The position numbers and the translations under genes were made by a program. DNA of 62,543 bases, filler included, from Hausera hauseri (lineage: Eukaryota): assembly GCA_046269625.1 (NCBI GenBank). It is 10 parts of 10 records of this genome, joined end to end, with 100 filler letters (N's around TTAATTAATTAA, not from the genome) between each part and the next. Parts side by side here need not be neighbours in the genome. Positions count along the whole stretch, not along the records: positions 37,749 to 44,358 come from JBJURY010081880.1; positions 44,459 to 51,464 come from JBJURY010044109.1; positions 51,565 to 56,673 come from JBJURY010332714.1; 7 more parts are not named here. One strand, given 5' to 3'. The notes beneath the pieces were generated by a model. The model was not told the origin of the DNA. It searched no databases and saw only the letters and a list, made by a program, of their open reading frames with translations. Of the stretch, positions 1-62,543 are shown one piece after another (positions within the stretch are counted from its first letter, which is position 1; every line of letters starts with the position of its first letter).

Positions 1-211
1 TTACAATGACATTCAAATTGATAACTTAAATTAGATTTCAATTTTTTACGCGTGCGAGATTTATTACTTAACAAAAGTTTTGTTGTTTTGAATAATAATC
101 TAATATTGATGTTGGGATTTGTATTTAATTTTTAATATTATTTTTTAAAATCTCTCATCATAATTATTCCGTTTATCACATCAACTCTATTGCACTATGG
201 CTAGACTTCAT

Positions 212-3200
212 TCAATTATCAAATGGCAACTGATTTTTTATACTCTCTTCATACAACAATTCATTAACTGCATCCAACATTCGATAATTTCTATTCCCTC
301 GGTCTTTCGCACAACGGACTTTCGATTCAATCAATTCTTTGGTGTAAAAGGGTTTCAGTGGAACCGGTCTCCTTTGGCTTTCGGGCAATTGATCATTCCA
401 TTTGATCCACTTCGTTTTGCATGCCTTCTCATGTATGGGGAGCGAGTATTTCGTGAAATACCGACCACATAAATAACAAACCGTGCCCGGCATTGACGGA
501 ACGAGTTTTTGGTCCATCTTCCAACAAACTGTTTCTTTTTTCTGGAATGCTTCAAGAATTTGTTTTTTCTGGTTTTCCATACATCGTATGGTGTGGTCCT
601 CTTTGTTCTGTTTGGAAATCCAACACCGACAAATATTGCATGGAAAATTTGTGATGGATTTCGTTTGTGGTGAACTGAGTTGTTTTAAAATGTCGTGTAT
701 GGGAATACCTGGTTCGCAATGGGGATTCGTGAGGTATTTTGGCATGAATGGACGGTATTTGACGTGGTAGCAATCGAGAAGAATGTCAACAGTATGTACT
801 AAAATGAAATCTGCTATGGCATCGATTATATTGTACGACATATCGTAGCTAAAGGTATCCACATGATCATCATAATGAACATCAGGACTGTCCTCCATAA
901 ATAATGGATTTTGCCGTTGTGCTCTACCCGGTTTGTCTTTAGTAGTGCATTTTTCTTTACGAATATATTCACGATGGTCTTTGCTTCCGATACTTGCTCG
1001 TCTGCTGACTATATCATCTGTATCTTCTCTTCTAAAGTTTTGTCTGCTACTTTCATGACACATTGATGCTTCTTTTGGACATGGATGCTCTATACCTGGT
1101 GTATCATCCATCAATAATGGATTTTGATACTGTGATCTACTCGTATGGTCTTTTACATTGTTTTCTTTGCTACCCATACTTATTTTTCTACTGACTATAT
1201 CATCTATCTCTTCCTTTGTTAGGCTTTGTTTGCTATTTCCGAGACCATCAGATACTTCCTTATGACTGCAACTAATTTTGCTCGGATATTTTCCAGGTTC
1301 GCTTGGATCTTGTCTGCTCTTAGCGAGACCATAAGATACCTCCTTATGACTGATTCTAATTCTGCTTGGATATTTTACCAGATCTCTTGGATTTTGACTG
1401 CTATATCTAAGACCCTCAGATACTTCCTTATGAGTGATACTAATTTTGCTTGGATATTTTTCCGGTTCGGTAGGATTTATGACGTTAGCTACCTTTTCAG
1501 TACTACGGTTTGATGGCATCAAACTCCCTTGCCGATATTGCATTTTTATCCAACCTTTCGTCGTTTCTAAAGTTCCGTTTCCCAACACCGATGAATCGTA
1601 TGACGTACTTGGTTTCATGATTTTGTTTTCAGGGAGATTATTTGATTCAACTTTTGTTTCGACACTTTTCCGAAAACCTGCCAGTTGTTGTTCCGAATAT
1701 ATATCGTAATATTTCGCCGATTGAATGTCCGATTGTTGAAATAGACTATGTCCTTGATTTGTCTGAGTTACTTCGTTAAACATACCAAAACGTCTTCCAT
1801 CATTGCTGTTGAGAAAGACTTCTTTCATCGGTTTAAATGATAAAACGTCGTCAGTTGTTGGAAAGTCTTTATTTGAATGATAGACTTTGGGGCCGATGAC
1901 TAGTACATTTTCCTGTGGAATATTGCTGATATAATCATACGGAGATGGCTCTATTTGTCTGCTGGCTTCGTTTTCGTTTGGAGATTCTTTTTTGCGGGTT
2001 TTTGATTTTGTTGGTCTGAATTCCAATTCATATATTTGATCGGATGTATTACATCGCTGGTAACAACTGTTATCAGTATTGATCCCATCGTCTAAGCAAT
2101 TCCGTTTCACTGATGTTGGTTTGTTTGTCTGACCCAAACATGGTGATCTACTTCGTTGCTTGTTGTCGTCGTTCACATCGTCCCTACTGAAATCATTGAT
2201 CATCCGACGATTTACTTGAATTTGAACAATTCCACTTTTCGACGAACTTATTTTATTCACATTTCCACTGCTCTTTGATGTATGTTTGGAAAGTGGAGGA
2301 CGAGAATATTTGAACGTCTGTGTGGATGACTTTATCCTTTCTTGAACGAAATCCAAGCTCCTTGTTCGCTTGGTGAAGACTGTATTATTGTACTCCATTG
2401 TTACGACTGGGGTTTGTTTCACGGCCAAATCCAACCTATGGTTCAATTGCTCGTCCATTTCGTATTCGGTATCTTCAAAGTCGCTCGACGTGTGTAAAAA
2501 CTCATAGAACACTTTCTTCTCGCACTTTTCAAAGCAATTAAATTCCGAATCACTCACATAGCCTACGAGTTCGTATTGATTTTCGTTTTCCATCGAGATG
2601 AAATCCACTTTGTTCACGTCGATATTCGTCGTAAATATATTACTGTCGTACTTGTCGACTAAGTTCGCTTCATCTGAAAAGTACCAACACGATAAAACTG
2701 AGTCGAAATTATCCTCCTTTGATAACATTTTTGTATCTTTTTGAAAATAACGTACACCATTGTCATGTTCGGCAACTACTATATCGATTTCCGGCTTCTC
2801 GGAGAGATTCACGTAACCTTTGGACAATTTTGGATTATCCGGTAATTGGATGTCATCGGGGGGTTTAAATTTCTGAACGACTTCAGCGATGATACTCGTT
2901 AAACCATCTGTGAAATATCTGTTCTTTGCTTTGCCATCTTTGTTTAGGTCACTTTCAACATCGACACTTATGAACAAACTTTCATCAGATGAAATAGGAG
3001 CAGTATTATCGTCACTAAGTGCTACAGGTGACGGATTCATGATGTCTAGATCACTAAGTGATTTACTCCAACTATTATTCATTGCATACTCATTTCTCTT
3101 TACTATTCTGGGGCTCCCTTCACTGCATTTCATTTTCCCGGTGTACTTCACATATTCCGATACTTCAGCCATTTTCAATTCACTGACACTCACATCGTTT

Positions 3201-5122
3201 GACTTGAATGTGCGCCGTTTCTCTTCGTGCTTCAGTTCCATTTTGAAATGGATCTTTTCGTTGCTGTTGTTGATTTTCGTCGATTCTGTTTGTAAGCACA
3301 ATTCCAAGGATCGACGGCTTCCATAAATATTCAACGAGGAGTGACTAGGGCGCATGGCAACGAGTTCTCCACAATAAATTGTCGGGAGTCGTTTGCAATG
3401 TTTGGAAATGTTTGGAACAGATTCTTTTATCACTGGACGATGGAATTTAGCAATACGAGAGCTTTCCTTGAGAGATAATTGTGAACCCTTGTTTTTATTT
3501 CTATGAGACTTAATTAACTCGGCAGTGTACACCTTAGCGTTATTCACATCATTCATGGCCCTGTAGAAGATTTCACGTGGTGCTATTTTACAACCAATTC
3601 GTTCAACTCGACTAATGAAGTCAGTTTCGTCGTTTTCTATTACTCGAAAAAAGTTTCTCTCACGAACTTTTAATTCTTTTGTCTGGAACCGTTTATCAGT
3701 CATCTTTCTTTCGATATCCCCATCGCAGTATGTTTTGTCCTTTACGTGCAATGCCGCTCTATTGGAAAGTTTATATTCGGTGACAAACTGCTTCTCGGAT
3801 TTCGTATTGAAACTTTCATAAAATGATGACATCTTACTAATAGAAAATGGATCTAACGTATGAAATGCAGCAGCGCCTCTTTCAATACTTTCAACATTAC
3901 ACGAACTATGTAATACGTAATCTTTGTCACCATCCGATAATTTCGGGTAGTGTATTAAATTTCTTGACGGTACATCCTCTCCAGATTGAGGATTTTCTAC
4001 GTCAACAGAGATGATAGTACCAGTCATCTGTCTGCCATATCTAACGAAAGTCGGTACACTATCAATATCTTGACTCAACGAGAACTCCTTTGACCTCTGA
4101 AACTCACAAGACAATTTTGAATGAGATGCTGTAAGTTCCTGACTAGCAGAAAACTGGTTTTGTCGTGGAAAGAGATTATACTGTGACTCACGGCTTGCAG
4201 ACAGCTGATTTTGTGGTGGAGAAAGATGAAACGGTACCCCCTGACTTCCGGAAAGCTGGGTTTGTGGTGGAAGGAGATGATACTGTGACTCCTGACTTGA
4301 AGAAAGCTGTTTTTGTCGTGGAAAGAGACGAAACTCGTTTAGACTTGTTAAAGGAACATCTAGATTTGTGCACGATGTTCCTTTATCAAAATCATACACG
4401 TCGCTATCAGACAACACAGGCTTAACACGAAATTTCTGTACGAATTCCTCATACTTCTCCAAATCATTTGAAGTTTGATTTTTGTTTTTCCGCCTTAACG
4501 ACACAACTTCTTCGATCTTTTTTACCAGTCTCTTATAGACAGATTTAATATAATGCTTCTTGAAGTTCTTCCACTTTCCAATCTTTTGACTGACTTGTGT
4601 ATTTGATTCAGGAGATAAAATATCACTCGTTTTCTCGATACTCAGATGTTTAAAGCCTGAAGGTTTTCTCTGATATTTGTTCTTCAAAGGGCACGATGAA
4701 AATATTCGACAATAAGTTGTTTCGGACTTTATTTGTTTATTCGGATTTCCTGTGGCTTGTGAATCGAGTTCATCATAGAACACATCAAATTTGTTGGAAT
4801 TATCATAACATAATGGTTCAAATTGTATTTTGGAGACCTNNNNNNNNNNATAGTCATTATCAAAGCTCAATAGTATCGGGGATTTGGGGCCCAACTCATC
4901 GTTCGTGTTGAATGATTTCAGGTGGGAATATACTGTTTCAGTGTCATCAACTAAATAATTGTCTTCAAGGTTACCTTCGTTATCCTTCGAAGTTTCTTCA
5001 ATGGAAATTTCAACATCTATATAATCATTTTCAATATAATCAAAATATCCCAGAAGTTTATTATTCAGATCCGGCTCATGACCATGAAAATTAGTTTTAT
5101 TAGTTGGCGGTGATGACATCAT
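212..5122 (-). CDS. Large, mostly low-complexity protein (1636 aa) with C-terminal C2HC-type zinc fingers, ZNF474-like
   Basis: Uninterrupted ORF apart from a 10-N gap at 4840-4849. C-terminus has CNICRCWISKQNKEDHTIRC and TVCYLCGRYFTKYSLPIHEKACKTKW...NDQLPESQRRPVP, matching the zf-C2HC motif and flank of ZNF474-type proteins. The remainder is S/K/N/D-rich with internal repeats. Confidence 0.7.
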   Translation of the reverse strand: MMSSPPTNKTNFHGHEPDLNNKLLGYFDYIENDYIDVEISIEETSKDNEGNLEDNYLVDDTETVYSHLKSFNTNDELGPKSPILLSFDNDYXXXXVSKIQFEPLCYDNSNKFDVFYDELDSQATGNPNKQIKSETTYCRIFSSCPLKNKYQRKPSGFKHLSIEKTSDILSPESNTQVSQKIGKWKNFKKHYIKSVYKRLVKKIEEVVSLRRKNKNQTSNDLEKYEEFVQKFRVKPVLSDSDVYDFDKGTSCTNLDVPLTSLNEFRLFPRQKQLSSSQESQYHLLPPQTQLSGSQGVPFHLSPPQNQLSASRESQYNLFPRQNQFSASQELTASHSKLSCEFQRSKEFSLSQDIDSVPTFVRYGRQMTGTIISVDVENPQSGEDVPSRNLIHYPKLSDGDKDYVLHSSCNVESIERGAAAFHTLDPFSISKMSSFYESFNTKSEKQFVTEYKLSNRAALHVKDKTYCDGDIERKMTDKRFQTKELKVRERNFFRVIENDETDFISRVERIGCKIAPREIFYRAMNDVNNAKVYTAELIKSHRNKNKGSQLSLKESSRIAKFHRPVIKESVPNISKHCKRLPTIYCGELVAMRPSHSSLNIYGSRRSLELCLQTESTKINNSNEKIHFKMELKHEEKRRTFKSNDVSVSELKMAEVSEYVKYTGKMKCSEGSPRIVKRNEYAMNNSWSKSLSDLDIMNPSPVALSDDNTAPISSDESLFISVDVESDLNKDGKAKNRYFTDGLTSIIAEVVQKFKPPDDIQLPDNPKLSKGYVNLSEKPEIDIVVAEHDNGVRYFQKDTKMLSKEDNFDSVLSCWYFSDEANLVDKYDSNIFTTNIDVNKVDFISMENENQYELVGYVSDSEFNCFEKCEKKVFYEFLHTSSDFEDTEYEMDEQLNHRLDLAVKQTPVVTMEYNNTVFTKRTRSLDFVQERIKSSTQTFKYSRPPLSKHTSKSSGNVNKISSSKSGIVQIQVNRRMINDFSRDDVNDDNKQRSRSPCLGQTNKPTSVKRNCLDDGINTDNSCYQRCNTSDQIYELEFRPTKSKTRKKESPNENEASRQIEPSPYDYISNIPQENVLVIGPKVYHSNKDFPTTDDVLSFKPMKEVFLNSNDGRRFGMFNEVTQTNQGHSLFQQSDIQSAKYYDIYSEQQLAGFRKSVETKVESNNLPENKIMKPSTSYDSSVLGNGTLETTKGWIKMQYRQGSLMPSNRSTEKVANVINPTEPEKYPSKISITHKEVSEGLRYSSQNPRDLVKYPSRIRISHKEVSYGLAKSRQDPSEPGKYPSKISCSHKEVSDGLGNSKQSLTKEEIDDIVSRKISMGSKENNVKDHTSRSQYQNPLLMDDTPGIEHPCPKEASMCHESSRQNFRREDTDDIVSRRASIGSKDHREYIRKEKCTTKDKPGRAQRQNPLFMEDSPDVHYDDHVDTFSYDMSYNIIDAIADFILVHTVDILLDCYHVKYRPFMPKYLTNPHCEPGIPIHDILKQLSSPQTKSITNFPCNICRCWISKQNKEDHTIRCMENQKKQILEAFQKKETVCWKMDQKLVPSMPGTVCYLCGRYFTKYSLPIHEKACKTKWIKWNDQLPESQRRPVPLKPFYTKELIESKVRCAKDRGNRNYRMLDAVNELLYEESIKNQLPFDN
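1226..1470 (-). repeat. Coding tandem repeat, 3 x 84 bp (28 aa; KYPSKISxxHKEVSxGL)
   Basis: gatac(t/c)tccttatga recurs at 1251, 1335 and 1419 (period 84); the peptide repeat is visible in the translation. Confidence 0.9.
4137..4330 (-). repeat. Coding tandem repeat, about 4 x 51 bp (17 aa; FPRQxQLSxSQESQYxL)
   Basis: tttgt(c/g)gtgga recurs with period 51; peptide units FPRQKQLSSSQESQYHL / LPPQTQLSGSQGVPFHL / SPPQNQLSASRESQYNL / FPRQNQFSASQE. Confidence 0.9.
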
Positions 5123-5148
5123 CGAATGTCGATTCCTCGGAATATTGA

Positions 5149-5248
5149 NNNNNNNNNNNNNNNNNNNNNNNNNNNNNNNNNNNNNNNNNNNNTTAATTAA
5201 TTAANNNNNNNNNNNNNNNNNNNNNNNNNNNNNNNNNNNNNNNNNNNN
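5149..5248. other. Artificial contig-joining linker (six-frame stop)
   Basis: 44 N + TTAATTAATTAA + 44 N. The same linker occurs at 9948-10047, 14467-14566, 21432-21531, 29584-29683, 37649-37748, 44359-44458, 51465-51564 and 56674-56773. Confidence 0.99.
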
Positions 5249-6084
5249 AGCAAGATGCAGATATTGTGCACACCAAAATTAGACAGTGAAGCACCATCTG
5301 CTGTCTTGCTCCGCGCTCCAGGAGCTAAGACGGACTTCATTAACATAGGCAGTGTGTTATATGGCAGCCCACAGCAGCTTAATAAAACTACACAGTACCA
5401 CATATTGGCATCAAAGTCAACAAAAGCTGACGCTCGATGACTGTGGATCAAAGACAAGACAACAGCTGTTTTGTTCCAATGCTTCACCATGTTCTCCTTG
5501 GTCTAACTCATTCCCTCCTACCCCGTGGAGTCCTCTGTAGTGCTATCGGTGACAACAATTTTGTTTCTCTCACTTTCCTCCTCTATTCAAACGTCCTACC
5601 CAACGCCTTCCTTCAGCAATCAGCCATACAGTTTTTTCATTCCTGCTTCTTCCAATTGACAAGTCCGCTATATGGGAAGGTAATGGCGTCCTGACGTTGT
5701 GCTGACAACGTAACCCAACCATGCGGCAGCACAAAGAAAAATGCGGACACCGACTCCACAATTGAATTCATTACTTACTATACAGGATATATCGACCTAC
5801 GAGAAGGACAGAAAATCAGTCGTCTACCCGTACATCACACCAATGTCTAACACAAATGTTGTATGAGATAAATCTGCAGCAGCTGTAGATCAGAGGAGAT
5901 CAGTGTCAAAAACTGAATAAAAAATATCGCAGAATGTCGCTTTTAGAAAGCGTTATCTGTTGCTTGATTGTATCAGACACCAGAATCTTCACATTCTGGA
6001 CAGTTCCCATGCTTACCTCGGAGATCCGAGACAGCAAGTTTGACTGAGAGTTGTCTGTTTTGAGGAGTGTCCCGACAAAGACAG

Positions 6085-6310
6085 TTGGAAATAGCGATGG
6101 AGGTAGAAATAACCAGAGTCAAGGCAAAGTTGAAAAAACGAGAGACAAGGGCACGTGGAAATAACAAACTTAGAGATAAGGAAAAATTGAAATAACGAGA
6201 GTTTGAGACAAGGGAAAGTGGAAACAACGAGAGTTACAGACAAGGATGAGTGGAAATAACGAGGGTTTGAGAAAAAGGAAGGTAGAAATACCAAGAGTTG
6301 GAGATGGTGA
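6085..6310 (+). repeat. Degenerate ~26-32-bp tandem repeat (about 7 units; consensus GTGGAAATAACGAGAGTTTGAGACAAGGGAAA)
   Basis: Units begin near 6103, 6129, 6155, 6186, 6218, 6250 and 6282. Confidence 0.7.
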
Positions 6311-6494
6311 TGAGATTTGAAAGAACAGAAACTTAATGACGTCATCGCAGAAGATATTATTTGTGATCGAGTATTTTCTTTGTGTACTTTTGTATCATCA
6401 TTTTTGTTGTAAATATTGCAGAATCAGCTAACTAAACAGAATTTATTAAACTCCTTGCATATTGTACAAAAGTATTTATATTTATCTGGTGCAA

Positions 6495-8662
6495 ATGGAG
6501 ACTCGAGTTCAATCACAGATCTATCTTCTTGGATCAGCAGTCACTGATGTACTTGGAGCTAAGCTGCCTTCCAGTCGTTCGGATTTTTTATTCATCTCCA
6601 TTTGACTGAAAACTCTGTCCGGAATTCTGCCAAACAGGTCATATATTATATTTTGCCATTTTGGGAACGAACTCGTATTAGTGTTAGACCATTACAACAC
6701 TACATCAGCAAGCTTGAGAAATTGTTCCGTGAGTGGCAAGTTTTGAAGATGCACAAGAATCGAAAATGGGCACTCCACATGCAGTCAGAGGCTGAGTTTA
6801 CTGATAGGTTAGCATATCTGTTTGATAAAGCCCACGCAGACGCACTGAGTATGATCAAAATCCCCGAAGATAGGGAGTTTCTTCTATCTCATCGGGAGAA
6901 GAATCGACGTGGAGTGCTTGGATCAGTAGATTAAGTGTTAGCTGATAGACAGAAGCGGAGTCATGAAGCTGTTGAGGATGAACAGATAAGGCACAGTAGG
7001 TCAAATTCTACGCCGGGCAGATGGTAGCAAGTAGCAAAGTTCATAGTTCCAGTAGCTTCTCAGACAGTGAAGATAATGCAGCCAGTGATAGTGAAGAAGT
7101 AGCGGTTGGAGGAAGTATGGCAGCTATGGGCAATTCTGTGCTAAAGCGGTCTCACCAAGCAAGTGTGAATATCATTAGTCCAAGTCTGGTAGCTGCCCTA
7201 GACAGAATTGGAATTTCATCCCGTGCATCCATATACATTGTCGCAGAAGCAGCCAAAAGTTTGGGTCATAACGTAGCTGACGTTAATGTAAACAGAATGT
7301 CAATCCATTGGCAGCGCAAGCAACACCGAGCTTAGTTTGTGAAAAAATTTAAGATACTGTTTCCTTCTGATGTTGCAGTTGTAGCCATTTGGGATAGTAA
7401 ACTCAGGGGGGACTTGACCAGTAAGCAGCACATTGACAGACTGCCGGTCATTGCTACTTCCACAGGAATCAGTCAGCTTCTAGGTGTGCCAAAGATTGCA
7501 TCTGGAACTGGTGAGGCACAAGCATCTGCAGTCGTAAGTATGCTGGGTTTGTGTGACAGTGTCGGTGCCCTGTATTTTGGCACAACTGCATCAAACACTG
7601 GTATAAAGGTAGGAGCTTGCGTACTGTTGGGTCAAAAACTGAAACGTAGTCTGCTGTACCATGTCTGCCGTCATCATATCATGGAGTTATTGATCAGTAC
7701 TTCATTTGAGAAAACTGTCGGTTCTGAGGTTCAACTTTTCAAAAGATTCAAGAAGCAGTGGGATTCCATTGACAAAGAAATCTTTGATGCTTCAACAAGT
7801 AACAGTTATGTGCTGAGCTCAGTAGTTGACATTAGTGATGAAATTCTTCAGTTTGATTAGCAACAGTTGAATGACAAGCAGCCACGAGATGATTATCGTG
7901 AGCTATTGGAACTCTGCATAGTATTCATTGGTGAGGTTCCTTCTCAGAATCATGGCACCAGGTGCCATCCACCACGCAAGATGCATGTCAAAAGTTTTGT
8001 ATGCCTTGAAAATATGTATTTTTCGCAAGCAGTTTGAGGTTACTGCAAGATAAGAGACGGGCCTGAGACATCGCGATTTTTGCTCTGCAGGATTACCCCA
8101 AGGCGTGGATTATTGCACTTCAGTAATTGCCGCTCCGCTGAATGATTTACGTCTAATGAATAGTCTCCTGAATTACGCTACAACAAACCAAGCTATCTCC
8201 GCAGCCACCGCCAAAAGACAGTCCACACATCTTTGGGACCTTTCTGAAGAATTGGTTGTCCTCACTCTCTTTGATGAAATGGTTTTGTCATCTACAAAAA
8301 GAGCCATGATTACAACACTGCAAAACAAAGTAATACATGCCACCAAAGCGCGCAGAAATAGATTTGCTGGCTTTCCACACATGCACTCTTGATCACTTCA
8401 CCACAAGCAATTCTATGAATTTATTTCATTGCCTTATGTTACCAATTCATTTTCTTGCTACTGATCCAGATACGTGGGAGACACAGGAGACCTACAATGA
8501 AGCAAAGAGTCTTCTGGCAGAGCCAACGGTACAGCAAAGAGAGGAGTGGCACTCATACAAGAGTTCAACAAAACCATAATAAAAGATGAGGATGATCTGC
8601 AGGTTGTTTCTGTTAATCGTCGGCTGTACCCGAATACAAAGAAAGACGAACTGTTGAAATAG
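6495..8662 (+). mobile_element. Decayed DDE transposase, hAT-related (hATm / Cc8K15.2-like family)
   Basis: Fragments across frames: METRVQSQIYLLG..GAKLPS, IWDSKL (first D), DRLPV..QLLGVPKIASGTG, FGTTASNTG (normally FDTTASNTG), CRHHIMEL (CxxH), PRDDYRELLEL, PGAIHHAR(C/W)MSK, HLWDLSEELV, ANGTAKRGVALIQEFN (normally NDxAERGV). Many stops and frameshifts. A possible degenerate right terminus lies near 9136-9147. The subfamily name is from recall. Confidence 0.75.
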
Positions 8663-9376
8663 ACTCTAGTTGACTTTGAATAACTAGAAACGTAACAGTT
8701 ATCATGGAACATTGCAGCGGTTTTTAAATTTGGAACTGATTGAATTTTTATTGTCATTAAAATTGCTATGCTGCATTGCGGATTGCTGACAGAACTATTT
8801 AACGATATTGTATACAAACTTGTTCCGAAACCACTTTTGCGTCCCTAAATCTGTTGAACAACAGTAGCAAATCTTGATTGTGTATTATATTCTTATTTGG
8901 AACAGGAATATGTACAAATACTGTAAATATGTATTACAGGGTATATGTTGTACTTGTGTTATAGCAGGTCAAACATAGGGAATAATTCATTTATATCGGA
9001 TAACAATTCCAATTTTGGGGGTCTTGGGCGACCTTTAAATATTAATTTAAACGGCTGACATTTTCTGTGATAATAACTTACCAAATGGAATAATTCTGGG
9101 GACGAGACTTTACTTTCTAAAATCTTTGATTTTTAAATGACGCCGTAATGTTCATCGGTTACGAATAAACTCCTGTTTTTAAGCCCAAACGTTGTCGACG
9201 TGTGACTAGTTAATTAACTGGTCAATTATAAAATTATTTAAAATGTACACATTTTTGTTTACAATTATTCGAATATCGCACTAAATTTTGCAAAGAATTT
9301 CCCGTTAGCAATGTTTTAATATTATGAAATATTTCCAAATGTTGTTTAATAACTCTACATTGTATAATGCCTTCAG

Positions 9377-9630
9377 ACGAAAGAACAACACATTAAACGA
9401 TGTCTGGAGTTTTTGACGAAAGAATTAGGGGTTTATACAATTGAAGAAGCTAAACAAAGAATATTTTTTGTGTCTGCTAAAGAAACTTTGGATTTCCGAA
9501 GTGACAAGATGGTTCAGAAAAATGTTTCTGGTAATCGATCACCATCGTTTTAACTTGTTATATTTATATTACTGTAGAAAATGTTCAGGAGAGGTTTCAA
9601 AATTTTCTGCAGTTTGAAAAGTTACTGGAG
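9377..9630 (+). CDS. MFN: Mitofusin (Marf/fzo) internal exons 9377-9530 and 9578-9630, separated by a 47-nt GT-AG intron
   Basis: Spliced translation TKEQHIKRCLEFLTKELGVYTIEEAKQRIFFVSAKETLDFRSDKMVQKNVS-ENVQERFQNFLQFEKLLE matches the mitofusin GTPase-end motif QHxxRCxxFLxxEL...RIFFVSAKE...FQNFExxFEE. Splice sites are canonical and phase is preserved. Confidence 0.88.
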
Positions 9631-10047
9631 GTAATTTGATATTGTAGTTCGTCTACCCCCTAAACATTTTAAACTAATTATCTGCTTTAAGTTTAATTAA
9701 AATTTTACACTAATTTTGTTATTCGTAAAAATTATTCCAGATGTTTGATTCATTCTCTAAGCAGTTGACGTTAGTTTATCCATGTTTTGGTGTTTTTTTT
9801 TGCGTTTGGTGGTTTTGCTCAATGAAAAGCTACTGAATATTAAATTTGTTTTAATTTAATGATTCTGATGACATAACTATTAATAATCAACTGTTAATAA
9901 AACCATTTGAAAAGTAGACTAGTTCAAATGGGCATCATGTATGCATANNNNNNNNNNNNNNNNNNNNNNNNNNNNNNNNNNNNNNNNNNNNTTAATTAAT
10001 TAANNNNNNNNNNNNNNNNNNNNNNNNNNNNNNNNNNNNNNNNNNNN

Positions 10048-11237
10048 GTCTTCGGTTTATCTTCCTTCACTTCTACTTGCCAGTAGCCTTTTTGTAAATC
10101 GATGGTCGTAAATATTGTCGATCCGTGTAATTTGTCTAATATTTCGTCAATTCTTGGTAACGGACATGTATCCGTTTCAGTTATTTCGTTCAATGCTCTG
10201 TAGTCTATGCAAAATCTCATCGTCCCATCTTTTTGACCATCACTACTGGAGCTGTCCATTGGGAACAACTTGGTTTCCCTCATTTCTTTTATTTTCTTTC
10301 GTGCTTCCTGCTTCTTGTCATATGCTAATCGATATGGCCTTTCTTTATTGGCTTATCCTGTCCTTCCTTTAACTTAATGGTATGGTGAATTATATTTGTT
10401 GTGCCCAAATCATAATCATTTTGTGCAAATCGACTGTTATTTTTCTCTAACAATTTGATTAGCATTTGTCTTTCTTCCTTAGTCAAAACCTCGCATTTTG
10501 GTAGCTTTTCATCCCAATTAATATTGGTAGTTTTGATTCCTCCTTTGTCTTTGTCTGTCTATTTAATTTTTTCTGTCATTATTTTTTCTATTTTGTCCAC
10601 ATCTGAAATTATCGAGTTAATTTTATTACTTCTTCAATAGTCGTTACTTTTCCTAATCTAGTGTCCTTTTGTAATCGTTTTTCTTTGCTTGCTGTATTAC
10701 AAATTCTTAGACGGATTTTTCCATCCCTTACTTTATCTACATGTGGAGCGACTAAGATTTCACATTTTTCTATAACTTCTGGATATGGTTCAAAGTGAAT
10801 AACCTTAGGTAATAATTTGCCTTCTATTTTTCCGGGCACCACTGTCTCAGAACGTGGGGGAATTACGATATCTTTGATTAATGAGACCGTTCCTTCATTT
10901 TGGTTCTCACCGAACCTCTTAAGTGGGCCTGTTCTTACATCTATGTAAGCGTTTTCCAATTGGTTTAGTATATCGCACCCGATTAAAATTTCATTAGTCA
11001 GGTTTTCTGCTATCCTTATGATGTTTTAAAATTTTCTTACCAATCTTAATCTCGGCATCCAGGACCATCTTGATTTCTTCTGTGCCGAATGCTCCTACGT
11101 TTATTAACGTGGTTGTTGGTTTCCTTAATTTTTTTTAATTCTTTCGGTAAATGGCTCTTTTCCATTTTTGTTGTCGTAGATCCTGTATCTAATAGAGCCG
11201 TCAACGGATATCCATTTACTTCTATTTCTATCTCAGG
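10048..11237 (-). pseudogene. pol: Gypsy pol 5' part: aspartic protease, beta-rich spacer, start of reverse transcriptase
   Basis: EIEVNGYPLTALLDTGSTTT (protease DTG near 11185); IVIPPRSETVV...IRLRICN spacer (10609-10959); RFCIDYRALNEIT..DTCPLPRIDEILDKLHGSTIFTTIDLQKGYWQV (RT). Confidence 0.92.
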
Positions 11238-11589
11238 TCATATGGGTGACTGCCGTTCGTTTGGGTCATGAATTTTGTGCGTATGTTTGTGTTTGTAAGG
11301 TGCCAGGTTTTCGTTGAAACTTTGTTTCATCTGTTGTACTTGATGTATAGGGTACAGTCCGGCATGCATTACATATTGCGCAGCTGATGGATTTATCAAA
11401 GGTTGCTCGTTATATAGCTGTCCGTGGTATTCATCTGCCGGATTTAGTTGAGGTAAGTCGGCTACCAACCTTTGTCTGTACTTCTGTTTCCGTGACTTCA
11501 GTGCTAGCTGTTTGATTCTAGTTATTCGATCACTCTTAGTGTTTATCGTATTTGATGTCAAGCGTACTATACGGAGAATCTCTTCCGTC

Positions 11590-13380
11590 TTTCTTTTGTA
11601 CTATCTTCTTTTTCCATTGGGCATCGTGATTTGCCAAAAAGCAACTTGCTACTGCAGGTATTACTGCTATCAGAATTTCCCATGAGCAGCCTACTGCTGC
11701 GTGTATTCCATATGCCTTACCAAGCGCATTAAATACTGTTCGTAAGGCGCTAATAATAAAATATATAGCTAGGAAACCAGAAGTTGCTTGACCAAAATAA
11801 AGAATTTTCTCCACATCTTCATAACCTTTCTTGTTACTTTCTTTAAATAATCCTTACCCATTAAATTTTCCCAATGTGGTGGTCCTTCATCATCTCACAT
11901 TACTCTCCTAGTTAGTTCTGTTAGGACTCTTTGTCTCTGTTGGAGAAACAACAACATTGGTCGATAATCTTCTAGATTTTGTGCGTGTAAATTCCTCCTT
12001 GCGATATTTTTGTTAACGGTTCGAATCTCTGATTCCTCTGTAAATTAATCAAGCTTAAAGTCTCTGGTTTAGATACCGGTTCTCTCTTTGGCCTTCTAAT
12101 CCACTTATCGTTATATGTTATAAACATTGGTGACATGTTGAAAGTAAAATTGTATAGTGGAGTGGGCTTGGTATTAACGCCTAACAGTTTTTTCGTTACC
12201 GGCATCACATACCTTGGTTCTGCGTAATAAACCACAGGCAATTCTGTTGTGCATTCGTCCATTGGCCTAGTTGATACTTCTACCTTTTTGCACTATGTGG
12301 TTATCAACACCTCGCTCATCACTCTTCCAATAATTCCACCGCTAAAAGGCATCACTGGCGCTACCATATCTGGATTGGTTATTACCAAGGCCATTTTATT
12401 TCGTATTATTTCATAGTTTAACTTACATTCATTCATTATTATTTCTCGGTATAAACCTCTAATCTCTTTCCTTACATAATTTATTAGGAAATCAAACTTA
12501 TTATCAAAATTTTGTGTTAGCTTTACATCTTTCTTATCTATTTTCGTCTTCGCTGCAGGTATTTCTTTTGATGATAAGAAAATACCCTTAGTTCTCGATA
12601 TTTCTTCACTACACGTATCTACTCCCCTAATCACTTTAAATCCCATCATTTCCTCTGGGTTTTCCGAATATACAATTGTAGCTACCTCCATCATCTTAAA
12701 TTCCTTTGTACCTTCTTTATATGTTGCTGTTTCCTTTTCAGCTGTTTTTCGCACTAACTTGTTAAATTTTCCTTCTTTCAGTAACGTCGGCTGGCACTTA
12801 CTGGCAGCTGTTTCCCATGTCATTTTAGACTCTCCAGTATCGCATTCGCCATTATCATATTTACACTCACTCATGGTTGTCAATAATTTTATCTCTGAGT
12901 CAAATAATCCTTCGTATTCCTTCAATTGGTTTGATAATCTTCTATATTTACTGTTCTAAGTGCAATGGTACTTCCAACGTCGTAATTCATTCCTTTGCAA
13001 ATGCCTTCCATTGTTTTATCTATCCTTCCTGCTCTAAAGATTCTGGTACACTTTATTCTATTTTGTACTGCCGGTATATGCGCATTTTGAATAGTTATTA
13101 TGCCAATCTTAAAAGCGTCCTGACATTCTGCTCGTGATATTATTATAGGTCCAAAAGTGTTGTGGGTTCAAATATGGCCGAATTTCCAGAATAATAAGCA
13201 CAATTAAAAAGGAAAAATGATTTCTTTACGTAACATTCTTCTGGATACTTCTCTAAAACGACCAGGGAATATTTCTGTCCTTCGCTAGGTTTTGAGCAAT
13301 CATAGGTCACTATGCCTGCGGCTTTTGGCATTAATAATGACGTTACCAAGAGAATCTAAAGGATCTCCATTATTGACATA
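11590..13380 (-). pseudogene. env: Chuvirus-like envelope glycoprotein (frameshifted)
   Basis: Signal peptide then IVTYDCSKPSEGQKYSL; ECKYDNGECDTGESKMTWE..CQ; LYREIIMNECKL..NPDMVAP; DECTTELPVVY..VMPVTKKLL; SQGGIYT; membrane region FGQATSGFLAIYFII..AYGIHAAVGCSWEILIAVI. This motif order is characteristic of Chuviridae G proteins. Confidence 0.8.
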
Positions 13381-13494
13381 CCGGTTATGTCTGGTCTAGA
13401 AGTGTTTGACTGAGTTAGAACCGGCGTAGGTATTAATCTTTTTCGTTCCGTTGGTTTTGTTATGTTGGTCATCAGACTAGTTAGCCATCCACCT

Positions 13495-14438
13495 CTACAT
13501 TGAACCCAATTTCCCAGCGTATCTTTCAAAATCTTTACGGATGTCTTTATATTTCGCTCGATTCCTTCCAGATTCTGAGTCTGATGATTGATTACTATTA
13601 TTTTGTATAAAAGGTAGGATATAGCCGTTTGTGCCTTCTCTCGTGTAATGCCTGTTGCGAACATTTTTTTCCAAAACATCTAATTCATGTAATTCATTTA
13701 CTCGTTCTTCATCGAAATTATCATAGAATTGCCTGCTTATTCGCAACATACTATTACGTAATGTTTGAAATAGCTCATCGGGGATTATTACTTTCATGTC
13801 AAAGGAGGCGAATGATGTATGCAGTTTAGCCAATAAAGTTCTTAATAAGGGATCTATATCTACGGATTCAGGTGTAACATTTGTTCCTGCTAATATCAGA
13901 CGTCTTACTATTTTTTCGTTTCTCTCTTTCCTGTTACGAATATCATTTATCTTGTTTCCTCTTGGTCTACCTCTTCTTTTAGCCTCTGTTTGAACCGTAA
14001 CATCTTGCGTGTCACCTACAGGAAGCCTTTCTGCTTCCTGTGGTTCCAATTCCCTTAAAATATTATCAATAGTTGCTTGAGCTCTCGCCTCTGGGTGTAT
14101 TTCGGTTATTACTATTGGATTATAGTTTTCACTTCTGCATCCAATTCTTAGTAGTTTATCATAACTATATAGAATTCTTCCGCAATAATTTAATCCATAA
14201 GAACTTCCTTGGTAGAACGGATCGAACTCTTCTATTTTTTCATGTGAGTTTGTAGGTCATCCATTTCATTAATTCGTACAACTGTCATATCTTGGTTTCC
14301 CTCTCTAACTGTTATCCTGCTAGTTTCGCTTCTTCCTCTTTCATCTTCAGCGGCTTTGGCTAATATTGTCCTGGTTACTTCTCTCACAAGATTGGTATCT
14401 TCAGCCATTAATACCACTTGAGGTAGGATTTCGTTCAT
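13495..14438 (-). pseudogene. Upstream retroelement ORF with ubiquitin-like domain, AT-hook-like motif (KRRGRPRG) and helical region
   Basis: One frameshift in the A-run near 14235 joins RITVREGNQDMTVVRINEMDDLQTHMKK to IEEFDPFYQGSSYGLNYCGRILYSYDKLLRIGCRSENYNPIVIT, which continues in frame into ORF 13495-14049. Confidence 0.6.
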
Positions 14439-14819
14439 TCTTTCTCCTGTTATTTTATTGCTAATTNNNNNNNNNNNNNNNNNNNNNNNNNNNNNNNNNN
14501 NNNNNNNNNNTTAATTAATTAANNNNNNNNNNNNNNNNNNNNNNNNNNNNNNNNNNNNNNNNNNNNGATGTTCATTTAACATGTTCTGTACAATTCAAAA
14601 CAAGCAAACCTCAATAATACGTCATCTCGGTGACCCGACACTTTTCTAAATATACATAATGAATTTCTATATAAATAACCTTTTTTAATCCGTCAGGCAC
14701 TAAGCAAATTCTTTTATTCTGTATTTAATATTGAAAGATTTATTAAGCATCAGACGGAAAGTATTCACAAAAGTAACAAATCAATAAATCAATCTCTTAA
14801 AATTATTATTGTTTAATAA

Positions 14820-15203
14820 ATGGAAGATTTTAATCGAAAAGCATGCTACTCAACTCTTTATGGCAAGAAGCAGATTATTGAATACGCAGTGACCAACATC
14901 AGCCCAACTAAATTTGCAAAACTACTTGGAGATGCACGAACAACCATCAATGAAATTAAAAATGCAATCATGATTGGTAGTGGTCCAAACAAAATGAGGA
15001 TCAACCGGTCTATTATAGAAAGAACTAAAAAGGGTATACTAATATGGATTAATCAAATCAGAAGTAAAAATGTTCTGCATATTGCGCAAATGTCGCAAAC
15101 AATGACAATTGAATCAAACATAAGCTTGTATGATGCAATATCGATAATCGGACACCGAAGTCCCGGTTTGACTGTAGTGTTAATCATTAACAAAGAATTA
15201 TAA
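14820..15203 (+). CDS. Hypothetical protein (127 aa) convergent with the PolB, possibly part of the Polinton-like locus
   Basis: ATG-initiated ORF with no recognisable motif. Confidence 0.35.
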   Translation: MEDFNRKACYSTLYGKKQIIEYAVTNISPTKFAKLLGDARTTINEIKNAIMIGSGPNKMRINRSIIERTKKGILIWINQIRSKNVLHIAQMSQTMTIESNISLYDAISIIGHRSPGLTVVLIINKEL

Positions 15204-15491
15204 TTATTTAATGTATCTTATGCAGAGACACCGATGAAAATAATCAATGCTCAACTATTTAAAAGCACTAAAACAAAGCACCTATCGAAAAAAGAAACAT
15301 GATATTGTATCAGACTCATATTAAGTAAAATATATAAATGTATATTGATAAATTAAATGATAATAGAACAAAAGGCAAAAACAACGAACAATATACATTA
15401 TTTATACAAAACACAGATCACAATGAATTGTCACAGTAAATGGGTCACTTGGATCTGCTTATATCATCATCACCGGATTCATGTGTATGTT

Positions 15492-18400
15492 TTATACCAA
15501 AAGCCAATGTCCGTACGCCCGACTCTTATTCCGCCCCACCCACTTACGCTTATCATCATTGCATGATAAAGCGACTTTTGTATTGGTCACGGTATATATC
15601 TCGTGCTTAATGGATCGGATGATCGTTTGAGACACTACAGCCTTTGATTGTCCTTCCGCTCTACCGTCTTTTTCTCCTCCTTCATAAATACGGCGATAAT
15701 CACCGTGGTTTATTTCCGTCTGGGCCAACTGAACTCTTTTTGCTCGCATTTTCGGTCCACAGTCAGTTAAAAGGCTGTAACATTTTGGCCGTAGAAATAC
15801 CCATTCTCGATACTGAACCCGACCTTTACTTTCATCTTATAAGCCACCAATTTTGTTTGTGATAGCGTTGCTGTACAATGGATGATTGTGTGGGTAATTG
15901 GACGCGTTCAGTAATGCGTCTGCCATCATTTGCCGCAGTAGTTGTTCGCGATTGACGTTTTCCATTTCCAAGAAAAAACGGTGGCACTGGCTATTATATT
16001 GATTCTGCATCCGCTGCCGAACATTTGCCGGTATCGTACCAGCTCATACATCTGCAACTTGCTCAGATCCAATACCACGTGTCCTATATAACTAGGCCGG
16101 TGCAGTACGACTTCTTCCCTGTTTAAAAGCACGGCAAGCAATCCATGGGCAATATGCATTGATCGTCTGAACTGCGCCTTTTTCGTGTACGTTACTAACC
16201 GCCTTTTGCTATTGCATAGGCGTACATTTAGTCGCTTTTTCAGATTCTCTACTGTTTTACCGTATAGTTAATCGTTTTCAGTTTGTAATAGCCTTTTTCA
16301 AACTTCATACAAGCTGCGGTTCGTTTTTCCGAATTCCAACTGATATACGGCTTGAATATCGGAGCCTGTGCGAATCGGATTGCGCGATGCAGTTGTGACG
16401 CTTACACAAATCTGCATGTAAAATTGCAATAGCCGCCAATAAACTATGTAATTTGGCTTAGATTTATGCGTCATAAGCAGCTTCTTCACATTCGAACCCG
16501 GTGGACATTGACTGATTAGTGCGACCGACAGTTCATCCAGAAAGGCATGCAGCTCATCTGGTACCACGAGATCGACTTCCATCAGATATCCGATTTAGCC
16601 GTTTTCTGTTTTGTCGGCTCTCGGCAGATTTCCCAGTATTGCGTCCAGGTCCTGTTTGTCGATTATCCAATCGAATGAACCGTACGGCAAGGGTTGTGAA
16701 AGCGCCCGGTCGTATAGATTGTTAATGTCGATATTCAACAATGATGTAGTATCATCACTGGCTACGTGATGCTTGTTGACAAATGTCAAGCTGTCACGAA
16801 TGCCAAAATCAAATATTCGGTACATTTCCGAGTCTTGCAATAGCTCGATATCCCGATCTAGTGACATCAGAGCTGATGCCCAATTCATTCCGGATATTGA
16901 GTAAAAGTTGAGTGACTCCAGTCTATTTTCTGCCAACGCTTTAGCTTGAAATGTCTGAAACATCGCTTAACAGGTACACATCCAATTTCAGATAGTGAAG
17001 CATGTACTCCAACAGGTTTCTGCAGCCGAGCTCTGTCCAAAACGACTGTGCTCTGTGATATTCTTCTTCTGTGATACCGGGCCATTGCGGTGGTAATTCG
17101 TCCGTCGTCTGGAGCCGCTCGTACGATATCGCAAAGTCATACGGGAATATGCCTTTGCTACCCGAAATATGTACAGGGAACTGTGCCATTGTTAGCGTCA
17201 CATCTGGTAAGGCGTTTACCAGCTTTGCCAGAGATTCATTGAGAAATTGAAATGAATCGAGGAAGCGTACCTGGAACCAGTTTATACGAGCAGACAGTGA
17301 CAGGTATTTCTCCATCGTAGTCGGAATTACGAATAGTTATCAGTGCGGAAATCCGTTTATTGCTCATTTTAAAATATGGTGACAATCATAATCCCTGAAG
17401 TTATGAAATACCACCAGTAGGCATGGCCGGACACGCCTTGCCAAATTGCATGAATTACATGTGGCTCCGAGATATCGACCGGTAAAATGATCGTGATCCG
17501 GTACGAGTCGTTCCTCTGCATCGAACGATAATATTTTGTGGAACAGGTAATATTCATCGGTGGCTGCAAAGATCAACGGTTCATATTTGTCAGTCCACAT
17601 CAAGGGTTTATTACTATTTCTATTGTATCAGGGTACGATTTCCGTTTCTACTATTGTTTTTAACTGATGCAGGAAATCACGGATACAGTTCCAACCGTGG
17701 AAAGCGTAATACTGCGGTTGACCAGTGGCTTTTATTGGGGTCCTCGAACATACCGACAGACACTGGAACGTGCCGGACTGTCGAATTTTGACCAGTCACT
17801 GATTCTCAGTTACTTTTCGATTGACATGACGTACATTGTGGTTCCCGAGGAATTTCGTTTGCATAGGGTCACGTGTTTCTCCCATATTGTTTCTGATCTG
17901 AATCCGTGCAGACATACGGGACACCATTTACATTGTACACGATTTTTTATGAACTCGTCATGTTGCATGTTCAACAGTCTATCCAAATTTGTCACGGCCG
18001 CGTAATGGAATTTTTCCTTTTGCTCCATTAACAAGAAATTTACTGAACGGCCATTTGGATCCCGACTGTTATAAATTATATCCACATGAGGATTTTTGTA
18101 AATTTCATCCTCCGGTATTTCTATTATTGTGTTGTACCGGAAAACGTTGATTGCCAGTGTCGGATTATTCCATTCAAATGTCGAAATGGATTTCAGTTTC
18201 ATCGGCATCGAGCATCCATCGTAATTTAATTCGGAAAAATAATTCTGATACTGTTTTGGACTATATGTACTATGTCTGTCCACTTGGTCATGATTCAATA
18301 GATGCAGAATACTGTAAAGAAAACAGTATTCATCGTTAGTATTTTTTACATTCACTACCACCAAAGACTGCTTCAGAGCTGCAGGTGTCGGTATGAATGA

Positions 18401-18650
18401 TCGTCCAGACAAATATATTATGTCACTCGACTTTGTTATGATAAAGCCCATGGTGACAATTCGGATAATTCGTCATCCACTACTCTTTTCCGTGTAGTTG
18501 GCGATTTTCTCGAGCTTTTCGCTTACATCGGCATTAAAATCTTCGGCGTATGGTACAGCTCGATGTGACAGATACCATTGTTTCCTGTCACCTTCCAAAT
18601 TTTAGAATTCTTCAAGTACATAATATTGCACTATGAAGTGATGTTAGAAT
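15492..18650 (-). pseudogene. polB: Protein-primed family B DNA polymerase (Polinton/Maverick/adintovirus type) with endonuclease VII-like domain, copy 1, decayed
   Basis: NVKNTNDEYCFLYSIL; CPVCLHGF..WEKHVTLC; DHDHFTGRYLGATCNSCNL (Endo VII HNH); FHNFRDYDCH (ExoII); RFLDSFQFLNESLAKLV; KGIFPYD; YLKLDVYLLSD (ExoIII); IDINNLY (motif A); RAKRV..ALSCNDDKR..SRAYGHW C-terminus. Many frameshifts. Confidence 0.92.
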
Positions 18651-18889
18651 TTTTCGAATTCTGATTCCTACCGGTTGCAGACATTTTGCGCAACATGTCT
18701 CAATTGCATTGCTGTTTTCGCCGAAATTCACTTTTATGTCCACGTACGATCTGTTCATATCGTACTTGCCTGTAATATTGGGAATATTGGTTTCCTGTTG
18801 CTCCTGTTCTTGTTGTTGTTGATGATGCTGTTCCTTCTGCTCCTATTTTTGCTTCTGATATTGCTGCTCGGTACTGTTTCTGATTAAGT

Positions 18890-19368
18890 CGTCAAGACTT
18901 GTTGACGCCTGACGTTTCCTACTGGTTGTTCAGGGATGCTGATTTTAGTTGAATTTTTAATTAGTTGTTTTTTCGACTGCTTAGACTGGTTTAAGTGGTC
19001 CTTGTACAGATTATAAAATTGTTCATAGTTGTTTTCAGCAACTATTGAACAACCGGGGCAAACCTAGACCCGTTTACTGTGCACGTTGTGGTGTCATAGT
19101 ACTGCTCCATTGTACTGTGACAACCACTAACGTTGTGCACTTTATTATTGCAGTAGTGTGTGTATGTGGGAAAATGCTCAATCATCATCTTAGTCCGAGC
19201 AAACGGTCCGAAATAATGCTTGTGTACATCACAAAAGTCGGCGTACGGGCCTTGAGAAGAAACATCACACGTTGGACACACATACGCGTCCTTTTCTCCT
19301 GCGTTGTAATATTTCTCCATCTGTTGATAGCACTGATCCTCCACATGTATGCGAGAGACGCAGTACAT
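18890..19368 (-). pseudogene. Cys/His-rich ORF upstream of PolB (possibly the N-terminus of the PolB polyprotein), copy 1
   Basis: MYCVSRIHVEDQCYQQMEKYY..CPTC..HKHYFGPFARTKMM; near-identical start in the homolog at 28245-28766. Confidence 0.55.
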
Positions 19369-19492
19369 GGGATAAATGGAAATAAATTAAATAACATTGA
19401 AATGGATTAAAATGATAAATAAACTATGTGATAATTTTCCTTATTGGGTTCTAATCATTTATTCCACATACTAGTACTACTACTACAGATCA

Positions 19493-19747
19493 AATGGAAC
19501 AGTACATTGAAAGTGAGATTCAGAAATTGACCGCTGACATAATATCTGGGCATGTGTTTGATGTAGTTTTTATGCGAACTGATATAAACAAGAATAATGA
19601 GCAGGCGAGAATATATTGAATTGAAAGTCAGATCTCTTCGTGGATCAAGTGAGGCGAAAAGGACAACGACGTATTAATTTCCTCATTGGACTTGTATATA
19701 CTGTTTCGCTTTGTATTGTAATGAAAAAGTTGATTGGCCGTATTTAA
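19493..19747 (+). pseudogene. Small ORF with C-terminal hydrophobic segment (Polinton-like locus), copy 1
   Basis: MEQYIESEIQKLT...RRINFLIGLVYTVSLCIVMKKLIGRI*, with frameshifts; homolog at 28949-29218. Confidence 0.5.
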
Positions 19748-19827
19748 TCACACATTTGTACATATTATGTTTCGTTTGTTTTCGTGAATCAATGTAATTT
19801 ATTTCGCGTGTCTTTGTTGTTACATTT

Positions 19828-19838
19828 CAGTATAAATA
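19828..19838 (+). promoter_or_regulatory. Conserved TATA box (CAGTATAAATA) upstream of ORF 19870
   Basis: The same CAGTATAAATA occurs at 29304-29314. The TATA lies 36-39 nt before the homologous ATGs. AGTATAAATA also precedes the dUTPase (22271-22280). Confidence 0.5.
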
Positions 19839-19869
19839 CTTGTACTTAGTTACGGCATGACATTACGAC

Positions 19870-20244
19870 ATGTCTTATTTATCAGAACTCATTCGTTTGT
19901 ACCACTCCTTCGATGGTATCCGGAGTCACCTTAACAATCTTGATCAACCCTTACATGATGTGCGATACTGTTCACCCGAAGAGATACTTGTGCGGGTTGA
20001 GGAGAATTTGAGGGTACGGGAACCTTATCTGCGACATACGAAGCAAGTTGTTAGTGACATTGCACGCTATTCGACCAGATTTTTCGCACTTATCAGAAAT
20101 TGACGGATTACTATGCGTTCGATGGCAGTCCACGTCAAATACGGTTTGTGGAAGATTTTGTCAAATGTGATGAGATTGGTGATTACATTCCAACGTGACA
20201 GTCAGCACATCAGATTGGTTTCAAGTAACATTGCAACGTACTAA
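19870..20244 (+). pseudogene. Hypothetical protein of the Polinton-like locus, copy 1
   Basis: MSYLSELIRLYHSFDGIRSHLNNLDQPL..SPEEIL is homologous to MSHLIQLIGLYHSFDALRNHLYNLDRPL..SPKELL at 29343. Confidence 0.55.
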
Positions 20245-21717
20245 TTCCGATGGATTCGTTCATTCTTCTGCTGAATTGGTTATTGCATGTAGTTTGTGTG
20301 GTGGTGATCCTAATTTTGTATTAAACTCAGATTTAGTTGTACCACATAAATGGAAAATTAAAGTTTGATATGGACTTGATTGTCCTTCTGTATTTCAAAC
20401 AACATTATACTACTAAAGATATAGTCGTTTTGGCTATTTTAATAAACAACAACAACAACAGCAACAAAAGTGATCTTGGTAAAGTTACATAAAAATAGCT
20501 GATAAGCAATAATGCTACGACACACACGCACACCGAGAGAGGGCCGATTGTCCTGATGTATCAGAGAATATTTAATCGGTACATCTTCGCAATACCACCT
20601 TTACCAATCTTTAATGGTAGATGTCGATTTATCAAAGTGTCTATACACATGACTGATACGAAAAACAGTTACATAAAATATTATATTATTGTGAACAATA
20701 TGAATAATAAAATATAAAATAAATGTGAAAAAGAATTATTAATAAGAAAATATGTAAAACTACAATGTTTATAATTATGTAATAAGTAAACTTACATTGT
20801 TATTGGCCATTGATCGAAATGCAAATAACTTAGAATCTATCTATTAAGTACATATATATCATTGTGTGTGTTGTAAAACATCATATCATTGTCTGACCAT
20901 TCATTTCGTCGATTAACTTTATTATTGGTGTGTGCATGCAACCTAGTGTGTTACTAATCTCTGTCACGTTATGTGAAATTCCGTTGCGATAAGTTATCGG
21001 TTTTGTATGCAAAAAACAAAACTTGACTTTTACAATAATGATGATGATTATTTTCAACGATGTTTTTTACCGACTTACAATCGTCTGATCGCGAGGCGGC
21101 TATAATATGAAATGCTCAACTATCGATGGGCTACGTGCTCAACCAATTTAATCACCGCCTGTCTTGTGCAAGGGGAAATTTTGCCAGTTTGACATTTTCC
21201 CATCGGCTTTTCCCCATGTTCCCATGGTTAGACAACGTTGCAACCGTGTCCATTGGATTCCCCAACATAGATTTACTCCTTGTACACATTTTCTGAGTTC
21301 TAGCAACATGTTTCCCGTTATACGTAACACATTTCCTGTTTTGCTTCTTCCTCTCCTAGCGCCTCTTCCTTACATTTTAGGTACACCCCACCTATATTAA
21401 CTGTTGCTCACCTCTTCATGCGCTATCGATANNNNNNNNNNNNNNNNNNNNNNNNNNNNNNNNNNNNNNNNNNNNTTAATTAATTAANNNNNNNNNNNNN
21501 NNNNNNNNNNNNNNNNNNNNNNNNNNNNNNNTGATAAAACGATTCTACTCAATAGTGATGGTGGTTATGAGAATGATAAAAGTTCAGATTGGTCGTGATG
21601 GTTTGGATACATAAACGACAATTCTAATGTCAAATTTCTGGAAACAAAAACAGAACCTGTCCAACAATTAGAAAAACCTTCTAATGAAGATTGTCTGCAG
21701 GGTGATTATGATGTCGA

Positions 21718-22228
21718 TTGTCTGAAAACGAAAAAGGAACTTGCTCAGAAATCATCATCAAAACCGACGTTAAAAGGCAAAATGCACTAATTGGAATACG
21801 TAAACGAAAATCTAAACCGTCTCGCCAAACACAAGCAATTTTACCAAAACGAATTTTTCGCAAGTATGAAATGCATTTTCTGCAAACGTCCTTACTGATT
21901 TCATTGAATGATCCCGTGTTTCTATGTGCACCAAAGTACAGCTATCGTGTAAAACGGCTTTCTGTTGAAAATTTAGATAAACTTTGTGATGCTCTGCGTC
22001 AATTAAAAATGGATTTAGAGTTGAACGAAACGACCGTGAGACAGCAATCTGGTATTTTACCGGCTTAGAAAACAAAATTGTTTGATTTTATCGGTCGAAA
22101 AATTTCTCATGTACCCGATGATGATTTAAATTGTCGAATGAGCATTGAATTGCAAGGATACAATGAAGAAGCGGATATCAAAAGCCCGAATTGGCGTGTA
22201 GCTGAAGCACATTTTAATTATCAATAAA
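21718..22228 (+). pseudogene. Hypothetical basic protein of the Polinton-like locus
   Basis: Open frame interrupted by a TAG at 22066-22068 and continuing in frame; contains KRKSK (NLS-like). Function unknown. Confidence 0.3.
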
Positions 22229-22317
22229 TTTTGTTCTACCGTTCTTCTTCTTTCATTAACACAATTAAAGAGTATAAATATAAGTGTAATTTTAATACTG
22301 TTATAGGAATAAGAATA

Positions 22318-22770
22318 ATGATAATAAATGATGCAAAGATTATCTTAGCAGACGAAAAAGCCTTTGTACCGAGACGTTTTACAGAAAAAAGTGCAGGCTA
22401 CGTGTTTTCCAATGTCAGTACGACAATTACGAACAGCACAATCAAATGCATAACGACTGGGATTTGATTGGCGATTTAATCCGGTTACTAACGGCCAACT
22501 TTTATCGAAAAGCGGACTGGCAAAACTCGGACTGATGGTTTTGGGCGGTGTCACTGATTCGGACTTTCGTGGTGAAATTAAGGTGTTGCTAGAAAACCAA
22601 TCCAGACTATTGTATGATATTGCGAAAGGCAATGCAATAGCACAAATTGTCTTTCTTTGTTGTGAAGAGGCGAAATTCAGTGTAATGTCACCGGAACAAT
22701 GAGGATTGTTTTGTGTCAATGAAGCAATACGAAATGAACGCAAAGAATTTGGCTTTGGTGATATGAAAAA
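22318..22770 (+). pseudogene. dut: dUTPase (trimeric type), with internal stops
   Basis: Motifs SAGY, SKSGLA, GGVTDSDFRGEIKVLL, AIAQIVF and RKEFGFG correspond to dUTPase motifs 1-5. Confidence 0.9.
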
Positions 22771-22863
22771 AAAAACACCTATGTTTAGTGTTTGTGATGA
22801 TGATAATAATAGTTAGTTGTTTTTTGTGTTGTAAACAAAAAATAATTTTGTAAATGATAAGTA

Positions 22864-23311
22864 ATGGAGAGAGGATTTATAGATATTGAAGCTTTCCAAG
22901 ATGATAATGCCCGATACATAATAAAAGAATTATGCATTATGGACGTTGCTGTTGTGTGGAATGACCTGACGGGAAAGGTGAAATCTACAAACGGATTTCT
23001 CTTTCGACATTGTCATGGACTTAATTGGTATGAAGGTAATTCAATTTTCTGTGTGGCGTGTATCATGCGAGACATTTTTGATCGGTTTGACAATGAAAAT
23101 ACAATATTTTACATTAAAGTTCAAATTGACGGAAAAGCTTACACAACTCCATTCACAGTTTCCCGAGTTGAGAGTGACGACGTATTCAACATCGTACAGT
23201 TCTCTGGCGATAGTACCTGACAATATTAGATGTCCGTATCGTGATCATAAACCGCATTGTACTTACAAAAATTGTCTACGGCTTTTTATTGACTATAATT
23301 CATGCAAATAA
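22864..23311 (+). pseudogene. Small DEDD-like (DnaQ-fold) protein of the type found in Polinton/adintovirus-like elements, one frameshift
   Basis: FIDIEAFQD..YIIKELCIMD...TNGFLFRHCHGLNWYEG, then a C-terminal CPYRDHKPHCTYKNC. Confidence 0.55.
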
Positions 23312-23441
23312 ATAAATGTATTTCTTTGTTTATTTTTTTTCTTTCCGCAAATAAAGTCCGTGACATGTTTAGCCGTATTGGTCAGTTGAATAGTTCAAAA
23401 ACTACAAATACGGGTAGGAAATAATAACAATAATAATAACC

Positions 23442-23915
23442 ATGGAAATAGTTAATCAATTGAAGCAATTGCAAAATTTTGATGGATTATCAATTTCAGA
23501 CTTGGTGCGATGATGACAAGAACTTGATAGTGATTTGGTTGCAAAAGCAGCATGTGATTTTGGATGTAAAGAAGATTTAGCGTCAATAACATTGATGACT
23601 GCAACAGATTGTAGCTCTATAGAAATTCTAATTATTGTGTTAAATCAAATGTACATTCACCGATTGTATGATACAAATTACTTTAAGACTGTTGAAAAGG
23701 TACGCGGTGAATTAAGGAACTTGAAAGAGATAATAATGGACAAGGTACGAGACTGTCAGTTTATGTGTGCACTATTTAAACAAAGAAAAGTGGGTACGGT
23801 ATTCTTAATGTGCGGCCATCTCGTTGTTTGTTAAATGTGTTCCACCAAAGTAACCCACTAATGTCCAAAATGTAAATGTGCTATAATGGAAAGTGTACAC
23901 ATTTATTACGAATGA
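23442..23915 (+). pseudogene. IAP/MDM2-type C3HC4 RING protein (no BIR seen)
   Basis: Coiled region then CALFKQRKVGTVFLMCGHLVVC*MCSTKVTH*CPKCKCAIMESVHIYYE*, the pattern of IAP C-terminal RINGs. Confidence 0.75.
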
Positions 23916-24857
23916 CTTGAATAACGGAATGAAACAGTATTATGGGCTTCAATTACGTGGAGATAATTTGTATCATTGTGATATGAGACAATACTCACAA
24001 AATAAATATCTATTGTTTACAATAAAAACGAACCTTTGATATAAATATGGATGCAATTTCATTTCACGTTTGTCTTATTTTAAAAATGTTTTTGGAAAAC
24101 AATTCAGCAGGTGACAGTTCTGTGAGTCTCTCAAAAAAGCCAAGGTACAGCGAATATTCGCTCAGAAATTCCCGGTTGTATAATTGATAAAACTTACATT
24201 ATCTGCGCAACGCTACTCAGTTGCCATTGACGCAAACGGTCAAAACCAAACCGATAAAATATGGTCTATTGCTGAACAAGATCAGTGACGATGATTTGGA
24301 TACAATGGGAGACAAAATTAAAAAAGTTGACAGTGATTTGGTGTTGAGTAACGATATCAGAGATACATCGTCGACTTTTCTCAAGAGAAATATGGCGAAA
24401 ATTGTCAGTTCACATGGTGGAGAAACAGCAGCAGCAACAAAAGCAGTTTAGCTACCAGAAGGAACTAAAAACTACCTGACACTGAAGCTCAAATGATTCA
24501 ATGAAAGGAGCAACGTCAAATCCCCAGTATGGAAAATGGGGAAGTTTACTATGATTTAACTGACTTACTTTGTATGTTTTTGTGATTTTAGTCTTTCTCT
24601 GATAAACAAATAAATGTATTCGTATTACATATTTTGTTTTCTCGTACAAAGTTATTGTTTTACTTTTACTTCTATCTTACTTAACAATAATAGTTCAAGT
24701 AAGGAACCAAAAACAAAGTACAAGATACACTGAGCAAAGAACATTATTAACATTGAAATAAAACGATATACAAAGGAGAATTGTCAATAATTGTCACAAT
24801 ATCCAGATCAAATTGAATTGCCTGTATCTGATCTGATCTAACACCACGGAACGTGTT

Positions 24858-27800
24858 TTATTTCAACATCCAATGTCCATAAACCCAACTCTTATTTTGC
24901 CCCACCCACTTTCACTAATCATCGGTAAATGACAAAGCGATTTTCGCACTGGTTATTGTATACAGCTGGTGCTCAATTAATCGGATGATCGTTTGAGACA
25001 CAACAGCCACTGATTGTCTTTTTTCTGATGCCGCTGCTGCTCCTACTGTTTCATATATACGGCGATAATCACCGTCTGTTTCAGTTGGACTCCTTTTGCC
25101 CGCACTTTCGGTCTACAATCCGTCAGAAGACTGTAGCACTTTTGGAGTAGGAATATCCATTCCCGATACCGGACACAACCTTCACTTTCACCTTTGAAAC
25201 AGCCGATTTTATTGGTGATTGCGCTGCTGTACAATGGATGATCCGGTAGGTAGTTGAACGTGTCCAGTAATCCATCTGACTGCATTTGCTGCAGTAGCTG
25301 TTCGCAATTGACGTTTTTCAGTCGCACCAAAGAAGTATCTGTCAACGGCAATTATGTCAATATTGCAGCCGTCAAGCATTTGCCAGTAACGCATGAAGTC
25401 GCGATACTGCAGCTCATACATCCGCAACTTTTTCAGGTCTAATATCACTTGTCCGATGTAACTTAGCCGGTCCCGAATGACTTCTTCTCTGTTTAACATC
25501 AGGGAAACCAATCCATCGTCAATGTTTATTGACCGTCGAAACTGTGCCTTGCTGGTATATGTAATCAGCAGCTTTTTCGAGTTAAATAGGCGCATATTGC
25601 GCCGCTTTTTCAGATTTTCCACTGTTTTTCTGTATAGGGAATTGTTTTCCAGCTTGTAGTAGTCTTTTTCGAACTTTGTACAAGATGCGGCTCGTTTCTC
25701 CGAATTTTCATCTATGTACGCCTTGAATACGGAAGCCTGAGCAAATCAAATTGCACGATGCAGATGTGCGACCCGTACACCGAACTGCATGTAAAACTGT
25801 AGCAGACACCAATGGACCACGTAATTCAACTTTGGTTCATGCGTCATGAGCAGTTTCTTCACTTTTGAGCCTGGCGGACATTGATTAAGTGGTGCGACCG
25901 GTAAATCGTCCAAAACGTCATGCAGCTCACCTGGTATCTCGAGACCGACCTCCATCAGGTATCCGACTGAGCCTGCTATGTTCGCTCGTGGTAACTTTAG
26001 CATTATGTCATCCAGATCTTGTCTGTCGACTACATATTCAAATGAACCGTACCGCAAGGGTTTTGAAAGCGCCCAGCCGTACAGGTTATTAATATCAATA
26101 TACAGCAGTGATGTGGTATCGGCGGTAGCACTGATTTGATGCTTGTTGACAAATGTAACGCCGCCTCGAATACCAACATCAAACATCCGGTACATTTCTG
26201 GGTCTTGCAGCAGCTCAATGTCTCGATTCAGTGACATTAGAGCTGATTCCCAACTCATTCCCGGTATAAAATAAAAGTTGAATGGCTTCAACTTATCTTC
26301 CGCCAGCGCTTTGGTCCGAAATGCTTGGAACACGTCGGCTAATAAGTACACATCCAGTTTAAGATACTGGAGCATGTAATCCAACATGTTTCTACAGCCC
26401 AGTTGTGTCCAAGATTCTTGGGCTTTCTGATGTTGATCTTCTGCGATACCTGTCCATGGCGGCGGTAATCTTCTGCTGTCCGGAGTCGCTCATACGATGT
26501 TGCAAAGTCATATGGAAATATGCCTTTGCTGCATGCAATATATGCAGAGAACTGCGTCAGTGCGATCGGCACATCTGGCAAGGCATTTACCAGCTTTGCC
26601 AATGATTCATTGAGAAATTGCAATGAATCAAGTAAGCGTACCTGGAATTGGTTTGCTCGTGTCGACAGCGATAGGTATTTCTCTATTGTCGTTGGGATTA
26701 TGGACAGTTCCTAGTGCGGTAACCCATTAATGGCCCTTTTGAGAATATAATGACAGTCATAACCTCGGAAATTATGAAAGATCAATGGCAGGAATGGTCT
26801 CACTCGCCTTGCTAAATTGCATGAATTGCAAGCTGCTCCCAAGTGTCGACCGAAGAAATGGTCATGATCCAGTACGAACCATCCCGGTACATCAAATTGT
26901 ATTATTTTGTGGCACAGATAGCATTCATCGGTGATAGCGAAAAACAACGGTTGATATTCGTCTGCCCAAATCAATGGCTTATTGCAATTGTTGCGATACC
27001 ACGGCGCGATTTCCGTTTCCACTATGATTTCCAACTTCTGCAGGAAATCACGTACATAGTTCCAACCATGGAAAACGTAATTTTACGGTTATTGGTACTA
27101 GCAACATACCGACGGCAATTGAAACGTGCTTTTGATTATATACATTGTGTCGTGGTAGAATTGCTTCGATATTGGCATACACCATATATGCCAGACTGTC
27201 CGTTTTAGACCAGTCACTGAATCTGAGCTTCTTTTTGACAAGCATGACATACATTGTTGTCCCTGATGCGTTTTGCCTGCATAGCGTAACATGTTTCTCC
27301 CACGTTGTTTTCCATTTCAATCCATGCAGGCATACAGGACACTATTTGTATCGTATTCGCTTTTTGATGAAGTGGTCATGCTGCATGTTCAACAGCCTAT
27401 CCAGATTTATCACTGCCACGTAATGAAAATTTTCGGCCTGCTCCAACAGTAACAAATTTACCGAGCGTCAATTTGGGTTCTGACTACGATAAATTATGTC
27501 CACATGGTGGTTCTTATAAATTTCTTTGTCTTCGGGTATTTCAACTATTGTGTTGTACCGGTAAACGTTGATTGAGAGGGCCAGATTACGCCGTTCAAAA
27601 GCCTGAATGGTTTCCAGTTTCATCGGAATCCAGCATTCACCAAATTGCAATTCGAAAAAATACTGCCGATACTGATTTGGACAATTTGCATGATATCTGT
27701 TCACTTCTCTGTACTTCAATACAGCCAGAATACTGTAGAGAAACAGTATTCGTCGTCGTCATCAGTATTTTGTACATTCACTATCGCCAGAGACTGCTTT

Positions 27801-28100
27801 AGAGGTGCAGGTGCAGGTATGAATGACCGGCTCCTGCAAATATGCCACGTCACTCGACTTTGTTATGATAAAGCGGAGTGTGACAGTTCGTATACTTCAC
27901 CATCCGCTATCCTTTTCGGTATAGTTGGCGATTTTTTCATCCAACTTTTCGCTTACATCGGTAATAAAATCTTCCTAATACTGTACGGCTCAATGTGACA
28001 GGTACCATTGTTTACTGTAACTTTCAACGTTTTCAAATTCTGCAAGTGCATAATATTGCACTTTGCAGTTGTTTAGTTTGAATTTCTCCACCTATAATTC
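24858..28100 (-). pseudogene. polB: Protein-primed family B DNA polymerase with endonuclease VII-like domain, copy 2, decayed
   Basis: YANIEAIL (ExoI), DHDHFFGRHLGAACNSCNL, FHNFRGYDCH, YLKLDVYLLADVF, IRGGVTFV, YIDINNLYGWALS, YYKLENNSLYRKT (motif B), KIGCFKGE, KVRAKGV, VYGHWMLK*. Confidence 0.92.
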
Positions 28101-28244
28101 CAACCGGCTGCGCACACTGGATGGAACATGCCTCAGCTCTAGTGTTGTTGTCCCCGACATGTTTACATTCACATCCACATACGATTTGTTTAGATCGTAC
28201 TTGACAGTAATGGAAGGTTTCTGCTGTTGCATTTGTTCCTGATG

Positions 28245-28766
28245 CTACTGCTGTTCGGTACTGTTTTGGATTAAGTCGTCAAGACTTATTGATGTATGAC
28301 GTTTTCTACTTGTTGAGGAGATACTGGTTTTTCTTGTCGCCACTAATATTTCCTTTTTGGACCTCCAAAACTGGTTTAACTGGTCCTTGTACAGGTTGTA
28401 AAATTGTTCATAGTTGATTTCATCAACTACAGAACAACCATGACAAACGTAGGCCAATTTACCATGCACCGCTGTGGCGTCATAGTACTGCTCTATTACA
28501 CAATGGCAACCATCAACGTCATGCACTCTACTACTACTACTGCTACAGTATGGCGGCTATTTGGGGCAATGCACAACCATCATCTTCTTTGCACGCGTAA
28601 ACGGGCCAAGATGATGCTTGTGCATCGCATGAAAGTCGGGGTATGGACAAGGGGCCAAAATACTACCGCATGTTGAGCGAAAATATAAGTCCGTGCCAAC
28701 GGAGTAATATTTAGCCATCTGCTGATGGCACTGCTGCTCCACATGTACGCGCGATACGCAATACAT
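28245..28766 (-). pseudogene. Cys/His-rich ORF upstream of PolB, copy 2
   Basis: MYCVSRVHVEQQCHQQMAKYY..HKHHLGPFTRAKKMM / HDVDGCHCVIEQYYDAT; homolog of 18890-19368. Confidence 0.55.
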
Positions 28767-28948
28767 GGGATATTGCTTACATTTCTAAATTTAAACAAAT
28801 TAACATTTAAAATAGATTAAAATTATAAATAAAATAAATTAAAATACATAAACTCGTAAAATTAAACATTAAGCATAATCCCAATTGCCTTACTCTGTTA
28901 AAAATGTTTGTTCCCCATGCTTCTACTATTATTACTACTACCAATCAA

Positions 28949-29218
28949 ATGGAACAGTACATTGAAAGTGAGAATCATAAACTGACCGATAATATTTTGA
29001 CCCGGCATGTGTTTGATGTTCAGTATTTATATGAACTCACAAAAACGAGAGTAATGATCAGGCGAAAATATATTGAATTAATAGTCAGATCTCTCTTCGT
29101 AAAACGTATCGAGGATGGAATGAGACGAAAAATACAATGACGTATTAATTTCCTCATTGGACTTGTATTTACTGCTTAGATTCGTATTGTAATGAAAAAG
29201 TTAATTGACCGTATTTAA
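28949..29218 (+). pseudogene. Small ORF with C-terminal hydrophobic segment, copy 2
   Basis: MEQYIESENHKLT...KIQ*RINFLIGLVFTA; the stop corresponds to CGA in copy 1. Confidence 0.5.
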
Positions 29219-29342
29219 CCACATTTGCATTATATTTATATAATTTTTCTACGTGTTTGTTTTTATGTATTAATGCAATTTATTTTGCATTCAAGCTACA
29301 TTGCAGTATAAATATTTGTGCTGTTTCCTATAAGATTATACA

Positions 29343-29583
29343 ATGTCTCACTTGATACAACTCATTGGTTTATACCACTCATTCGACGCTCTCAGAAACC
29401 ACCTGTACAATCTCGATCGGCCCTTGGACAATGTTTGGTATTTGTCTCCTAAAGAGCTACTCCTACTTGCTGAGCAGAATTGGAGAAAACGGAAACCCAA
29501 CTTACGCCATATGAAGCAGGTTGCTGGTGATATGGAATTTTTATTCTGTAAGATTTTTCGCACATATGGAAAAATGGCTGATT
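29343..29583 (+). CDS. Hypothetical protein of the Polinton-like locus, copy 2 (truncated by contig end)
   Basis: Homolog of ORF 19870; preceded by the conserved TATA box. Confidence 0.55.
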
Positions 29584-29683
29584 NNNNNNNNNNNNNNNNN
29601 NNNNNNNNNNNNNNNNNNNNNNNNNNNTTAATTAATTAANNNNNNNNNNNNNNNNNNNNNNNNNNNNNNNNNNNNNNNNNNNN

Positions 29684-29751
29684 GTTGATTCACTAATCAA
29701 AAATTCAGTTGGGGGGTTTAATCAGAATTCACAGAGATTAAATTCCCCACA
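29684..29751 (+). repeat. 3' end of the 5' LTR of the BEL/Pao element
   Basis: gttgattcactaatcaa..cagagattaaattccccaca, repeated at 36808-36874. Confidence 0.92.
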
Positions 29752-30089
29752 TCTTTCTAAAGAAGTTCCATTAATCTAGTTATTGACTTCCTATCTTTCT
29801 TAAGTTAGTTACCTTATTTATTGATTTGCTATATTTCTAAAGAAATTTATTGTAATTAATAATTTGCTATCTTCCAAAATTCATTCTATATCAATTTGTT
29901 AGTATTCTAAAATGTTGCATTGGAATACCTAAAATCAAAATTGCTATAAATTTTCCTGAAGTAAATTTTAGTATTTTTCATATTTGAAAATTGATAAATA
30001 AATTTAATTAATTAAAATTTGATTATTTTGGTTTACTTCCAAAGTAGTTTGGAGTTGGTTTTTGATAGATTGATTGTAAATCTGCTTGA

Positions 30090-33000
30090 TTGAATTTGAT
30101 ATTAATGATGTTTGATGAAGATTTAGTTGAGAGTAGAACTGCTAACAAGCAGAACTTTATAGATAGAGATGAAATTGTGTTTAAGATGCAACACCTTTTT
30201 GAATTATTAAAAGTTCCCAGGAAGGTTTCCTATATAAAGGAAAAGGTGATTGAATTAAAAAACTTGTTAAAGAGTCTTGATAAGGTAGATAAGGCCATTC
30301 TTAACAATATTTCCAAATTTGAGTCCTTAAATGGTCACCATGCAGAAGAATTTAAGAGATTGTATAAACAGAGATGTGAACTAGACATAGGGATTCATGA
30401 AATACCTGATAGGCCAGTAGAAGCCCCTGAGAATGACAGTATTTCTGTGTCAGAGGAGTCTGTAGTTGGCTGTCCTAATTCTAGTGTGACTAAGGCAGAC
30501 TCTAGTAGTGCCCATAGTGTTAGGATTGATAGTAGTGTTGCACCAGGTAGAAACATAGAGCCATTAGATATTGGCAAATTCTATGGAGGTGGCAATGATG
30601 AGTTGGCTTTCTCAAGGTTTTTCCATAAATTTTTAGCAGTAATTGGAAATAACTCTGAATATAGCGATGAAAGAAAATTTCTTTATTTAGAGTCACATCT
30701 GGGAGGAGAGGCTCTTCGGTTAATAAGACATTTGAGCTTAAAAGACAAAAATTATGAATCTGCGGTGAAACTTCTTAAAGCTGAATACATGAATGAAGAG
30801 GTGGTAATTGACAAAATATTGAGTAGAATTGTGATGTCTACTCCTCCTCCTGATAATGATCTTGCCAAATTGAAAGGGTTTGTAAATGAAATACAAGCAT
30901 TGGTATATGATCTGATGAGTTACAATTTAAATTTCTTGGAGCCTAAAACCCCTGGGTTCTATTTGCTTAGTTCCATTGTAAGGAAGAAACTTCCATCCAA
31001 ATTTCGTACTGCATTAATTGATAAATCTTCATCTAATTTCCCAAATATTGTACACTTGTTTGAGCATTCTAGTAGTTTGTTGCGAAGGTTAAAAGAGAGT
31101 ACTGATATTCCGCTCAATCTTGAAAACACTACTGCAATTTCTGGTAAAAAAAATGGTAGGCATAAGTTCAGTAATTTGCATAATAAAGGTCCCTTAAGCA
31201 GAGAGAATAGTCAGGAAAAGTATGTCAAGAATTCACAAAAAAGCATGAGTACTTTAGAAAACTTTAAAATTATTGCAAACTCTTCTGAACAAAATGTTCA
31301 GAGTGGTAGACAAGGCAACCAGTATCCAAAGCCTTGCAAATTCTGTGGTATAGGCAATCACTCGATGAATAAATGTGATCAATATGTTGATATTACAGCT
31401 AGGTTAGCTCGCTGTGAGGAGTTGAATATATGCCAACTCTGTTCGAGTTCTAGGCATTTAGCAGAGAGTTGTCCTGGGAGAGAGGGCAAGTTAGATTTTA
31501 AATGTAACCGCTGTGGTCTTTTTAATCATATCACAGCACTATGTAATAAACCTAAAAATGGAAATAATAATCAAACTTTTTCTAATCTTTGCATAAATTT
31601 TAGTAAAGCTAATGGTAGGTCTTATTTACTCCCTGTAATGACATTGACTTTGATGAGAGGAGGAAAAAGGTTCAATTGTAGGGCATTAATTGATACTGGG
31701 TCACAGCGCTCATATATTAGTAGTAATGTTGCTATGAAATTTTTAAATTTAGATGCACTGAAAGAGGAAACTTATAAAATCAATAGTTTTATAGCTGCTC
31801 AGGAAAAGAAATTTAAATTAGCTTCCTTTGATATGGTTCTTTTCAACAAATGCATACAAAGTCCTTTGTTAATTGATGAAACCTTTAAAATAAACTTTAA
31901 TATTGAGGGTATGAATTTTGCTTTAAAAAATTTACTAGAATTAGGATATACATTGGCAGATGTTGATTTTAATATTAATAGGGATAATTCTTCCTTTGAA
32001 TTAGATGCATTAATAGGTGTTGACCTCATTCAGTTTCTCCCTTCCTTTGTATTAGAGAGGTGTATGAATGGATTTTGCTTCCGAATTGAGAATGCTATTA
32101 TACCTTTTGGTTGCATTGAACACTTTATAAATAAAAGTCAAAGGGATTTGCTCAAATCTCATAGCTGTATTGAATCTAGTGTTCCCCTTGACAATAATAT
32201 GCACACTGTATTAGTTAATAATATACTTGAACCAGTAAAGTCTTATTTTAATCCTTTGCATAGTATTCTTGAAGATAGCGCAGTTGAACAAGGATTAGAT
32301 AACCTTTTTACTTTAGAGAGTTTAGGTATTAAAAATAATGATGAGGAACTTTGTAAATCTGATTTTCTTCAAGTTAACAAATTTAATGCTGGTATTGTGT
32401 TTAAAGATAATCAATATTTTGTAAAACTACCATGGAATGACAAAGTGGAAATGGTTCCGTCCAATCATGTGGTAGCACTTAAAGCCCTTGATAGGGTAAT
32501 CAATAATTTAAACAATAAAAATTTATTGGCTGAGTATGGTAAAGTGTTTGAACAACAGTTGGAAGATGGTATCATTGAAAAGGTTGAAATAAATCCTAAA
32601 GATTATCATAAAATGGTATTTATACCTCACAGGCCTGTCATAAAAATTGATGCCCAAACTACTACAAAGATTAGACCTGTTTTTAACTGTTCTCTTAAAA
32701 CCAGAAAGCATTTGCCCTCCTTAAACGAGGCAGCATATCCTGGTGTTGATTTGATGACTTCATTGTTGAAATTAATTTTGAACTTTAGATGTAACGATTA
32801 CATTATACTTGCAGATGTAAAACAGGCTTTTCTTGCTATTAAATTATTATCTGATGAAGACAAAAATAAATTTTGCTTCTTCTGGAAACAAAATGGGAAA
32901 TTAATTACTTATAGGTACTCTTCTCTTGTTTTTGGGTTTGTGAGTTCTCCTTTTATATTGAATTATGTGATGAAACACCATGCTTCAAAATATCCCAATG

Positions 33001-35807
33001 ATCTTTGTACTCAGTTGCTATCTAATAATTTCTATGTAGATAATCTTATTTACTCATCTAATGACCCTGGTGAGTTAGAATACTTATATAAAGAGGCTTG
33101 TAATAGAATGAGTGAAGCTTCTTTTATTCTGCGTAGTTGGAATTCTAATTTACCTGAGTTAGTTGATACTTTTAAAAATGATGGTCGACATGCTGAGCAT
33201 GGTTGTCCTGAGGAGAAGGTGTTAGGGTACAGATATCATCTACAGGATGATGTCATGAGTATTGCTCCTGTCGACATTGATTTACATGCAAATACCAAGA
33301 GAAAAATCCTTTCAGCTATTTCTAGTGTTTTTGATCCACTTGGCCTTGTATTGCCTATTACTGTAAAAGGTAAAATATTGATGCGAAGCATCTGGAGTCT
33401 AGTTCCCAAAGTAGGATGGGACACTCCCCTTGAGAAGGACATTATTGAGGTATGGAAAAAATTGGCAGTAAGTCTGTCTAAAGTTTCTGACTTGACATTT
33501 AAAAGGAATGTCCTTAGTAAAGATAAGAATTATGGTCTGCATGTTTTTTGTGATAGTTCCAAAACTTCTTATGGTTTTGTTGTATATGGTTGCTGTGACA
33601 ATAACAAACCTGAATTATTATTTTCTAAGGCAAAAATGGCACCTATAAGGGGTCTCAGTATACCAACTCTAGAATTAATGGCCGTCTTCTTAGCTCTGAA
33701 ATGTTTGCCCATGATTATAGAATCGTACGAAACCATAAAATTTGATTTTATAAATATTGCTGTAGATGCTCAGGTAGTTTTGTCATGGCTGTTGAATAAC
33801 AATCCTAGAGTAAAATCTAAGATCATAAGCAATAGGCTTAAGGATATTGATTTATTTAAGAAAGATCTTAAAACTAAGTTTAATTTGCCTGTGTCATTCA
33901 GGTATGTAGATACTGGGTCTAATCCTGCAGATCTTGTTACTAGAGGGGTTAGTTTTAATAAGTTTTTTGAAATGAGTTCTTTTTGGAATAATGGTCCTTC
34001 CTTTTTATCTAATGATTTGTCTTTGTGGCCAAGTTACCCATTGCTTAGTATTGCCCCAGATTGTAAAGCTATTAGCTTTGTAAATAACACTATTGTTGAA
34101 GGTATTGATAAAATTGATCTAATAAACATTGATAAATTTTCTAGGTTACATAAACTTATGAAAGTTACCATAAATGTATTTAAATATATAAATGCTTTGA
34201 GGAGGGTCAACAATGATCCTGCTAATTCTGCTTTAGCATATTTACTGAGAACTATGCAGGCACAGTGCTTCAAAGAAGAAATTGCTTTTTTGAGTGCTAA
34301 AGATAAGCCTGAGACAGTTCCCACTTTGGTGAAGAATTTAGATCTATTCCTTGATGAAAAGGGACTGTTGCGTTCTCATGGCAGAGTGTCCAAATGCCTG
34401 CAATTTGATTTTGATGTTTGCAACCCAATCTTGTTAGCTAAGTCGCACCATTTGACAAATCTATTTGTTATGGATGCTCACTCTGAGGTGCAACATCTGG
34501 GTATTCAAACAACTCTCAACTTAATTAGGAATAAGGGATTCTGGATACCCCAAGCTAGGCAAGCCATAAAAAATTTTTTGTCTTCCTGTATGCTATGTAG
34601 GAAGTATAACACACTGTGTTATAAGTATCCAAAGTTGACAAATTTGCCCAAGAATCAAATGAATTTTATAAAGCCTTTTCAACATGTGGGAATTGATTAT
34701 ACTGCTCATGTTTTTGTTAAAAATCCAGATGATGGAAGCCTGTCTAAAATGTATATATTGCTTTTTACTTGTTTGAATATTAGGGCCTTACATCTGGAAC
34801 TGGTCCCAGACATGAGCACTCAGAATTTTTTAATGGCCTTTCAAAGATTCTGTAATAGGTTCGGTTTACCATCTCACATTTATTCTGACAATGCTAGGTC
34901 ATTTGTAAAAGGAGGTGATATATTGAGTGAATCTTTGACTGCTCCTGAGTTTTGTGAACATCTCTCTAAATCTCATATTAAGCATATCAAGATACCAGTC
35001 TATGCAGCGTGGGTGGGGGGATGTTGGGAGCGTCTTGTAAGAACCGTGAAATCTTGCCTAAGAAAGGCTGTCGAGAGAAGTTCTGTTACTTATTTTGAAC
35101 TTTTGACTACCCTATCTAGCATCCAAAATGCTATAAACTCAAGGCCTTTAACATATAGGTGTTCTGAAAATGATTTGAATATCATCTCTCCAAATTCTTT
35201 CTTGAAATTACATGGGAACTCTTCCCTCATGCTTAGGGAGCCTGAGGAAGATTCATGGCGAGAAATTGACAGAGATGAGGTGTTGAAGACACTTGATAAA
35301 CAGTTAATAATGTTTGAAGAATTTAGGAGACTCTGGTATAATGAATATTTGCTCAGCTTGCGTGAACATAGTAAGAATTTATATCAGACTCCTTGGACCA
35401 ATCGTATAAAAATAGGTGATGTGGTACTGATAAAGTTACCTCACAAGTCTCGACCCTTTTGGATGTTGGCCAGGGTAATAGAGGTTATATTAGGCTATGA
35501 TAATATAATAAGGTCTGTGAGAGTGAAGCAAGCTAATGGTGAAGTAGTGCTTCATCCAATTTGCAACTTATATCCTTTGGAACTTTCTATAACGCATTCT
35601 GGTGCTAGGCAGGATGAGGAGAGACCCAAAACCTCAGAACAGGAGTCCAGATCTCTTGATAATGTCTCAAATCCTGTGCCAGCTCCTGATGCTGTTGATC
35701 AACTCAGTTCTCAAGTTGACCCTCCGGATGAGCCTGAAAGGAGACCTGTCAGGAGAGCAGCTAAAAATTTCAGGAAATTCCTGAGGGAGAACTTGGATGA
35801 TCTCTAA
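30090..35807 (+). CDS. gag-pol: BEL/Pao gag-pol polyprotein (1905 aa): DUF1759 gag, 3 Zn knuckles, protease, RT, RNase H, integrase, DUF5641
   Basis: SDERKFLYLESHLGGEA; CKFCGIGNHSMNKC / CQLCSSSRHLAESC / CNRCGLFNHITALC; RALIDTGSQRSYI; IPHRPV..TTKIRPVFN; FYVDN; FCDSS..SIPTLEL; NPADLVTRG; H..H..CMLC; IDY, SDNA, WERLV; FRRLWYNEYLLSLRE. First ATG at 30105. Confidence 0.97.
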   Translation: MNLILMMFDEDLVESRTANKQNFIDRDEIVFKMQHLFELLKVPRKVSYIKEKVIELKNLLKSLDKVDKAILNNISKFESLNGHHAEEFKRLYKQRCELDIGIHEIPDRPVEAPENDSISVSEESVVGCPNSSVTKADSSSAHSVRIDSSVAPGRNIEPLDIGKFYGGGNDELAFSRFFHKFLAVIGNNSEYSDERKFLYLESHLGGEALRLIRHLSLKDKNYESAVKLLKAEYMNEEVVIDKILSRIVMSTPPPDNDLAKLKGFVNEIQALVYDLMSYNLNFLEPKTPGFYLLSSIVRKKLPSKFRTALIDKSSSNFPNIVHLFEHSSSLLRRLKESTDIPLNLENTTAISGKKNGRHKFSNLHNKGPLSRENSQEKYVKNSQKSMSTLENFKIIANSSEQNVQSGRQGNQYPKPCKFCGIGNHSMNKCDQYVDITARLARCEELNICQLCSSSRHLAESCPGREGKLDFKCNRCGLFNHITALCNKPKNGNNNQTFSNLCINFSKANGRSYLLPVMTLTLMRGGKRFNCRALIDTGSQRSYISSNVAMKFLNLDALKEETYKINSFIAAQEKKFKLASFDMVLFNKCIQSPLLIDETFKINFNIEGMNFALKNLLELGYTLADVDFNINRDNSSFELDALIGVDLIQFLPSFVLERCMNGFCFRIENAIIPFGCIEHFINKSQRDLLKSHSCIESSVPLDNNMHTVLVNNILEPVKSYFNPLHSILEDSAVEQGLDNLFTLESLGIKNNDEELCKSDFLQVNKFNAGIVFKDNQYFVKLPWNDKVEMVPSNHVVALKALDRVINNLNNKNLLAEYGKVFEQQLEDGIIEKVEINPKDYHKMVFIPHRPVIKIDAQTTTKIRPVFNCSLKTRKHLPSLNEAAYPGVDLMTSLLKLILNFRCNDYIILADVKQAFLAIKLLSDEDKNKFCFFWKQNGKLITYRYSSLVFGFVSSPFILNYVMKHHASKYPNDLCTQLLSNNFYVDNLIYSSNDPGELEYLYKEACNRMSEASFILRSWNSNLPELVDTFKNDGRHAEHGCPEEKVLGYRYHLQDDVMSIAPVDIDLHANTKRKILSAISSVFDPLGLVLPITVKGKILMRSIWSLVPKVGWDTPLEKDIIEVWKKLAVSLSKVSDLTFKRNVLSKDKNYGLHVFCDSSKTSYGFVVYGCCDNNKPELLFSKAKMAPIRGLSIPTLELMAVFLALKCLPMIIESYETIKFDFINIAVDAQVVLSWLLNNNPRVKSKIISNRLKDIDLFKKDLKTKFNLPVSFRYVDTGSNPADLVTRGVSFNKFFEMSSFWNNGPSFLSNDLSLWPSYPLLSIAPDCKAISFVNNTIVEGIDKIDLINIDKFSRLHKLMKVTINVFKYINALRRVNNDPANSALAYLLRTMQAQCFKEEIAFLSAKDKPETVPTLVKNLDLFLDEKGLLRSHGRVSKCLQFDFDVCNPILLAKSHHLTNLFVMDAHSEVQHLGIQTTLNLIRNKGFWIPQARQAIKNFLSSCMLCRKYNTLCYKYPKLTNLPKNQMNFIKPFQHVGIDYTAHVFVKNPDDGSLSKMYILLFTCLNIRALHLELVPDMSTQNFLMAFQRFCNRFGLPSHIYSDNARSFVKGGDILSESLTAPEFCEHLSKSHIKHIKIPVYAAWVGGCWERLVRTVKSCLRKAVERSSVTYFELLTTLSSIQNAINSRPLTYRCSENDLNIISPNSFLKLHGNSSLMLREPEEDSWREIDRDEVLKTLDKQLIMFEEFRRLWYNEYLLSLREHSKNLYQTPWTNRIKIGDVVLIKLPHKSRPFWMLARVIEVILGYDNIIRSVRVKQANGEVVLHPICNLYPLELSITHSGARQDEERPKTSEQESRSLDNVSNPVPAPDAVDQLSSQVDPPDEPERRPVRRAAKNFRKFLRENLDDL

Positions 35808-36177
35808 ATATTCTACCCTTACTTACTTTAATTTTAAGGTATTAGATTTAGGTATTTAGACATTAGGTTATTGATATTAAGATTATTATTTATTTAATTT
35901 AAAAATTGCCTTTACTGAACTATTGTCTTGGCAAGCTTTACTTTACCTGTCTATATTTATGAATTTTAGTTAAGAATTTGACCTTTGGTATTTTAATATT
36001 TGTGTATGATTCTGCAACTGTTTAATATTTGAAATAAGAATATTTCATGCCTTGTTTCTGAGTCATACATTAAGTGAGAGTGTAACAGGTATGGTAGGGT
36101 GTAATTGTGGTATCTAAGGTGAATGATTCTATATGCCTCTGGTTGTATGAAGTTAGAAATCTAACTCCATTCTGCTT

Positions 36178-36185
36178 AGGGAGGA
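36178..36185 (+). promoter_or_regulatory. Polypurine tract of the BEL/Pao element
   Basis: AGGGAGGA immediately before the LTR-initial TGTTGG. Confidence 0.8.
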
Positions 36186-36874
36186 TGTTGGAATTTCACT
36201 AGAGATATTTATCTTTTCTCTCTAAAATTTTGAATAGCTTTTTAAAAACAGAGAGCTAAATGATTAGCGAAAAAGACACGAGCGTTAGCTTTTAACTTGG
36301 CAAGTTCTGCCCTAGTTTAACTTTGAATAAATATGTAAAGTGAATTTAATGAACAATTTTGTTGAGAAGAAAAATTATTAAGGGAGTATTTTATAGCTAT
36401 GTTTTCCTTTTATTAAGAAACAGGTGTAGTTTTATAAGCCCCTTTGTTGTGTTTAAAGCTCACTTCATTGACTGGTCCTGATCTTATTTTTGCCATTAGT
36501 TACAGTGAGCTTCTGTAGGTCCCTATTTATTTGACATTGATTGTATTATTTGACCGTTTGACTAAAGCTTAGAGACTATACCTGTCCATTGATTATGAGG
36601 AGATCTGGTTCCCTGTAATACTTTGCAAAATCCTAAAGTGTTCATGTGATATATACAAATATCTAATGACTTTTTCTAAATTCCAACCTTCTTTAGAAAT
36701 ATATCATTTAACTGAGTTTAAATATTGACCACAAGGTAACTAATTTTTTCTTGTATTTATTGTTAGTCTTAATTTTAAATTTAAGTATTAATATTCATTA
36801 AAAATAAGTTGATTCACTAATCAACAATTCAGTTGGGGGTTTATTCAGAATTTACAGAGATTAAATTCCCCACA
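36186..36874 (+). repeat. 3' LTR of the BEL/Pao element (689 bp)
   Basis: Starts TGTTGGAA after the PPT and ends TTCCCCACA; the end matches the 5' LTR remnant. Confidence 0.9.
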
Positions 36875-37862
36875 AATTAAAACACCTCAAATTATTTTAC
36901 TCTTTATTAAAAATTTGTAATTTTTCAATAGATTGGAAATTGTGAGCCAAACATTGACATCAAAACTGAAATAAAAATAGAATAAGAGGCTATTAAGATG
37001 GAGGACTTGAAGAGTGAGGTAATATTTTATTTTTGGCAAAATACTCAAGTAGATGGGGGGCAAGTAAGAATATTTTTATTAAATCATATACTATCCATCC
37101 ATTTATCCGGTAGCATTTCATTAATTATTGGGTATGATCAGCAAAAATGTTTAGCAGTTTCAAGTGTTCCCGCACCAAAAGATCTTGCTTTACATGTTCA
37201 GCTTTCCGACTGTTTTGATAGCAGTCAGCTTTGTGTTAATTCATATTAGTACAAAAATTCATTGTTTGTCATTTTCTCAGATTTTAGGAGTGTAGTTGAA
37301 ACGGTAACCATTACACATCTTTAAAATCTAATAATACCAGTGTTTACTCCATAGGCTACTAGGAGTAAAGATATTCTTTGTCAATTTTTATGGAAATACA
37401 GACAAAGGAAACTTATATCAAGTTTCCCATGAAAATTACACAATTTCTTACTTCTGATAGGACATTATCTTTTATAATTTAGCTATTCTTTCATCCAGAC
37501 TATGAAGCATGCAATGCATTATACACATATGAATAGATCCATTAGCACAACTTCTTAAACCTTATCTTTATCCTTAACAAATTCCAAAATATTTTATCTC
37601 AATTTCAAAATATTACTAGTTTTAGTTCTCCAGTTTTAATTTGGTAATNNNNNNNNNNNNNNNNNNNNNNNNNNNNNNNNNNNNNNNNNNNNTTAATTAA
37701 TTAANNNNNNNNNNNNNNNNNNNNNNNNNNNNNNNNNNNNNNNNNNNNTTAGCAAACTGTTGGAAGAAAGCTAAGCAAGCAATCAAGCAATATAAACAAG
37801 AATATCAAGAATATTATAATAAAAAGGCTAAGCCACATAAATTTCAACCAGGTGATAAGGTA

Positions 37863-39941
37863 ATGGTACATTACCCGGTAGCTAAACCAGGAAAATCATT
37901 GAAATTAACCCGCACAGGTAAAGGACCTTACTTAATAGTAAAGGTCACAGCTGAGAATATCTTCATTGAAAAAGGCACTAGTAAAAAGGCTAGAATTGAA
38001 TGTGTATCAGCCCAACGAGTTACGAAAGGACCAAAAGAACCAAAACCTAAAGAAGAACCTCGATATTCATTGCGATCAACTAAGCAACCAACCTTAAAAC
38101 CATCCTGTAGTTTAGAACAACTATTTCTTATAGTCATGATTTTTGGTCTAATGTTATCAACTACAGCACAAACCTTAATAACAAACCCTATAATCACAAA
38201 TCTAGAATTACGAGTGAAAATTACCTGGCAGAATTCCACAAACACAGTAAAAGGATTATTTGTAGGAGAATCAAAATACAAAGAGATTACACAACTGATC
38301 CTATCACCAGAAGTTAATGACGCAATATGGTTATCAACCAAACGTTGTTCAAACCTCCTATTAAATGAAATTTGTCTTTTAGATCTTTATTTCCTAAACA
38401 CTGAAATGTTGTTGAAACCAAAGCAGAAGATACTGCCTATAGCAAGACAGGTATATGTGGAAAGAATCGGCTCTACCTTTTTCTTTACTCAAGAGAAAGA
38501 CAATGAACCAAAATTAATAGACAAAGTAATGATAAAAAGACCAACCCTCACCAACGACGTTGATTTACAAATAACTTATTACTTCCCTAGACTGTTTAAA
38601 CATAAGTCAGGAGAAAAAGCCCTGAACTTCCATATTAATATGCCATTATTGAAATTCTTTCAAGTATGCCAAACAACGACATTAATTATAGCCACCTTCG
38701 TAACTTCTAGTAATAACCAAATTATCACTAAATTAAACAAAATGCCTGAGATAATCATTAGTCCATCAGATTTATATATTGAATTTAAAACTTTACAACT
38801 AGTAAAAAACCCCATATCCATAACGTGTGTAGGAAAATATCATAATATATACACCGTCATAAAAGAACATGAACGAATAACCAGATGTACTGACCTTCAA
38901 CCCGATGAAGAATACTTGATTGTCTTCACACAAAATTATGCCAAAACACGACATCAAACAATCCGAACTAAAACCAGAACGGAAAAATATTTGATGCATG
39001 AAGAAGTTCCGATTTATACGCAGTTACAACTAGCAACCAAACCTAGTATGCAAACAGATACATTGAGGATTATAGTCCCTTCCATTATAATAATACTCCT
39101 CTTACTATCCATATCTACACCCTTCGTAATAATAGAAATAAAAAGATTTTCCCAAAAACAAGCTATTATGAGTAAAACCCTGTTATTAACAACACATTTA
39201 ATATGTTTGGCGAGTGTGGAGTGGATAATCGACGTTGAGGAAGATAAAAATTTTAAAAATCCTAGAGGATATAATTCAAGTTTCAAATACCTAAAAAAAC
39301 ACACACGTTATAAACTAATACATACATTAAAGAGCAATACCAAGTTTCAACCAATAAAATTACGATACACTAGTGATACAATAACACCAATCAAAAAATA
39401 TAGTAGGGTAACCACCTACCCTAAAGATGGGCCATTAAATAAGACCCACCATAGTAATCATTCTTCTTTCAGCAAAATAAGTTTTCAAAAAGATCAAGAA
39501 CAAAGCAATATGGAGATACAAGATGTCGACTTAGACGCCCGTGACTCAGATTCCGATGCATCAACCGAAACCGTGGTGTATAACCCTAAAAGAAAGGTTA
39601 TACCACCATGTCATAATTCCTTTACATTTCAAAATCCTACTCAAGGATTAGGACTTTCAAGAGGGATATTGGCAAAGCAAACAATTCAGAACTTACCAGT
39701 AACAATGGTAACTCCACCACGAATTCAATCTGTAGTTGAAGTTCGAAAAAAGGGAATAGATATTAATGATCTACCAAGGTATAAACAGACCAAATTACAA
39801 TTACAACTCCAGGAAAACCTCTTAGATAATGAAAAATATCGACTCAAAACTAAGCCATGGATTGATTTATACAATAAATCAATTCTCGTATATGACGCCG
39901 GAAAAATATGTATCCAAGCAAGTTTTATCATAGGCTTATAG
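37863..39941 (+). CDS. Integrase C-terminus read through into signal peptide, ectodomain with FN3-like segment, TM and cytoplasmic tail
   Basis: GPY motif; LFLIVMIFGLMLSTTAQ (signal-like); CTDLQPDEEYLIVF..QTIRT (FN3-like LxPxxEY); IIVPSIIIILLLLSISTPFVII (TM). The frame is open from the contig start. Confidence 0.7.
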   Translation: MVHYPVAKPGKSLKLTRTGKGPYLIVKVTAENIFIEKGTSKKARIECVSAQRVTKGPKEPKPKEEPRYSLRSTKQPTLKPSCSLEQLFLIVMIFGLMLSTTAQTLITNPIITNLELRVKITWQNSTNTVKGLFVGESKYKEITQLILSPEVNDAIWLSTKRCSNLLLNEICLLDLYFLNTEMLLKPKQKILPIARQVYVERIGSTFFFTQEKDNEPKLIDKVMIKRPTLTNDVDLQITYYFPRLFKHKSGEKALNFHINMPLLKFFQVCQTTTLIIATFVTSSNNQIITKLNKMPEIIISPSDLYIEFKTLQLVKNPISITCVGKYHNIYTVIKEHERITRCTDLQPDEEYLIVFTQNYAKTRHQTIRTKTRTEKYLMHEEVPIYTQLQLATKPSMQTDTLRIIVPSIIIILLLLSISTPFVIIEIKRFSQKQAIMSKTLLLTTHLICLASVEWIIDVEEDKNFKNPRGYNSSFKYLKKHTRYKLIHTLKSNTKFQPIKLRYTSDTITPIKKYSRVTTYPKDGPLNKTHHSNHSSFSKISFQKDQEQSNMEIQDVDLDARDSDSDASTETVVYNPKRKVIPPCHNSFTFQNPTQGLGLSRGILAKQTIQNLPVTMVTPPRIQSVVEVRKKGIDINDLPRYKQTKLQLQLQENLLDNEKYRLKTKPWIDLYNKSILVYDAGKICIQASFIIGL

Positions 39942-41533
39942 AACTCACAGAAGATTCGACAGATGTACTATTCCTACAAAGTAAATATCTAGAAAATAGT
40001 TTGAAAACTTCGACCATTAATGAACGATCCTTCCGTATAATAAAAATTGACAATCCATGTTACAATGTCAAATTAGAAGAATTCCTTAAACTACAAGAAC
40101 CTTTTGAAAAAATACTCCTGCACGTAGCGAAAGGAAGAATTCAACTACGAGCACATACGGATACCTATGAAAGTATCAACCCAAAACAATCAGTTTTAGA
40201 TTCTAAATCTACCATGAAAATCAATAATATTGCGTTTAAAACGCCTCTCTATTTCAGAATACTACTAACCCCAGTAGTATTAAGCGTCGAAATATGTCAA
40301 GCATTGGATGAAAACTTAGGATTTCAAGAACCATTATTTCATCAAAGACCACAAGAAGATGTATCAAACTTCCAACTTTCAACAGTTTGTAATTATCGAT
40401 ACCTATCAGTGTCGCTCGCATATGCTCCAAACGGAGACCCGTTACCAGTAGAAGTTATGGTCGCAGACGAAGCAAAATTGCTTATCTATCACGCGTTTCT
40501 CAACCCCAGGAGAAAAATCTCTAACACTAACGAGCATATTCATGGACTATCATTATCCATCATAGAAGAGGCAGAAGATGAAGAACTAGTAAGAAAAGAG
40601 CTCGTTAAATATCTGTATGGGTACATCATTATTAGTGCTAATACAAGCACTATTCTCAAAGCTTTAAGGATACCGCAAACCTTTTTATTCGGAATTATCG
40701 ATTTATTATCTATATCCAATACAAAAAGAAGATTCGAGGAAGAGAAGATAAAATTAAATCTCACGCAATTGCCACGGGTATATGGATTTCAAACGGACTT
40801 CCCTAAAACAGCTGAATCCATAATCCAAGTCATAATGGATATTTACACCAAAATCACTGATTCATGTTCCAACGAACATTGGGAACATAGTTGGATTCCA
40901 CCGTTTCACAATCTAATCGATTATGGGAGCTTCGAAACAATACCACAGAAATATCATATGAATTACAAATACGAAAAAATAGTGGAAAATAACATCACAG
41001 AACCAAGAGTTGAATCTCCAATTAAAAAATTGAAGTTGCAAACCAATGCAATTATGGACAACCTTAACCAGAAGGAGAAAATCGTTTTTACTCAATTGTC
41101 CATTCTAATTTATGGACATATGAATCATATCATCAATGTCAAATTTACAAAAGAGCCAAAAACGACTCTTAATCAATGGAGGCAAATAGTCCCAACCGAG
41201 CTGTTTGGAAAAGTAGTGGGACTAGTTTACAAACACTCTATATATAATACCTTACATCTGGCAATGATCGGGATATATTTTGATATACTAAAAGAAGTAC
41301 AGCACAGTCCTATATTGACTAATCAGCCAATACCGGTACAAATGGATATGGTACCAATACCAAATCCACGAGGAAAAACAATCAAATTACGCAACTCCGG
41401 AAAATCCAACATTAAAATGTTACTATTCGCCAAAAAAGACGAATATACGCTGGAAAATCTCTACCAAATCGCGACAGTGATCCAAACTGAAGAAGAAATG
41501 GACATCCATAAAGACTTTTTTATCCAATTATGA
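39908..41533 (+). CDS. Retroelement accessory ORF (541 aa) with degenerate DEDDh (REX4/ISG20-like) exonuclease domain
   Basis: YLSVSLAY..PVEVMVADEAKLLIYHAFLNPRRKISNTNEHIHGLSLSIIEEAEDEELVRKELVKYLYGYIIISAN..LKALRI..IIDL follows the REX4-like pattern, but the ExoI DxE is absent. Overlaps the upstream ORF by 34 nt. Confidence 0.6.
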   Translation: MYPSKFYHRLIELTEDSTDVLFLQSKYLENSLKTSTINERSFRIIKIDNPCYNVKLEEFLKLQEPFEKILLHVAKGRIQLRAHTDTYESINPKQSVLDSKSTMKINNIAFKTPLYFRILLTPVVLSVEICQALDENLGFQEPLFHQRPQEDVSNFQLSTVCNYRYLSVSLAYAPNGDPLPVEVMVADEAKLLIYHAFLNPRRKISNTNEHIHGLSLSIIEEAEDEELVRKELVKYLYGYIIISANTSTILKALRIPQTFLFGIIDLLSISNTKRRFEEEKIKLNLTQLPRVYGFQTDFPKTAESIIQVIMDIYTKITDSCSNEHWEHSWIPPFHNLIDYGSFETIPQKYHMNYKYEKIVENNITEPRVESPIKKLKLQTNAIMDNLNQKEKIVFTQLSILIYGHMNHIINVKFTKEPKTTLNQWRQIVPTELFGKVVGLVYKHSIYNTLHLAMIGIYFDILKEVQHSPILTNQPIPVQMDMVPIPNPRGKTIKLRNSGKSNIKMLLFAKKDEYTLENLYQIATVIQTEEEMDIHKDFFIQL

Positions 41534-41732
41534 CTCTTTCGCTTTAACTCATGTATTACTGCATAACACTTTTGTCTTAATTTATACTGTTGTATTTCTG
41601 TACCTTATTTTTATTGTGACACTTTATACCTCATAACAATTTGTATTTTCTTTATTTTTCTTGTAACCAGAGAGAATCGATTTCACGTAACTATTTAATT
41701 AAAATTTTTATTACAAAGGAAAATTTTCTTCT

Positions 41733-41760
41733 AAGGGGGGGGAGATGTTGAGATGTTGCG
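41733..41760 (+). promoter_or_regulatory. Polypurine tract and start of 3' LTR (TGTTG at 41746); LTR end not determined
   Basis: AAGGGGGGGGAGA|TGTTGAG, 200 nt after the last stop codon. Confidence 0.8.
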
Positions 41761-42286
41761 AAATGATTTAAAAGAGCAATGCTTAAATTAATTAGTTTAA
41801 ATAGTTTATTAACTTAGATGTTGCGAAATACTAGCAAATAAAGCAGAATTCTATCTGAATGAAGTACACAAATGACTTGCAAGCAATTTTAGAACATTAT
41901 AATGCCTGTTTCAATAAATTTTTATGAACGATTCATCGTACCATGTCATAGTAATTATCATCACGTTGCAGAACCAGTGATAGAACATAGTGCAAATGTA
42001 GATGGTTATGAAACCGTTGAGTGCAGAATGAAATTGTAAATTGAAATTGTAAATTTCATTATCATACAGATAATGCAGCTAATAACTTAAAAATAAGTTA
42101 GTCAATCAAGTTATATGATTTCTAAGTTTTAGTAGCTGATGATTTTCAACTCTTAAATAAGTATTGCTTTAGCTATAACAAATTCATGATTTATACAAAT
42201 ATTTTGAATTATTATTCATTGCTTTCTGTATTAGCAAAATAATTAACTAGCATAAGCGACACTCACAATAACAATAAAAATTCGTG

Positions 42287-42466
42287 TACAGGTTGGCAAG
42301 AACGACATTGCATGTGGACTCAATTCCGCAGTAGCAAAATTGTATTTGAGGCATACATCCATTTCACTCCATGAAACTCAGCTATATGTTCATTTTATAA
42401 TAATGCTTCATCTGCTTAAGTCACTCAATGTGCACGTCCACACGCAATGTCGTTCTGGGTCCGTAT
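42287..42466. mobile_element. Small MITE-like inverted-repeat element
   Basis: agaacgacattgcatgtggac (42299-42319) is the reverse complement of gtccacacgcaatgtcgttct (42436-42456) with one mismatch; TA dinucleotides lie just outside. Confidence 0.55.
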
Positions 42467-43095
42467 AAAAAAAACAAACGCCAGAAGAATGGAAGCAATG
42501 CAAAATACATTTAAACACTTATAGGTGGGAATTGGTTTTATAAATATAGGTACATTTCTGTTAAATTCATACAGAATCAATTTGACTAAAGTTTAACACC
42601 AGTTTGTCTTATTGTTGGAAAAAAAGAAGACAAATCACAAATCGAAATCTGGTTTATTACAAAACTCACTTTCAAACAGTGTCATACTTTCCTAATGGAG
42701 ACTAAATATTCATGATTCATTTTACTGAAAACCTTTCACATAAAATGAGCTTTTAAATTACACATGGTTAGTTTTGTTATTGACAGTTTGCTTCAGCCAG
42801 ATTCCCACAATGGTTACTGTGTTGATTGGCACGACATTTGGACCCAGCCCATGGCTCTGTGTGCATACGAGAACTTTCTAGCAGAGATTACACCGGCAGG
42901 CCAGCAGCTTTCATTTGTACAGTGGTTTGCAAAATTATTTGGCTTTTCTTCTAGGATGGCTCCAGTTATCTCTGATCAACACAAGTTTCATAGTGGTAAA
43001 AATGTGTGTTCAAGATGACTCAGTGTTCACATCATTAAAATAGTTTTTGCTGCAGTCATTTTACATAATTCTCCACCAGGGATGGTTTAACGCAC

Positions 43096-43362
43096 CTTGT
43101 CGTGGCACGGCTTCTCGCACGCCAACATCTGCTTCACGTTGACCCCCAGCGCCCTCTCCACCAGTCGGATGGAGCGAACCAGTTCAGCCAGCTCGGCGGG
43201 CTCCAGTGAAGCTGCGTGGTCACTTCCCTTCCAGGTTTTGTCCAGAGTTACGTGGCGCTCGACGACCTTCGCTCCCAGAGCCACCGCGGCCACCGAGATG
43301 CCGATTCCACACTCGTGGCCAGAGTACCCGATGGGAATGTCTGGAAACTCCTTCTGGTACTC
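43096..43362 (-). CDS. NANS: N-acetylneuraminate-9-phosphate (sialic acid) synthase, single 267-nt internal exon, vertebrate (teleost-like)
   Basis: EYQKEFPDIPIGYSGHECGIGISVAAVALGAKVVERHVTLDKTWKGSDHAASLEPAELAELVRSIRLVERALGVNVKQMLACEKPCHDK, bounded by cag| and |gtgcgt, phase 0/0, GC-rich codons. Very close to vertebrate NANS. Confidence 0.95.
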
Positions 43363-44470
43363 CTGCAGTCAACACGTGGATAAAGAAACAGCCATTCTTT
43401 AAAAGAAGAAACAATAATGTCTGGCTTGATAGAAGCTAAACGAATCAGGAGTCCTCATTCTTCTTCTCTATTAACTCTTTAACAACGTTTTTACCAGTGT
43501 TTCCCTCAGAAGTAGCTCTTATGATGAGCTCAGCAAATACTCAGTTCCAGCAGCTGTTTGCTAATTACTGCTGGCTAGTCTGAAGGAGCAAAGTGGGGGA
43601 AGTTTGGAAACTGTAGCTTCATCTTGTCTTTTCGCTTCAACAGTTTAGTTTCCAAAGTGAAATAAACCAAACAAACTTATTTTACACAGAGAGGCAAATT
43701 AAATAATTTTTCTGACTGTAGCCATCAAATTTTACAACTCAGTGTCTGTTTACTCTGGACTCATTTTTCACCCTCACCTAAACAAAAACACTGAGTCTGA
43801 CTCACTGAAGCAGGAATAAAACATTGTAATGAAATAGGAATCAACATTAAAACCTGTTAACTTCTGATTACTCACACAATGTGATTGTTTAGTCCATGTG
43901 TGTGAAGACACTGAGTCCATTCTGAATTTTTTTACGCATTGTCTACATTGCAGTGAAGTGCTGATGTTTTGCTATATGACAGATGGACTATTGTGGAGCA
44001 AGATAAAAACTGGCCTCAATGACAGCTGGGGCAGATGGCCTGAAGAGGGCAGCGTTTACCTTCCTACCGTGCAACAACTCGCACACAAAAAAGGCTTTCA
44101 TCCATAATTACTTTCAGCAAGGTTTTCTTAATCCTGAAAACTCAGTCTGGAACATTAATGGATTTCATTATTATTAAAAGTAAAAAACAAAAATAGTTTA
44201 TAATTTACAAAGATTAATTCAGCTCTTGCAAATATATAAGATTATATGTGCTTTAGTTCTCTGCAGGTCTTTAGTAATGCAGGTGAACATAGCATGAGCT
44301 AATTACAAAATGTCTGAGCGTTTGTTGGAAAAACTTCAAACTTACATCTGAGCGTGAANNNNNNNNNNNNNNNNNNNNNNNNNNNNNNNNNNNNNNNNNN
44401 NNTTAATTAATTAANNNNNNNNNNNNNNNNNNNNNNNNNNNNNNNNNNNNNNNNNNNNGTATTACTGTAG

Positions 44471-45232
44471 ATAAAGAATAACGGATACGCCCATGAGCTG
44501 AGCTATAGACTTTATTTCCGAGGAAGGATACTAGACGAGACAGAATTATTGATAGAGGTTGGAATTATACCAGGAGAATTAAACCGGTTGGTCGTAACCA
44601 CCACTATCGATGAAACAAAAGAAGAGGCCATAAGGAAGGCTAAGGCAGAACAACAAGTAAGACAAATAATAGGAGTCCGAGATGCAAAAGTATATTTCGA
44701 GTACCTGCAAACAGATGAAGATAATGAGCAATATAATAAAAATTTAGTACCGATCGATGGCAGTGTACCTGCTATAACATAACAAAAGCGTCCTAACGAC
44801 AGAACACGGCAAATGCGGGAGGAGATCGACTATAATGAAGACTTAATCAGAGAATTGAGGCAGATGTCCATATCAACCTTTAATGCGGATAATGAGGAGC
44901 TGAACGAACTTATGAAAAATTTGATACGAATAGTAAACCACTCTAACCTCGGTGGTGATATATTAGACGAGAAGGAGAAGGCCATAGCGAACGCCGCCAA
45001 GGCCATGAAGAACCTCCGGTGTAAATCAACCAAAAGTACTTTAAGCGATGAAATGATAATTGGGAAAATTATGGTCGAATATACCATAAAAGAATTAAGA
45101 AAAGTACTGCTATATCTGGCCATCAAAACTAACTCAAATAGAGGAAATGAATTTAACAAGGCTACTAGCTTGGCAAGGAAGGCTGCCAAGAAGCTACCCC
45201 GAGAAGTGAACTGGTGGATTCTTCTTCGATAA
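44471..45232 (+). pseudogene. Upstream ORF with ubiquitin-like domain and helical region
   Basis: The frame of ORF 44549 extends 5': SYRLYFRGRILDETELLIEVGIIPGELNRLVVT (compare ubiquitin [31 protein letters not shown]); homologous to 14100-14230. Confidence 0.6.
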
Positions 45233-45289
45233 CAATAGATTCGGAGATCTGCTGCAAAATATAACTGGAAATCACAGAGAAGATGAATC

Positions 45290-47150
45290 AAATTGGCTAA
45301 TCAATTTTTTGACCATGATTATGTTAATAAGGCAAATGGGCGCAGTCACGGTATATGATTGTGACAAATTTAGACTTGGCCAAAAATATTCGTTAATGGA
45401 CTTGGAAATGTGCGAAGATGCGAGGCCCCACAGATTAGAAACAAAAGAGAAAAATTATATACTATAACAACAACGTGAACTAGTTATGCTGGATGGAGCA
45501 GAATGTATGTTACGCCAATCTCGCAGTATCTTCCATTCTGGACTGGTACATGGACACTCATCAATAATCAAGCCAACAACACCACTAATTCCGATGAATC
45601 TAGAACGTCAACATTGTAAGCAAGCTAGAGTAACGGGGAAAATAAAATGGGACAGTATGGAACTAGAAATGCAACAAGGGAAAATAATCAGAGTGTATAA
45701 AGTAGCTGCAGGACGGCTGGACATGCACACCGAACATTGTTATGGCGTGGAATATGATACCGGGAAGGGATTGGAGTCAAACGTCGTGGTAGTGAATTTT
45801 TACGAAACCAAAATGCGTATTCAGAAAGTGATGTTTCATAGTGTTACTAAATTTTACACCGAGAACCACAAGTGCCACATTCAGGATGGCACATGCCCTT
45901 TTCGAAGTTCCGTAGTAATTTTGGAACCCACAGCCAAGACCGATTGCAACTTGATCAGAATTAAAGAACTTAAATTCAACGAGACGACAGGAAAACGATA
46001 TATAAGTAGCACAGAAACTAACTCTAAAACAAGAGAATATGTAGCTGAACAGTCTACACCCACTATATTGATTTGTGATACTCATGGATTAAAATTTGTA
46101 AAGAAAGCTATGCTCACCAGATGCGACGTCATAATGTATGCCACCAACTATGAAGTATTTTTCGTAGCCGAAACAGAAATAAACACCAGAACGTTCAAAC
46201 TCGAGACTCAGGACATCCGGATTAAAGAAGAATTGAAAAAAAAAAACAACTCCTTCGACTATAAAGGACAAGCTGGAATAGCTGAGTTGTACCACAAGAT
46301 GATAACAAACGACTGCAAATTGGATTTGGAAATCATGAGAACTAAACAAGCTCTACTATACGCAAATCCGGAGTTGGCATCACCAATAATTTTGATAAAA
46401 AAAGGTGTTTTAGACAAGTAACCGGAGAAGTCTTATTGACGTATGAGTGCGAGAAGAAAGACGTACCGATTAATGCGGAAGAGAAGAGGTGTATACAAGA
46501 GCTTCCAGTGATGTATCAAGACGTACCGGGGCTAGTAACACCAATTACCAGAGTACTATTGGCTAATGCTACTCAACCGACAATTTTAAAAGACTAAAAC
46601 CAGCTTAGGAGAGCCGATGTTCAGACGTAGCGAAACCGATTGGGTAAGTTTACCGAACGGTGGTATTATTGCACCACTTGCCAAACTGACAGGAACAAAT
46701 CTGATAAAAGGAATAACCGATAATAAGTTTCAAGATACAGCCGCAAAAGGTATTTATCTACGAAAAGAAGTAGAGGTGTTCAGACAATTTCTCGCTTTTT
46801 CTCGCCAACGTACACATAAATTAAACAGAGCAATGCATACAATATTACAGGATTCGCGTTACCAAGCAAAATTGGATTCATTACTTGGTGTTGGCTATTA
46901 CAAGAAGGTAAGTACAAAAATATTATACAAAATTTGGGGAAGATTCCTGATATTCGGACAAGCCGCGTCAGGATTTCTAGCGAGATACTTCTTATTTCAA
47001 CTGGTACAAGCTATAATTCAAGAAATTATAAATGGATATGAAATATTCACCTTGACAGGATTTTCGTGCAAAATTTTAACGGCTATTATTACACCTTTCG
47101 GTAAATTCTTAAAGGATTATAAAGAAAGTAAATGGAAAACACATGTGGAA
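45290..47150 (+). pseudogene. env: Chuvirus-like envelope glycoprotein
   Basis: Signal WLINFLTMIMLIRQMGA, then VTVYDC..QKYSLMDLEMC; ECMLRQSRSIFHSG..HSSII; AAG..HCYGVEY; KCHIQDGTC; ELYHKMITNDCKL..NPELA; TGEVLLTYEC..CIQELPV..VTPITRVLL; PMFR..DWV; AAKGIY; IWGRFLIFGQAASGFL..INGYEIFTLTGFSCKILTAII. Confidence 0.85.
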
Positions 47151-48092
47151 CGACATGTTGGCTACTATAATCGGAAAAGCAAAAGGCACATATTCGATTA
47201 TAGTCAAAAATTCATAAATGATAAGACACGAAGAAATAATTCCGAACATGACGAGCCTAAGGGAGGAGACGTCATCTCCAGGCCGAGTAGGCACAAAAAC
47301 TACTCTGTTATGAAACTACCATTACCAATATTGCCAACAACGGCACCTCTATATGAAGATTGCGAGAAACAATCTATGAGCTCGTGCCAGATAGACATCT
47401 ATCGGAAGCCGCGTAGTTTAGAAGATCCTTACGAAGGAGCAAAACGCTATGGGATATTGCGCAAGATCCACGAAACGGATAGAACCTCGACTCCACATCA
47501 TCGATCAGCCATCGACGACCACGGTATAATTTACTCACCTAGAATACCTAAGCCAAACAAAACGCAATTTACTCGAAGCTGTGAGGCACGAATTCTCCGA
47601 AACCCAGATGTTCAGCCGCCAGTTAGAAACCAAAGAGTAGAAAATGCGAATGGCACGAATAACGAACTATACCCAATTGGAGAGTTTAGACAATTAATCG
47701 ATCAGCCAGTTGGAACCACTGAAGTTACCATCAAAGGCTACAAGGTGTCCACGGTACGACACCCCAAAACAGCATCAAGTTATTACGGTACCGTAATCGA
47801 AGGTAGGCCTTTCGCAAAGATTCCATTGGAAGATTGGGAAGTTTACGCATTAACAGATACAGGATCTGAAATATCACTGATAAAATATGATTCGACACCT
47901 GCATTCCTACGGAGACAATTGTACCCGCCTCCTGCGATGGATCCAGGAAGCATCGGAGCTTTCGGACAGTCGTCAAAAAGTAAATTCCGTTGGAAACCAG
48001 AAATTCACATAATGGGGCAATCTTTTCGTCATGAATTCTCAGTAATGGAGCAATTAACGGACGATGTAGTGTTAGGGTGTGACTTATTGTGA
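46617..48092 (+). CDS. Continuous ORF joining glycoprotein C-terminus/TM, a Pro/Arg-rich linker and the aspartic protease
   Basis: A single 491-aa frame contains both FGQAASGFL (G membrane region) and VYALTDTGSEISLI..DDVVLGCDLL (protease). Confidence 0.88.
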   Translation: MFRRSETDWVSLPNGGIIAPLAKLTGTNLIKGITDNKFQDTAAKGIYLRKEVEVFRQFLAFSRQRTHKLNRAMHTILQDSRYQAKLDSLLGVGYYKKVSTKILYKIWGRFLIFGQAASGFLARYFLFQLVQAIIQEIINGYEIFTLTGFSCKILTAIITPFGKFLKDYKESKWKTHVERHVGYYNRKSKRHIFDYSQKFINDKTRRNNSEHDEPKGGDVISRPSRHKNYSVMKLPLPILPTTAPLYEDCEKQSMSSCQIDIYRKPRSLEDPYEGAKRYGILRKIHETDRTSTPHHRSAIDDHGIIYSPRIPKPNKTQFTRSCEARILRNPDVQPPVRNQRVENANGTNNELYPIGEFRQLIDQPVGTTEVTIKGYKVSTVRHPKTASSYYGTVIEGRPFAKIPLEDWEVYALTDTGSEISLIKYDSTPAFLRRQLYPPPAMDPGSIGAFGQSSKSKFRWKPEIHIMGQSFRHEFSVMEQLTDDVVLGCDLL

Positions 48093-48329
48093 CAACTTCC
48101 TAATATAGCAATCGATTTCAACGCAGGCAAATTGATAGAACTTGGTCCAATAAAGGGAGTTAAATCCACCAAAGATAGAAAGTTTTGAGAAGTGTGGATC
48201 CCGGTAGATAAAAACGTACCACTCAGAACAGAAATACTCATATATGTTCAGATTCGTCAGGATGACGATTCCACTTAAGAAAAACCCGGGTCTAACGATG
48301 AAATAGACTTATAGGATCAAAAGATGCCG

Positions 48330-50898
48330 AAATGGTATCTTCCTCCACACTAATTAATGCCAGAGATAACCAAACAGGTTGAACGAATGTTAAAGGCCGA
48401 CATAATTAGACCAAGCTACAGATTTTGGTATTCAACTATACTCATGGTTAAGAAGAAAGGTACCAGTAAGCACCGATTTTGCATCGACTATCGAGCATTA
48501 AACACACTTATGATGAAGGATTCCTTCCCGTTACCATCGGTAAGAAAAGCTTTGGACAGACTTTAAGGAGCTAAATGGTTTACCACGTTCGACTTACAAT
48601 CCACGACTGGCAGGTAGAGATAAAGGAAGATCGCTACAAAACGGCATTTAAAACACATGATGGTATATACGAATTTCATGTTATGCCATTTGGAATAACT
48701 ACCGGACCAGCCATCTTTACACGCATGATGAATTAGATGCTAATGAGACTGGAACACGCGTTCACCTATTTAGATGACGTCATGATTGCCTCGAAAACGG
48801 AAGAGGATCATTTAAAAGACATTGGAGGTACACTCATGAGATTGGAGCAAGCTGGATTAAAGCTGAATCCGAAGAAGTGCAAATGGGCTCAAAATGCTGT
48901 ATCGTACCTTGGACATATAGTTGGAGAAGGAGGGTCGAAGCCGGATAAATCATTATTAAGTAAGATATCGGATTGTATGGAACCTCAGAATCACAAGGAA
49001 TTAAGACACAGGTTAGGTCTGTGTGAATATTATGCAATCTACGTACCAGATAACGCAAAGATAAACGCACCTTTATACCGCTTACTCAAAAAAGGGATTA
49101 AATTTAAATGCACCGATATACAACAAAAAGCTTTTGACGAAATGAAAAAGATTCTAACTAGTGAACATGTTCTACGGTACCCCGACTTTAACCTACCGTT
49201 CATAATAAAAACAGACGCCAGTGAGGAAGGTATCGGATATGAACTGGCTTAGAAACTAGAAGACGAGGAGCTAGAACATCCGATCGCATACGGAGGAAGT
49301 TCCCTAAAAAGGCCGAGAAGAACTATTCTGTTACGGAGTTTGGAACATTAGCAGTGAAAGAAGCCCTGCGAAATTTTAACGTGTACGTCTATGGACAGAA
49401 AATTGTAATCGTTACTGATCATAAGGCAGTCACGACTTTAAAGGGTAGAGCAAATAATCCGACGTGTAGATTAACAGATGGATAGAGGAAATCTCACGTT
49501 ACAACATTGAATTCCAATACAAACCCGGAAATAACCATGTCGATGCCGACGCATTATCAAGACTTAAAACCAAAATAAGCGCAGTTACAATAATGAGGAA
49601 AGCACACCTTGAAGATGTAATAGAAATACAAGAAACTCTCACATTAGATAAGGCGTTAAAGATTGCCGTCGAACAGAGAAAAGACAAGGTTATACAGCAG
49701 ATTATCGAGTTCGTTGATGCCAACGTGACATCAAAGGGTCATCAGCTACGGAAACACCTACGATGATATGGTCACAAATACTGCGTCGCTGGATACTTGA
49801 ACCACGAAAATGTGCTATACTACGAACGAAAAGGACGAAAATTAGTCGTCATACCGAAGGAATTACGAGCGGAAGTACTCATGGCCGAACATGATTCACA
49901 CTTAGCCGGACACATTTCGTGGAAAAAGACATGGGAAAGGATATTAAATAAGTACTATTGGCCGAGCATTTACATTGACGTGAGAAATTGGGTAGATGCT
50001 TGTGAAGTGTGTGCGAACAAGCAGACAAAAATGAAAAACTACGTCGCTGAGCTTAAACCTATCGATGTGCCCGATCGACCAATGCAAGCAATGTCTATGG
50101 ATATTGTAGGACCATTACCTACGACCCACAAAAACAACAAATATATTTTGACCTGTGTAGATCGATTGACTCATTTCGTCGAGCTTATAGCGTTAATAGA
50201 CCAAAGGGCAGAGACTGTGGCAGAAGTAGTAGTTCGGAAAATTATTTGCAGATACGGACCACCCGAACAAATTTTGACGGATCGAGGAAGAAACTTCACA
50301 AGCGAATTGTTCGACAAAATTAAAAAAAATTTTCAGATTGAACGACTAACTACCACAGTTTATCATCCCCAATGTAATGAGATGGTCGAACGAATGAACT
50401 CGACAGTTATACGGATTTTATCGACGGTAGTCGCAAAAGACCAGAAAGATTGGGATGAATTCTTAGAAGGTACACAATTCGTTATCAATACTACCCCGCA
50501 TCCTGCGGCAGGCTTTACTCCGTTTTTCATGATGTACGACAGAGAAGCTATACTGCCTACAGATCTAGGATTGATTCCTTACACAAAGAAAACTGGAAGA
50601 TTTGGAACAGAATTTTGTCGAGGTATTACAATTGAGATTACACAGGTGTTGGGAAATATCCAAGGAAGTATCTAAAGAATACCAGGAACAATTCAAGAAG
50701 CAATACGATAAGAAGGCTAAACCACATGATCTAGAACCTGGAAACTGGGTTTATGTGTACTATCCAGTGGCAAAGAAAGGCACATCTCTTAAGCTTACCA
50801 AAACAGGTAGAGGACCTTATGAAGTTACCAAGGTTACACCAACCACGGTTTATCTAAATAAAAAGGTAAGGAAGAGGTCATATCAATTCAGAGAGTAG
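48330..50898 (+). pseudogene. pol: Gypsy pol: RT, RNase H, integrase with GPY module
   Basis: RFCIDYRALN..DSFPLP; MPFG; TYLDDV; GLKLNPKKC; IKTDAS; YKPGNNHVDADALSR; HDSHLAGH..CEVC; MDIVGP, LTDRG, MVERMN; KTGRGPYEV. The RT-RH-IN order is Ty3/Gypsy. Confidence 0.95.
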
Positions 50899-50933
50899 TT
50901 AAAACGGAAATAAGACCAGACAAACGCTATAAT

Positions 50934-51287
50934 TTGCGTTCGAGCAAAACAAATAAAGAAACACAAACGTCATCAATGGTGACCAGACCAATATTTTATG
51001 TGCAAATAGTCCTGGCCTTATCGTTAATCGCTTCGTATGTACCGAAGGTGAAATTGATAAGTCAAACCGAAAAATTACAAAATGCAGCAAGACGAAGAAA
51101 TACCCAAAACTTCCAGTCACTTAGAGTACACGATATAGATTGGAGCAAACCATGTGCGTGGTTCGAAGTAGGTGAACCCATTCAGACTTATGTGAAATTT
51201 CAAATAATATTTGTAACTAGATCCACGATGCGAACATGCGATTTTCCGTACGGACATCACAAAAGATGTTGTGATTTGGATTTTTGA
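50934..51287 (+). pseudogene. Post-integrase signal-like segment and Cys-rich domain
   Basis: RPIFYVQIVLALSLIASYVP..CAWF..TCDFPYGHHKRCC is homologous to RPISYIQIFLALSLISSYIP / HCDIPYGSQEGCC at 61713-62060. Confidence 0.7.
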
Positions 51288-54200
51288 CACGCCTACGGGC
51301 ACAGATTTCAAATGTTTTATTCTAATCAGTTTGGAGCTCAAGCTTATATAATTACAAAACTCTTAATAAGAATGCCCTAACGAAAGAACGCAAATCAAGC
51401 CAAGACGGACGAAATAATCCGAAGCACTGACCCATTTAAAAGACTCTTAGACTATAACATTATTNNNNNNNNNNNNNNNNNNNNNNNNNNNNNNNNNNNN
51501 NNNNNNNNTTAATTAATTAANNNNNNNNNNNNNNNNNNNNNNNNNNNNNNNNNNNNNNNNNNNNACTAACCGTGAATCAAAAACGTGACAGAATAAAGTG
51601 ATTATGTAGTGATTGATTATTCATAGTAACAACAGCGAAGTCTATTAATCTACGATCATCTAGTGGGTGCTGCATCAAAATGCCAGATTGTCAACAAGAT
51701 GGCTGAGAAAATTGAAATATGGTGTCACATCACTTAGCACTGAGCAGAGGTTGTCTATATTGATATGAGCGCTTGCGATTGCAATTCTCATTATTTGTAA
51801 ATGAGTCGCTTTTATCTTTTCCATATCTGTCTTTCACTTGAAATTGCAGTTTGGCTTTCAATGGGTTATATGTTGTGTGTCTCATCAAGCGTAATATTGC
51901 GATAAATTGTATGTTGCAGTATTATAATTTATGACAAATTCAATGATATAGTTGTAATGCGGTTAATATTATAGGGATTTTGAATTAGTTGAAATTTCTC
52001 CACAAACTTTCCAGCGCTATACTGCTAGTCGGAATTTTACCCGTTCTATAAATTCTACAAGTACAAAGTTTTATGATGATAAATAAAATGAAACAATTTT
52101 TTGCACAGTACAGTGAGATTATGCAATATGGACTTCTAAATGTTATGTCATCTACTTCCATTTCCAGTTTGTCAATCATGTTATGTCAAAATACAATGTA
52201 TTTGTTTAATTATCAGTTACATCATTAATATTTCTTCCTTCTACATAAATATTAACTTTACACATAAACGATAAAACATTATCAGATGGAAAACTCTTAT
52301 TATCAATGTGGTGCTGTTCTTTTTGTTTGATTTTTAAAATTTTATCTGGAGCTCAGTTACACAGAAGTCAAAATCAATACTGATATGGCCGTATTCTAAT
52401 AAGGTCTATATTTTTAAACAGTCGTAACATACCGGTTTATCGATTACATTTCTAATGATCTGAATAGTTGCAAAGCAACAAAGTTGTGCAATAGAAATAT
52501 TGTTTAACATACCGGATTCACACCGCAAATCCTATATTTTAACAAAAGGGGTGTTTCGGGAAAGCCGATAGTACTCTGATTTCATCGCGCGATAACAGCC
52601 ATCGAGACAGTACTTGAAACTCACCGGTCCCGACAATCCACACTACTCCTCTAGCCGTAACGAATCGCATGTTGCCAACAAACTAATAGTATCGAAATTT
52701 AAAACTGTAAGCGAAGGTTTAAATTACAACAAAATAAGAAAAGGATTGGAAAATTACCAAATAGCTCATTATTTGAATATTCAAGTTTCGTCGAATATTA
52801 TTTTCTCAACCATCGGTAGAGAATAAGTGGTACGAGAGTTGAAATAATATTTGAGCAAAAATTGATTTTAACATTGATGAAATTAACAGTTGTTGTTTTT
52901 CCTATTTCTAATTTCAACTCAGCCATTTTGTTTACCAGTCTACAAAGGCGGATGGGAAATTAGTTCACATACATGCATGCTCATGTGTCTGGTATGTTTC
53001 CACTACTTGTTATCGTAAAGATATTGGCAAATGAGATTAGACTATAATATTGGGGACAAAATTCGTGTTGAGTTATTTTTTGGAGAAAAATTGATTTTTA
53101 CTCACAATAAATTTTTTTATTTTCATTAAAGATTATCTACACCTGCTGGAATTCGAGTTACTCGATATTTTTTCGGACTCAAAACCAATGGTACTTATAC
53201 ACTTTACTTTAGACCTTTTTCGCACGTCTTCTCCAAATAGTTGTTATAACTATTCCATCGAAATTAAGAAATATTTACTCAATATTTGGTCTAATGCTCG
53301 AGTTTGTTGAACGCAATAGCCGCAGCACAGAAGGGTAAAATATGGTCGAAAAATGTGAGGATATTAGCAATCAATAGCACCTTACTGTTAGTGAGAGTTT
53401 TAAAGATTCTAAATTCCAAATATGGAAATGAATTTAACCAATCTAAATTACGCTTAAATTTACTGTCTTCTAGAAACTCAAAAATGTGGATTGATAAATA
53501 TTCCAACTTGTTTTTTCGAATCTGATATTACAGGAATTATTTAGTTTAAATAAAGAAATCCTTCATCTCTTCTATAACCATAATGGACAGAGTAACACAT
53601 CTAGGTATGAATCCTTACCGTTAGAAAGATGTTAGAAATAATTATTTATTTAGAAATATTCAACATTTAGCTTTCACCAAAAACAGTAAACTTAAGTATA
53701 TAATTACATAATATATTCGCATTTATCATGTACCAGCCCAATTAAGACAAGAATTATACAATCAAATAGACTCATTAACAAAAAGCTTTTATAATCATAT
53801 AATTGTAATACTAACAATAATTGCAACAATTAAATGTAATTACGAAACACTGAATTATCAAATGCAGTAAATCTACACGAAATCATCATGGATACGAACA
53901 GTACATTGTATATGTATTTTGGCTGAGAATGCAACATCGCGCTTCAGTGGTTGCACGTTTGTGTTATTCTAATCAATAGATTTGAAAATATTTTAAATTT
54001 TCGAATATAATCGCATAGTATCGTGCTCCATTGTTTGATTAAATCTGTCCAGTACGTTTCACATACTTACCAAGGGTGATTTTATGCAATTAATAACTTA
54101 AGATATTTAAATGAAATATATAATATAAAAATGATGTAAATTATGATGATAATTCCAATGCAATTAGTGTTTCAGAAGTCGGCGAGGATTTCAAAAGATT

Positions 54201-54434
54201 ATAAAATTTTAATCAACAAAACATCAACAAAACACTTTGTCAAATTTTGTTAATTCGTAAAATTCATTTGCATTTTGGAGGGAAAATTAAAGAAGTGCTA
54301 AATTAGATAACATTGTTCAATCAAAATATTTTCGGGCATATTAGACTTTTTTATCGCATCCACAATTTTCAGTAGGTTAATAGAATAAAACACGTTTGAA
54401 ATTTATAAACAATTTACGAATATCGATAATGTAG

Positions 54435-54891
54435 CACCGAATATCTACGAAATAAAATCAACACTGGGTAAAGTCTCAGTGGGCAGTATCAGATCATCGC
54501 CTGCATATTCCATGTACAGTAGACGTGACGTGGGAACATTTAGTGAAGATTTGATGAACGTGAGTAATGAAATATCATTGTCGAATATTGAATAACATTT
54601 GCAGACTCCTGGACCGAATAACTATAAGATACCAGACAGTGATTTATACAAGCATAAACCACCATCATGTAGTATGCACGCCAGACACAATTTGCCTAGT
54701 GACACGGCACTGAAACCAGGTCCTGGAGCCTATGAACCAGAGAAGGCAAATATCATTTCGATAGATGAGTATAAAATTTCAACTTTTTGTAGGCTTTCGT
54801 AAAATTGAATCCGGCTCCATCAGCAACATTCGGTATAAGGCACAGTCAGTTTGCCAGTGGATTTGTGTTACTGGCCGATGTGACTCCGTGA
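54435..54891 (+). CDS. ODF3: Outer dense fiber protein 3 / CIMAP1 (SHIPPO PGP repeats), last three exons 54435-54559, 54605-54745, 54793-54891
   Basis: PNIYEIKSTLG..SSPAYSMYSR..GTFSEDLMN|TPGPNNY..KPGPGAYEPEK|AFVKLNPAPSATFGIRHSQF..DVTP* matches ODF3 (FSEDL..TPGP..PGPG..PEK..AP..TFGIKHS). Introns are 45 nt (GT-AG) and 47 nt (GC-AG). Confidence 0.9.
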
Positions 54892-55380
54892 TCTCGTTCG
54901 TCATGGCTCTTCCGAATTTCTTTATCTGTCGAATTAGTCGTTTGAATTGTCGCGTCAATATGCTCGTCATTCTGCATTTTACTTAACATTGTCTACTTTG
55001 TTTCTTGTCTTTTAAATAATGTTATCTTATTCATCATTTGAATTTTCGAATAGTTCGCATAAATTCAATATTCGAATAGTAAAAACAAAATGAACGTTTT
55101 GTAGCACTTATTACCGAAAAAGAATTATTTTCCTGACGAATTTGAAAGTTTATTGACAACCAAGGAGAAATCGAATCAAAATGTTCGTTGTGTAGCATAT
55201 CGTGTCAAAAAGTCTACAAGAACATTTGCGAAGCAAAATCAAATACAATAAAATGTAGGATGTTTAAAATTTAAAATATGTAAAATTGATGATTTACCAA
55301 AAACTAAATTAAAAATGTTTAATATTTTTGACAAATTCATTCAACATAAAAAATTGATCGCTCAGTTCCAAATGGCCGTC

Positions 55381-56575
55381 TTATCTTTCAGTAAATATAA
55401 ATTGTTTAAACACCGAATTTCTGAAGAAGGCATTACTACCATGGAGGCACTCGTTGTACATAGCATCCGAAACCAATTCAACAAAATTTACTTTGAATTT
55501 CTGAATAATACTAACGAAAAAGATAAAAACCTCCATTCTGGCAAGATATTCTCCAAGACATTGTCGTTTTCCAATACCGAATGGGACGAGTTCAGCTCGA
55601 GGACGGTATTTTATCTGATTAATTGTATCTTGTTCAAGTAAATGTGGATGATAAAATTCGAATGGTTTCTGCCAGATATTTGGGTCTCGATGACAGAAAT
55701 AAAGATTGGGAATTATGGGAGAATCTTTAGGAATAAAATAACCATCAATAGTCACATCCTTGTCTGTGCGGTGTAAAATCGATAATGGTACAACGGAACT
55801 GTGTCGAAATATTTCGTCCATCACTGCTTCAGTAAAAGGAAGAGATCTTTTATCATACATCGATGGCATTCGTTCTGTTCCAATAATGTCCTTGATTTCC
55901 TCAAACATGCGCTGTTGTATTTCAGGATATCTTGACAAAAACATCATACTCCAGCAGAGAGTTGTTGATGTTGTTTCATATCCTGCAGCAAAAAGATCAA
56001 ACGCACTTTGAACAAGCTGTACATTGGTAAATGTTTCAATTCTGCCGTATTTATCCACGAGCCGTTGACGTTCCAATAAATAGCAATCTATGAGATCATT
56101 TCCCATTGATTCCTTTTCTAAATATTTCAAATGTTCATCGAATTCTTTTTGAAAATATTTTTGAGCGTTATAAAAATTTTTCTTGTTTGGATAGAACCAA
56201 TCAATCAAAAATTTGGACACCATGTTTAGATTATCGAGAATAGGGAACATATATAGTACAAAACCAATTAATGAGTCATTTTCTACGGATCCTTCCAGTG
56301 CTTTCTGAATATGCCTGACTTCCTCGGCATCTCTCGAATATCTCTTATTCATGACGAATTTCGCAATGACATTCACGGTGTAAATAGGAATAATTTTAGC
56401 AAAATGAACAGGCTGTCCATCCAGAATTGATAACTCATCTAAGAAATATTTGCATTCTGAATGTATAACGTCACTTGACTCAGATTTCCCAAATCCGAAA
56501 TTCCGAATTATTTTTAGGATGAATGCTCGATGTACTGCCCAAACTTCACCATCCGTGAAAATAACTCCAGAATCT
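55381..56575 (-). CDS. Cytochrome P450, clan 2 (CYP2-like); long 3' exon, 5' end missing
   Basis: GVIFTDGEVWAVHR (WxxxR, upstream in-frame extension), DLFAAGYETTSTTL (I helix), EAVMDEIFR (ExxR), PFGIGKRQCLGE (heme Cys). Confidence 0.95.
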
Positions 56576-57333
56576 GTTGAAATAGTCTTCTCAAATCCTG
56601 TTTTTAATCTACAGCGTTAGAATGAACAGATGTACTCACGCTCAGCGTACCAGTAGGGTTTGATCAGTTCGTCNNNNNNNNNNNNNNNNNNNNNNNNNNN
56701 NNNNNNNNNNNNNNNNNTTAATTAATTAANNNNNNNNNNNNNNNNNNNNNNNNNNNNNNNNNNNNNNNNNNNNAAAAGAAGAGATAGGAAAACAATAAAA
56801 ATTACACTTACATCCATTCATGTCGATTACAATGATATAATGTAGTCTTTCAACAACAATTATTATTATTTTGAATGATGATATGCAGCAGTATATATAC
56901 CATTAGAATGTGTACAGTACAATGTAAGAAAAACAAAATAAACAAAATTCAATTATTTAAAATCACAAATAAATAAAAATCAATTAACTGTACAATCAGT
57001 TAATCAAAGTTTATTTATTCTCAATTTTGTCTAATTTTAGTTAATCGGTAAGTTTATTTATCTTCCTTTGGGATTTATTTGCTTTAATTTAGACTGCTGT
57101 TTCGAACAATGTAATGGTGGTTTTATGCTGTTGATATCCAGAATTTGGAGTGTACTAAAAAGGGAAAATGTGTAAAAATAGTTTAGTTTTATTTTTGAAT
57201 GCAACATATAATATATGTTATAATTCGACAATTAAGCAATAATGCAATTAAAAATTATAATGCCAGGATCTACAACAAGACAAAACTTGGGAAGCGTTAA
57301 CTTTAATTTAAAATAGCATTATATATATGTGTG

Positions 57334-58051
57334 TGTTATATTGGGGGTGGCCCTATATAACAATAAGTTAATCAATTTAATTGCTCTTTAGGCAGGTTAG
57401 GTTTACCGTTCTCGGTAAATCACGATGTGCCTTATTAGTTTAATACGTTTACAGTAGATGCAGGTAATGCGTGCGATATCCTGTGCAAGATTTAAATCAC
57501 TGCTCTTACCTGTATAAGTTTAAGTCAAAATGTATCCCTTAGGGTAGTCAATCGATCTTAGGGATTGATGATTAACTATCAAAATTTTAAAAGAAAACTT
57601 TTAAAATACAATGTAATTACCAAACAAAATCGATCAATCGTTTAAGAACCGTTTGTAGAATTTTCGCTTCTACTACTGTAACACTGAATAGAATTTTCCA
57701 ATCGGGAATACATAATCACTTTTGCATGATTTTTTCAGACTTCTCTCTCTATTCACATTCTCCATTGACTATTTATATTCGACTGGATATCGGATACATG
57801 TGACTGAATACTTTAGCTTTTTTCCAGCATTTAATTTTAGTTTGTAGAAGACTGTGATAAATAATTTTGATTTTTAGATCGTTATTTTTTCGAATAAATT
57901 TCAGAAAATTCACAGAAACTTTGAAAAATTCTTTAAAATATTCTAAAATATTGCTAATACCCATTTCTACTCCATAACAAAATTTCGTTTTTATACGTCA
58001 ATTATATACGAAATAATTTAGCAATTTATAATTCTGTACAGCTATGTTACA
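57334..58051 (-). repeat. Putative 3' LTR of Gypsy copy J (about 718 bp)
   Basis: Minus strand starts TGTAACA directly after the PPT. The candidate end is TATAACA at 57340-57334, next to a (TA)/(TG) run. No second LTR is available to confirm the end. Confidence 0.45.
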
Positions 58052-58063
58052 TTTCTCCTCCCT
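58052..58063 (-). promoter_or_regulatory. Polypurine tract of Gypsy copy J
   Basis: Minus strand AGGGAGGAGAAA|TGTAACA, about 50 nt after the last stop codon. Confidence 0.75.
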
Positions 58064-58111
58064 GAACGGCATACTCGCATGTGCCTATTGCGTCAGGAGA
58101 GGTGACGCCAA

Positions 58112-58873
58112 TTAGTGTCGTCGCAGGAAGTCCAGTCTACTCCGGAGAATACTGTCATCGATTGGGTCAGCAAGTAACCTGATTTCGTCAACTGCCTCTA
58201 AGGCGTAACTGTTGCTGGGCTGAATTTGGATTAATCGGTTACACTCGCCGTTCGAGAAATCTTTCCACGTTTCCAGGCAAGTGCGACAATATTTATGTCG
58301 GCATTCTTTGTTGTCCAGTTTAACGTATGCTTGCCAAATGTTTTCTTTACAAACTGAGCAGGTGTCTTCGTCTTCATTAGTGTTTTCGTCATCGAGGCCT
58401 ACTTTAGGGATACTCTTAATTTGTTCAAATACAAGGCCGACATGGTCGCAATATAGGTAGCCATAAAGTTCTTTTTGTTGAATGTTAATTGAACTCTTTC
58501 GGGAGTCATAGTTTACTGGGACTAATGTCCAATCTAAAACAGTTTCTTTATCCAGGTCCGGAACTGTGCCTTCCTTTTGGTATGTCTGGTATTGTTTCTT
58601 CAATATCAAGTTCATTTGGCCGTCCACAAGAATTGAAAGTTTACTTATCCTTTTTGATTTAAATACCCGGGCTAAGTATTGCCCTATTCTTGAATTTTCC
58701 CAAACATATGCACCTTCTGGGGTGTCGCGTGTTCCTGCGTTCTTCACGTAGATTATTGCTTCTTTCAGATTTTGATGGCTGCAGTACTCTGCAGTAATCA
58801 ATAATTTCGGGTAGTCTTTGATTGTCGAATAGTGGATATTCTCTTGGGATCTCTTTTTCTTAAGTATGTTCAT
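58112..58873 (-). CDS. Terminal retroelement accessory ORF with C3HC4 RING finger
   Basis: EDEDTCSVCKENIWQAYVKLDNKECRHKYCRTCLETWKDFSNGEC (last Cys pair incomplete). Confidence 0.7.
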   Translation of the reverse strand: MNILKKKRSQENIHYSTIKDYPKLLITAEYCSHQNLKEAIIYVKNAGTRDTPEGAYVWENSRIGQYLARVFKSKRISKLSILVDGQMNLILKKQYQTYQKEGTVPDLDKETVLDWTLVPVNYDSRKSSINIQQKELYGYLYCDHVGLVFEQIKSIPKVGLDDENTNEDEDTCSVCKENIWQAYVKLDNKECRHKYCRTCLETWKDFSNGECNRLIQIQPSNSYALEAVDEIRLLADPIDDSILRSRLDFLRRH

Positions 58874-59399
58874 TATGGTGAATATCTGTGTAAAATCGTT
58901 TTCCGACTTTCCTCCTGGTGCTTGGGTTCTACATTTTCGCAGAACCTTTCGGACTGGGATTCTACGTTTTGGGATTCTATGATCTTAGTGTTAGGTCGAA
59001 AAATTTTCTCTGTTTCCTTCTTTTCCTTTTGGGTTTCTATCTCCTTTGGAACTTGTTTTTCTTCGGGCAATTTGGCCTCTTTCCGATTTCCGTCTTCGCG
59101 ACTTTTTTTTTGAATAAATAATCATATAGTGGTAGTTTGCTTTTATTTATGGATACAGCGGCTTCGATTTCCTTCTCCTTATAGGTGCCGACTCTTCCCT
59201 GTTCCTTTTTCGGAATTTCAGGTATCTTAAAGGTTGTTTGTGGTTCAGCACTCTTTATTTTGGCCTTCGAGCTGAATCCGTAACTAATGCTAGGCCTGTC
59301 ATCCATATTTGGTTGAATAATAACTGATCTTGGGTTGGATCCTTGTATGGTTATTCGATAATTGCCTCGTTCCGTAGACTAAATAGTTTTAAAGGGAGA

Positions 59400-60650
59400 A
59401 TATGGTCAGAAATGTATTCTGTGTCTAGAGCTCAGTTTTTCTGGGTTAGTGGACCTTTGTAAGTTCTGACTAGGGCTGTCGGGAATCCACTTATGGTTCA
59501 ATTTTAATCCTGCATATACATCGCTTAAGTATTGGGAACGTTGGCTGGCTGTTAGCAATCGGCTTATTCTGACGTGTTTCCCACTCATTGCTTCGAGCAT
59601 CAACTTAAATCGGCCTTCAACGGTCGGTGGTAGGTATCCATTTCTTTCTTTAACGGTCTACCTTATCTCTTCTATTATCGTAGGGGGAGTTTCTATTTCT
59701 TGCTCTCCTGCTATATGCGTGATGAGTAGTTTCAATTTTTCCACGATCCATTCTACTTGATCTCCGGCAAGGATACATTCATACAAACAGTGGGTTAATT
59801 CATCACTGACCAGTTCCATATCCTTTCCGTGGGCCAGCTGTTCCTTTTTTAATCCAGTAACTTCTAAGTAAATTTCTATTATTCTTTTTCTGGGGCTGAT
59901 TATTGTCAAATAGATTTCCGTGCCTCATGTCTCTCGGATAGATATTTCGTTCGGAATGTCATTTCCATCGTCTCCTTCTCCACAATTCAACGATATGATT
60001 CTGGAGTTCCTAGCATCTTGTACTAATCTGAAAAAGTGTAGTTGTTCTTCCTGATCCCTTTCGGTAGGTTCCTGTTTAAATTGTAAGTGCGGAAATTGAA
60101 TGAAAGACGCGTTCTCACAGGTCATTTCAATCACCAGCTTAACTGGCAATGCAGCAACTCGAAAGTCTATCTCACAATTATAGTGATGGAAATCTCCGCT
60201 GTTGATCGGAAAGGTGCTGTAAAGATGTTGTCTTTCTTGCGAGGAGTCCCAAGCTTGATCTCTCAGCCGATAATAGATTTCGCCATCTGCTAGGTGAATA
60301 AATATATTCTGAGAGTAAACTGGTTCACATTGGATTAATTGTCGTAAGGCTCTCACATCTTTGTCGTCTCTCATGGCGTATAAACGTACTACTCTATTCT
60401 CTTCAGTGCTTCCTTTAAGATTATTAGGAATTTCACTGTTCTGTTTGTATTCAAGGAAAATTTTCCCTTGCAATTCATTATTAATTTGCTTGAATATCGA
60501 TCTGGATTGAGGTATTAGCACAGTTGCACAACTTTGTAGGAAATCGTCGATACTACGTCGCTCGGTTGTCGCGGTCATTTGAATTCTTACCAATCTGAAA
60601 AATAAACAATAAGGGTTTATACTACAACAAAGTATGGTTTTTTTAACCAA
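59400..60650 (-). pseudogene. Accessory region with degenerate DEDDh exonuclease-like domain
   Basis: RIISLNCGEGDDGNDIPNEISIRET*GTEIYLTIISPRKRIIEIYLEVTGLKKEQLAHGKDMELVSDELTHCLYECILAG aligns with the exonuclease-like block of ORF 39908-41533. Confidence 0.6.
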
Positions 60651-60699
60651 AACCAGTTCTTTGTTTGATGATAGAATAACCCGACCTGTAATTGTCAGA

Positions 60700-62060
60700 T
60701 GATTTTATCATAGAGATACTCTTGAGGTTCCAATACCCTTAATTCCTGCTATATGACTTTAGGACGCTTATTATGGCAATTTTTGGTAACTAATCGAAAA
60801 GTCGCTATGAATAGTATTAGCACGAATGTTGACAATTGCGATCGTTATGATTGGCAACGTGGTAAATTCTTTGGGTTTTACAGTAACAGTTTCTGTTGTC
60901 ATGTCAAGTTTTGCGTCTTTAATTAAGCGCGGTTCTGCCGGAACCTCATCTAGAGTATATATCGTGAAAGTTTGACTCTGTTTGTCTTCTGCGTTTATTT
61001 GTATTACATATTCGGATTTTGGCTTTAATGAGTCGCATTCAGTCTGATAAGTATTTTTCAACGGGGTTAATTTTTGATGATTATACATCGTACAGCAATT
61101 TATCTCGACGTCACAGTTAAGTTTTTCTTCAACGGAAAACAATATTTTACGCTGCTGTGTCAATTATTTAACAGGAATTTTAACTAATTTTCTCTCAGGC
61201 TTCTTCTTTGTAGTAGTGAGCCTAAAAGTGGTGCTCACTCGAGTGGTTGATTTCTTCGTCGTTATCTTGGCTCCAAGTTTCAAGATTCTATTGTCCCGAT
61301 AATATCTTCCTAAATAAGTTCTTGACTTATTTATTTGAATTCCATAGAGATTAAAATAAATTCTATATTTATAACCCTCCGGTATTTTACAACACGACTT
61401 CAGTCTTGCGTTTTTAACGCTACAATAATTAGATGGACTTAACTTGTTTATTTTGACGAATTGAACTGAAATCTCCTAGTTACTTGGCAGTCTCCCTTTC
61501 GTATTTATTTTGATGCATTTGCCTTTCTTATCCTTTGAGGTACCAATTATGTTTTTATCCAACACCCATTTTATTGGATCTGTTGATTGAACTATATCGC
61601 TGAAATCCGTTACGTTAATTCGCTCTTTGATGGGTATCACTAATTTTATTTTTGGCCTTATCGCTCCTTGTGTACGTCCATTGTTCTCGTAATACATTCG
61701 TATTGTAAATGTTTAAGTGTTCCCATAATTTTCATGACAACATCCTTCTTGAGATCCATAGGGAATATCACAATGAGTCATTGCCTGCTTATTCGCTTTC
61801 CAGAGAACTACTTGGTATTTTACTGGTCTCCTAACGGGTCCGTCTGTTCCGAATAGCACACAGTTCCTTATTGGATTTATACTCCTGACCTTAAAGTGAT
61901 CTAAGGCACTTATGTCGTTTCTTTTCATTTTTGTCAACTCGTTTTAAATCCATTGGTTTAGTATTTAGATTATTCCTTTCTGAGCCTTTGCCTCTGGGAT
62001 GTACGAAGAAATTAAGGATAGTGCTAAGAATATTTGTATATAAGATATGGGCCTGGCAAT
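60700..62060 (-). pseudogene. Post-integrase membrane protein: signal, Cys-rich domain, FN3-like segment, TM
   Basis: IQIFLALSLISSYIP; CDIPYG..CC; CDSLKPKSEYVIQIN..QTFTIYT (compare CTDLQPDEEYLIVF in copy G); hydrophobic LPIITIAIV. Confidence 0.6.
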
Positions 62061-62543
62061 TATGGACGAGGTTTTTATCCTTCTATAATCCGGCTTTAGA
62101 TTCGGTTTTGCATCACTAAAACGCAAATTGTGTCGTTTATTTGGTTTTATTTCTGTTTTCACGACTCGTTGTATTGATACGACCTCTTCCTTTCCATTTT
62201 TATTCATATAAATCGTGGTGGGCGTTATTCTGATAACTTCATATGGTCCTCTTCCAGTACGCGTAAGTTTTAACAATGTGCCTTTCTTGGTTACTGGATA
62301 GTGCACATAAACTCAATTCCCGGTTCTAAATCATGCGGTTACGCTTTCTTATGGTATTGCTTTTTCAATTGTTCTTAATATTCAAAGGATAATATTTTCG
62401 CTATTTCCCAACATTTTTGTAGTCTGGTTTGTAGAACTTCTGAAACATTTAGCTCTAACTCTTCGGGATTTGCTTCATACGAAATCATTCCTAAGTCCAT
62501 AGGCAATGTCGCTTCTCGTCCGTACATCATAAAGAATGGCGTG

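Follow-up and report, generated by a model that had tools for sequence, protein, structure and literature searches.

Remnants of a ubiquitin-like domain in decayed, Burro-like Gag-Env-Pol gypsy elements of Hausera hauseri

Introduction

Does a gypsy-type retrotransposon carry a genuine ubiquitin-like (UBL) domain ahead of its envelope-type glycoprotein, and, if so, what would it use such a domain for? The question was raised by two short, broken translations in a window of 62,543 nucleotides from the Hausera hauseri assembly GCA_046269625.1, which is the whole stretch of DNA analysed here. The window is made up of 10 contigs joined via N-spacers, i.e. it represents more than one locus. The putative domain lies on two of these contigs: contig 10048-14466 carries copy A (minus strand) and contig 44459-51464 carries copy H (plus strand). 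Both copies are decayed Ty3/gypsy elements, each with many stops and frame breaks, and both contigs end less than 150 bases from the putative domain, with the upstream side missing.

The copy A stretch was found in one sequencing run, where 11,197 contigs align to it, 9,726 of them less than 95% alike, indicating that the element family is multi-copy and diverged there. Among the runs listed, none was of RNA, and no related loci appeared among the viral or metagenome contigs searched. As dead fragments, the two window copies contribute no more than two further diverged members to the family.

Layout of the two elements

The features recognized in copy A, in its reading direction, are the following.

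14320-14462, minus strand: helical module preceding the UBL, truncated by the contig end; top window match of a four-protein profile (E=0.13)
14235-14318, minus strand: N-terminal half of the UBL (strands 1-2 and helix start, by homology), aligning to residues 462-487 of the database protein P0004; 3 of 2000 shuffles as good
14104-14235, minus strand: C-terminal half of the UBL in a different frame (tblastn, P0004 504-688, 35%); 0 of 2000 shuffles as good
13957-13980, minus strand: basic GRP motif in the linker after the UBL, seen in the translation
13485-13791, minus strand: Bcl-2-like domain (BH1-BH2 region) with a break at ~13666; Pfam Bcl-2 E=0.0082, below cutoff
11554-13421, minus strand: class III fusion glycoprotein that includes a signal segment and is interrupted by several stops and frame breaks (PF24664, E=3.8e-10; tblastn)
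10048-11237, minus strand: protease remnant, conserved spacer and start of the reverse transcriptase (RT), where the contig ends (tblastn with P0003 and P0057)

Copy H contains the following.

44501-44599, plus strand: C-terminal half only of the UBL; best relative P0001 (276-299); 0 of 2000 shuffles as good
44783-45229, plus strand: helical region that may be a diverged Bcl-2-like domain (relatives' profile E=2.1; no Pfam Bcl-2 match)
45297-47174, plus strand: class III fusion glycoprotein, broken (PF24664, E=1.4e-10 and 1.6e-17), with 7 stops along the best template
47802-50672, plus strand: protease, RT, RNase H and integrase, broken (RVP, RVT_1, RT_RNaseH_2, Integrase_H2C2 and rve)

In both copies the PF24664 glycoprotein is of the Monjiviricetes type and precedes the protease, which in copy H shares an open frame with the glycoprotein C-terminus. 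The Pol order of copy H (protease, RT, RNase H, integrase) is that of Ty3/gypsy elements (Metaviridae). The GRP motif of copy A, which we take to be AT-hook-like, has counterparts upstream of the glycoprotein in 5 of 17 relatives.

Unbroken relatives were collected with an HMMER search using the copy H glycoprotein, which returned 52 proteins, and with cluster look-ups, which added six (58 in total). Word-based homologue searches returned nothing for the copy A ORF or the glycoprotein alignment (both among longer proteins), or for P0004 residues 400-760 (among shorter ones); these are weak negatives. The nearest relative of copy A is P0004 (tblastn 35-42%), and in a glycoprotein tree of 19 rows, none of which was dropped, the two are sisters (100/99), with 10 of the 16 inner branches left open. 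P0004 carries in a single frame Gag, a zinc knuckle, the helical module, the UBL, the Bcl-2-like domain, a hydrophobic segment and the class III glycoprotein; its capsid is Arc-like (E=0.007) and zf-CCHC was also found. In other relatives the frame continues through protease, RT and integrase. Gag was seen only in relatives (P0004, P0006, P0015 and P0021), because both window contigs end at the UBL. The original prediction, which had placed the UBL upstream of the glycoprotein, was right as to order; the two are not directly adjacent, since about 250 codons, including the Bcl-2-like domain, lie between them. Both that domain and the Gag-first, single-polyprotein layout had been missed.

One record among these relatives deserves a remark of its own: P0001, a retroelement polyprotein, was deposited as a hypothetical protein of a Flavobacteriaceae MAG and is likely animal DNA in a bacterial bin.

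Identity of the ubiquitin-like domain

The original prediction held that copy A contains a UBL interrupted by one frameshift, that copy H carries a diverged counterpart, and that the fold is the beta-grasp of ubiquitin. The two peptides are indeed homologous to each other (blastp E=3e-4, 33% over 43 amino acids), with an alignment score matched by 0 of 2000 shuffles, and to P0004. The frame break of copy A falls between the two halves of the domain, at ~14235-14245. When compared with the whole 1130-residue P0004, the upstream piece falls exactly on the N-terminal half of its UBL, with 5 of 2000 shuffles as good, while in the other two frames at the same place 651 and 1143 of 2000 shuffles do as well. 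The downstream piece matches the C-terminal half, with a score that 0 of 2000 shuffles reached (tblastn 35% over 190 amino acids). Both pieces map in order onto the two halves of the P0004 UBL and therefore belong to one domain, as the single-frameshift repair had supposed. Copy H retains only the C-terminal half because its contig starts (44459) just 42 bases before the piece.

Profiles support the same relationship. When a profile was built from five database proteins only, the two window pieces took the top two places among 1880 six-frame segments (E=0.005 and 0.087), and with a changed profile set the two pieces were found at E=0.0009 and 0.51. A family alignment (A3) was assembled from five relatives and three window pieces, 4 of the 8 rows having been picked by eye for ubiquitin likeness. 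Against PDB its best matches are ubiquilin UBLs (ubiquilin-2, E=1.8e-4), with ubiquitin also present, and 57 of the 60 matches listed are ubiquitin-like. Because four rows had been chosen by eye, the search was rerun with the window pieces and P0004 only; all six PDB matches were then ubiquitin-like, the best at E=0.11. The UBL of P0057, which was outside the profile, was recovered at E=1.7e-7 among the 58 proteins. Leave-one-out recovery was strong for two of five (P0006 and P0057) and weak for three (E=0.02, 0.16 and 0.45), and it failed for P0023. Pfam finds ubiquitin in P0004 below the curated cutoff (E=0.031 for the whole protein, E=0.004 for the UBL stretch alone), and no Pfam match to the domain rises above that cutoff. 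Taken singly, the window pieces matched nothing significantly among PDB sequences, the best ubiquitin-like protein being at E=0.72, and in the ESM Atlas they reached ubiquitin clusters at 0.79-0.86, below 0.9, which are leads only.

The fold was predicted on P0004, to which the window copies are connected via homology. An AlphaFold check had been suggested for the repaired peptides; for the broken copy A piece the model was discarded (pLDDT 35), and it was the P0004 relative that folded as ubiquitin, with pLDDT 90.3 and pTM 0.79 (five models, 73-90) and a secondary structure that includes E4-11, E14-22 and H27-38. Foldseek superposes this model on ubiquitin with TM 0.84 and rmsd 1.9 (6nyo_E), among 257 PDB matches at E<=0.001, and VIA-align gives Z 12.6 and rmsd 1.7 over 76 aligned residues; OASL, ubiquitin, ISG15 and SUMO score equally well there. 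That the likeness arose by chance from joining two frames is hardly credible: none of the three window pieces has a Pfam ubiquitin match and the broken piece does not fold, but both pieces map onto an unbroken natural domain that folds as ubiquitin, and the existence of P0004 refutes this reading. The window sequences are thus almost certainly decayed remnants of a ubiquitin-like domain.

The domain is of the integral kind, as had been predicted for both elements. A C-terminal Gly-Gly, the feature of type I modifiers, is absent from the translations of copies A and H and from the UBL end in 4 of 5 relatives; the exception is P0019, where Gly-Gly occurs shortly after the domain. The fold pattern is kept at 11-28% identity among the alignment rows, which fits long selection, and a family-specific Gly-Cys/Asn pattern is visible in the alignments. 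As to conservation across further copies, the domain is present in five of the nine relatives whose glycoprotein is preceded by 350 residues or more and gives no profile match in the other four; it is thus not essential to the family.

A possible second, degenerate UBL lies upstream of the first in P0057, at about residues 60-130 (E=0.8). A link to the UBL of Ddi1 was considered and set aside: the whole-protein profile A6 matched only Pol and Ddi1-type proteases, and the likeness is confined to the protease region.

Neighbouring domains

A helical module of about 70 residues stands directly before the UBL in P0004 (395-462), P0057 (232-299), P0019 (955-1028) and P0006 (417-470), and a profile built from four other relatives recovers P0006 at E=2e-6. 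The module is kept together with the UBL across deeply diverged glycoprotein lineages. A HEAT-like identity was rejected, the match reaching E=0.07 only.

Between the UBL and the glycoprotein lies the Bcl-2-like domain, which is found in the same place in P0002, P0004, P0005 and P0019. A profile of the family matches Bcl-xL at E=0.0016, and a profile made from relatives only finds the copy A domain at E=7e-14. In P0019 and P0004 a signal segment follows 23-38 residues behind a BH2-like GGW motif; more generally, of 7 relatives tested, 5 have a hydrophobic segment immediately ahead of the glycoprotein and 6 have another behind it, P0004 ending sooner.

Comparison with known systems

A UBL in a gypsy element had been regarded as unusual, and this turns out not to be novel. 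In the available text of Arkhipova and Yushenova (2019; PMC6431247), the planarian element Burro has a Ubi2/SUMO-like motif between MATH and BCL-2, and an in-frame, mononegavirus-like Env that comes after BCL2 and ahead of the protease; decayed Burro fragments with stops and frameshifts are also described there, and meddling with apoptosis and ubiquitination is already suggested. BURRO1 transcripts on PIWI knockdown are described in the accessible part of another study (PMC8532177). Copy A and P0004 share with Burro / GYPSM1 the Ubi/SUMO-like domain, the BCL-2-like domain, the in-frame Env and the order relative to the protease. The window elements thus very probably have a Burro-like layout and, as far as domain order indicates, appear to work like Burro.

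Burro has MATH, BIR, ankyrin, AIR1 and Smc in an ORF of ~4,900 amino acids, whereas none of these has a Pfam match in P0004; the roughly 250 residues between its zinc knuckle and UBL are free of MATH, BIR and ankyrin matches. Burro also has a dUTPase-like domain between protease and RT, where copy A has a spacer (10612-11025), conserved by tblastn, with no Pfam or PDB match. Burro exceeds 30 kb and has long LTRs; the window elements are known from 4-7 kb contigs and are likened to it by described domain order.

A relative of 4844 amino acids, P0054, has ankyrin repeats and no UBL match. The same protein carries seven tandem aspartic protease stretches, a C2H2 finger and the ankyrin repeats between glycoprotein and RT.

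The elements also resemble the GAG-ENV-POL errantiviruses with HSV/gB-type glycoproteins, recorded from flatworms, bryozoans and nematodes in the portion available of Chary and Hayashi (2026; PMC13524379), in that a class III fusion glycoprotein lies between Gag (seen in the relatives) and Pol. ENV rows in the accessible part of that paper, whose elements include Smed_errantivirus_1/2, resemble, by eye and not by computation, the glycoproteins of P0054 and P0057. Ubiquitin is unmentioned in its main text and seven supplementary files, and BCL is unmentioned in its main text. Troyka (CG...CG termini, 3-bp TSD, no envelope described) was dropped as a comparison, its paper mentioning neither ubiquitin nor a glycoprotein of its own. 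The window contigs stop short of the element termini.

Among cellular proteins, the type II (integral) UBLs of ubiquilin, RAD23, OASL and parkin share the beta-grasp fold, the absence of a C-terminal Gly-Gly and the embedding in a larger protein. The element domain differs from them in its low identity (14-20%) and in its Ile44-equivalent, which is not conserved here, and no single cellular family stands out (Z within 1). The ubiquitin inserts of pestiviruses and the baculovirus v-ubi are likewise cases of a ubiquitin fold carried by a virus, in its polyprotein or its genome. Those inserts and v-ubi are near-identical to host ubiquitin and have a cleavable Gly-Gly end, whereas the element UBL is highly diverged and lacks such an end.

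The UBL domain is real and its layout is already in print for Burro (PMC6431247). In the literature searched for a structural or functional study of the UBL, that paper alone names it; Grohme 2018 and Jurka 2007 may annotate more fully. New here, and not found in that literature, are the fold-level support, the compact relatives that lack the remaining cargo domains of Burro, and the conserved helical module. The Ubi/SUMO-like motif of Burro, which in the text available rested on one HHpred annotation line (PMC6431247), is now backed at the fold level.

Possible functions

The column which we take, from ubiquitin numbering, to be the equivalent of Ile44 reads N, Y, H, D, T, W and I across the seven sequences compared, so that the conserved Ile44-centred hydrophobic patch expected of a proteasome shuttle is not present. 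With this position variable, a partner specific to the lineage is more likely than binding to the proteasome or ESCRT in the canonical way, which weakens the use of these host pathways proposed in the original prediction. The balance leans slightly towards a reading in which the integral UBL of these Burro-like Gag-Env-Pol gypsy elements bound proteins in the cytosol as part of a host-modulating cassette, and was not a conjugatable tag.

A mechanism can be outlined for such a module, judged as a whole plausible but somewhat short of probable. On hydropathy, the polyprotein would enter the ER at its internal signal segment, leaving Gag, UBL and Bcl-2-like domain in the cytosol, and cleavage by signal peptidase would then release the glycoprotein, the signal segment staying on behind the Bcl-2-like domain as its tail anchor. 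The protease of the element would release the helical-UBL unit from Gag by a putative cleavage, and this unit might bind a host proteostasis or cell-death protein using a part of its surface distinct from any conserved Ile44 patch. The cassette, should it indeed modulate apoptosis or proteostasis, would provide a tractable example of retrotransposon-encoded counter-defence proteins.

A more ambitious version of the same idea, which we regard as rather unlikely, is that of an ancient modular anti-host cassette, made up of the helical module, one or two diverged UBLs and a tail-anchored Bcl-2 homologue, that inhibits cell death or innate defence, the UBL acting as a decoy for a host ubiquitin reader. 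If true, this would amount to a countermeasure in the style of large DNA viruses within a retrotransposon, and would suggest that these animals possess a so far unrecognized pathway against retroelements.

Unlikely, too, is a role as a proteasome/p97 degron, in which the UBL would send the Gag-side product to turnover and so tune the ratios of parts made from an equimolar polyprotein. The relatives do have single-frame polyproteins, and the best profile matches are the UBLs of ubiquilin and RAD23, both of which are proteasome shuttles; yet identity to these is only 14-20%, SUMO, ISG15 and others tie with them, and the Ile44-equivalent varies in all seven sequences.

Less likely again is a mere passenger or folding spacer, i.e. 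a captured host domain retained only to fold and to keep the frame open. Such a domain could well be present in only some relatives (5 of 9), with very low identity and variable surface residues, as is seen here, but the retention of the same helical module alongside it across deeply diverged glycoprotein lineages and the family-specific Gly-Cys/Asn pattern argue for more than that.

Ubiquitin fusion to retroviral Gag can rescue budding, and ESCRT ubiquitin-binding domains read the Ile44 patch. A UBL in frame with Gag, predicted to face the cytosol and situated beside Env, might by analogy act as a late-domain substitute, a Gag-fused ubiquitin mimic that recruits ESCRT for the budding of enveloped particles. 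The variability of the Ile44 patch and the absence of the UBL from 4 of 9 Env-carrying relatives make this distinctly improbable.

Finally, the domain could mark a processing site for a ubiquitin or UBL protease of the host, in the manner of the pestivirus inserts; a viral fold search does return the ubiquitin inserts of BVDV polyproteins, among many ubiquitin-fold matches, and P0019 has Gly-Gly just after its domain. Neither window copy nor four of the five relatives has that dipeptide, however, and the element encodes its own protease, which leaves this reading highly improbable.

The RING-like ORF

A 3' RING had been invoked as a second sign that the element uses host ubiquitin pathways. 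The ORF in question is the following.

58115-58984, minus strand: 3' ORF with RING-like motif (zf-C3HC4, E=6e-5)

It lies on contig 56774-62543 and is physically unlinked to either UBL. That contig, to judge from 71% nucleotide identity with the copy H contig over 543 bases at the integrase end, appears to belong to the same element family as copy H. The RING-like motif lacks, by eye, its last Cys, and no RING was found in the two relatives that have the UBL and extend through integrase (P0001 and P0057), a survey that a separate downstream ORF would escape. The proposed RING link is accordingly weak.

Two parts of the window, 37749-41530 (plus strand) and 58115-62543 (minus strand), are 3' parts of the family, with long post-integrase frames that contain hydrophobic segments and a stretch which by eye looks exonuclease-like. 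The long frames have no Pfam match, and the RING-like motif occurs on the second contig only.

Other features of the window

Several sequences apart from the two elements were observed in the window. An unbroken BEL/Pao polyprotein of 1905 amino acids (Peptidase_A17, DUF1759 and DUF5641) occupies 30090-35807 on the plus strand. On the minus strand, two decayed copies, 75-86% identical, at ~15500-19750 and 24850-29220 contain remnants of a protein-primed DNA polymerase B and may be Maverick-like. A very long low-complexity frame at 212-5200 (minus strand) has internal repeats of 51 and 84 bases and a C-terminal C2HC finger (E=0.006), and an intronless cytochrome P450 frame of 411 amino acids (E=7e-80) lies at 55384-56616 on the minus strand.

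Follow-up and report, generated by a model that had tools for sequence, protein, structure and literature searches.

The window analysed here, a stretch of 62,543 nucleotides from the draft genome of Hausera hauseri (GCA_046269625.1), consists of ten draft contigs joined by N-linkers. The copies of the retroelement considered below, named G, H, J and C, lie at 37749–44358, 44459–51464, 56774–62543 (minus strand) and 10048–14466 (minus strand), respectively, and their features are collected in Table 1. The G contig begins inside the integrase, which places G's own env region off the contig, and no contig in the window carries env together with the part encoding the FN3-like domain and the TM. 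The two are linked by a chain of copies, in which H carries env, junction and head, J carries junction, head, FN3-like domain and TM, and G is the third member.

Elsewhere in the window, positions 14567–29583 hold two decayed elements, 75–80% identical, with pieces of a protein-primed polB (PF03175, E 5e-5) and of endonuclease VII (PF02945, E 1e-6), which we take to be Polinton-like. An intact BEL/Pao gag-pol frame of 1905 codons, without env, occupies 30090–35807 (plus strand), an intron-free cytochrome P450 frame (E 7e-80) lies at 55381–56616 (minus strand), and a frame of 1541 codons with internal repeats of 51 and 84 bases and a C2HC zinc finger lies at 212–4837 (minus strand).

Table 1. 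Features of the four element copies, in positions of the window
Copy	Feature	Span	Strand	Support
G	C-terminal Ty3/gypsy integrase with GPY module (37923–37931), ending RYSLRS (38061–38078)	37749–38078	+	Aligns with the H integrase tail at 47% aa identity (E 5e-26)
G	Basic linker and internal signal-like sequence, h-region 38121–38156, small-residue c-region	38079–38168	+	KD19 1.96 (hydropathy, run aa126–144)
G	Outer ectodomain (head), ~185 aa, one N-glycan sequon	38169–38732	+	No detectable homology to H/J head
G	Membrane-proximal FN3/Ig-like beta-sandwich (predicted) with Cys pair and LQPDEEY (38895–38915)	38733–38984	+	AF2, fold match, homology to J
G	Short stalk and TM helix (39069–39134), then basic residues	38985–39134	+	KD19 2.67 (peak)
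G	265-aa tail behind TM, second weak hydrophobic run (39180–39236)	39135–39941	+	Without family match
G	ORF2, 545 codons, overlapping the ORF1 end; DEDDh/DnaQ-like domain ~40370–40750	39896–41533	+	J homology; PolC exonuclease E 6.5e-7; TIGR01406 E 9e-4
G	Polypurine tract, then TG as start of 3' LTR	41733–41750	+	Read from sequence
H (decayed)	Ubl-like and helical segments, class III env (PF24664), then protease, read in the same 500-aa frame as the end of env	44471–48089	+	Profile and pairwise comparison
H (decayed)	RT, RNase H, integrase, GPY, frame change, signal-like stretch, Cys-rich head; contig stops in head	48737–51464	+	Profile and frame reading
J (decayed)	Integrase tail, signal-like stretch with A-K-A-Q at its end, homologue of the Cys-rich H head, FN3-like domain, TM	60700–62543	-	Sequence comparison
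J (decayed)	ORF2 homologue with DEDDh-like domain, broken frames on into C3HC4 RING finger	58112–60575	-	PF00097 E 6e-5; shuffles
J	Polypurine tract, then TG as start of 3' LTR	58046–58063	-	Read from sequence
C (decayed)	Ubl-like and Bcl-2-like segments, class III env, protease and start of RT; 5' order as in H	10048–14466	-	Profile and pairwise comparison

One open frame from integrase to membrane anchor

In copy G, 730 codons (37749–39938) are open and lead from the integrase tail through a signal-like stretch and an ectodomain to a TM, 297 residues separating the signal-like run from the TM, as the initial annotation had read it. Between 38100 and 39938 the frame has no stop in 613 codons, against 67 and 55 stops in the other two frames. 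With this composition, 610 codons would stay open by chance with a probability of ~1e-20. The product is predicted, from hydropathy, to be a type-I membrane protein with a signal and a TM. Cleavage would follow Ala140 according to the –3/–1 rule, and the signal-like stretch ends in T-T-A-Q, where that of J has A-K-A-Q. We note that single-pass topology is not certain, because a second hydrophobic run (aa478–496, KD19 1.68), weaker than the TM, lies in the tail.

Copies H and J had been described as having the same integrase-to-signal junction as G. The architecture is indeed the same, and H and J are 71% identical in DNA over 543 nt around the junction, but the sequence likeness does not extend to G, which shares only the integrase tail with them (47% and 44% aa identity with H and J, respectively). 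In H, the frame changes between GPY and the signal stretch, and the contig ends inside the head domain. J, in agreement with the earlier reading, retains LKPKSEY (61028–61008, minus strand) in one frame with GPY, signal and head. This frame contains 5 stops over 453 codons, compared with 35 and 48 in the other two, and a frame change falls inside the TM.

The integrases of the three copies end in R-Y-S-L-R-S (G), R-Y-N-L-R-S (H, ~50925–50945) and R-H-N-L-R-F (J, ~62135–62115). A similar motif, YNLRPR, is the nucleosome anchor of foamy virus Gag in the text available from PMC12125541. The short RYxLRS-type motif, just ahead of the signal stretch, may be the natural end of the integrase.

A predicted two-part ectodomain with an FN3-like base

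The ectodomain of G, which has a single sequon in total, divides into an outer head and a membrane-proximal domain. The head differs from that of J, as first noted: when G is compared with J and with H, 173 and 125 of 1000 shuffles, respectively, reach the real score, whereas H and J have homologous, Cys-rich heads (score 176, 0 of 1000 shuffles). Neither a Pfam match nor a credible PDB match was found for the G head, and the profile of the H and J heads has no PDB match. The sole PDB match of the G head, aldose reductase (E 0.7–1.3), was rejected.

The membrane-proximal parts of G and J, in a region chosen after a tblastn match (E 0.003), are homologous (0 of 1000 shuffles) and share an invariant C, a Y, T-x-C, L-x-P-x-x-E-Y, and T-I-x-T. 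AF2 run on the two-row alignment of G and J gives a seven-strand sandwich of 84 residues with pLDDT 79.7 and pTM 0.66, whereas AF2 run on the single sequence of G from signal to TM gives no usable model (pLDDT 31.8), the outer ~185 residues included. The description of the whole ectodomain as beta-rich therefore holds for its last 84 residues and is not borne out for the outer part.

Three partly independent routes point to an FN3/Ig-like fold for the membrane-proximal domain. By structure, Foldseek with the sandwich model returned nothing at E <= 0.001, its top rows including a consensus scaffold (3.7e-3), which we take to be FN3-derived, and a ROBO1 FN3 domain (TM 0.64). In VIA, bacterial Ig-like domains have Z 7.8 and 7.5 and ROBO1 Fn3 has Z 7.4 (rmsd 2.0, 67 aa), and fibronectin or FN3 is named in 22 of the 50 listed titles, all Z being below 8, a range which may reflect a common arrangement. 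By sequence, the best PDB match of the G+J profile is a tenascin-R FN3 domain (E 0.046). ESM feature neighbours, at lead level only, are FN3 membrane proteins (0.79–0.81). A fold search against BFVD gave nothing at E <= 0.001; its match to EBV gp350 (E 0.014) was not taken as evidence.

Hallmarks of FN3 domains are a Trp in strand B and an L-x-P-x-x-x-Y motif before strand F. The motif is present in G and J, with L, P, E and Y invariant, and aligns to that of tenascin-R, whereas the strand-B position is Phe in both copies. Like the animal FN3 domains of ROBO1, Tie2, fibronectin and tenascin, the G/J domain combines a seven-strand sandwich with L-x-P-x-x-x-Y; unlike them, it has a conserved Cys pair, is only 5–17% identical, and gives no match to Pfam fn3 (PF00041) at E <= 10 for G. 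Because of this missing profile match and the Phe in place of the usual Trp, we call the domain FN3-like only. The structure prediction proposed at the outset thus gives a predicted folded extracellular domain, and open frame, hydropathy, AF2 model and fold matches together support the reading of a second membrane protein with an FN3-like segment.

The surrounding element and selection on the frame

H has the order PR-RT-RNase H-IN, as in Ty3/gypsy elements (Metaviridae), with an integrase core that matches PF17921/PF00665, and G is joined to it by the integrase tail. Among 42 database pols, none comes as close to this tail (best bit score 45) as H and J do (87), and G therefore belongs to the H/J lineage. 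Class III env lies upstream of pol in both C and H, in H on the same contig as the integrase–signal junction, where PF24664 (E 1.6e-17) and PF00077 share one frame at 46590–48089 with env ahead of protease; all five env pieces scanned exceed the PF24664 cut-off. Ahead of env, H and C share a conserved Ubl-like segment (0 of 1000 shuffles), and 3 of its 13 PDB rows are of Ubl type, at E 0.7–1.4 and ranked below unrelated rows. The Bcl-2-like segment ahead of env in C matches PF00452 under the cut-off (E 0.0084), and 4 of its 5 PDB rows are BAX/BAK (E 0.7–1.5). A segment between PR and RT, the place of the dUTPase in Burro, is present in C and H, that of C without Pfam or PDB match.

We regard the element as a Burro-like Ty3/gypsy element, judging by the order of putative Ubl- and Bcl-2-like segments, class III env and pol in C and H; from this gene order alone, a flatworm is the likely host. 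In the text available from PMC6431247, the giant gypsy-like Burro/GYPSM1 elements of planarians carry Ubi/SUMO-like, BCL2-like and mononegavirus-like env domains in frame ahead of PR-RT-RH-IN in one long polyprotein, together with accessory ORFs tied to ubiquitination. They differ from the present copies, whose Gag and 5' accessory domains lie off-contig, in that the same text describes nothing behind the integrase, where we find the signal, ectodomain, FN3-like domain and TM, a dead DEDDh-like ORF, and a RING finger. The gB-type errantiviruses of Platyhelminthes, Nematoda and Bryozoa, Ty3/gypsy elements with the order GAG-ENV-POL, resemble C and H in their class III-type env upstream of pol, but the only domain reported C-terminal to their integrase is a chromodomain, unlike G (PMC13524379, as far as its text was available).

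The cassette does not end at the membrane protein but runs on, beyond what the initial annotation described, into the second ORF and, in J, the RING finger before the polypurine tract and LTR are reached. ORF2 of G and J are homologous (E 3.5e-16; 0 of 1000 shuffles), and the G+J profile matches the PolC exonuclease domain as well as, weakly, SDN1 (E 0.22), the TIGR01406 match being that of G alone. The ExoII Asp aligns with Ile in both copies, and the positions that we take to be those of the ExoI motif have Ser/Ser and Ser/Asn. Because the catalytic acidic residues are replaced in both copies, the domain is read as a dead DEDDh-like one. In the ESM Atlas, no usable match to ORF2 was found. 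In its C-terminal part, ORF2 of G matches the frame of J at whose end the C3HC4 RING lies (0 of 1000 shuffles), and G is without the RING. Since the membrane protein is followed by the DEDDh-like ORF, in J also by the RING, and then by a polypurine tract and the start of an LTR, the cassette lies inside the element; the LTR starts of G and J show no clear similarity.

Behind the LTR start of G, at 41746–44358, the contig is a mosaic that includes a sialic-acid-synthase exon (43090–43368, minus strand; PF03102, E 4e-28), which looks to us vertebrate- or fish-like. X2 contigs match 42502–42939 and 43746–44117 almost exactly and then run into other DNA. The mosaic is either host-gene cargo in the LTR or a chimeric contig.

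Selection on the G frame was judged from the best-supported 40 of 938 and 40 of 214 variant rows, chosen by depth and not by codon position; after 11 rows of the first set that lie outside ORF1 had been dropped, the pooled rows gave 54 distinct sites, which were classified one site at a time, a procedure that is not a full dN/dS. Within aa118–438, the 38 listed sites are distributed 14, 0 and 24 over codon positions 1, 2 and 3 (position-2 deficit, p 2e-7). Synonymous changes account for 19 of them, where the substitution spectrum of the run predicts 28% (p 0.004), and omega on these listed sites is roughly 0.4. Because none of the 38 falls on a second codon position, we conclude that the ectodomain is under purifying selection, and the expectation of such selection among copies is borne out. 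None of the 54 listed sites creates a stop (~2.5 expected, a weak contrast), and the sole indel among the listed rows of the second variant set (40 of 214) is 3 bases long. In the integrase tail and in the TM-plus-tail part, 3 of 8 listed variants each are synonymous, too few to judge, and three variants of the tail are at position 2.

A candidate attachment protein and the alternatives

Tentatively, and at slightly less than even confidence, we propose that the post-integrase protein is the attachment partner of the class III fusogen. In this reading it would be a type-I surface protein, the second of the element, built of an exchangeable head, an FN3-like spacer and a membrane anchor. The basis is a single frame, under selection, that leads from integrase to TM and lies within the polypurine tract/LTR boundary of the element. 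The signal-like stretch is predicted to re-open ER translocation after the cytosolic PR-RT-RH-IN block, which has a parallel upstream in H and C, where a signal-like stretch comes after the gag side and protease continues in frame from the env membrane anchor. The polyprotein would thus cross the ER membrane twice, with env outside, PR-RT-RH-IN in the cytosol and the second ectodomain outside; release of the ectodomain would fall to signal peptidase, and release of the integrase, presumably near its RYxLRS end, either to the protease of the element or to an intramembrane one.

The protein would then share a membrane with Env, its FN3-like domain serving as the conserved pedestal, and the head would bind a host surface molecule and have been exchanged between lineages. 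We infer this role for the head because it is non-homologous between G and H/J, while the pedestal, the TM position and the downstream ORF are shared; the layout is common to subfamilies only 20–25% identical, with the head replaced. In other viruses, variable receptor-binding subunits have been exchanged. The partner would not be required for fusion, since most gB-type errantiviruses are described with Env alone in the text available from PMC13524379. The 265-residue tail, long for a spike and without clear selection, argues against reading the protein as a virion spike.

With greater reserve, Burro-type elements as a class might be two-glycoprotein retroviruses, whose class III fusogen is encoded upstream of pol and whose head-swapping attachment protein is encoded behind the integrase. 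Herpes- and paramyxoviruses split the labour between a fusogen and an attachment protein, a division that, to our knowledge, is not known from retroelements of the Burro class.

A serious competitor, although we doubt it, is that this is a real membrane protein which acts on the producing cell, in adhesion or junction contact, in receptor blocking against superinfection, or in surface remodelling, together with the dead nuclease/RING module. The FN3-TM layout, which is like that of animal adhesion and cytokine-receptor proteins, the long tail, and the DEDDh-like and RING accessory domains that come next would all suit such a role, as would the many host-manipulating domains reported for Burro elements (PMC6431247, in its available part). 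A family profile search, however, finds no signalling or scaffold-binding domain in the tail, and conservation between G and J does not extend to it. The end of ORF1 and the start of ORF2 overlap at 39896–39941, and one near-identical X1 contig has an indel in the overlap, so that other copies may make the tail and ORF2 as a single protein, which would suit this reading; against this, the indel occurs in one contig only, and ORF2 of J has its own Met.

Expression from a separate spliced or internally started message, the integrase frame being incidental, is a question orthogonal to function, and we consider it unlikely. It is suggested by H, in which a Met stands directly ahead of a complete signal sequence, and by the separately expressed env ORFs of other gypsy elements (PMC6431247, available text). 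In G, by contrast, there is no Met before the hydrophobic core (the first, at aa130, is inside it), the sole acceptor-like site found also sits inside the core, and no stop parts integrase and signal in G or J, nor does any listed variant create one.

The other origin first suggested for the ectodomain, a captured host receptor domain, fares differently for its parts. That it is a passively captured host gene fragment without a role for the element is improbable, despite the host-gene piece (a NeuB exon) behind the LTR start of G: the segment is in frame, upstream of the polypurine tract, and selected, and it is kept in subfamilies 20–25% identical, divergence and selection that together argue against recent passive capture, and no host-like homologue was found in the protein collections searched. 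A host protein may nevertheless be the ultimate source of the FN3-like domain. Least probable is an assembly chimera or a chance open frame; the draft contigs are short, G is a mosaic beyond the LTR start and none of the listed contigs covers the whole stretch, but the chance of such a frame is 1e-20, the same order recurs in J and partly in H, and contigs of three runs lie across the region, single ones bridging the integrase–signal junction (X1, 38049–38224, identical; X3, 37947–38146).

Searches for the post-integrase protein found no homologue among 2847 candidates, among 151, or among 1.84 billion representatives in protein collections, nor in 12 stretches of viral contigs or 376 metagenome contigs; these blanks are not evidence of rarity, because eukaryotic repeats are poorly covered. 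A hydrophobic run behind the integrase is absent from 41 of 42 database pol proteins (best 42% identity, none a close relative), and in the remaining one, P0027, whose integrase precedes RT, a marginal run lies far downstream. The literature searched holds no text on a second FN3-like TM protein fused behind the integrase of an env-bearing element, with the proviso that Repbase or figures may annotate 3' ORFs of Burro, and the word 'fibronectin' does not occur in the available text of PMC13524379.

A precedent for a polyprotein from integrase to glycoprotein with a variable attachment subunit is Atlas virus. Like G, Atlas virus and the Cer13-type belpaoviruses encode glycoproteins after pol in one polyprotein, theirs being a GN-like variable attachment subunit and a fusion subunit; they are BEL/Pao elements with a class II fusogen, and both glycoproteins are adjacent and were captured together (PMC9094657, available text), whereas here a class III fusogen and the second membrane protein lie on either side of pol. 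The Juno and Vesta elements of rotifers, like G, have extra ORFs behind the integrase that encode short TM proteins and DEDD-type exonucleases, but their ORF3 is in a separate frame, replaces env, and encodes a DEDDy nuclease with intact catalytic residues (PMC5408684, available text), unlike the dead DEDDh/DnaQ-like nuclease of G and J. Integrase-to-glycoprotein polyproteins, extra TM/DEDD ORFs behind the integrase, and env ahead of pol are thus already known, and the present copies add the exchange of a head on a fixed pedestal, a test of selection, a fold model and the boundary of the element.

In sum, an annotation that ends at the integrase misses a selected three-part cassette of surface protein, dead nuclease and RING in an abundant element family, and the usual place of env is here taken by a protein that is not the fusogen. 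If the proposed attachment role is true, an exchangeable surface domain separate from the fusogen would give direct access to how env-carrying invertebrate retroelements choose their target cells, and it could be studied as an isolated natural ectodomain.

What the first reader, a model, noticed from the sequence alone, without database searches (positions are those of the whole stretch)
44459..51464. Ty3/Gypsy family with a chuvirus-like envelope glycoprotein placed before, and fused in frame to, the protease/pol
Seen: one 491-aa ORF (46617-48092) runs from the glycoprotein membrane region into the DTG protease, and a second diverged copy (10048-14466, minus strand) has the same G-PR-RT order. 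Known: env in retroviruses and errantiviruses lies 3' of pol, and chuvirus G capture is described for BEL/Pao elements (Anakin, mosquitoes). Inference: this is an independent capture of a negative-strand RNA virus fusogen by a Gypsy lineage, occupying the position normally held by gag. Pol would be made as a membrane-tethered precursor. Two diverged copies argue for a functional architecture rather than a chance insertion.
Basis: partly seen in the sequence, partly recalled or inferred. Interest (0 to 1): 0.93.

Follow-up and report, generated by a model that had tools for sequence, protein, structure and literature searches.

The report
Decayed Burro-like enveloped planarian retroelement
This is a broken, internal piece of a retrovirus-like jumping gene, likely from a planarian flatworm, whose viral-type membrane-fusion gene sits in frame in front of its enzyme genes, an odd layout that is real but was already described for the planarian Burro elements.

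Summary
One 491-aa ORF (46617-48092) runs from the membrane end of a chuvirus-like glycoprotein (Pfam PF24664) into a DTG protease, and RT, RNase H and integrase follow. An AlphaFold model of the ectodomain piece matches chu-like virus G and class III fusogens. Intact relatives encode G-PR-RT-RH-IN in one ORF, so this is no nested insertion.

The novelty claim fails. The envelope does not replace gag: relatives carry Gag or its zinc knuckle upstream, and this 7-kb contig likely begins after it. The layout gag-Ubl-BCL2-env-PR-RT in one frame, with env hitting mononegavirus glycoproteins, was published for planarian Burro elements in 2019 (PMC6431247); GAG-ENV-POL gypsy elements were catalogued in 2026 (PMC13524379). 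The 'second copy' is another family (23.5% G identity) on a separate contig, with its own G-PR junction broken. The host is likely a triclad. Two earlier scan notes found the same on other DNA.

Left open: a second predicted membrane protein after integrase, and 3' exonuclease and RING cargo. Verdict: new, decayed member of a known kind; interest 0.22.

The parts
44519..44596 (+). C-terminal half of a likely ubiquitin/SUMO-like domain, cut by the contig start region
   Evidence: Best of 613 window pieces against a profile of four relatives, but only E 0.024. An alignment including it gave 6 ubiquitin-like chains among 7 PDB hits, at E about 1. Weak.
44783..45232 (+). Helical region in the slot where relatives carry a BCL2-like domain; identity not shown in this copy
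   Evidence: No hit with BCL2-like profiles. Single-sequence model all-helical at pLDDT 43.9. Atlas gave no usable hit. Some X1 contigs carry extra letters at 45214-45217.
45297..45353 (+). Internal signal-peptide-like hydrophobic segment in front of the glycoprotein
   Evidence: Hydropathy 1.59. Intact relatives align from here. Cleavage is inferred.
45354..47150 (+). Chuvirus-like class III fusion glycoprotein (env), broken by a stop at 45465-45467 and by two frame changes flanking about 46412-46594
   Evidence: PF24664 in three collinear pieces. Model of 45468-46418 at pLDDT 81.4. Foldseek: chu-like virus G E 3.1e-14; Dhori virus glycoprotein and herpesvirus gB E 2.4e-4 to 9e-4.
46962..47090 (+). 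Membrane region of env: two hydrophobic segments
   Evidence: Hydropathy 1.38 and 1.22. The WGxF motif is shared by all 12 G-plus-protease polyproteins checked.
46617..48092 (+). 491-aa ORF joining the env C-terminus, a linker of about 215 aa and the aspartic protease (DTG at about 47856)
   Evidence: X1 contigs cover every bin across it and do not carry its closing stop.
48330..49440 (+). Reverse transcriptase and RNase H, in pieces
   Evidence: RVT_1, RT_RNaseH and RT_RNaseH_2. Best PDB hits are 4ol8 (RT/RNase H, E 3e-19) and Ty3-G Gag-Pol 7q5b (E 1.2e-18). 42-52% identity to intact relatives.
49767..50898 (+). Integrase (H2C2, core and C-terminal tail), in pieces
   Evidence: Integrase_H2C2 E 1.7e-19 and rve E 1.1e-14.
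50862..51464 (+). Start of a post-integrase ORF with a signal-like hydrophobic segment (50976-51032), cut by the contig end
   Evidence: Hydropathy 1.76. 37.6% identity over 157 aa to the same region of contig S10.
10048..14466 (-). Contig S3, a second and distant family: BCL2-like (13359-13679), env (about 13355-11560), linker, PR (11049-11237), conserved PR-RT spacer (10612-11025), start of RT
   Evidence: spacer E 1.3e-14; BCL2-like profile of relatives E 1.4e-9.
56774..62543 (-). Contig S10, 3' end of a close relative of S8: integrase tail, post-integrase ORFs, RING ORF (58112-58984), then a purine tract and TG, the likely LTR start
   Evidence: 71% nucleotide identity to S8 over 543 bp. 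zf-C3HC4 E 6e-5. Tract read.
37749..42290 (+). Contig S7, first part, 3' end of a third family: integrase tail, membrane-protein ORF, exonuclease-like ORF (39896-41533), purine tract at about 41735, likely LTR from 41746
   Evidence: 47% identity to the S8 integrase tail. Homology to the RNase_T ORF of L001, E 2.2e-7. Sequence read.

Best explanation
Contig 44459-51464 is a decayed internal 7-kb piece of a Ty3/Gypsy LTR retroelement of the Burro-like GAG-ENV-POL kind, likely from a triclad flatworm, in which a chuvirus-like class III fusion glycoprotein is encoded in frame before the protease, and its intact relatives would make capsid, envelope and enzymes as one polyprotein. Shown: domain order, env-PR fusion, class III fold of the model, intact single-ORF relatives with Gag upstream, and a repeated family in run X1. 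Inferred: the polyprotein is threaded into the ER by the internal signal segment before env. Host signal peptidase would free the env N-terminus, leaving the Gag-Ubl-BCL2 part in the cytosol. The env membrane anchor would return the chain to the cytosol, where the aspartic protease would cut itself, RT-RNase H and integrase free. Env trimers would then let particles bud into membranes and fuse with other cells, as class III fusogens do. A second signal segment and anchor after integrase would give a further membrane protein. This copy is dead: stops and frame changes lie in env, after PR, in RT and in integrase.
For: Pfam map. Model and fold searches. phmmer of the 500-aa ORF against 1.84 billion representatives gave 82 hits at E<=1e-3; of the 25 scanned, 10 hold G and protease in one chain, including 10 of the 11 scanned among the top 13. 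Full G-PR-RT-RH-IN single chains: P0001, P0009, P0084, P0086, L001 and L003. Gag or CCHC upstream of G: P0010, P0012, L002, L003. G tree: 2 window pieces and 11 retroelement G sequences form one side of a branch, SH-aLRT 100. RT tree: S8 with all 6 G-bearing polyproteins against 13 other Gypsy-type Pols, SH-aLRT 96. 17,346 X1 contigs laid on S8, 30 of 30 bins covered. A P450 on another contig of the window has Dugesia japonica proteins as best named hits (49% and 48%, against 34-39% for fish). Burro description in PMC6431247 section 7.
Against: Gag, both LTRs and the total length are not on the contig. The BCL2-like domain and the PR-RT spacer were not detected in S8, only in S3. The Ubl hit is weak (E 0.024). 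The spacer found no dUTPase in PDB. The integrase tree left S8 unplaced. The G tree is the quick search, and both window rows are long branches. Foldseek TM-scores to PDB fusogens are only about 0.2. No named Burro sequence was compared by computation: the link to Schmidtea ENV rows is by eye. The host is inferred from a different contig. Processing, particles and fusion are untested.
Confidence: 0.87

Rival explanations
1. One reading: an independent capture of a negative-strand RNA virus fusogen by a Gypsy lineage, with G standing where gag should be.
For: No Gag is found in S8 or S3. The nearest viral structures are chu-like virus G. S8 is far from every relative found (20-27% G identity).
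Against: Both contigs are cut 5' of env. Relatives have Gag or CCHC upstream. The window's G groups with other retroelement G sequences, not inside the 18 Pol-free G sequences, which include three named chu-type viruses. The layout is in print.
Confidence: 0.04
2. A chuvirus G gene (an endogenous viral element) landed next to a Gypsy pol by chance, or the contig is an assembly chimera.
For: The copy is degenerate, and another contig of the window (S7) looks chimeric. Jingchuvirus G fragments next to Gypsy fragments are reported in insects (PMC10084718 abstract).
Against: One stop-free ORF crosses the junction. No internal repeat in S8. X1 cover is continuous across the junction. Six intact relatives hold G-PR-RT-RH-IN in one chain.
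Confidence: 0.02
3. Same element, other mechanism: the family copies itself inside the cell, env serves as a membrane anchor or cell-cell fusogen rather than as the coat of infectious particles, and Pol levels are set by splicing or read-through rather than by one 1:1:1 precursor.
For: No particle or infection data were found: a search for planarian, Burro, envelope and virus-like particles listed nothing relevant among 15 of 545 papers shown. L002 has a stop between its Gag-Ubl-BCL2 ORF and G. PMC13524379 says the entry mechanism of gB-type elements is unknown.
Against: L001, L003, P0010 and P0012 have no stop between the upstream part and G. The ectodomain cysteines and fold are kept at about 25% identity, which fits a working fusogen.
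Confidence: 0.25

Closest known systems
Burro / GYPSM1 giant gypsy-like LTR retrotransposons of Schmidtea mediterranea and Dugesia (Arkhipova and Yushenova 2019, PMC6431247, section 7 read whole; Grohme 2018 known only through it)
   Same: Env in frame in front of PR and related to mononegavirus fusion glycoproteins; BCL2-like domain before env (S3); Ubl before that (weak in S8, clear in L001 and L002); conserved spacer between PR and RT (S3); many copies; decayed fragments as reported for D. japonica; likely triclad host.
   Different: Size, Gag and LTRs cannot be seen. BCL2-like domain and spacer were not detected in S8. No MATH, BIR, ankyrin, AIR1 or SMC hit in S8 or S3. The post-integrase membrane ORF and 3' exonuclease are not mentioned in that section. 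The likely LTR in S7 looks about 0.5 kb long.
GAG-ENV-POL errantiviruses with HSV/gB-type env in Platyhelminthes, Nematoda and Bryozoa (Chary and Hayashi, eLife 2026, PMC13524379)
   Same: Ty3/gypsy Pol, class III env, env before pol. Nine flatworm elements are listed, six from Schmidtea, with up to 215 copies. Their ENV rows look by eye like P0003, P0009 and P0084.
   Different: Those are intact and this copy is not. The text does not use 'fused', 'single ORF' or 'Burro'. S8 is a distant lineage.
Anakin and other BEL/Pao elements with chuvirus G in mosquitoes (Dezordi 2020, PMC7642597; search listing only, plus passages in PMC13524379)
   Same: Same glycoprotein family carried by an LTR element.
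   Different: S8 has a Gypsy-type Pol with no Peptidase_A17 hit, while the BEL element in contig S6 has one.
Chuviridae / Jingchuvirales G and class III fusogens (herpesvirus gB, Thogoto/Dhori glycoprotein, baculovirus GP64, VSV G)
   Same: PF24664 family and fold.
   Different: 13-19% identity to Pol-free G sequences; embedded in a retroelement polyprotein.

Membership tests
Ty3/Gypsy | Pol order PR-RT-RNase H-integrase with Gypsy-type RT | tested here: met
Ty3/Gypsy | Two LTRs, primer-binding site, target-site duplication | not testable with these tools
   S8 is an internal fragment and no genome is held. A purine tract plus TG is seen only in related contigs S7 and S10.
Burro-like | Env in frame directly before the protease | tested here: met
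   ORF 46617-48092.
Burro-like | Env related to mononegavirus/chuvirus fusion glycoproteins | tested here: met
Burro-like | N-terminal Gag with CCHC knuckles in the same ORF | tested here: inconclusive
   Not on the contig (Gag profile: best S8 piece E 0.18). Present in relatives P0010, P0012, L002, L003.
Burro-like | Ubiquitin/SUMO-like domain before BCL2 | tested here: inconclusive
   S8 E 0.024; PDB E about 1; relative L002 Pfam ubiquitin E 0.0047. No profile hit in S3.
Burro-like | BCL2-like domain directly before env | tested here: inconclusive
   S3: Pfam Bcl-2 E 0.0084, below cut-off; relatives' profile E 1.4e-9; Bcl-xL and A1 fill most of the 60 PDB rows shown, best E 0.077. S8: not detected.
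Burro-like | dUTPase-like domain between PR and RT | tested here: inconclusive
   S3 keeps the relatives' spacer (E 1.3e-14), S8 gave no hit. No dUTPase hit in PDB or Pfam.
Burro-like | Giant size (over 30 kb with LTRs) | not testable with these tools
   Contigs are 4-8 kb.
Burro-like | Many copies in a planarian genome | tested here: inconclusive
   17,346 variant contigs in run X1 show a repeated family. The host is inferred from another contig.
GAG-ENV-POL gB-type errantivirus | Class III (gB-like) env placed before a Ty3/gypsy pol | tested here: met
GAG-ENV-POL gB-type errantivirus | Uninterrupted ORFs (the paper's inclusion rule for a copy) | tested here: not met
   Stops and frame changes throughout. 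This concerns the copy, not the family.
BEL/Pao (Anakin) | Pao-type Pol (Peptidase_A17, DUF1759, DUF5641) | tested here: not met
   Absent from S8 and S3, present in S6.

The most novel reading that the evidence does not exclude
These are deeply diverged Burro-like lineages of true infectious planarian retroviruses with a two-glycoprotein entry system cut from one polyprotein: the class III fusogen before the protease, and a second signal-anchored membrane protein after integrase that serves as the receptor-binding partner, with 3' exonuclease and RING cargo against host defence. A signal-like segment plus a later anchor follows integrase in 4 of 4 full-Pol relatives checked and in S7; it is not mentioned in the Burro section read, and one paper search found no description.
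Probability: 0.2. Interest if true: 0.55.

Novelty: new member of a known kind. Interest (0 to 1): 0.22.

Why it matters
As found, it adds distant, decayed members to a described group and shows that Burro-like elements span lineages only about 25% alike in env. It does not show a new capture or a new gene order. The open question it touches is whether these env-in-polyprotein elements form infectious particles and how one chain is sorted across the ER membrane. Intact relatives (P0001, P0084, L003) serve that question better than this broken copy. The conserved-looking membrane protein after integrase is the one lead worth a look.

Tried and rejected
No genome is held for the window. Word-based search with the 317-aa G piece among longer proteins: 0 of 902 candidates. 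Viral contigs with the integrase piece: nothing. Prokaryote genome contigs with alignment A4: 0 of 43 stretches. No RNA holder listed; this says nothing on expression. X1 holds 0.36 of the words, may be the source sample or a relative, and is not independent support; its depth is no copy number. The careful G tree did not finish, so the quick tree is reported; it used 29 of the stored G sequences, chosen as near full length. The integrase tree was uninformative. The single-sequence model of 44783-45229 was too poor to search. Atlas: no usable hit for that piece; RNase_T at 0.77 for the S7 ORF, a lead only. A profile of four post-integrase tails did not hit the tails of S7, S8 or S10 at E<0.9, so their homology to the relatives' tails is not shown. 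A fibronectin-III likeness seen by eye found no support in PDB or Pfam. Troyka (PMC12440569, abstract and outline only) was set aside, since its terminal signatures cannot be seen here. A fish host was considered because of the NANS exon in S7 and judged less likely: low depth in X1 and planarian best hits for the P450. Grohme 2018 was not obtained, and Sacco 2022 was seen only as a citation; both, and figures of PMC13524379 that could not be read, may already describe the 3' ORFs. Repbase and Dfam were not available.
Full report
Layout of the window. The window is not one locus. It is ten contigs of 4-8 kb joined by artificial spacers. The finding is the whole of contig S8 (44459-51464) and the 'second copy' is the whole of contig S3 (10048-14466). 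Both are cut at each end, so what is missing from them may simply be off the contig. No genome is held.

The observation. S8 carries a 500-codon open frame (46590-48092; 491 aa from the ATG at 46617). Pfam places the C-terminal part of the Monjiviricetes fusion glycoprotein at aa 48-180 (E 1.6e-17) and a retroviral aspartic protease at aa 405-500 (E 1.7e-4) of that frame. Two upstream pieces hit earlier parts of the same model in order. RT, RNase H and integrase follow, and the RT piece's best PDB matches are 4ol8 and Ty3-G Gag-Pol. An AlphaFold model of the unbroken 317-aa ectodomain piece, with 31 relatives as alignment, reached pLDDT 81.4 and pTM 0.53. Its best viral matches are chu-like virus glycoproteins (E 3.1e-14, TM 0.50). 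All listed PDB matches are class III fusogens: Dhori virus glycoprotein, herpesvirus gB, GP64 and VSV G (best E 2.4e-4; TM only about 0.2). S3 shows the same order, but its G-PR junction is broken and its G is 23.5% identical to that of S8. It is a different family, not a copy.

Is the fusion real? Yes. phmmer of the 500-aa frame against 1.84 billion representatives gave 82 hits at E<=1e-3. I scanned 25 of them; 10 hold G and protease in one chain. P0001 (2627 aa), P0009 (2855 aa), P0084 (3003 aa) and P0086 (4844 aa) run G-PR-RT-RH-IN without a stop, as do L001 and L003 from metagenome contigs. tblastn of these maps S8 collinearly. S8 has no internal repeat between G and PR. In run X1, 17,346 contigs lie on S8 and cover 30 of 30 bins; those covering the stop that closes the 491-aa ORF do not carry it. 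No single X1 contig spans the junction, and X1 may be the source sample.

Does G replace gag? No. P0012 has Retrotrans_gag at 79-173 (E 1.7e-4, just under the cut-off) before G; P0010 has a CCHC knuckle before G. L003 has a weak Ty3 capsid hit, CCHC, G, PR, RT, RH and IN in one 2693-aa ORF; L002 has CCHC and a ubiquitin-like domain, then one stop, then G in the same frame. The first 100 codons of S8 give the best, though weak, hit to the relatives' ubiquitin-like domain (E 0.024 among 613 pieces), which in L002 and P0010 lies downstream of the knuckle. S8 therefore likely starts after gag. S3 has a BCL2-like segment right before G (profile of relatives E 1.4e-9; Pfam E 0.0084) and keeps the relatives' PR-RT spacer (E 1.3e-14). 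Neither was detected in S8, and the spacer was not shown to be a dUTPase.

Is it an independent capture? The data do not favour that. In a quick maximum-likelihood tree of 31 G rows, the two window pieces and 11 retroelement G sequences form one side of a branch (SH-aLRT 100), apart from 18 G sequences not linked to Pol, three of which are named chu-type viruses. The tree is unrooted, both window rows are long branches, and the viral sample is only what the search returned, so it cannot give the direction or age of capture. In an RT tree S8 joins the 6 G-bearing polyproteins against 13 other Gypsy-type Pols (SH-aLRT 96); the integrase tree left S8 unplaced.

Host. A P450 on contig S9 has Dugesia japonica proteins as best named hits (49% and 48%), with fish at 34-39%. 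The assembly is therefore likely a triclad, not close to D. japonica. This is an inference across contigs. Contig S7 joins the 3' end of a related element to a sialic-acid-synthase exon (NeuB E 4.2e-28) that looks fish-like to me from recall; it has depth about 3 in X1, against 58 to 20,800 over the element's ORFs. A chimera or prey DNA is likely, but this is unresolved.

What is known. [quoted passage not shown] They also note decaying fragments in D. japonica. Chary and Hayashi 2026 (PMC13524379; abstract, Results parts 1-3 of 5, methods section 14, Discussion part 1 of 2, passages, rows of supplements 1 and 2) list GAG-ENV-POL gypsy elements with gB-type env in Nematoda, Bryozoa and Platyhelminthes, found 114 arthropod gypsy elements with the chuvirus-like glycoprotein, and argue for ancient rather than recent acquisition. 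Their six Schmidtea ENV rows resemble P0003, P0009 and P0084 by eye; I did not compute this. Dezordi 2023 (PMC10084718) and Kojima 2025 (PMC12440569) were seen as abstract and outline, Dezordi 2020 as a search listing, Sacco 2022 as a citation only, and Grohme 2018 not at all. Two earlier notes of this scan reached the same filing on other genomes; I had reached it before reading them.

How it likely works. Shown: order, fusion, fold, intact relatives and hydrophobic segments. Inferred from general knowledge of polyprotein viruses and class III fusogens: an internal signal segment (45297-45353) sends env into the ER; signal peptidase frees its N-terminus; the anchor (46962-47090) returns the chain to the cytosol; the protease releases the enzymes; env trimers coat budding particles and fuse them with other cells. 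Two hydrophobic segments lie at the anchor, so the side on which Pol emerges is predicted, not shown. The rival is intracellular copying with regulated Pol synthesis (confidence 0.25). This particular copy cannot work: it is broken in env, after PR, in RT and in integrase.

What is left that may be new. After integrase, P0001, P0009, P0084, P0086 and S7 each have a signal-like segment and a later membrane anchor; S8 and S10 have the first segment and are 37.6% identical there. A profile of the four relatives' tails did not find the window's tails, so only the arrangement is shown to be shared. Further 3', S7 and L001 share an RNase_T-type exonuclease ORF and S10 ends in a RING ORF before a likely LTR. 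The Burro section read does not mention the tail or the exonuclease, and one search (GYPSM1, Burro, planarian, retrotransposon, fibronectin) found no description. Papers I could not see may.

Verdict. Observation confirmed; interpretation partly supported; new, decayed member of a known kind. Interest 0.22.

Noticed in passing
window 1-62543: Ten unrelated contigs joined by N44-TTAATTAATTAA-N44 spacers; neighbourhood across spacers means nothing.
   Followed up: yes
window 37749-44358 (S7): 3' end of a related element (membrane ORF, exonuclease-like ORF, purine tract, likely 0.5-kb LTR) joined to a sialic acid synthase exon at 43087-43368 (-) with splice sites; fish-like by recall, low depth in X1. 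Possible chimera or prey DNA.
   Followed up: partly
window 56774-62543 (S10): 3' end of a close relative of the finding's element, with about 4 kb of decayed extra ORFs ending in a RING finger before a likely LTR.
   Followed up: partly
window 30090-35807 (S6): Open 1905-aa BEL/Pao polyprotein; the contig has strong CpG depletion (o/e 0.21) unlike the others.
   Followed up: no
window 14567-29583 (S4, S5): Two contigs about 75-80% alike over several kb; one piece hits protein-primed DNA polymerase B (E 5e-5), so likely decayed Polinton-type elements.
   Followed up: no
window 55381-56616 (S9): Intron-free 411-aa stretch of a cytochrome P450 with Dugesia japonica best named hits.
   Followed up: yes
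window 212-5148 (S1): Open frame of about 1640 aa with short internal repeats and a weak C-terminal C2HC zinc finger; no family found.
   Followed up: no
P0086, P0010, P0009, L001: Relatives carry several aspartic protease copies in one chain (six DTG-type sites in P0086, three each in P0010, P0009 and L001), one of them after integrase in P0009; P0086 also has ankyrin and C2H2 domains.
   Followed up: no
P0001: This intact G-PR-RT-RH-IN polyprotein is filed in NCBI under a Flavobacteriaceae MAG, likely eukaryotic DNA in a bin.
   Followed up: no
P0055: A chuvirus-like G fused behind immunoglobulin domains, 1000 aa.
   Followed up: no
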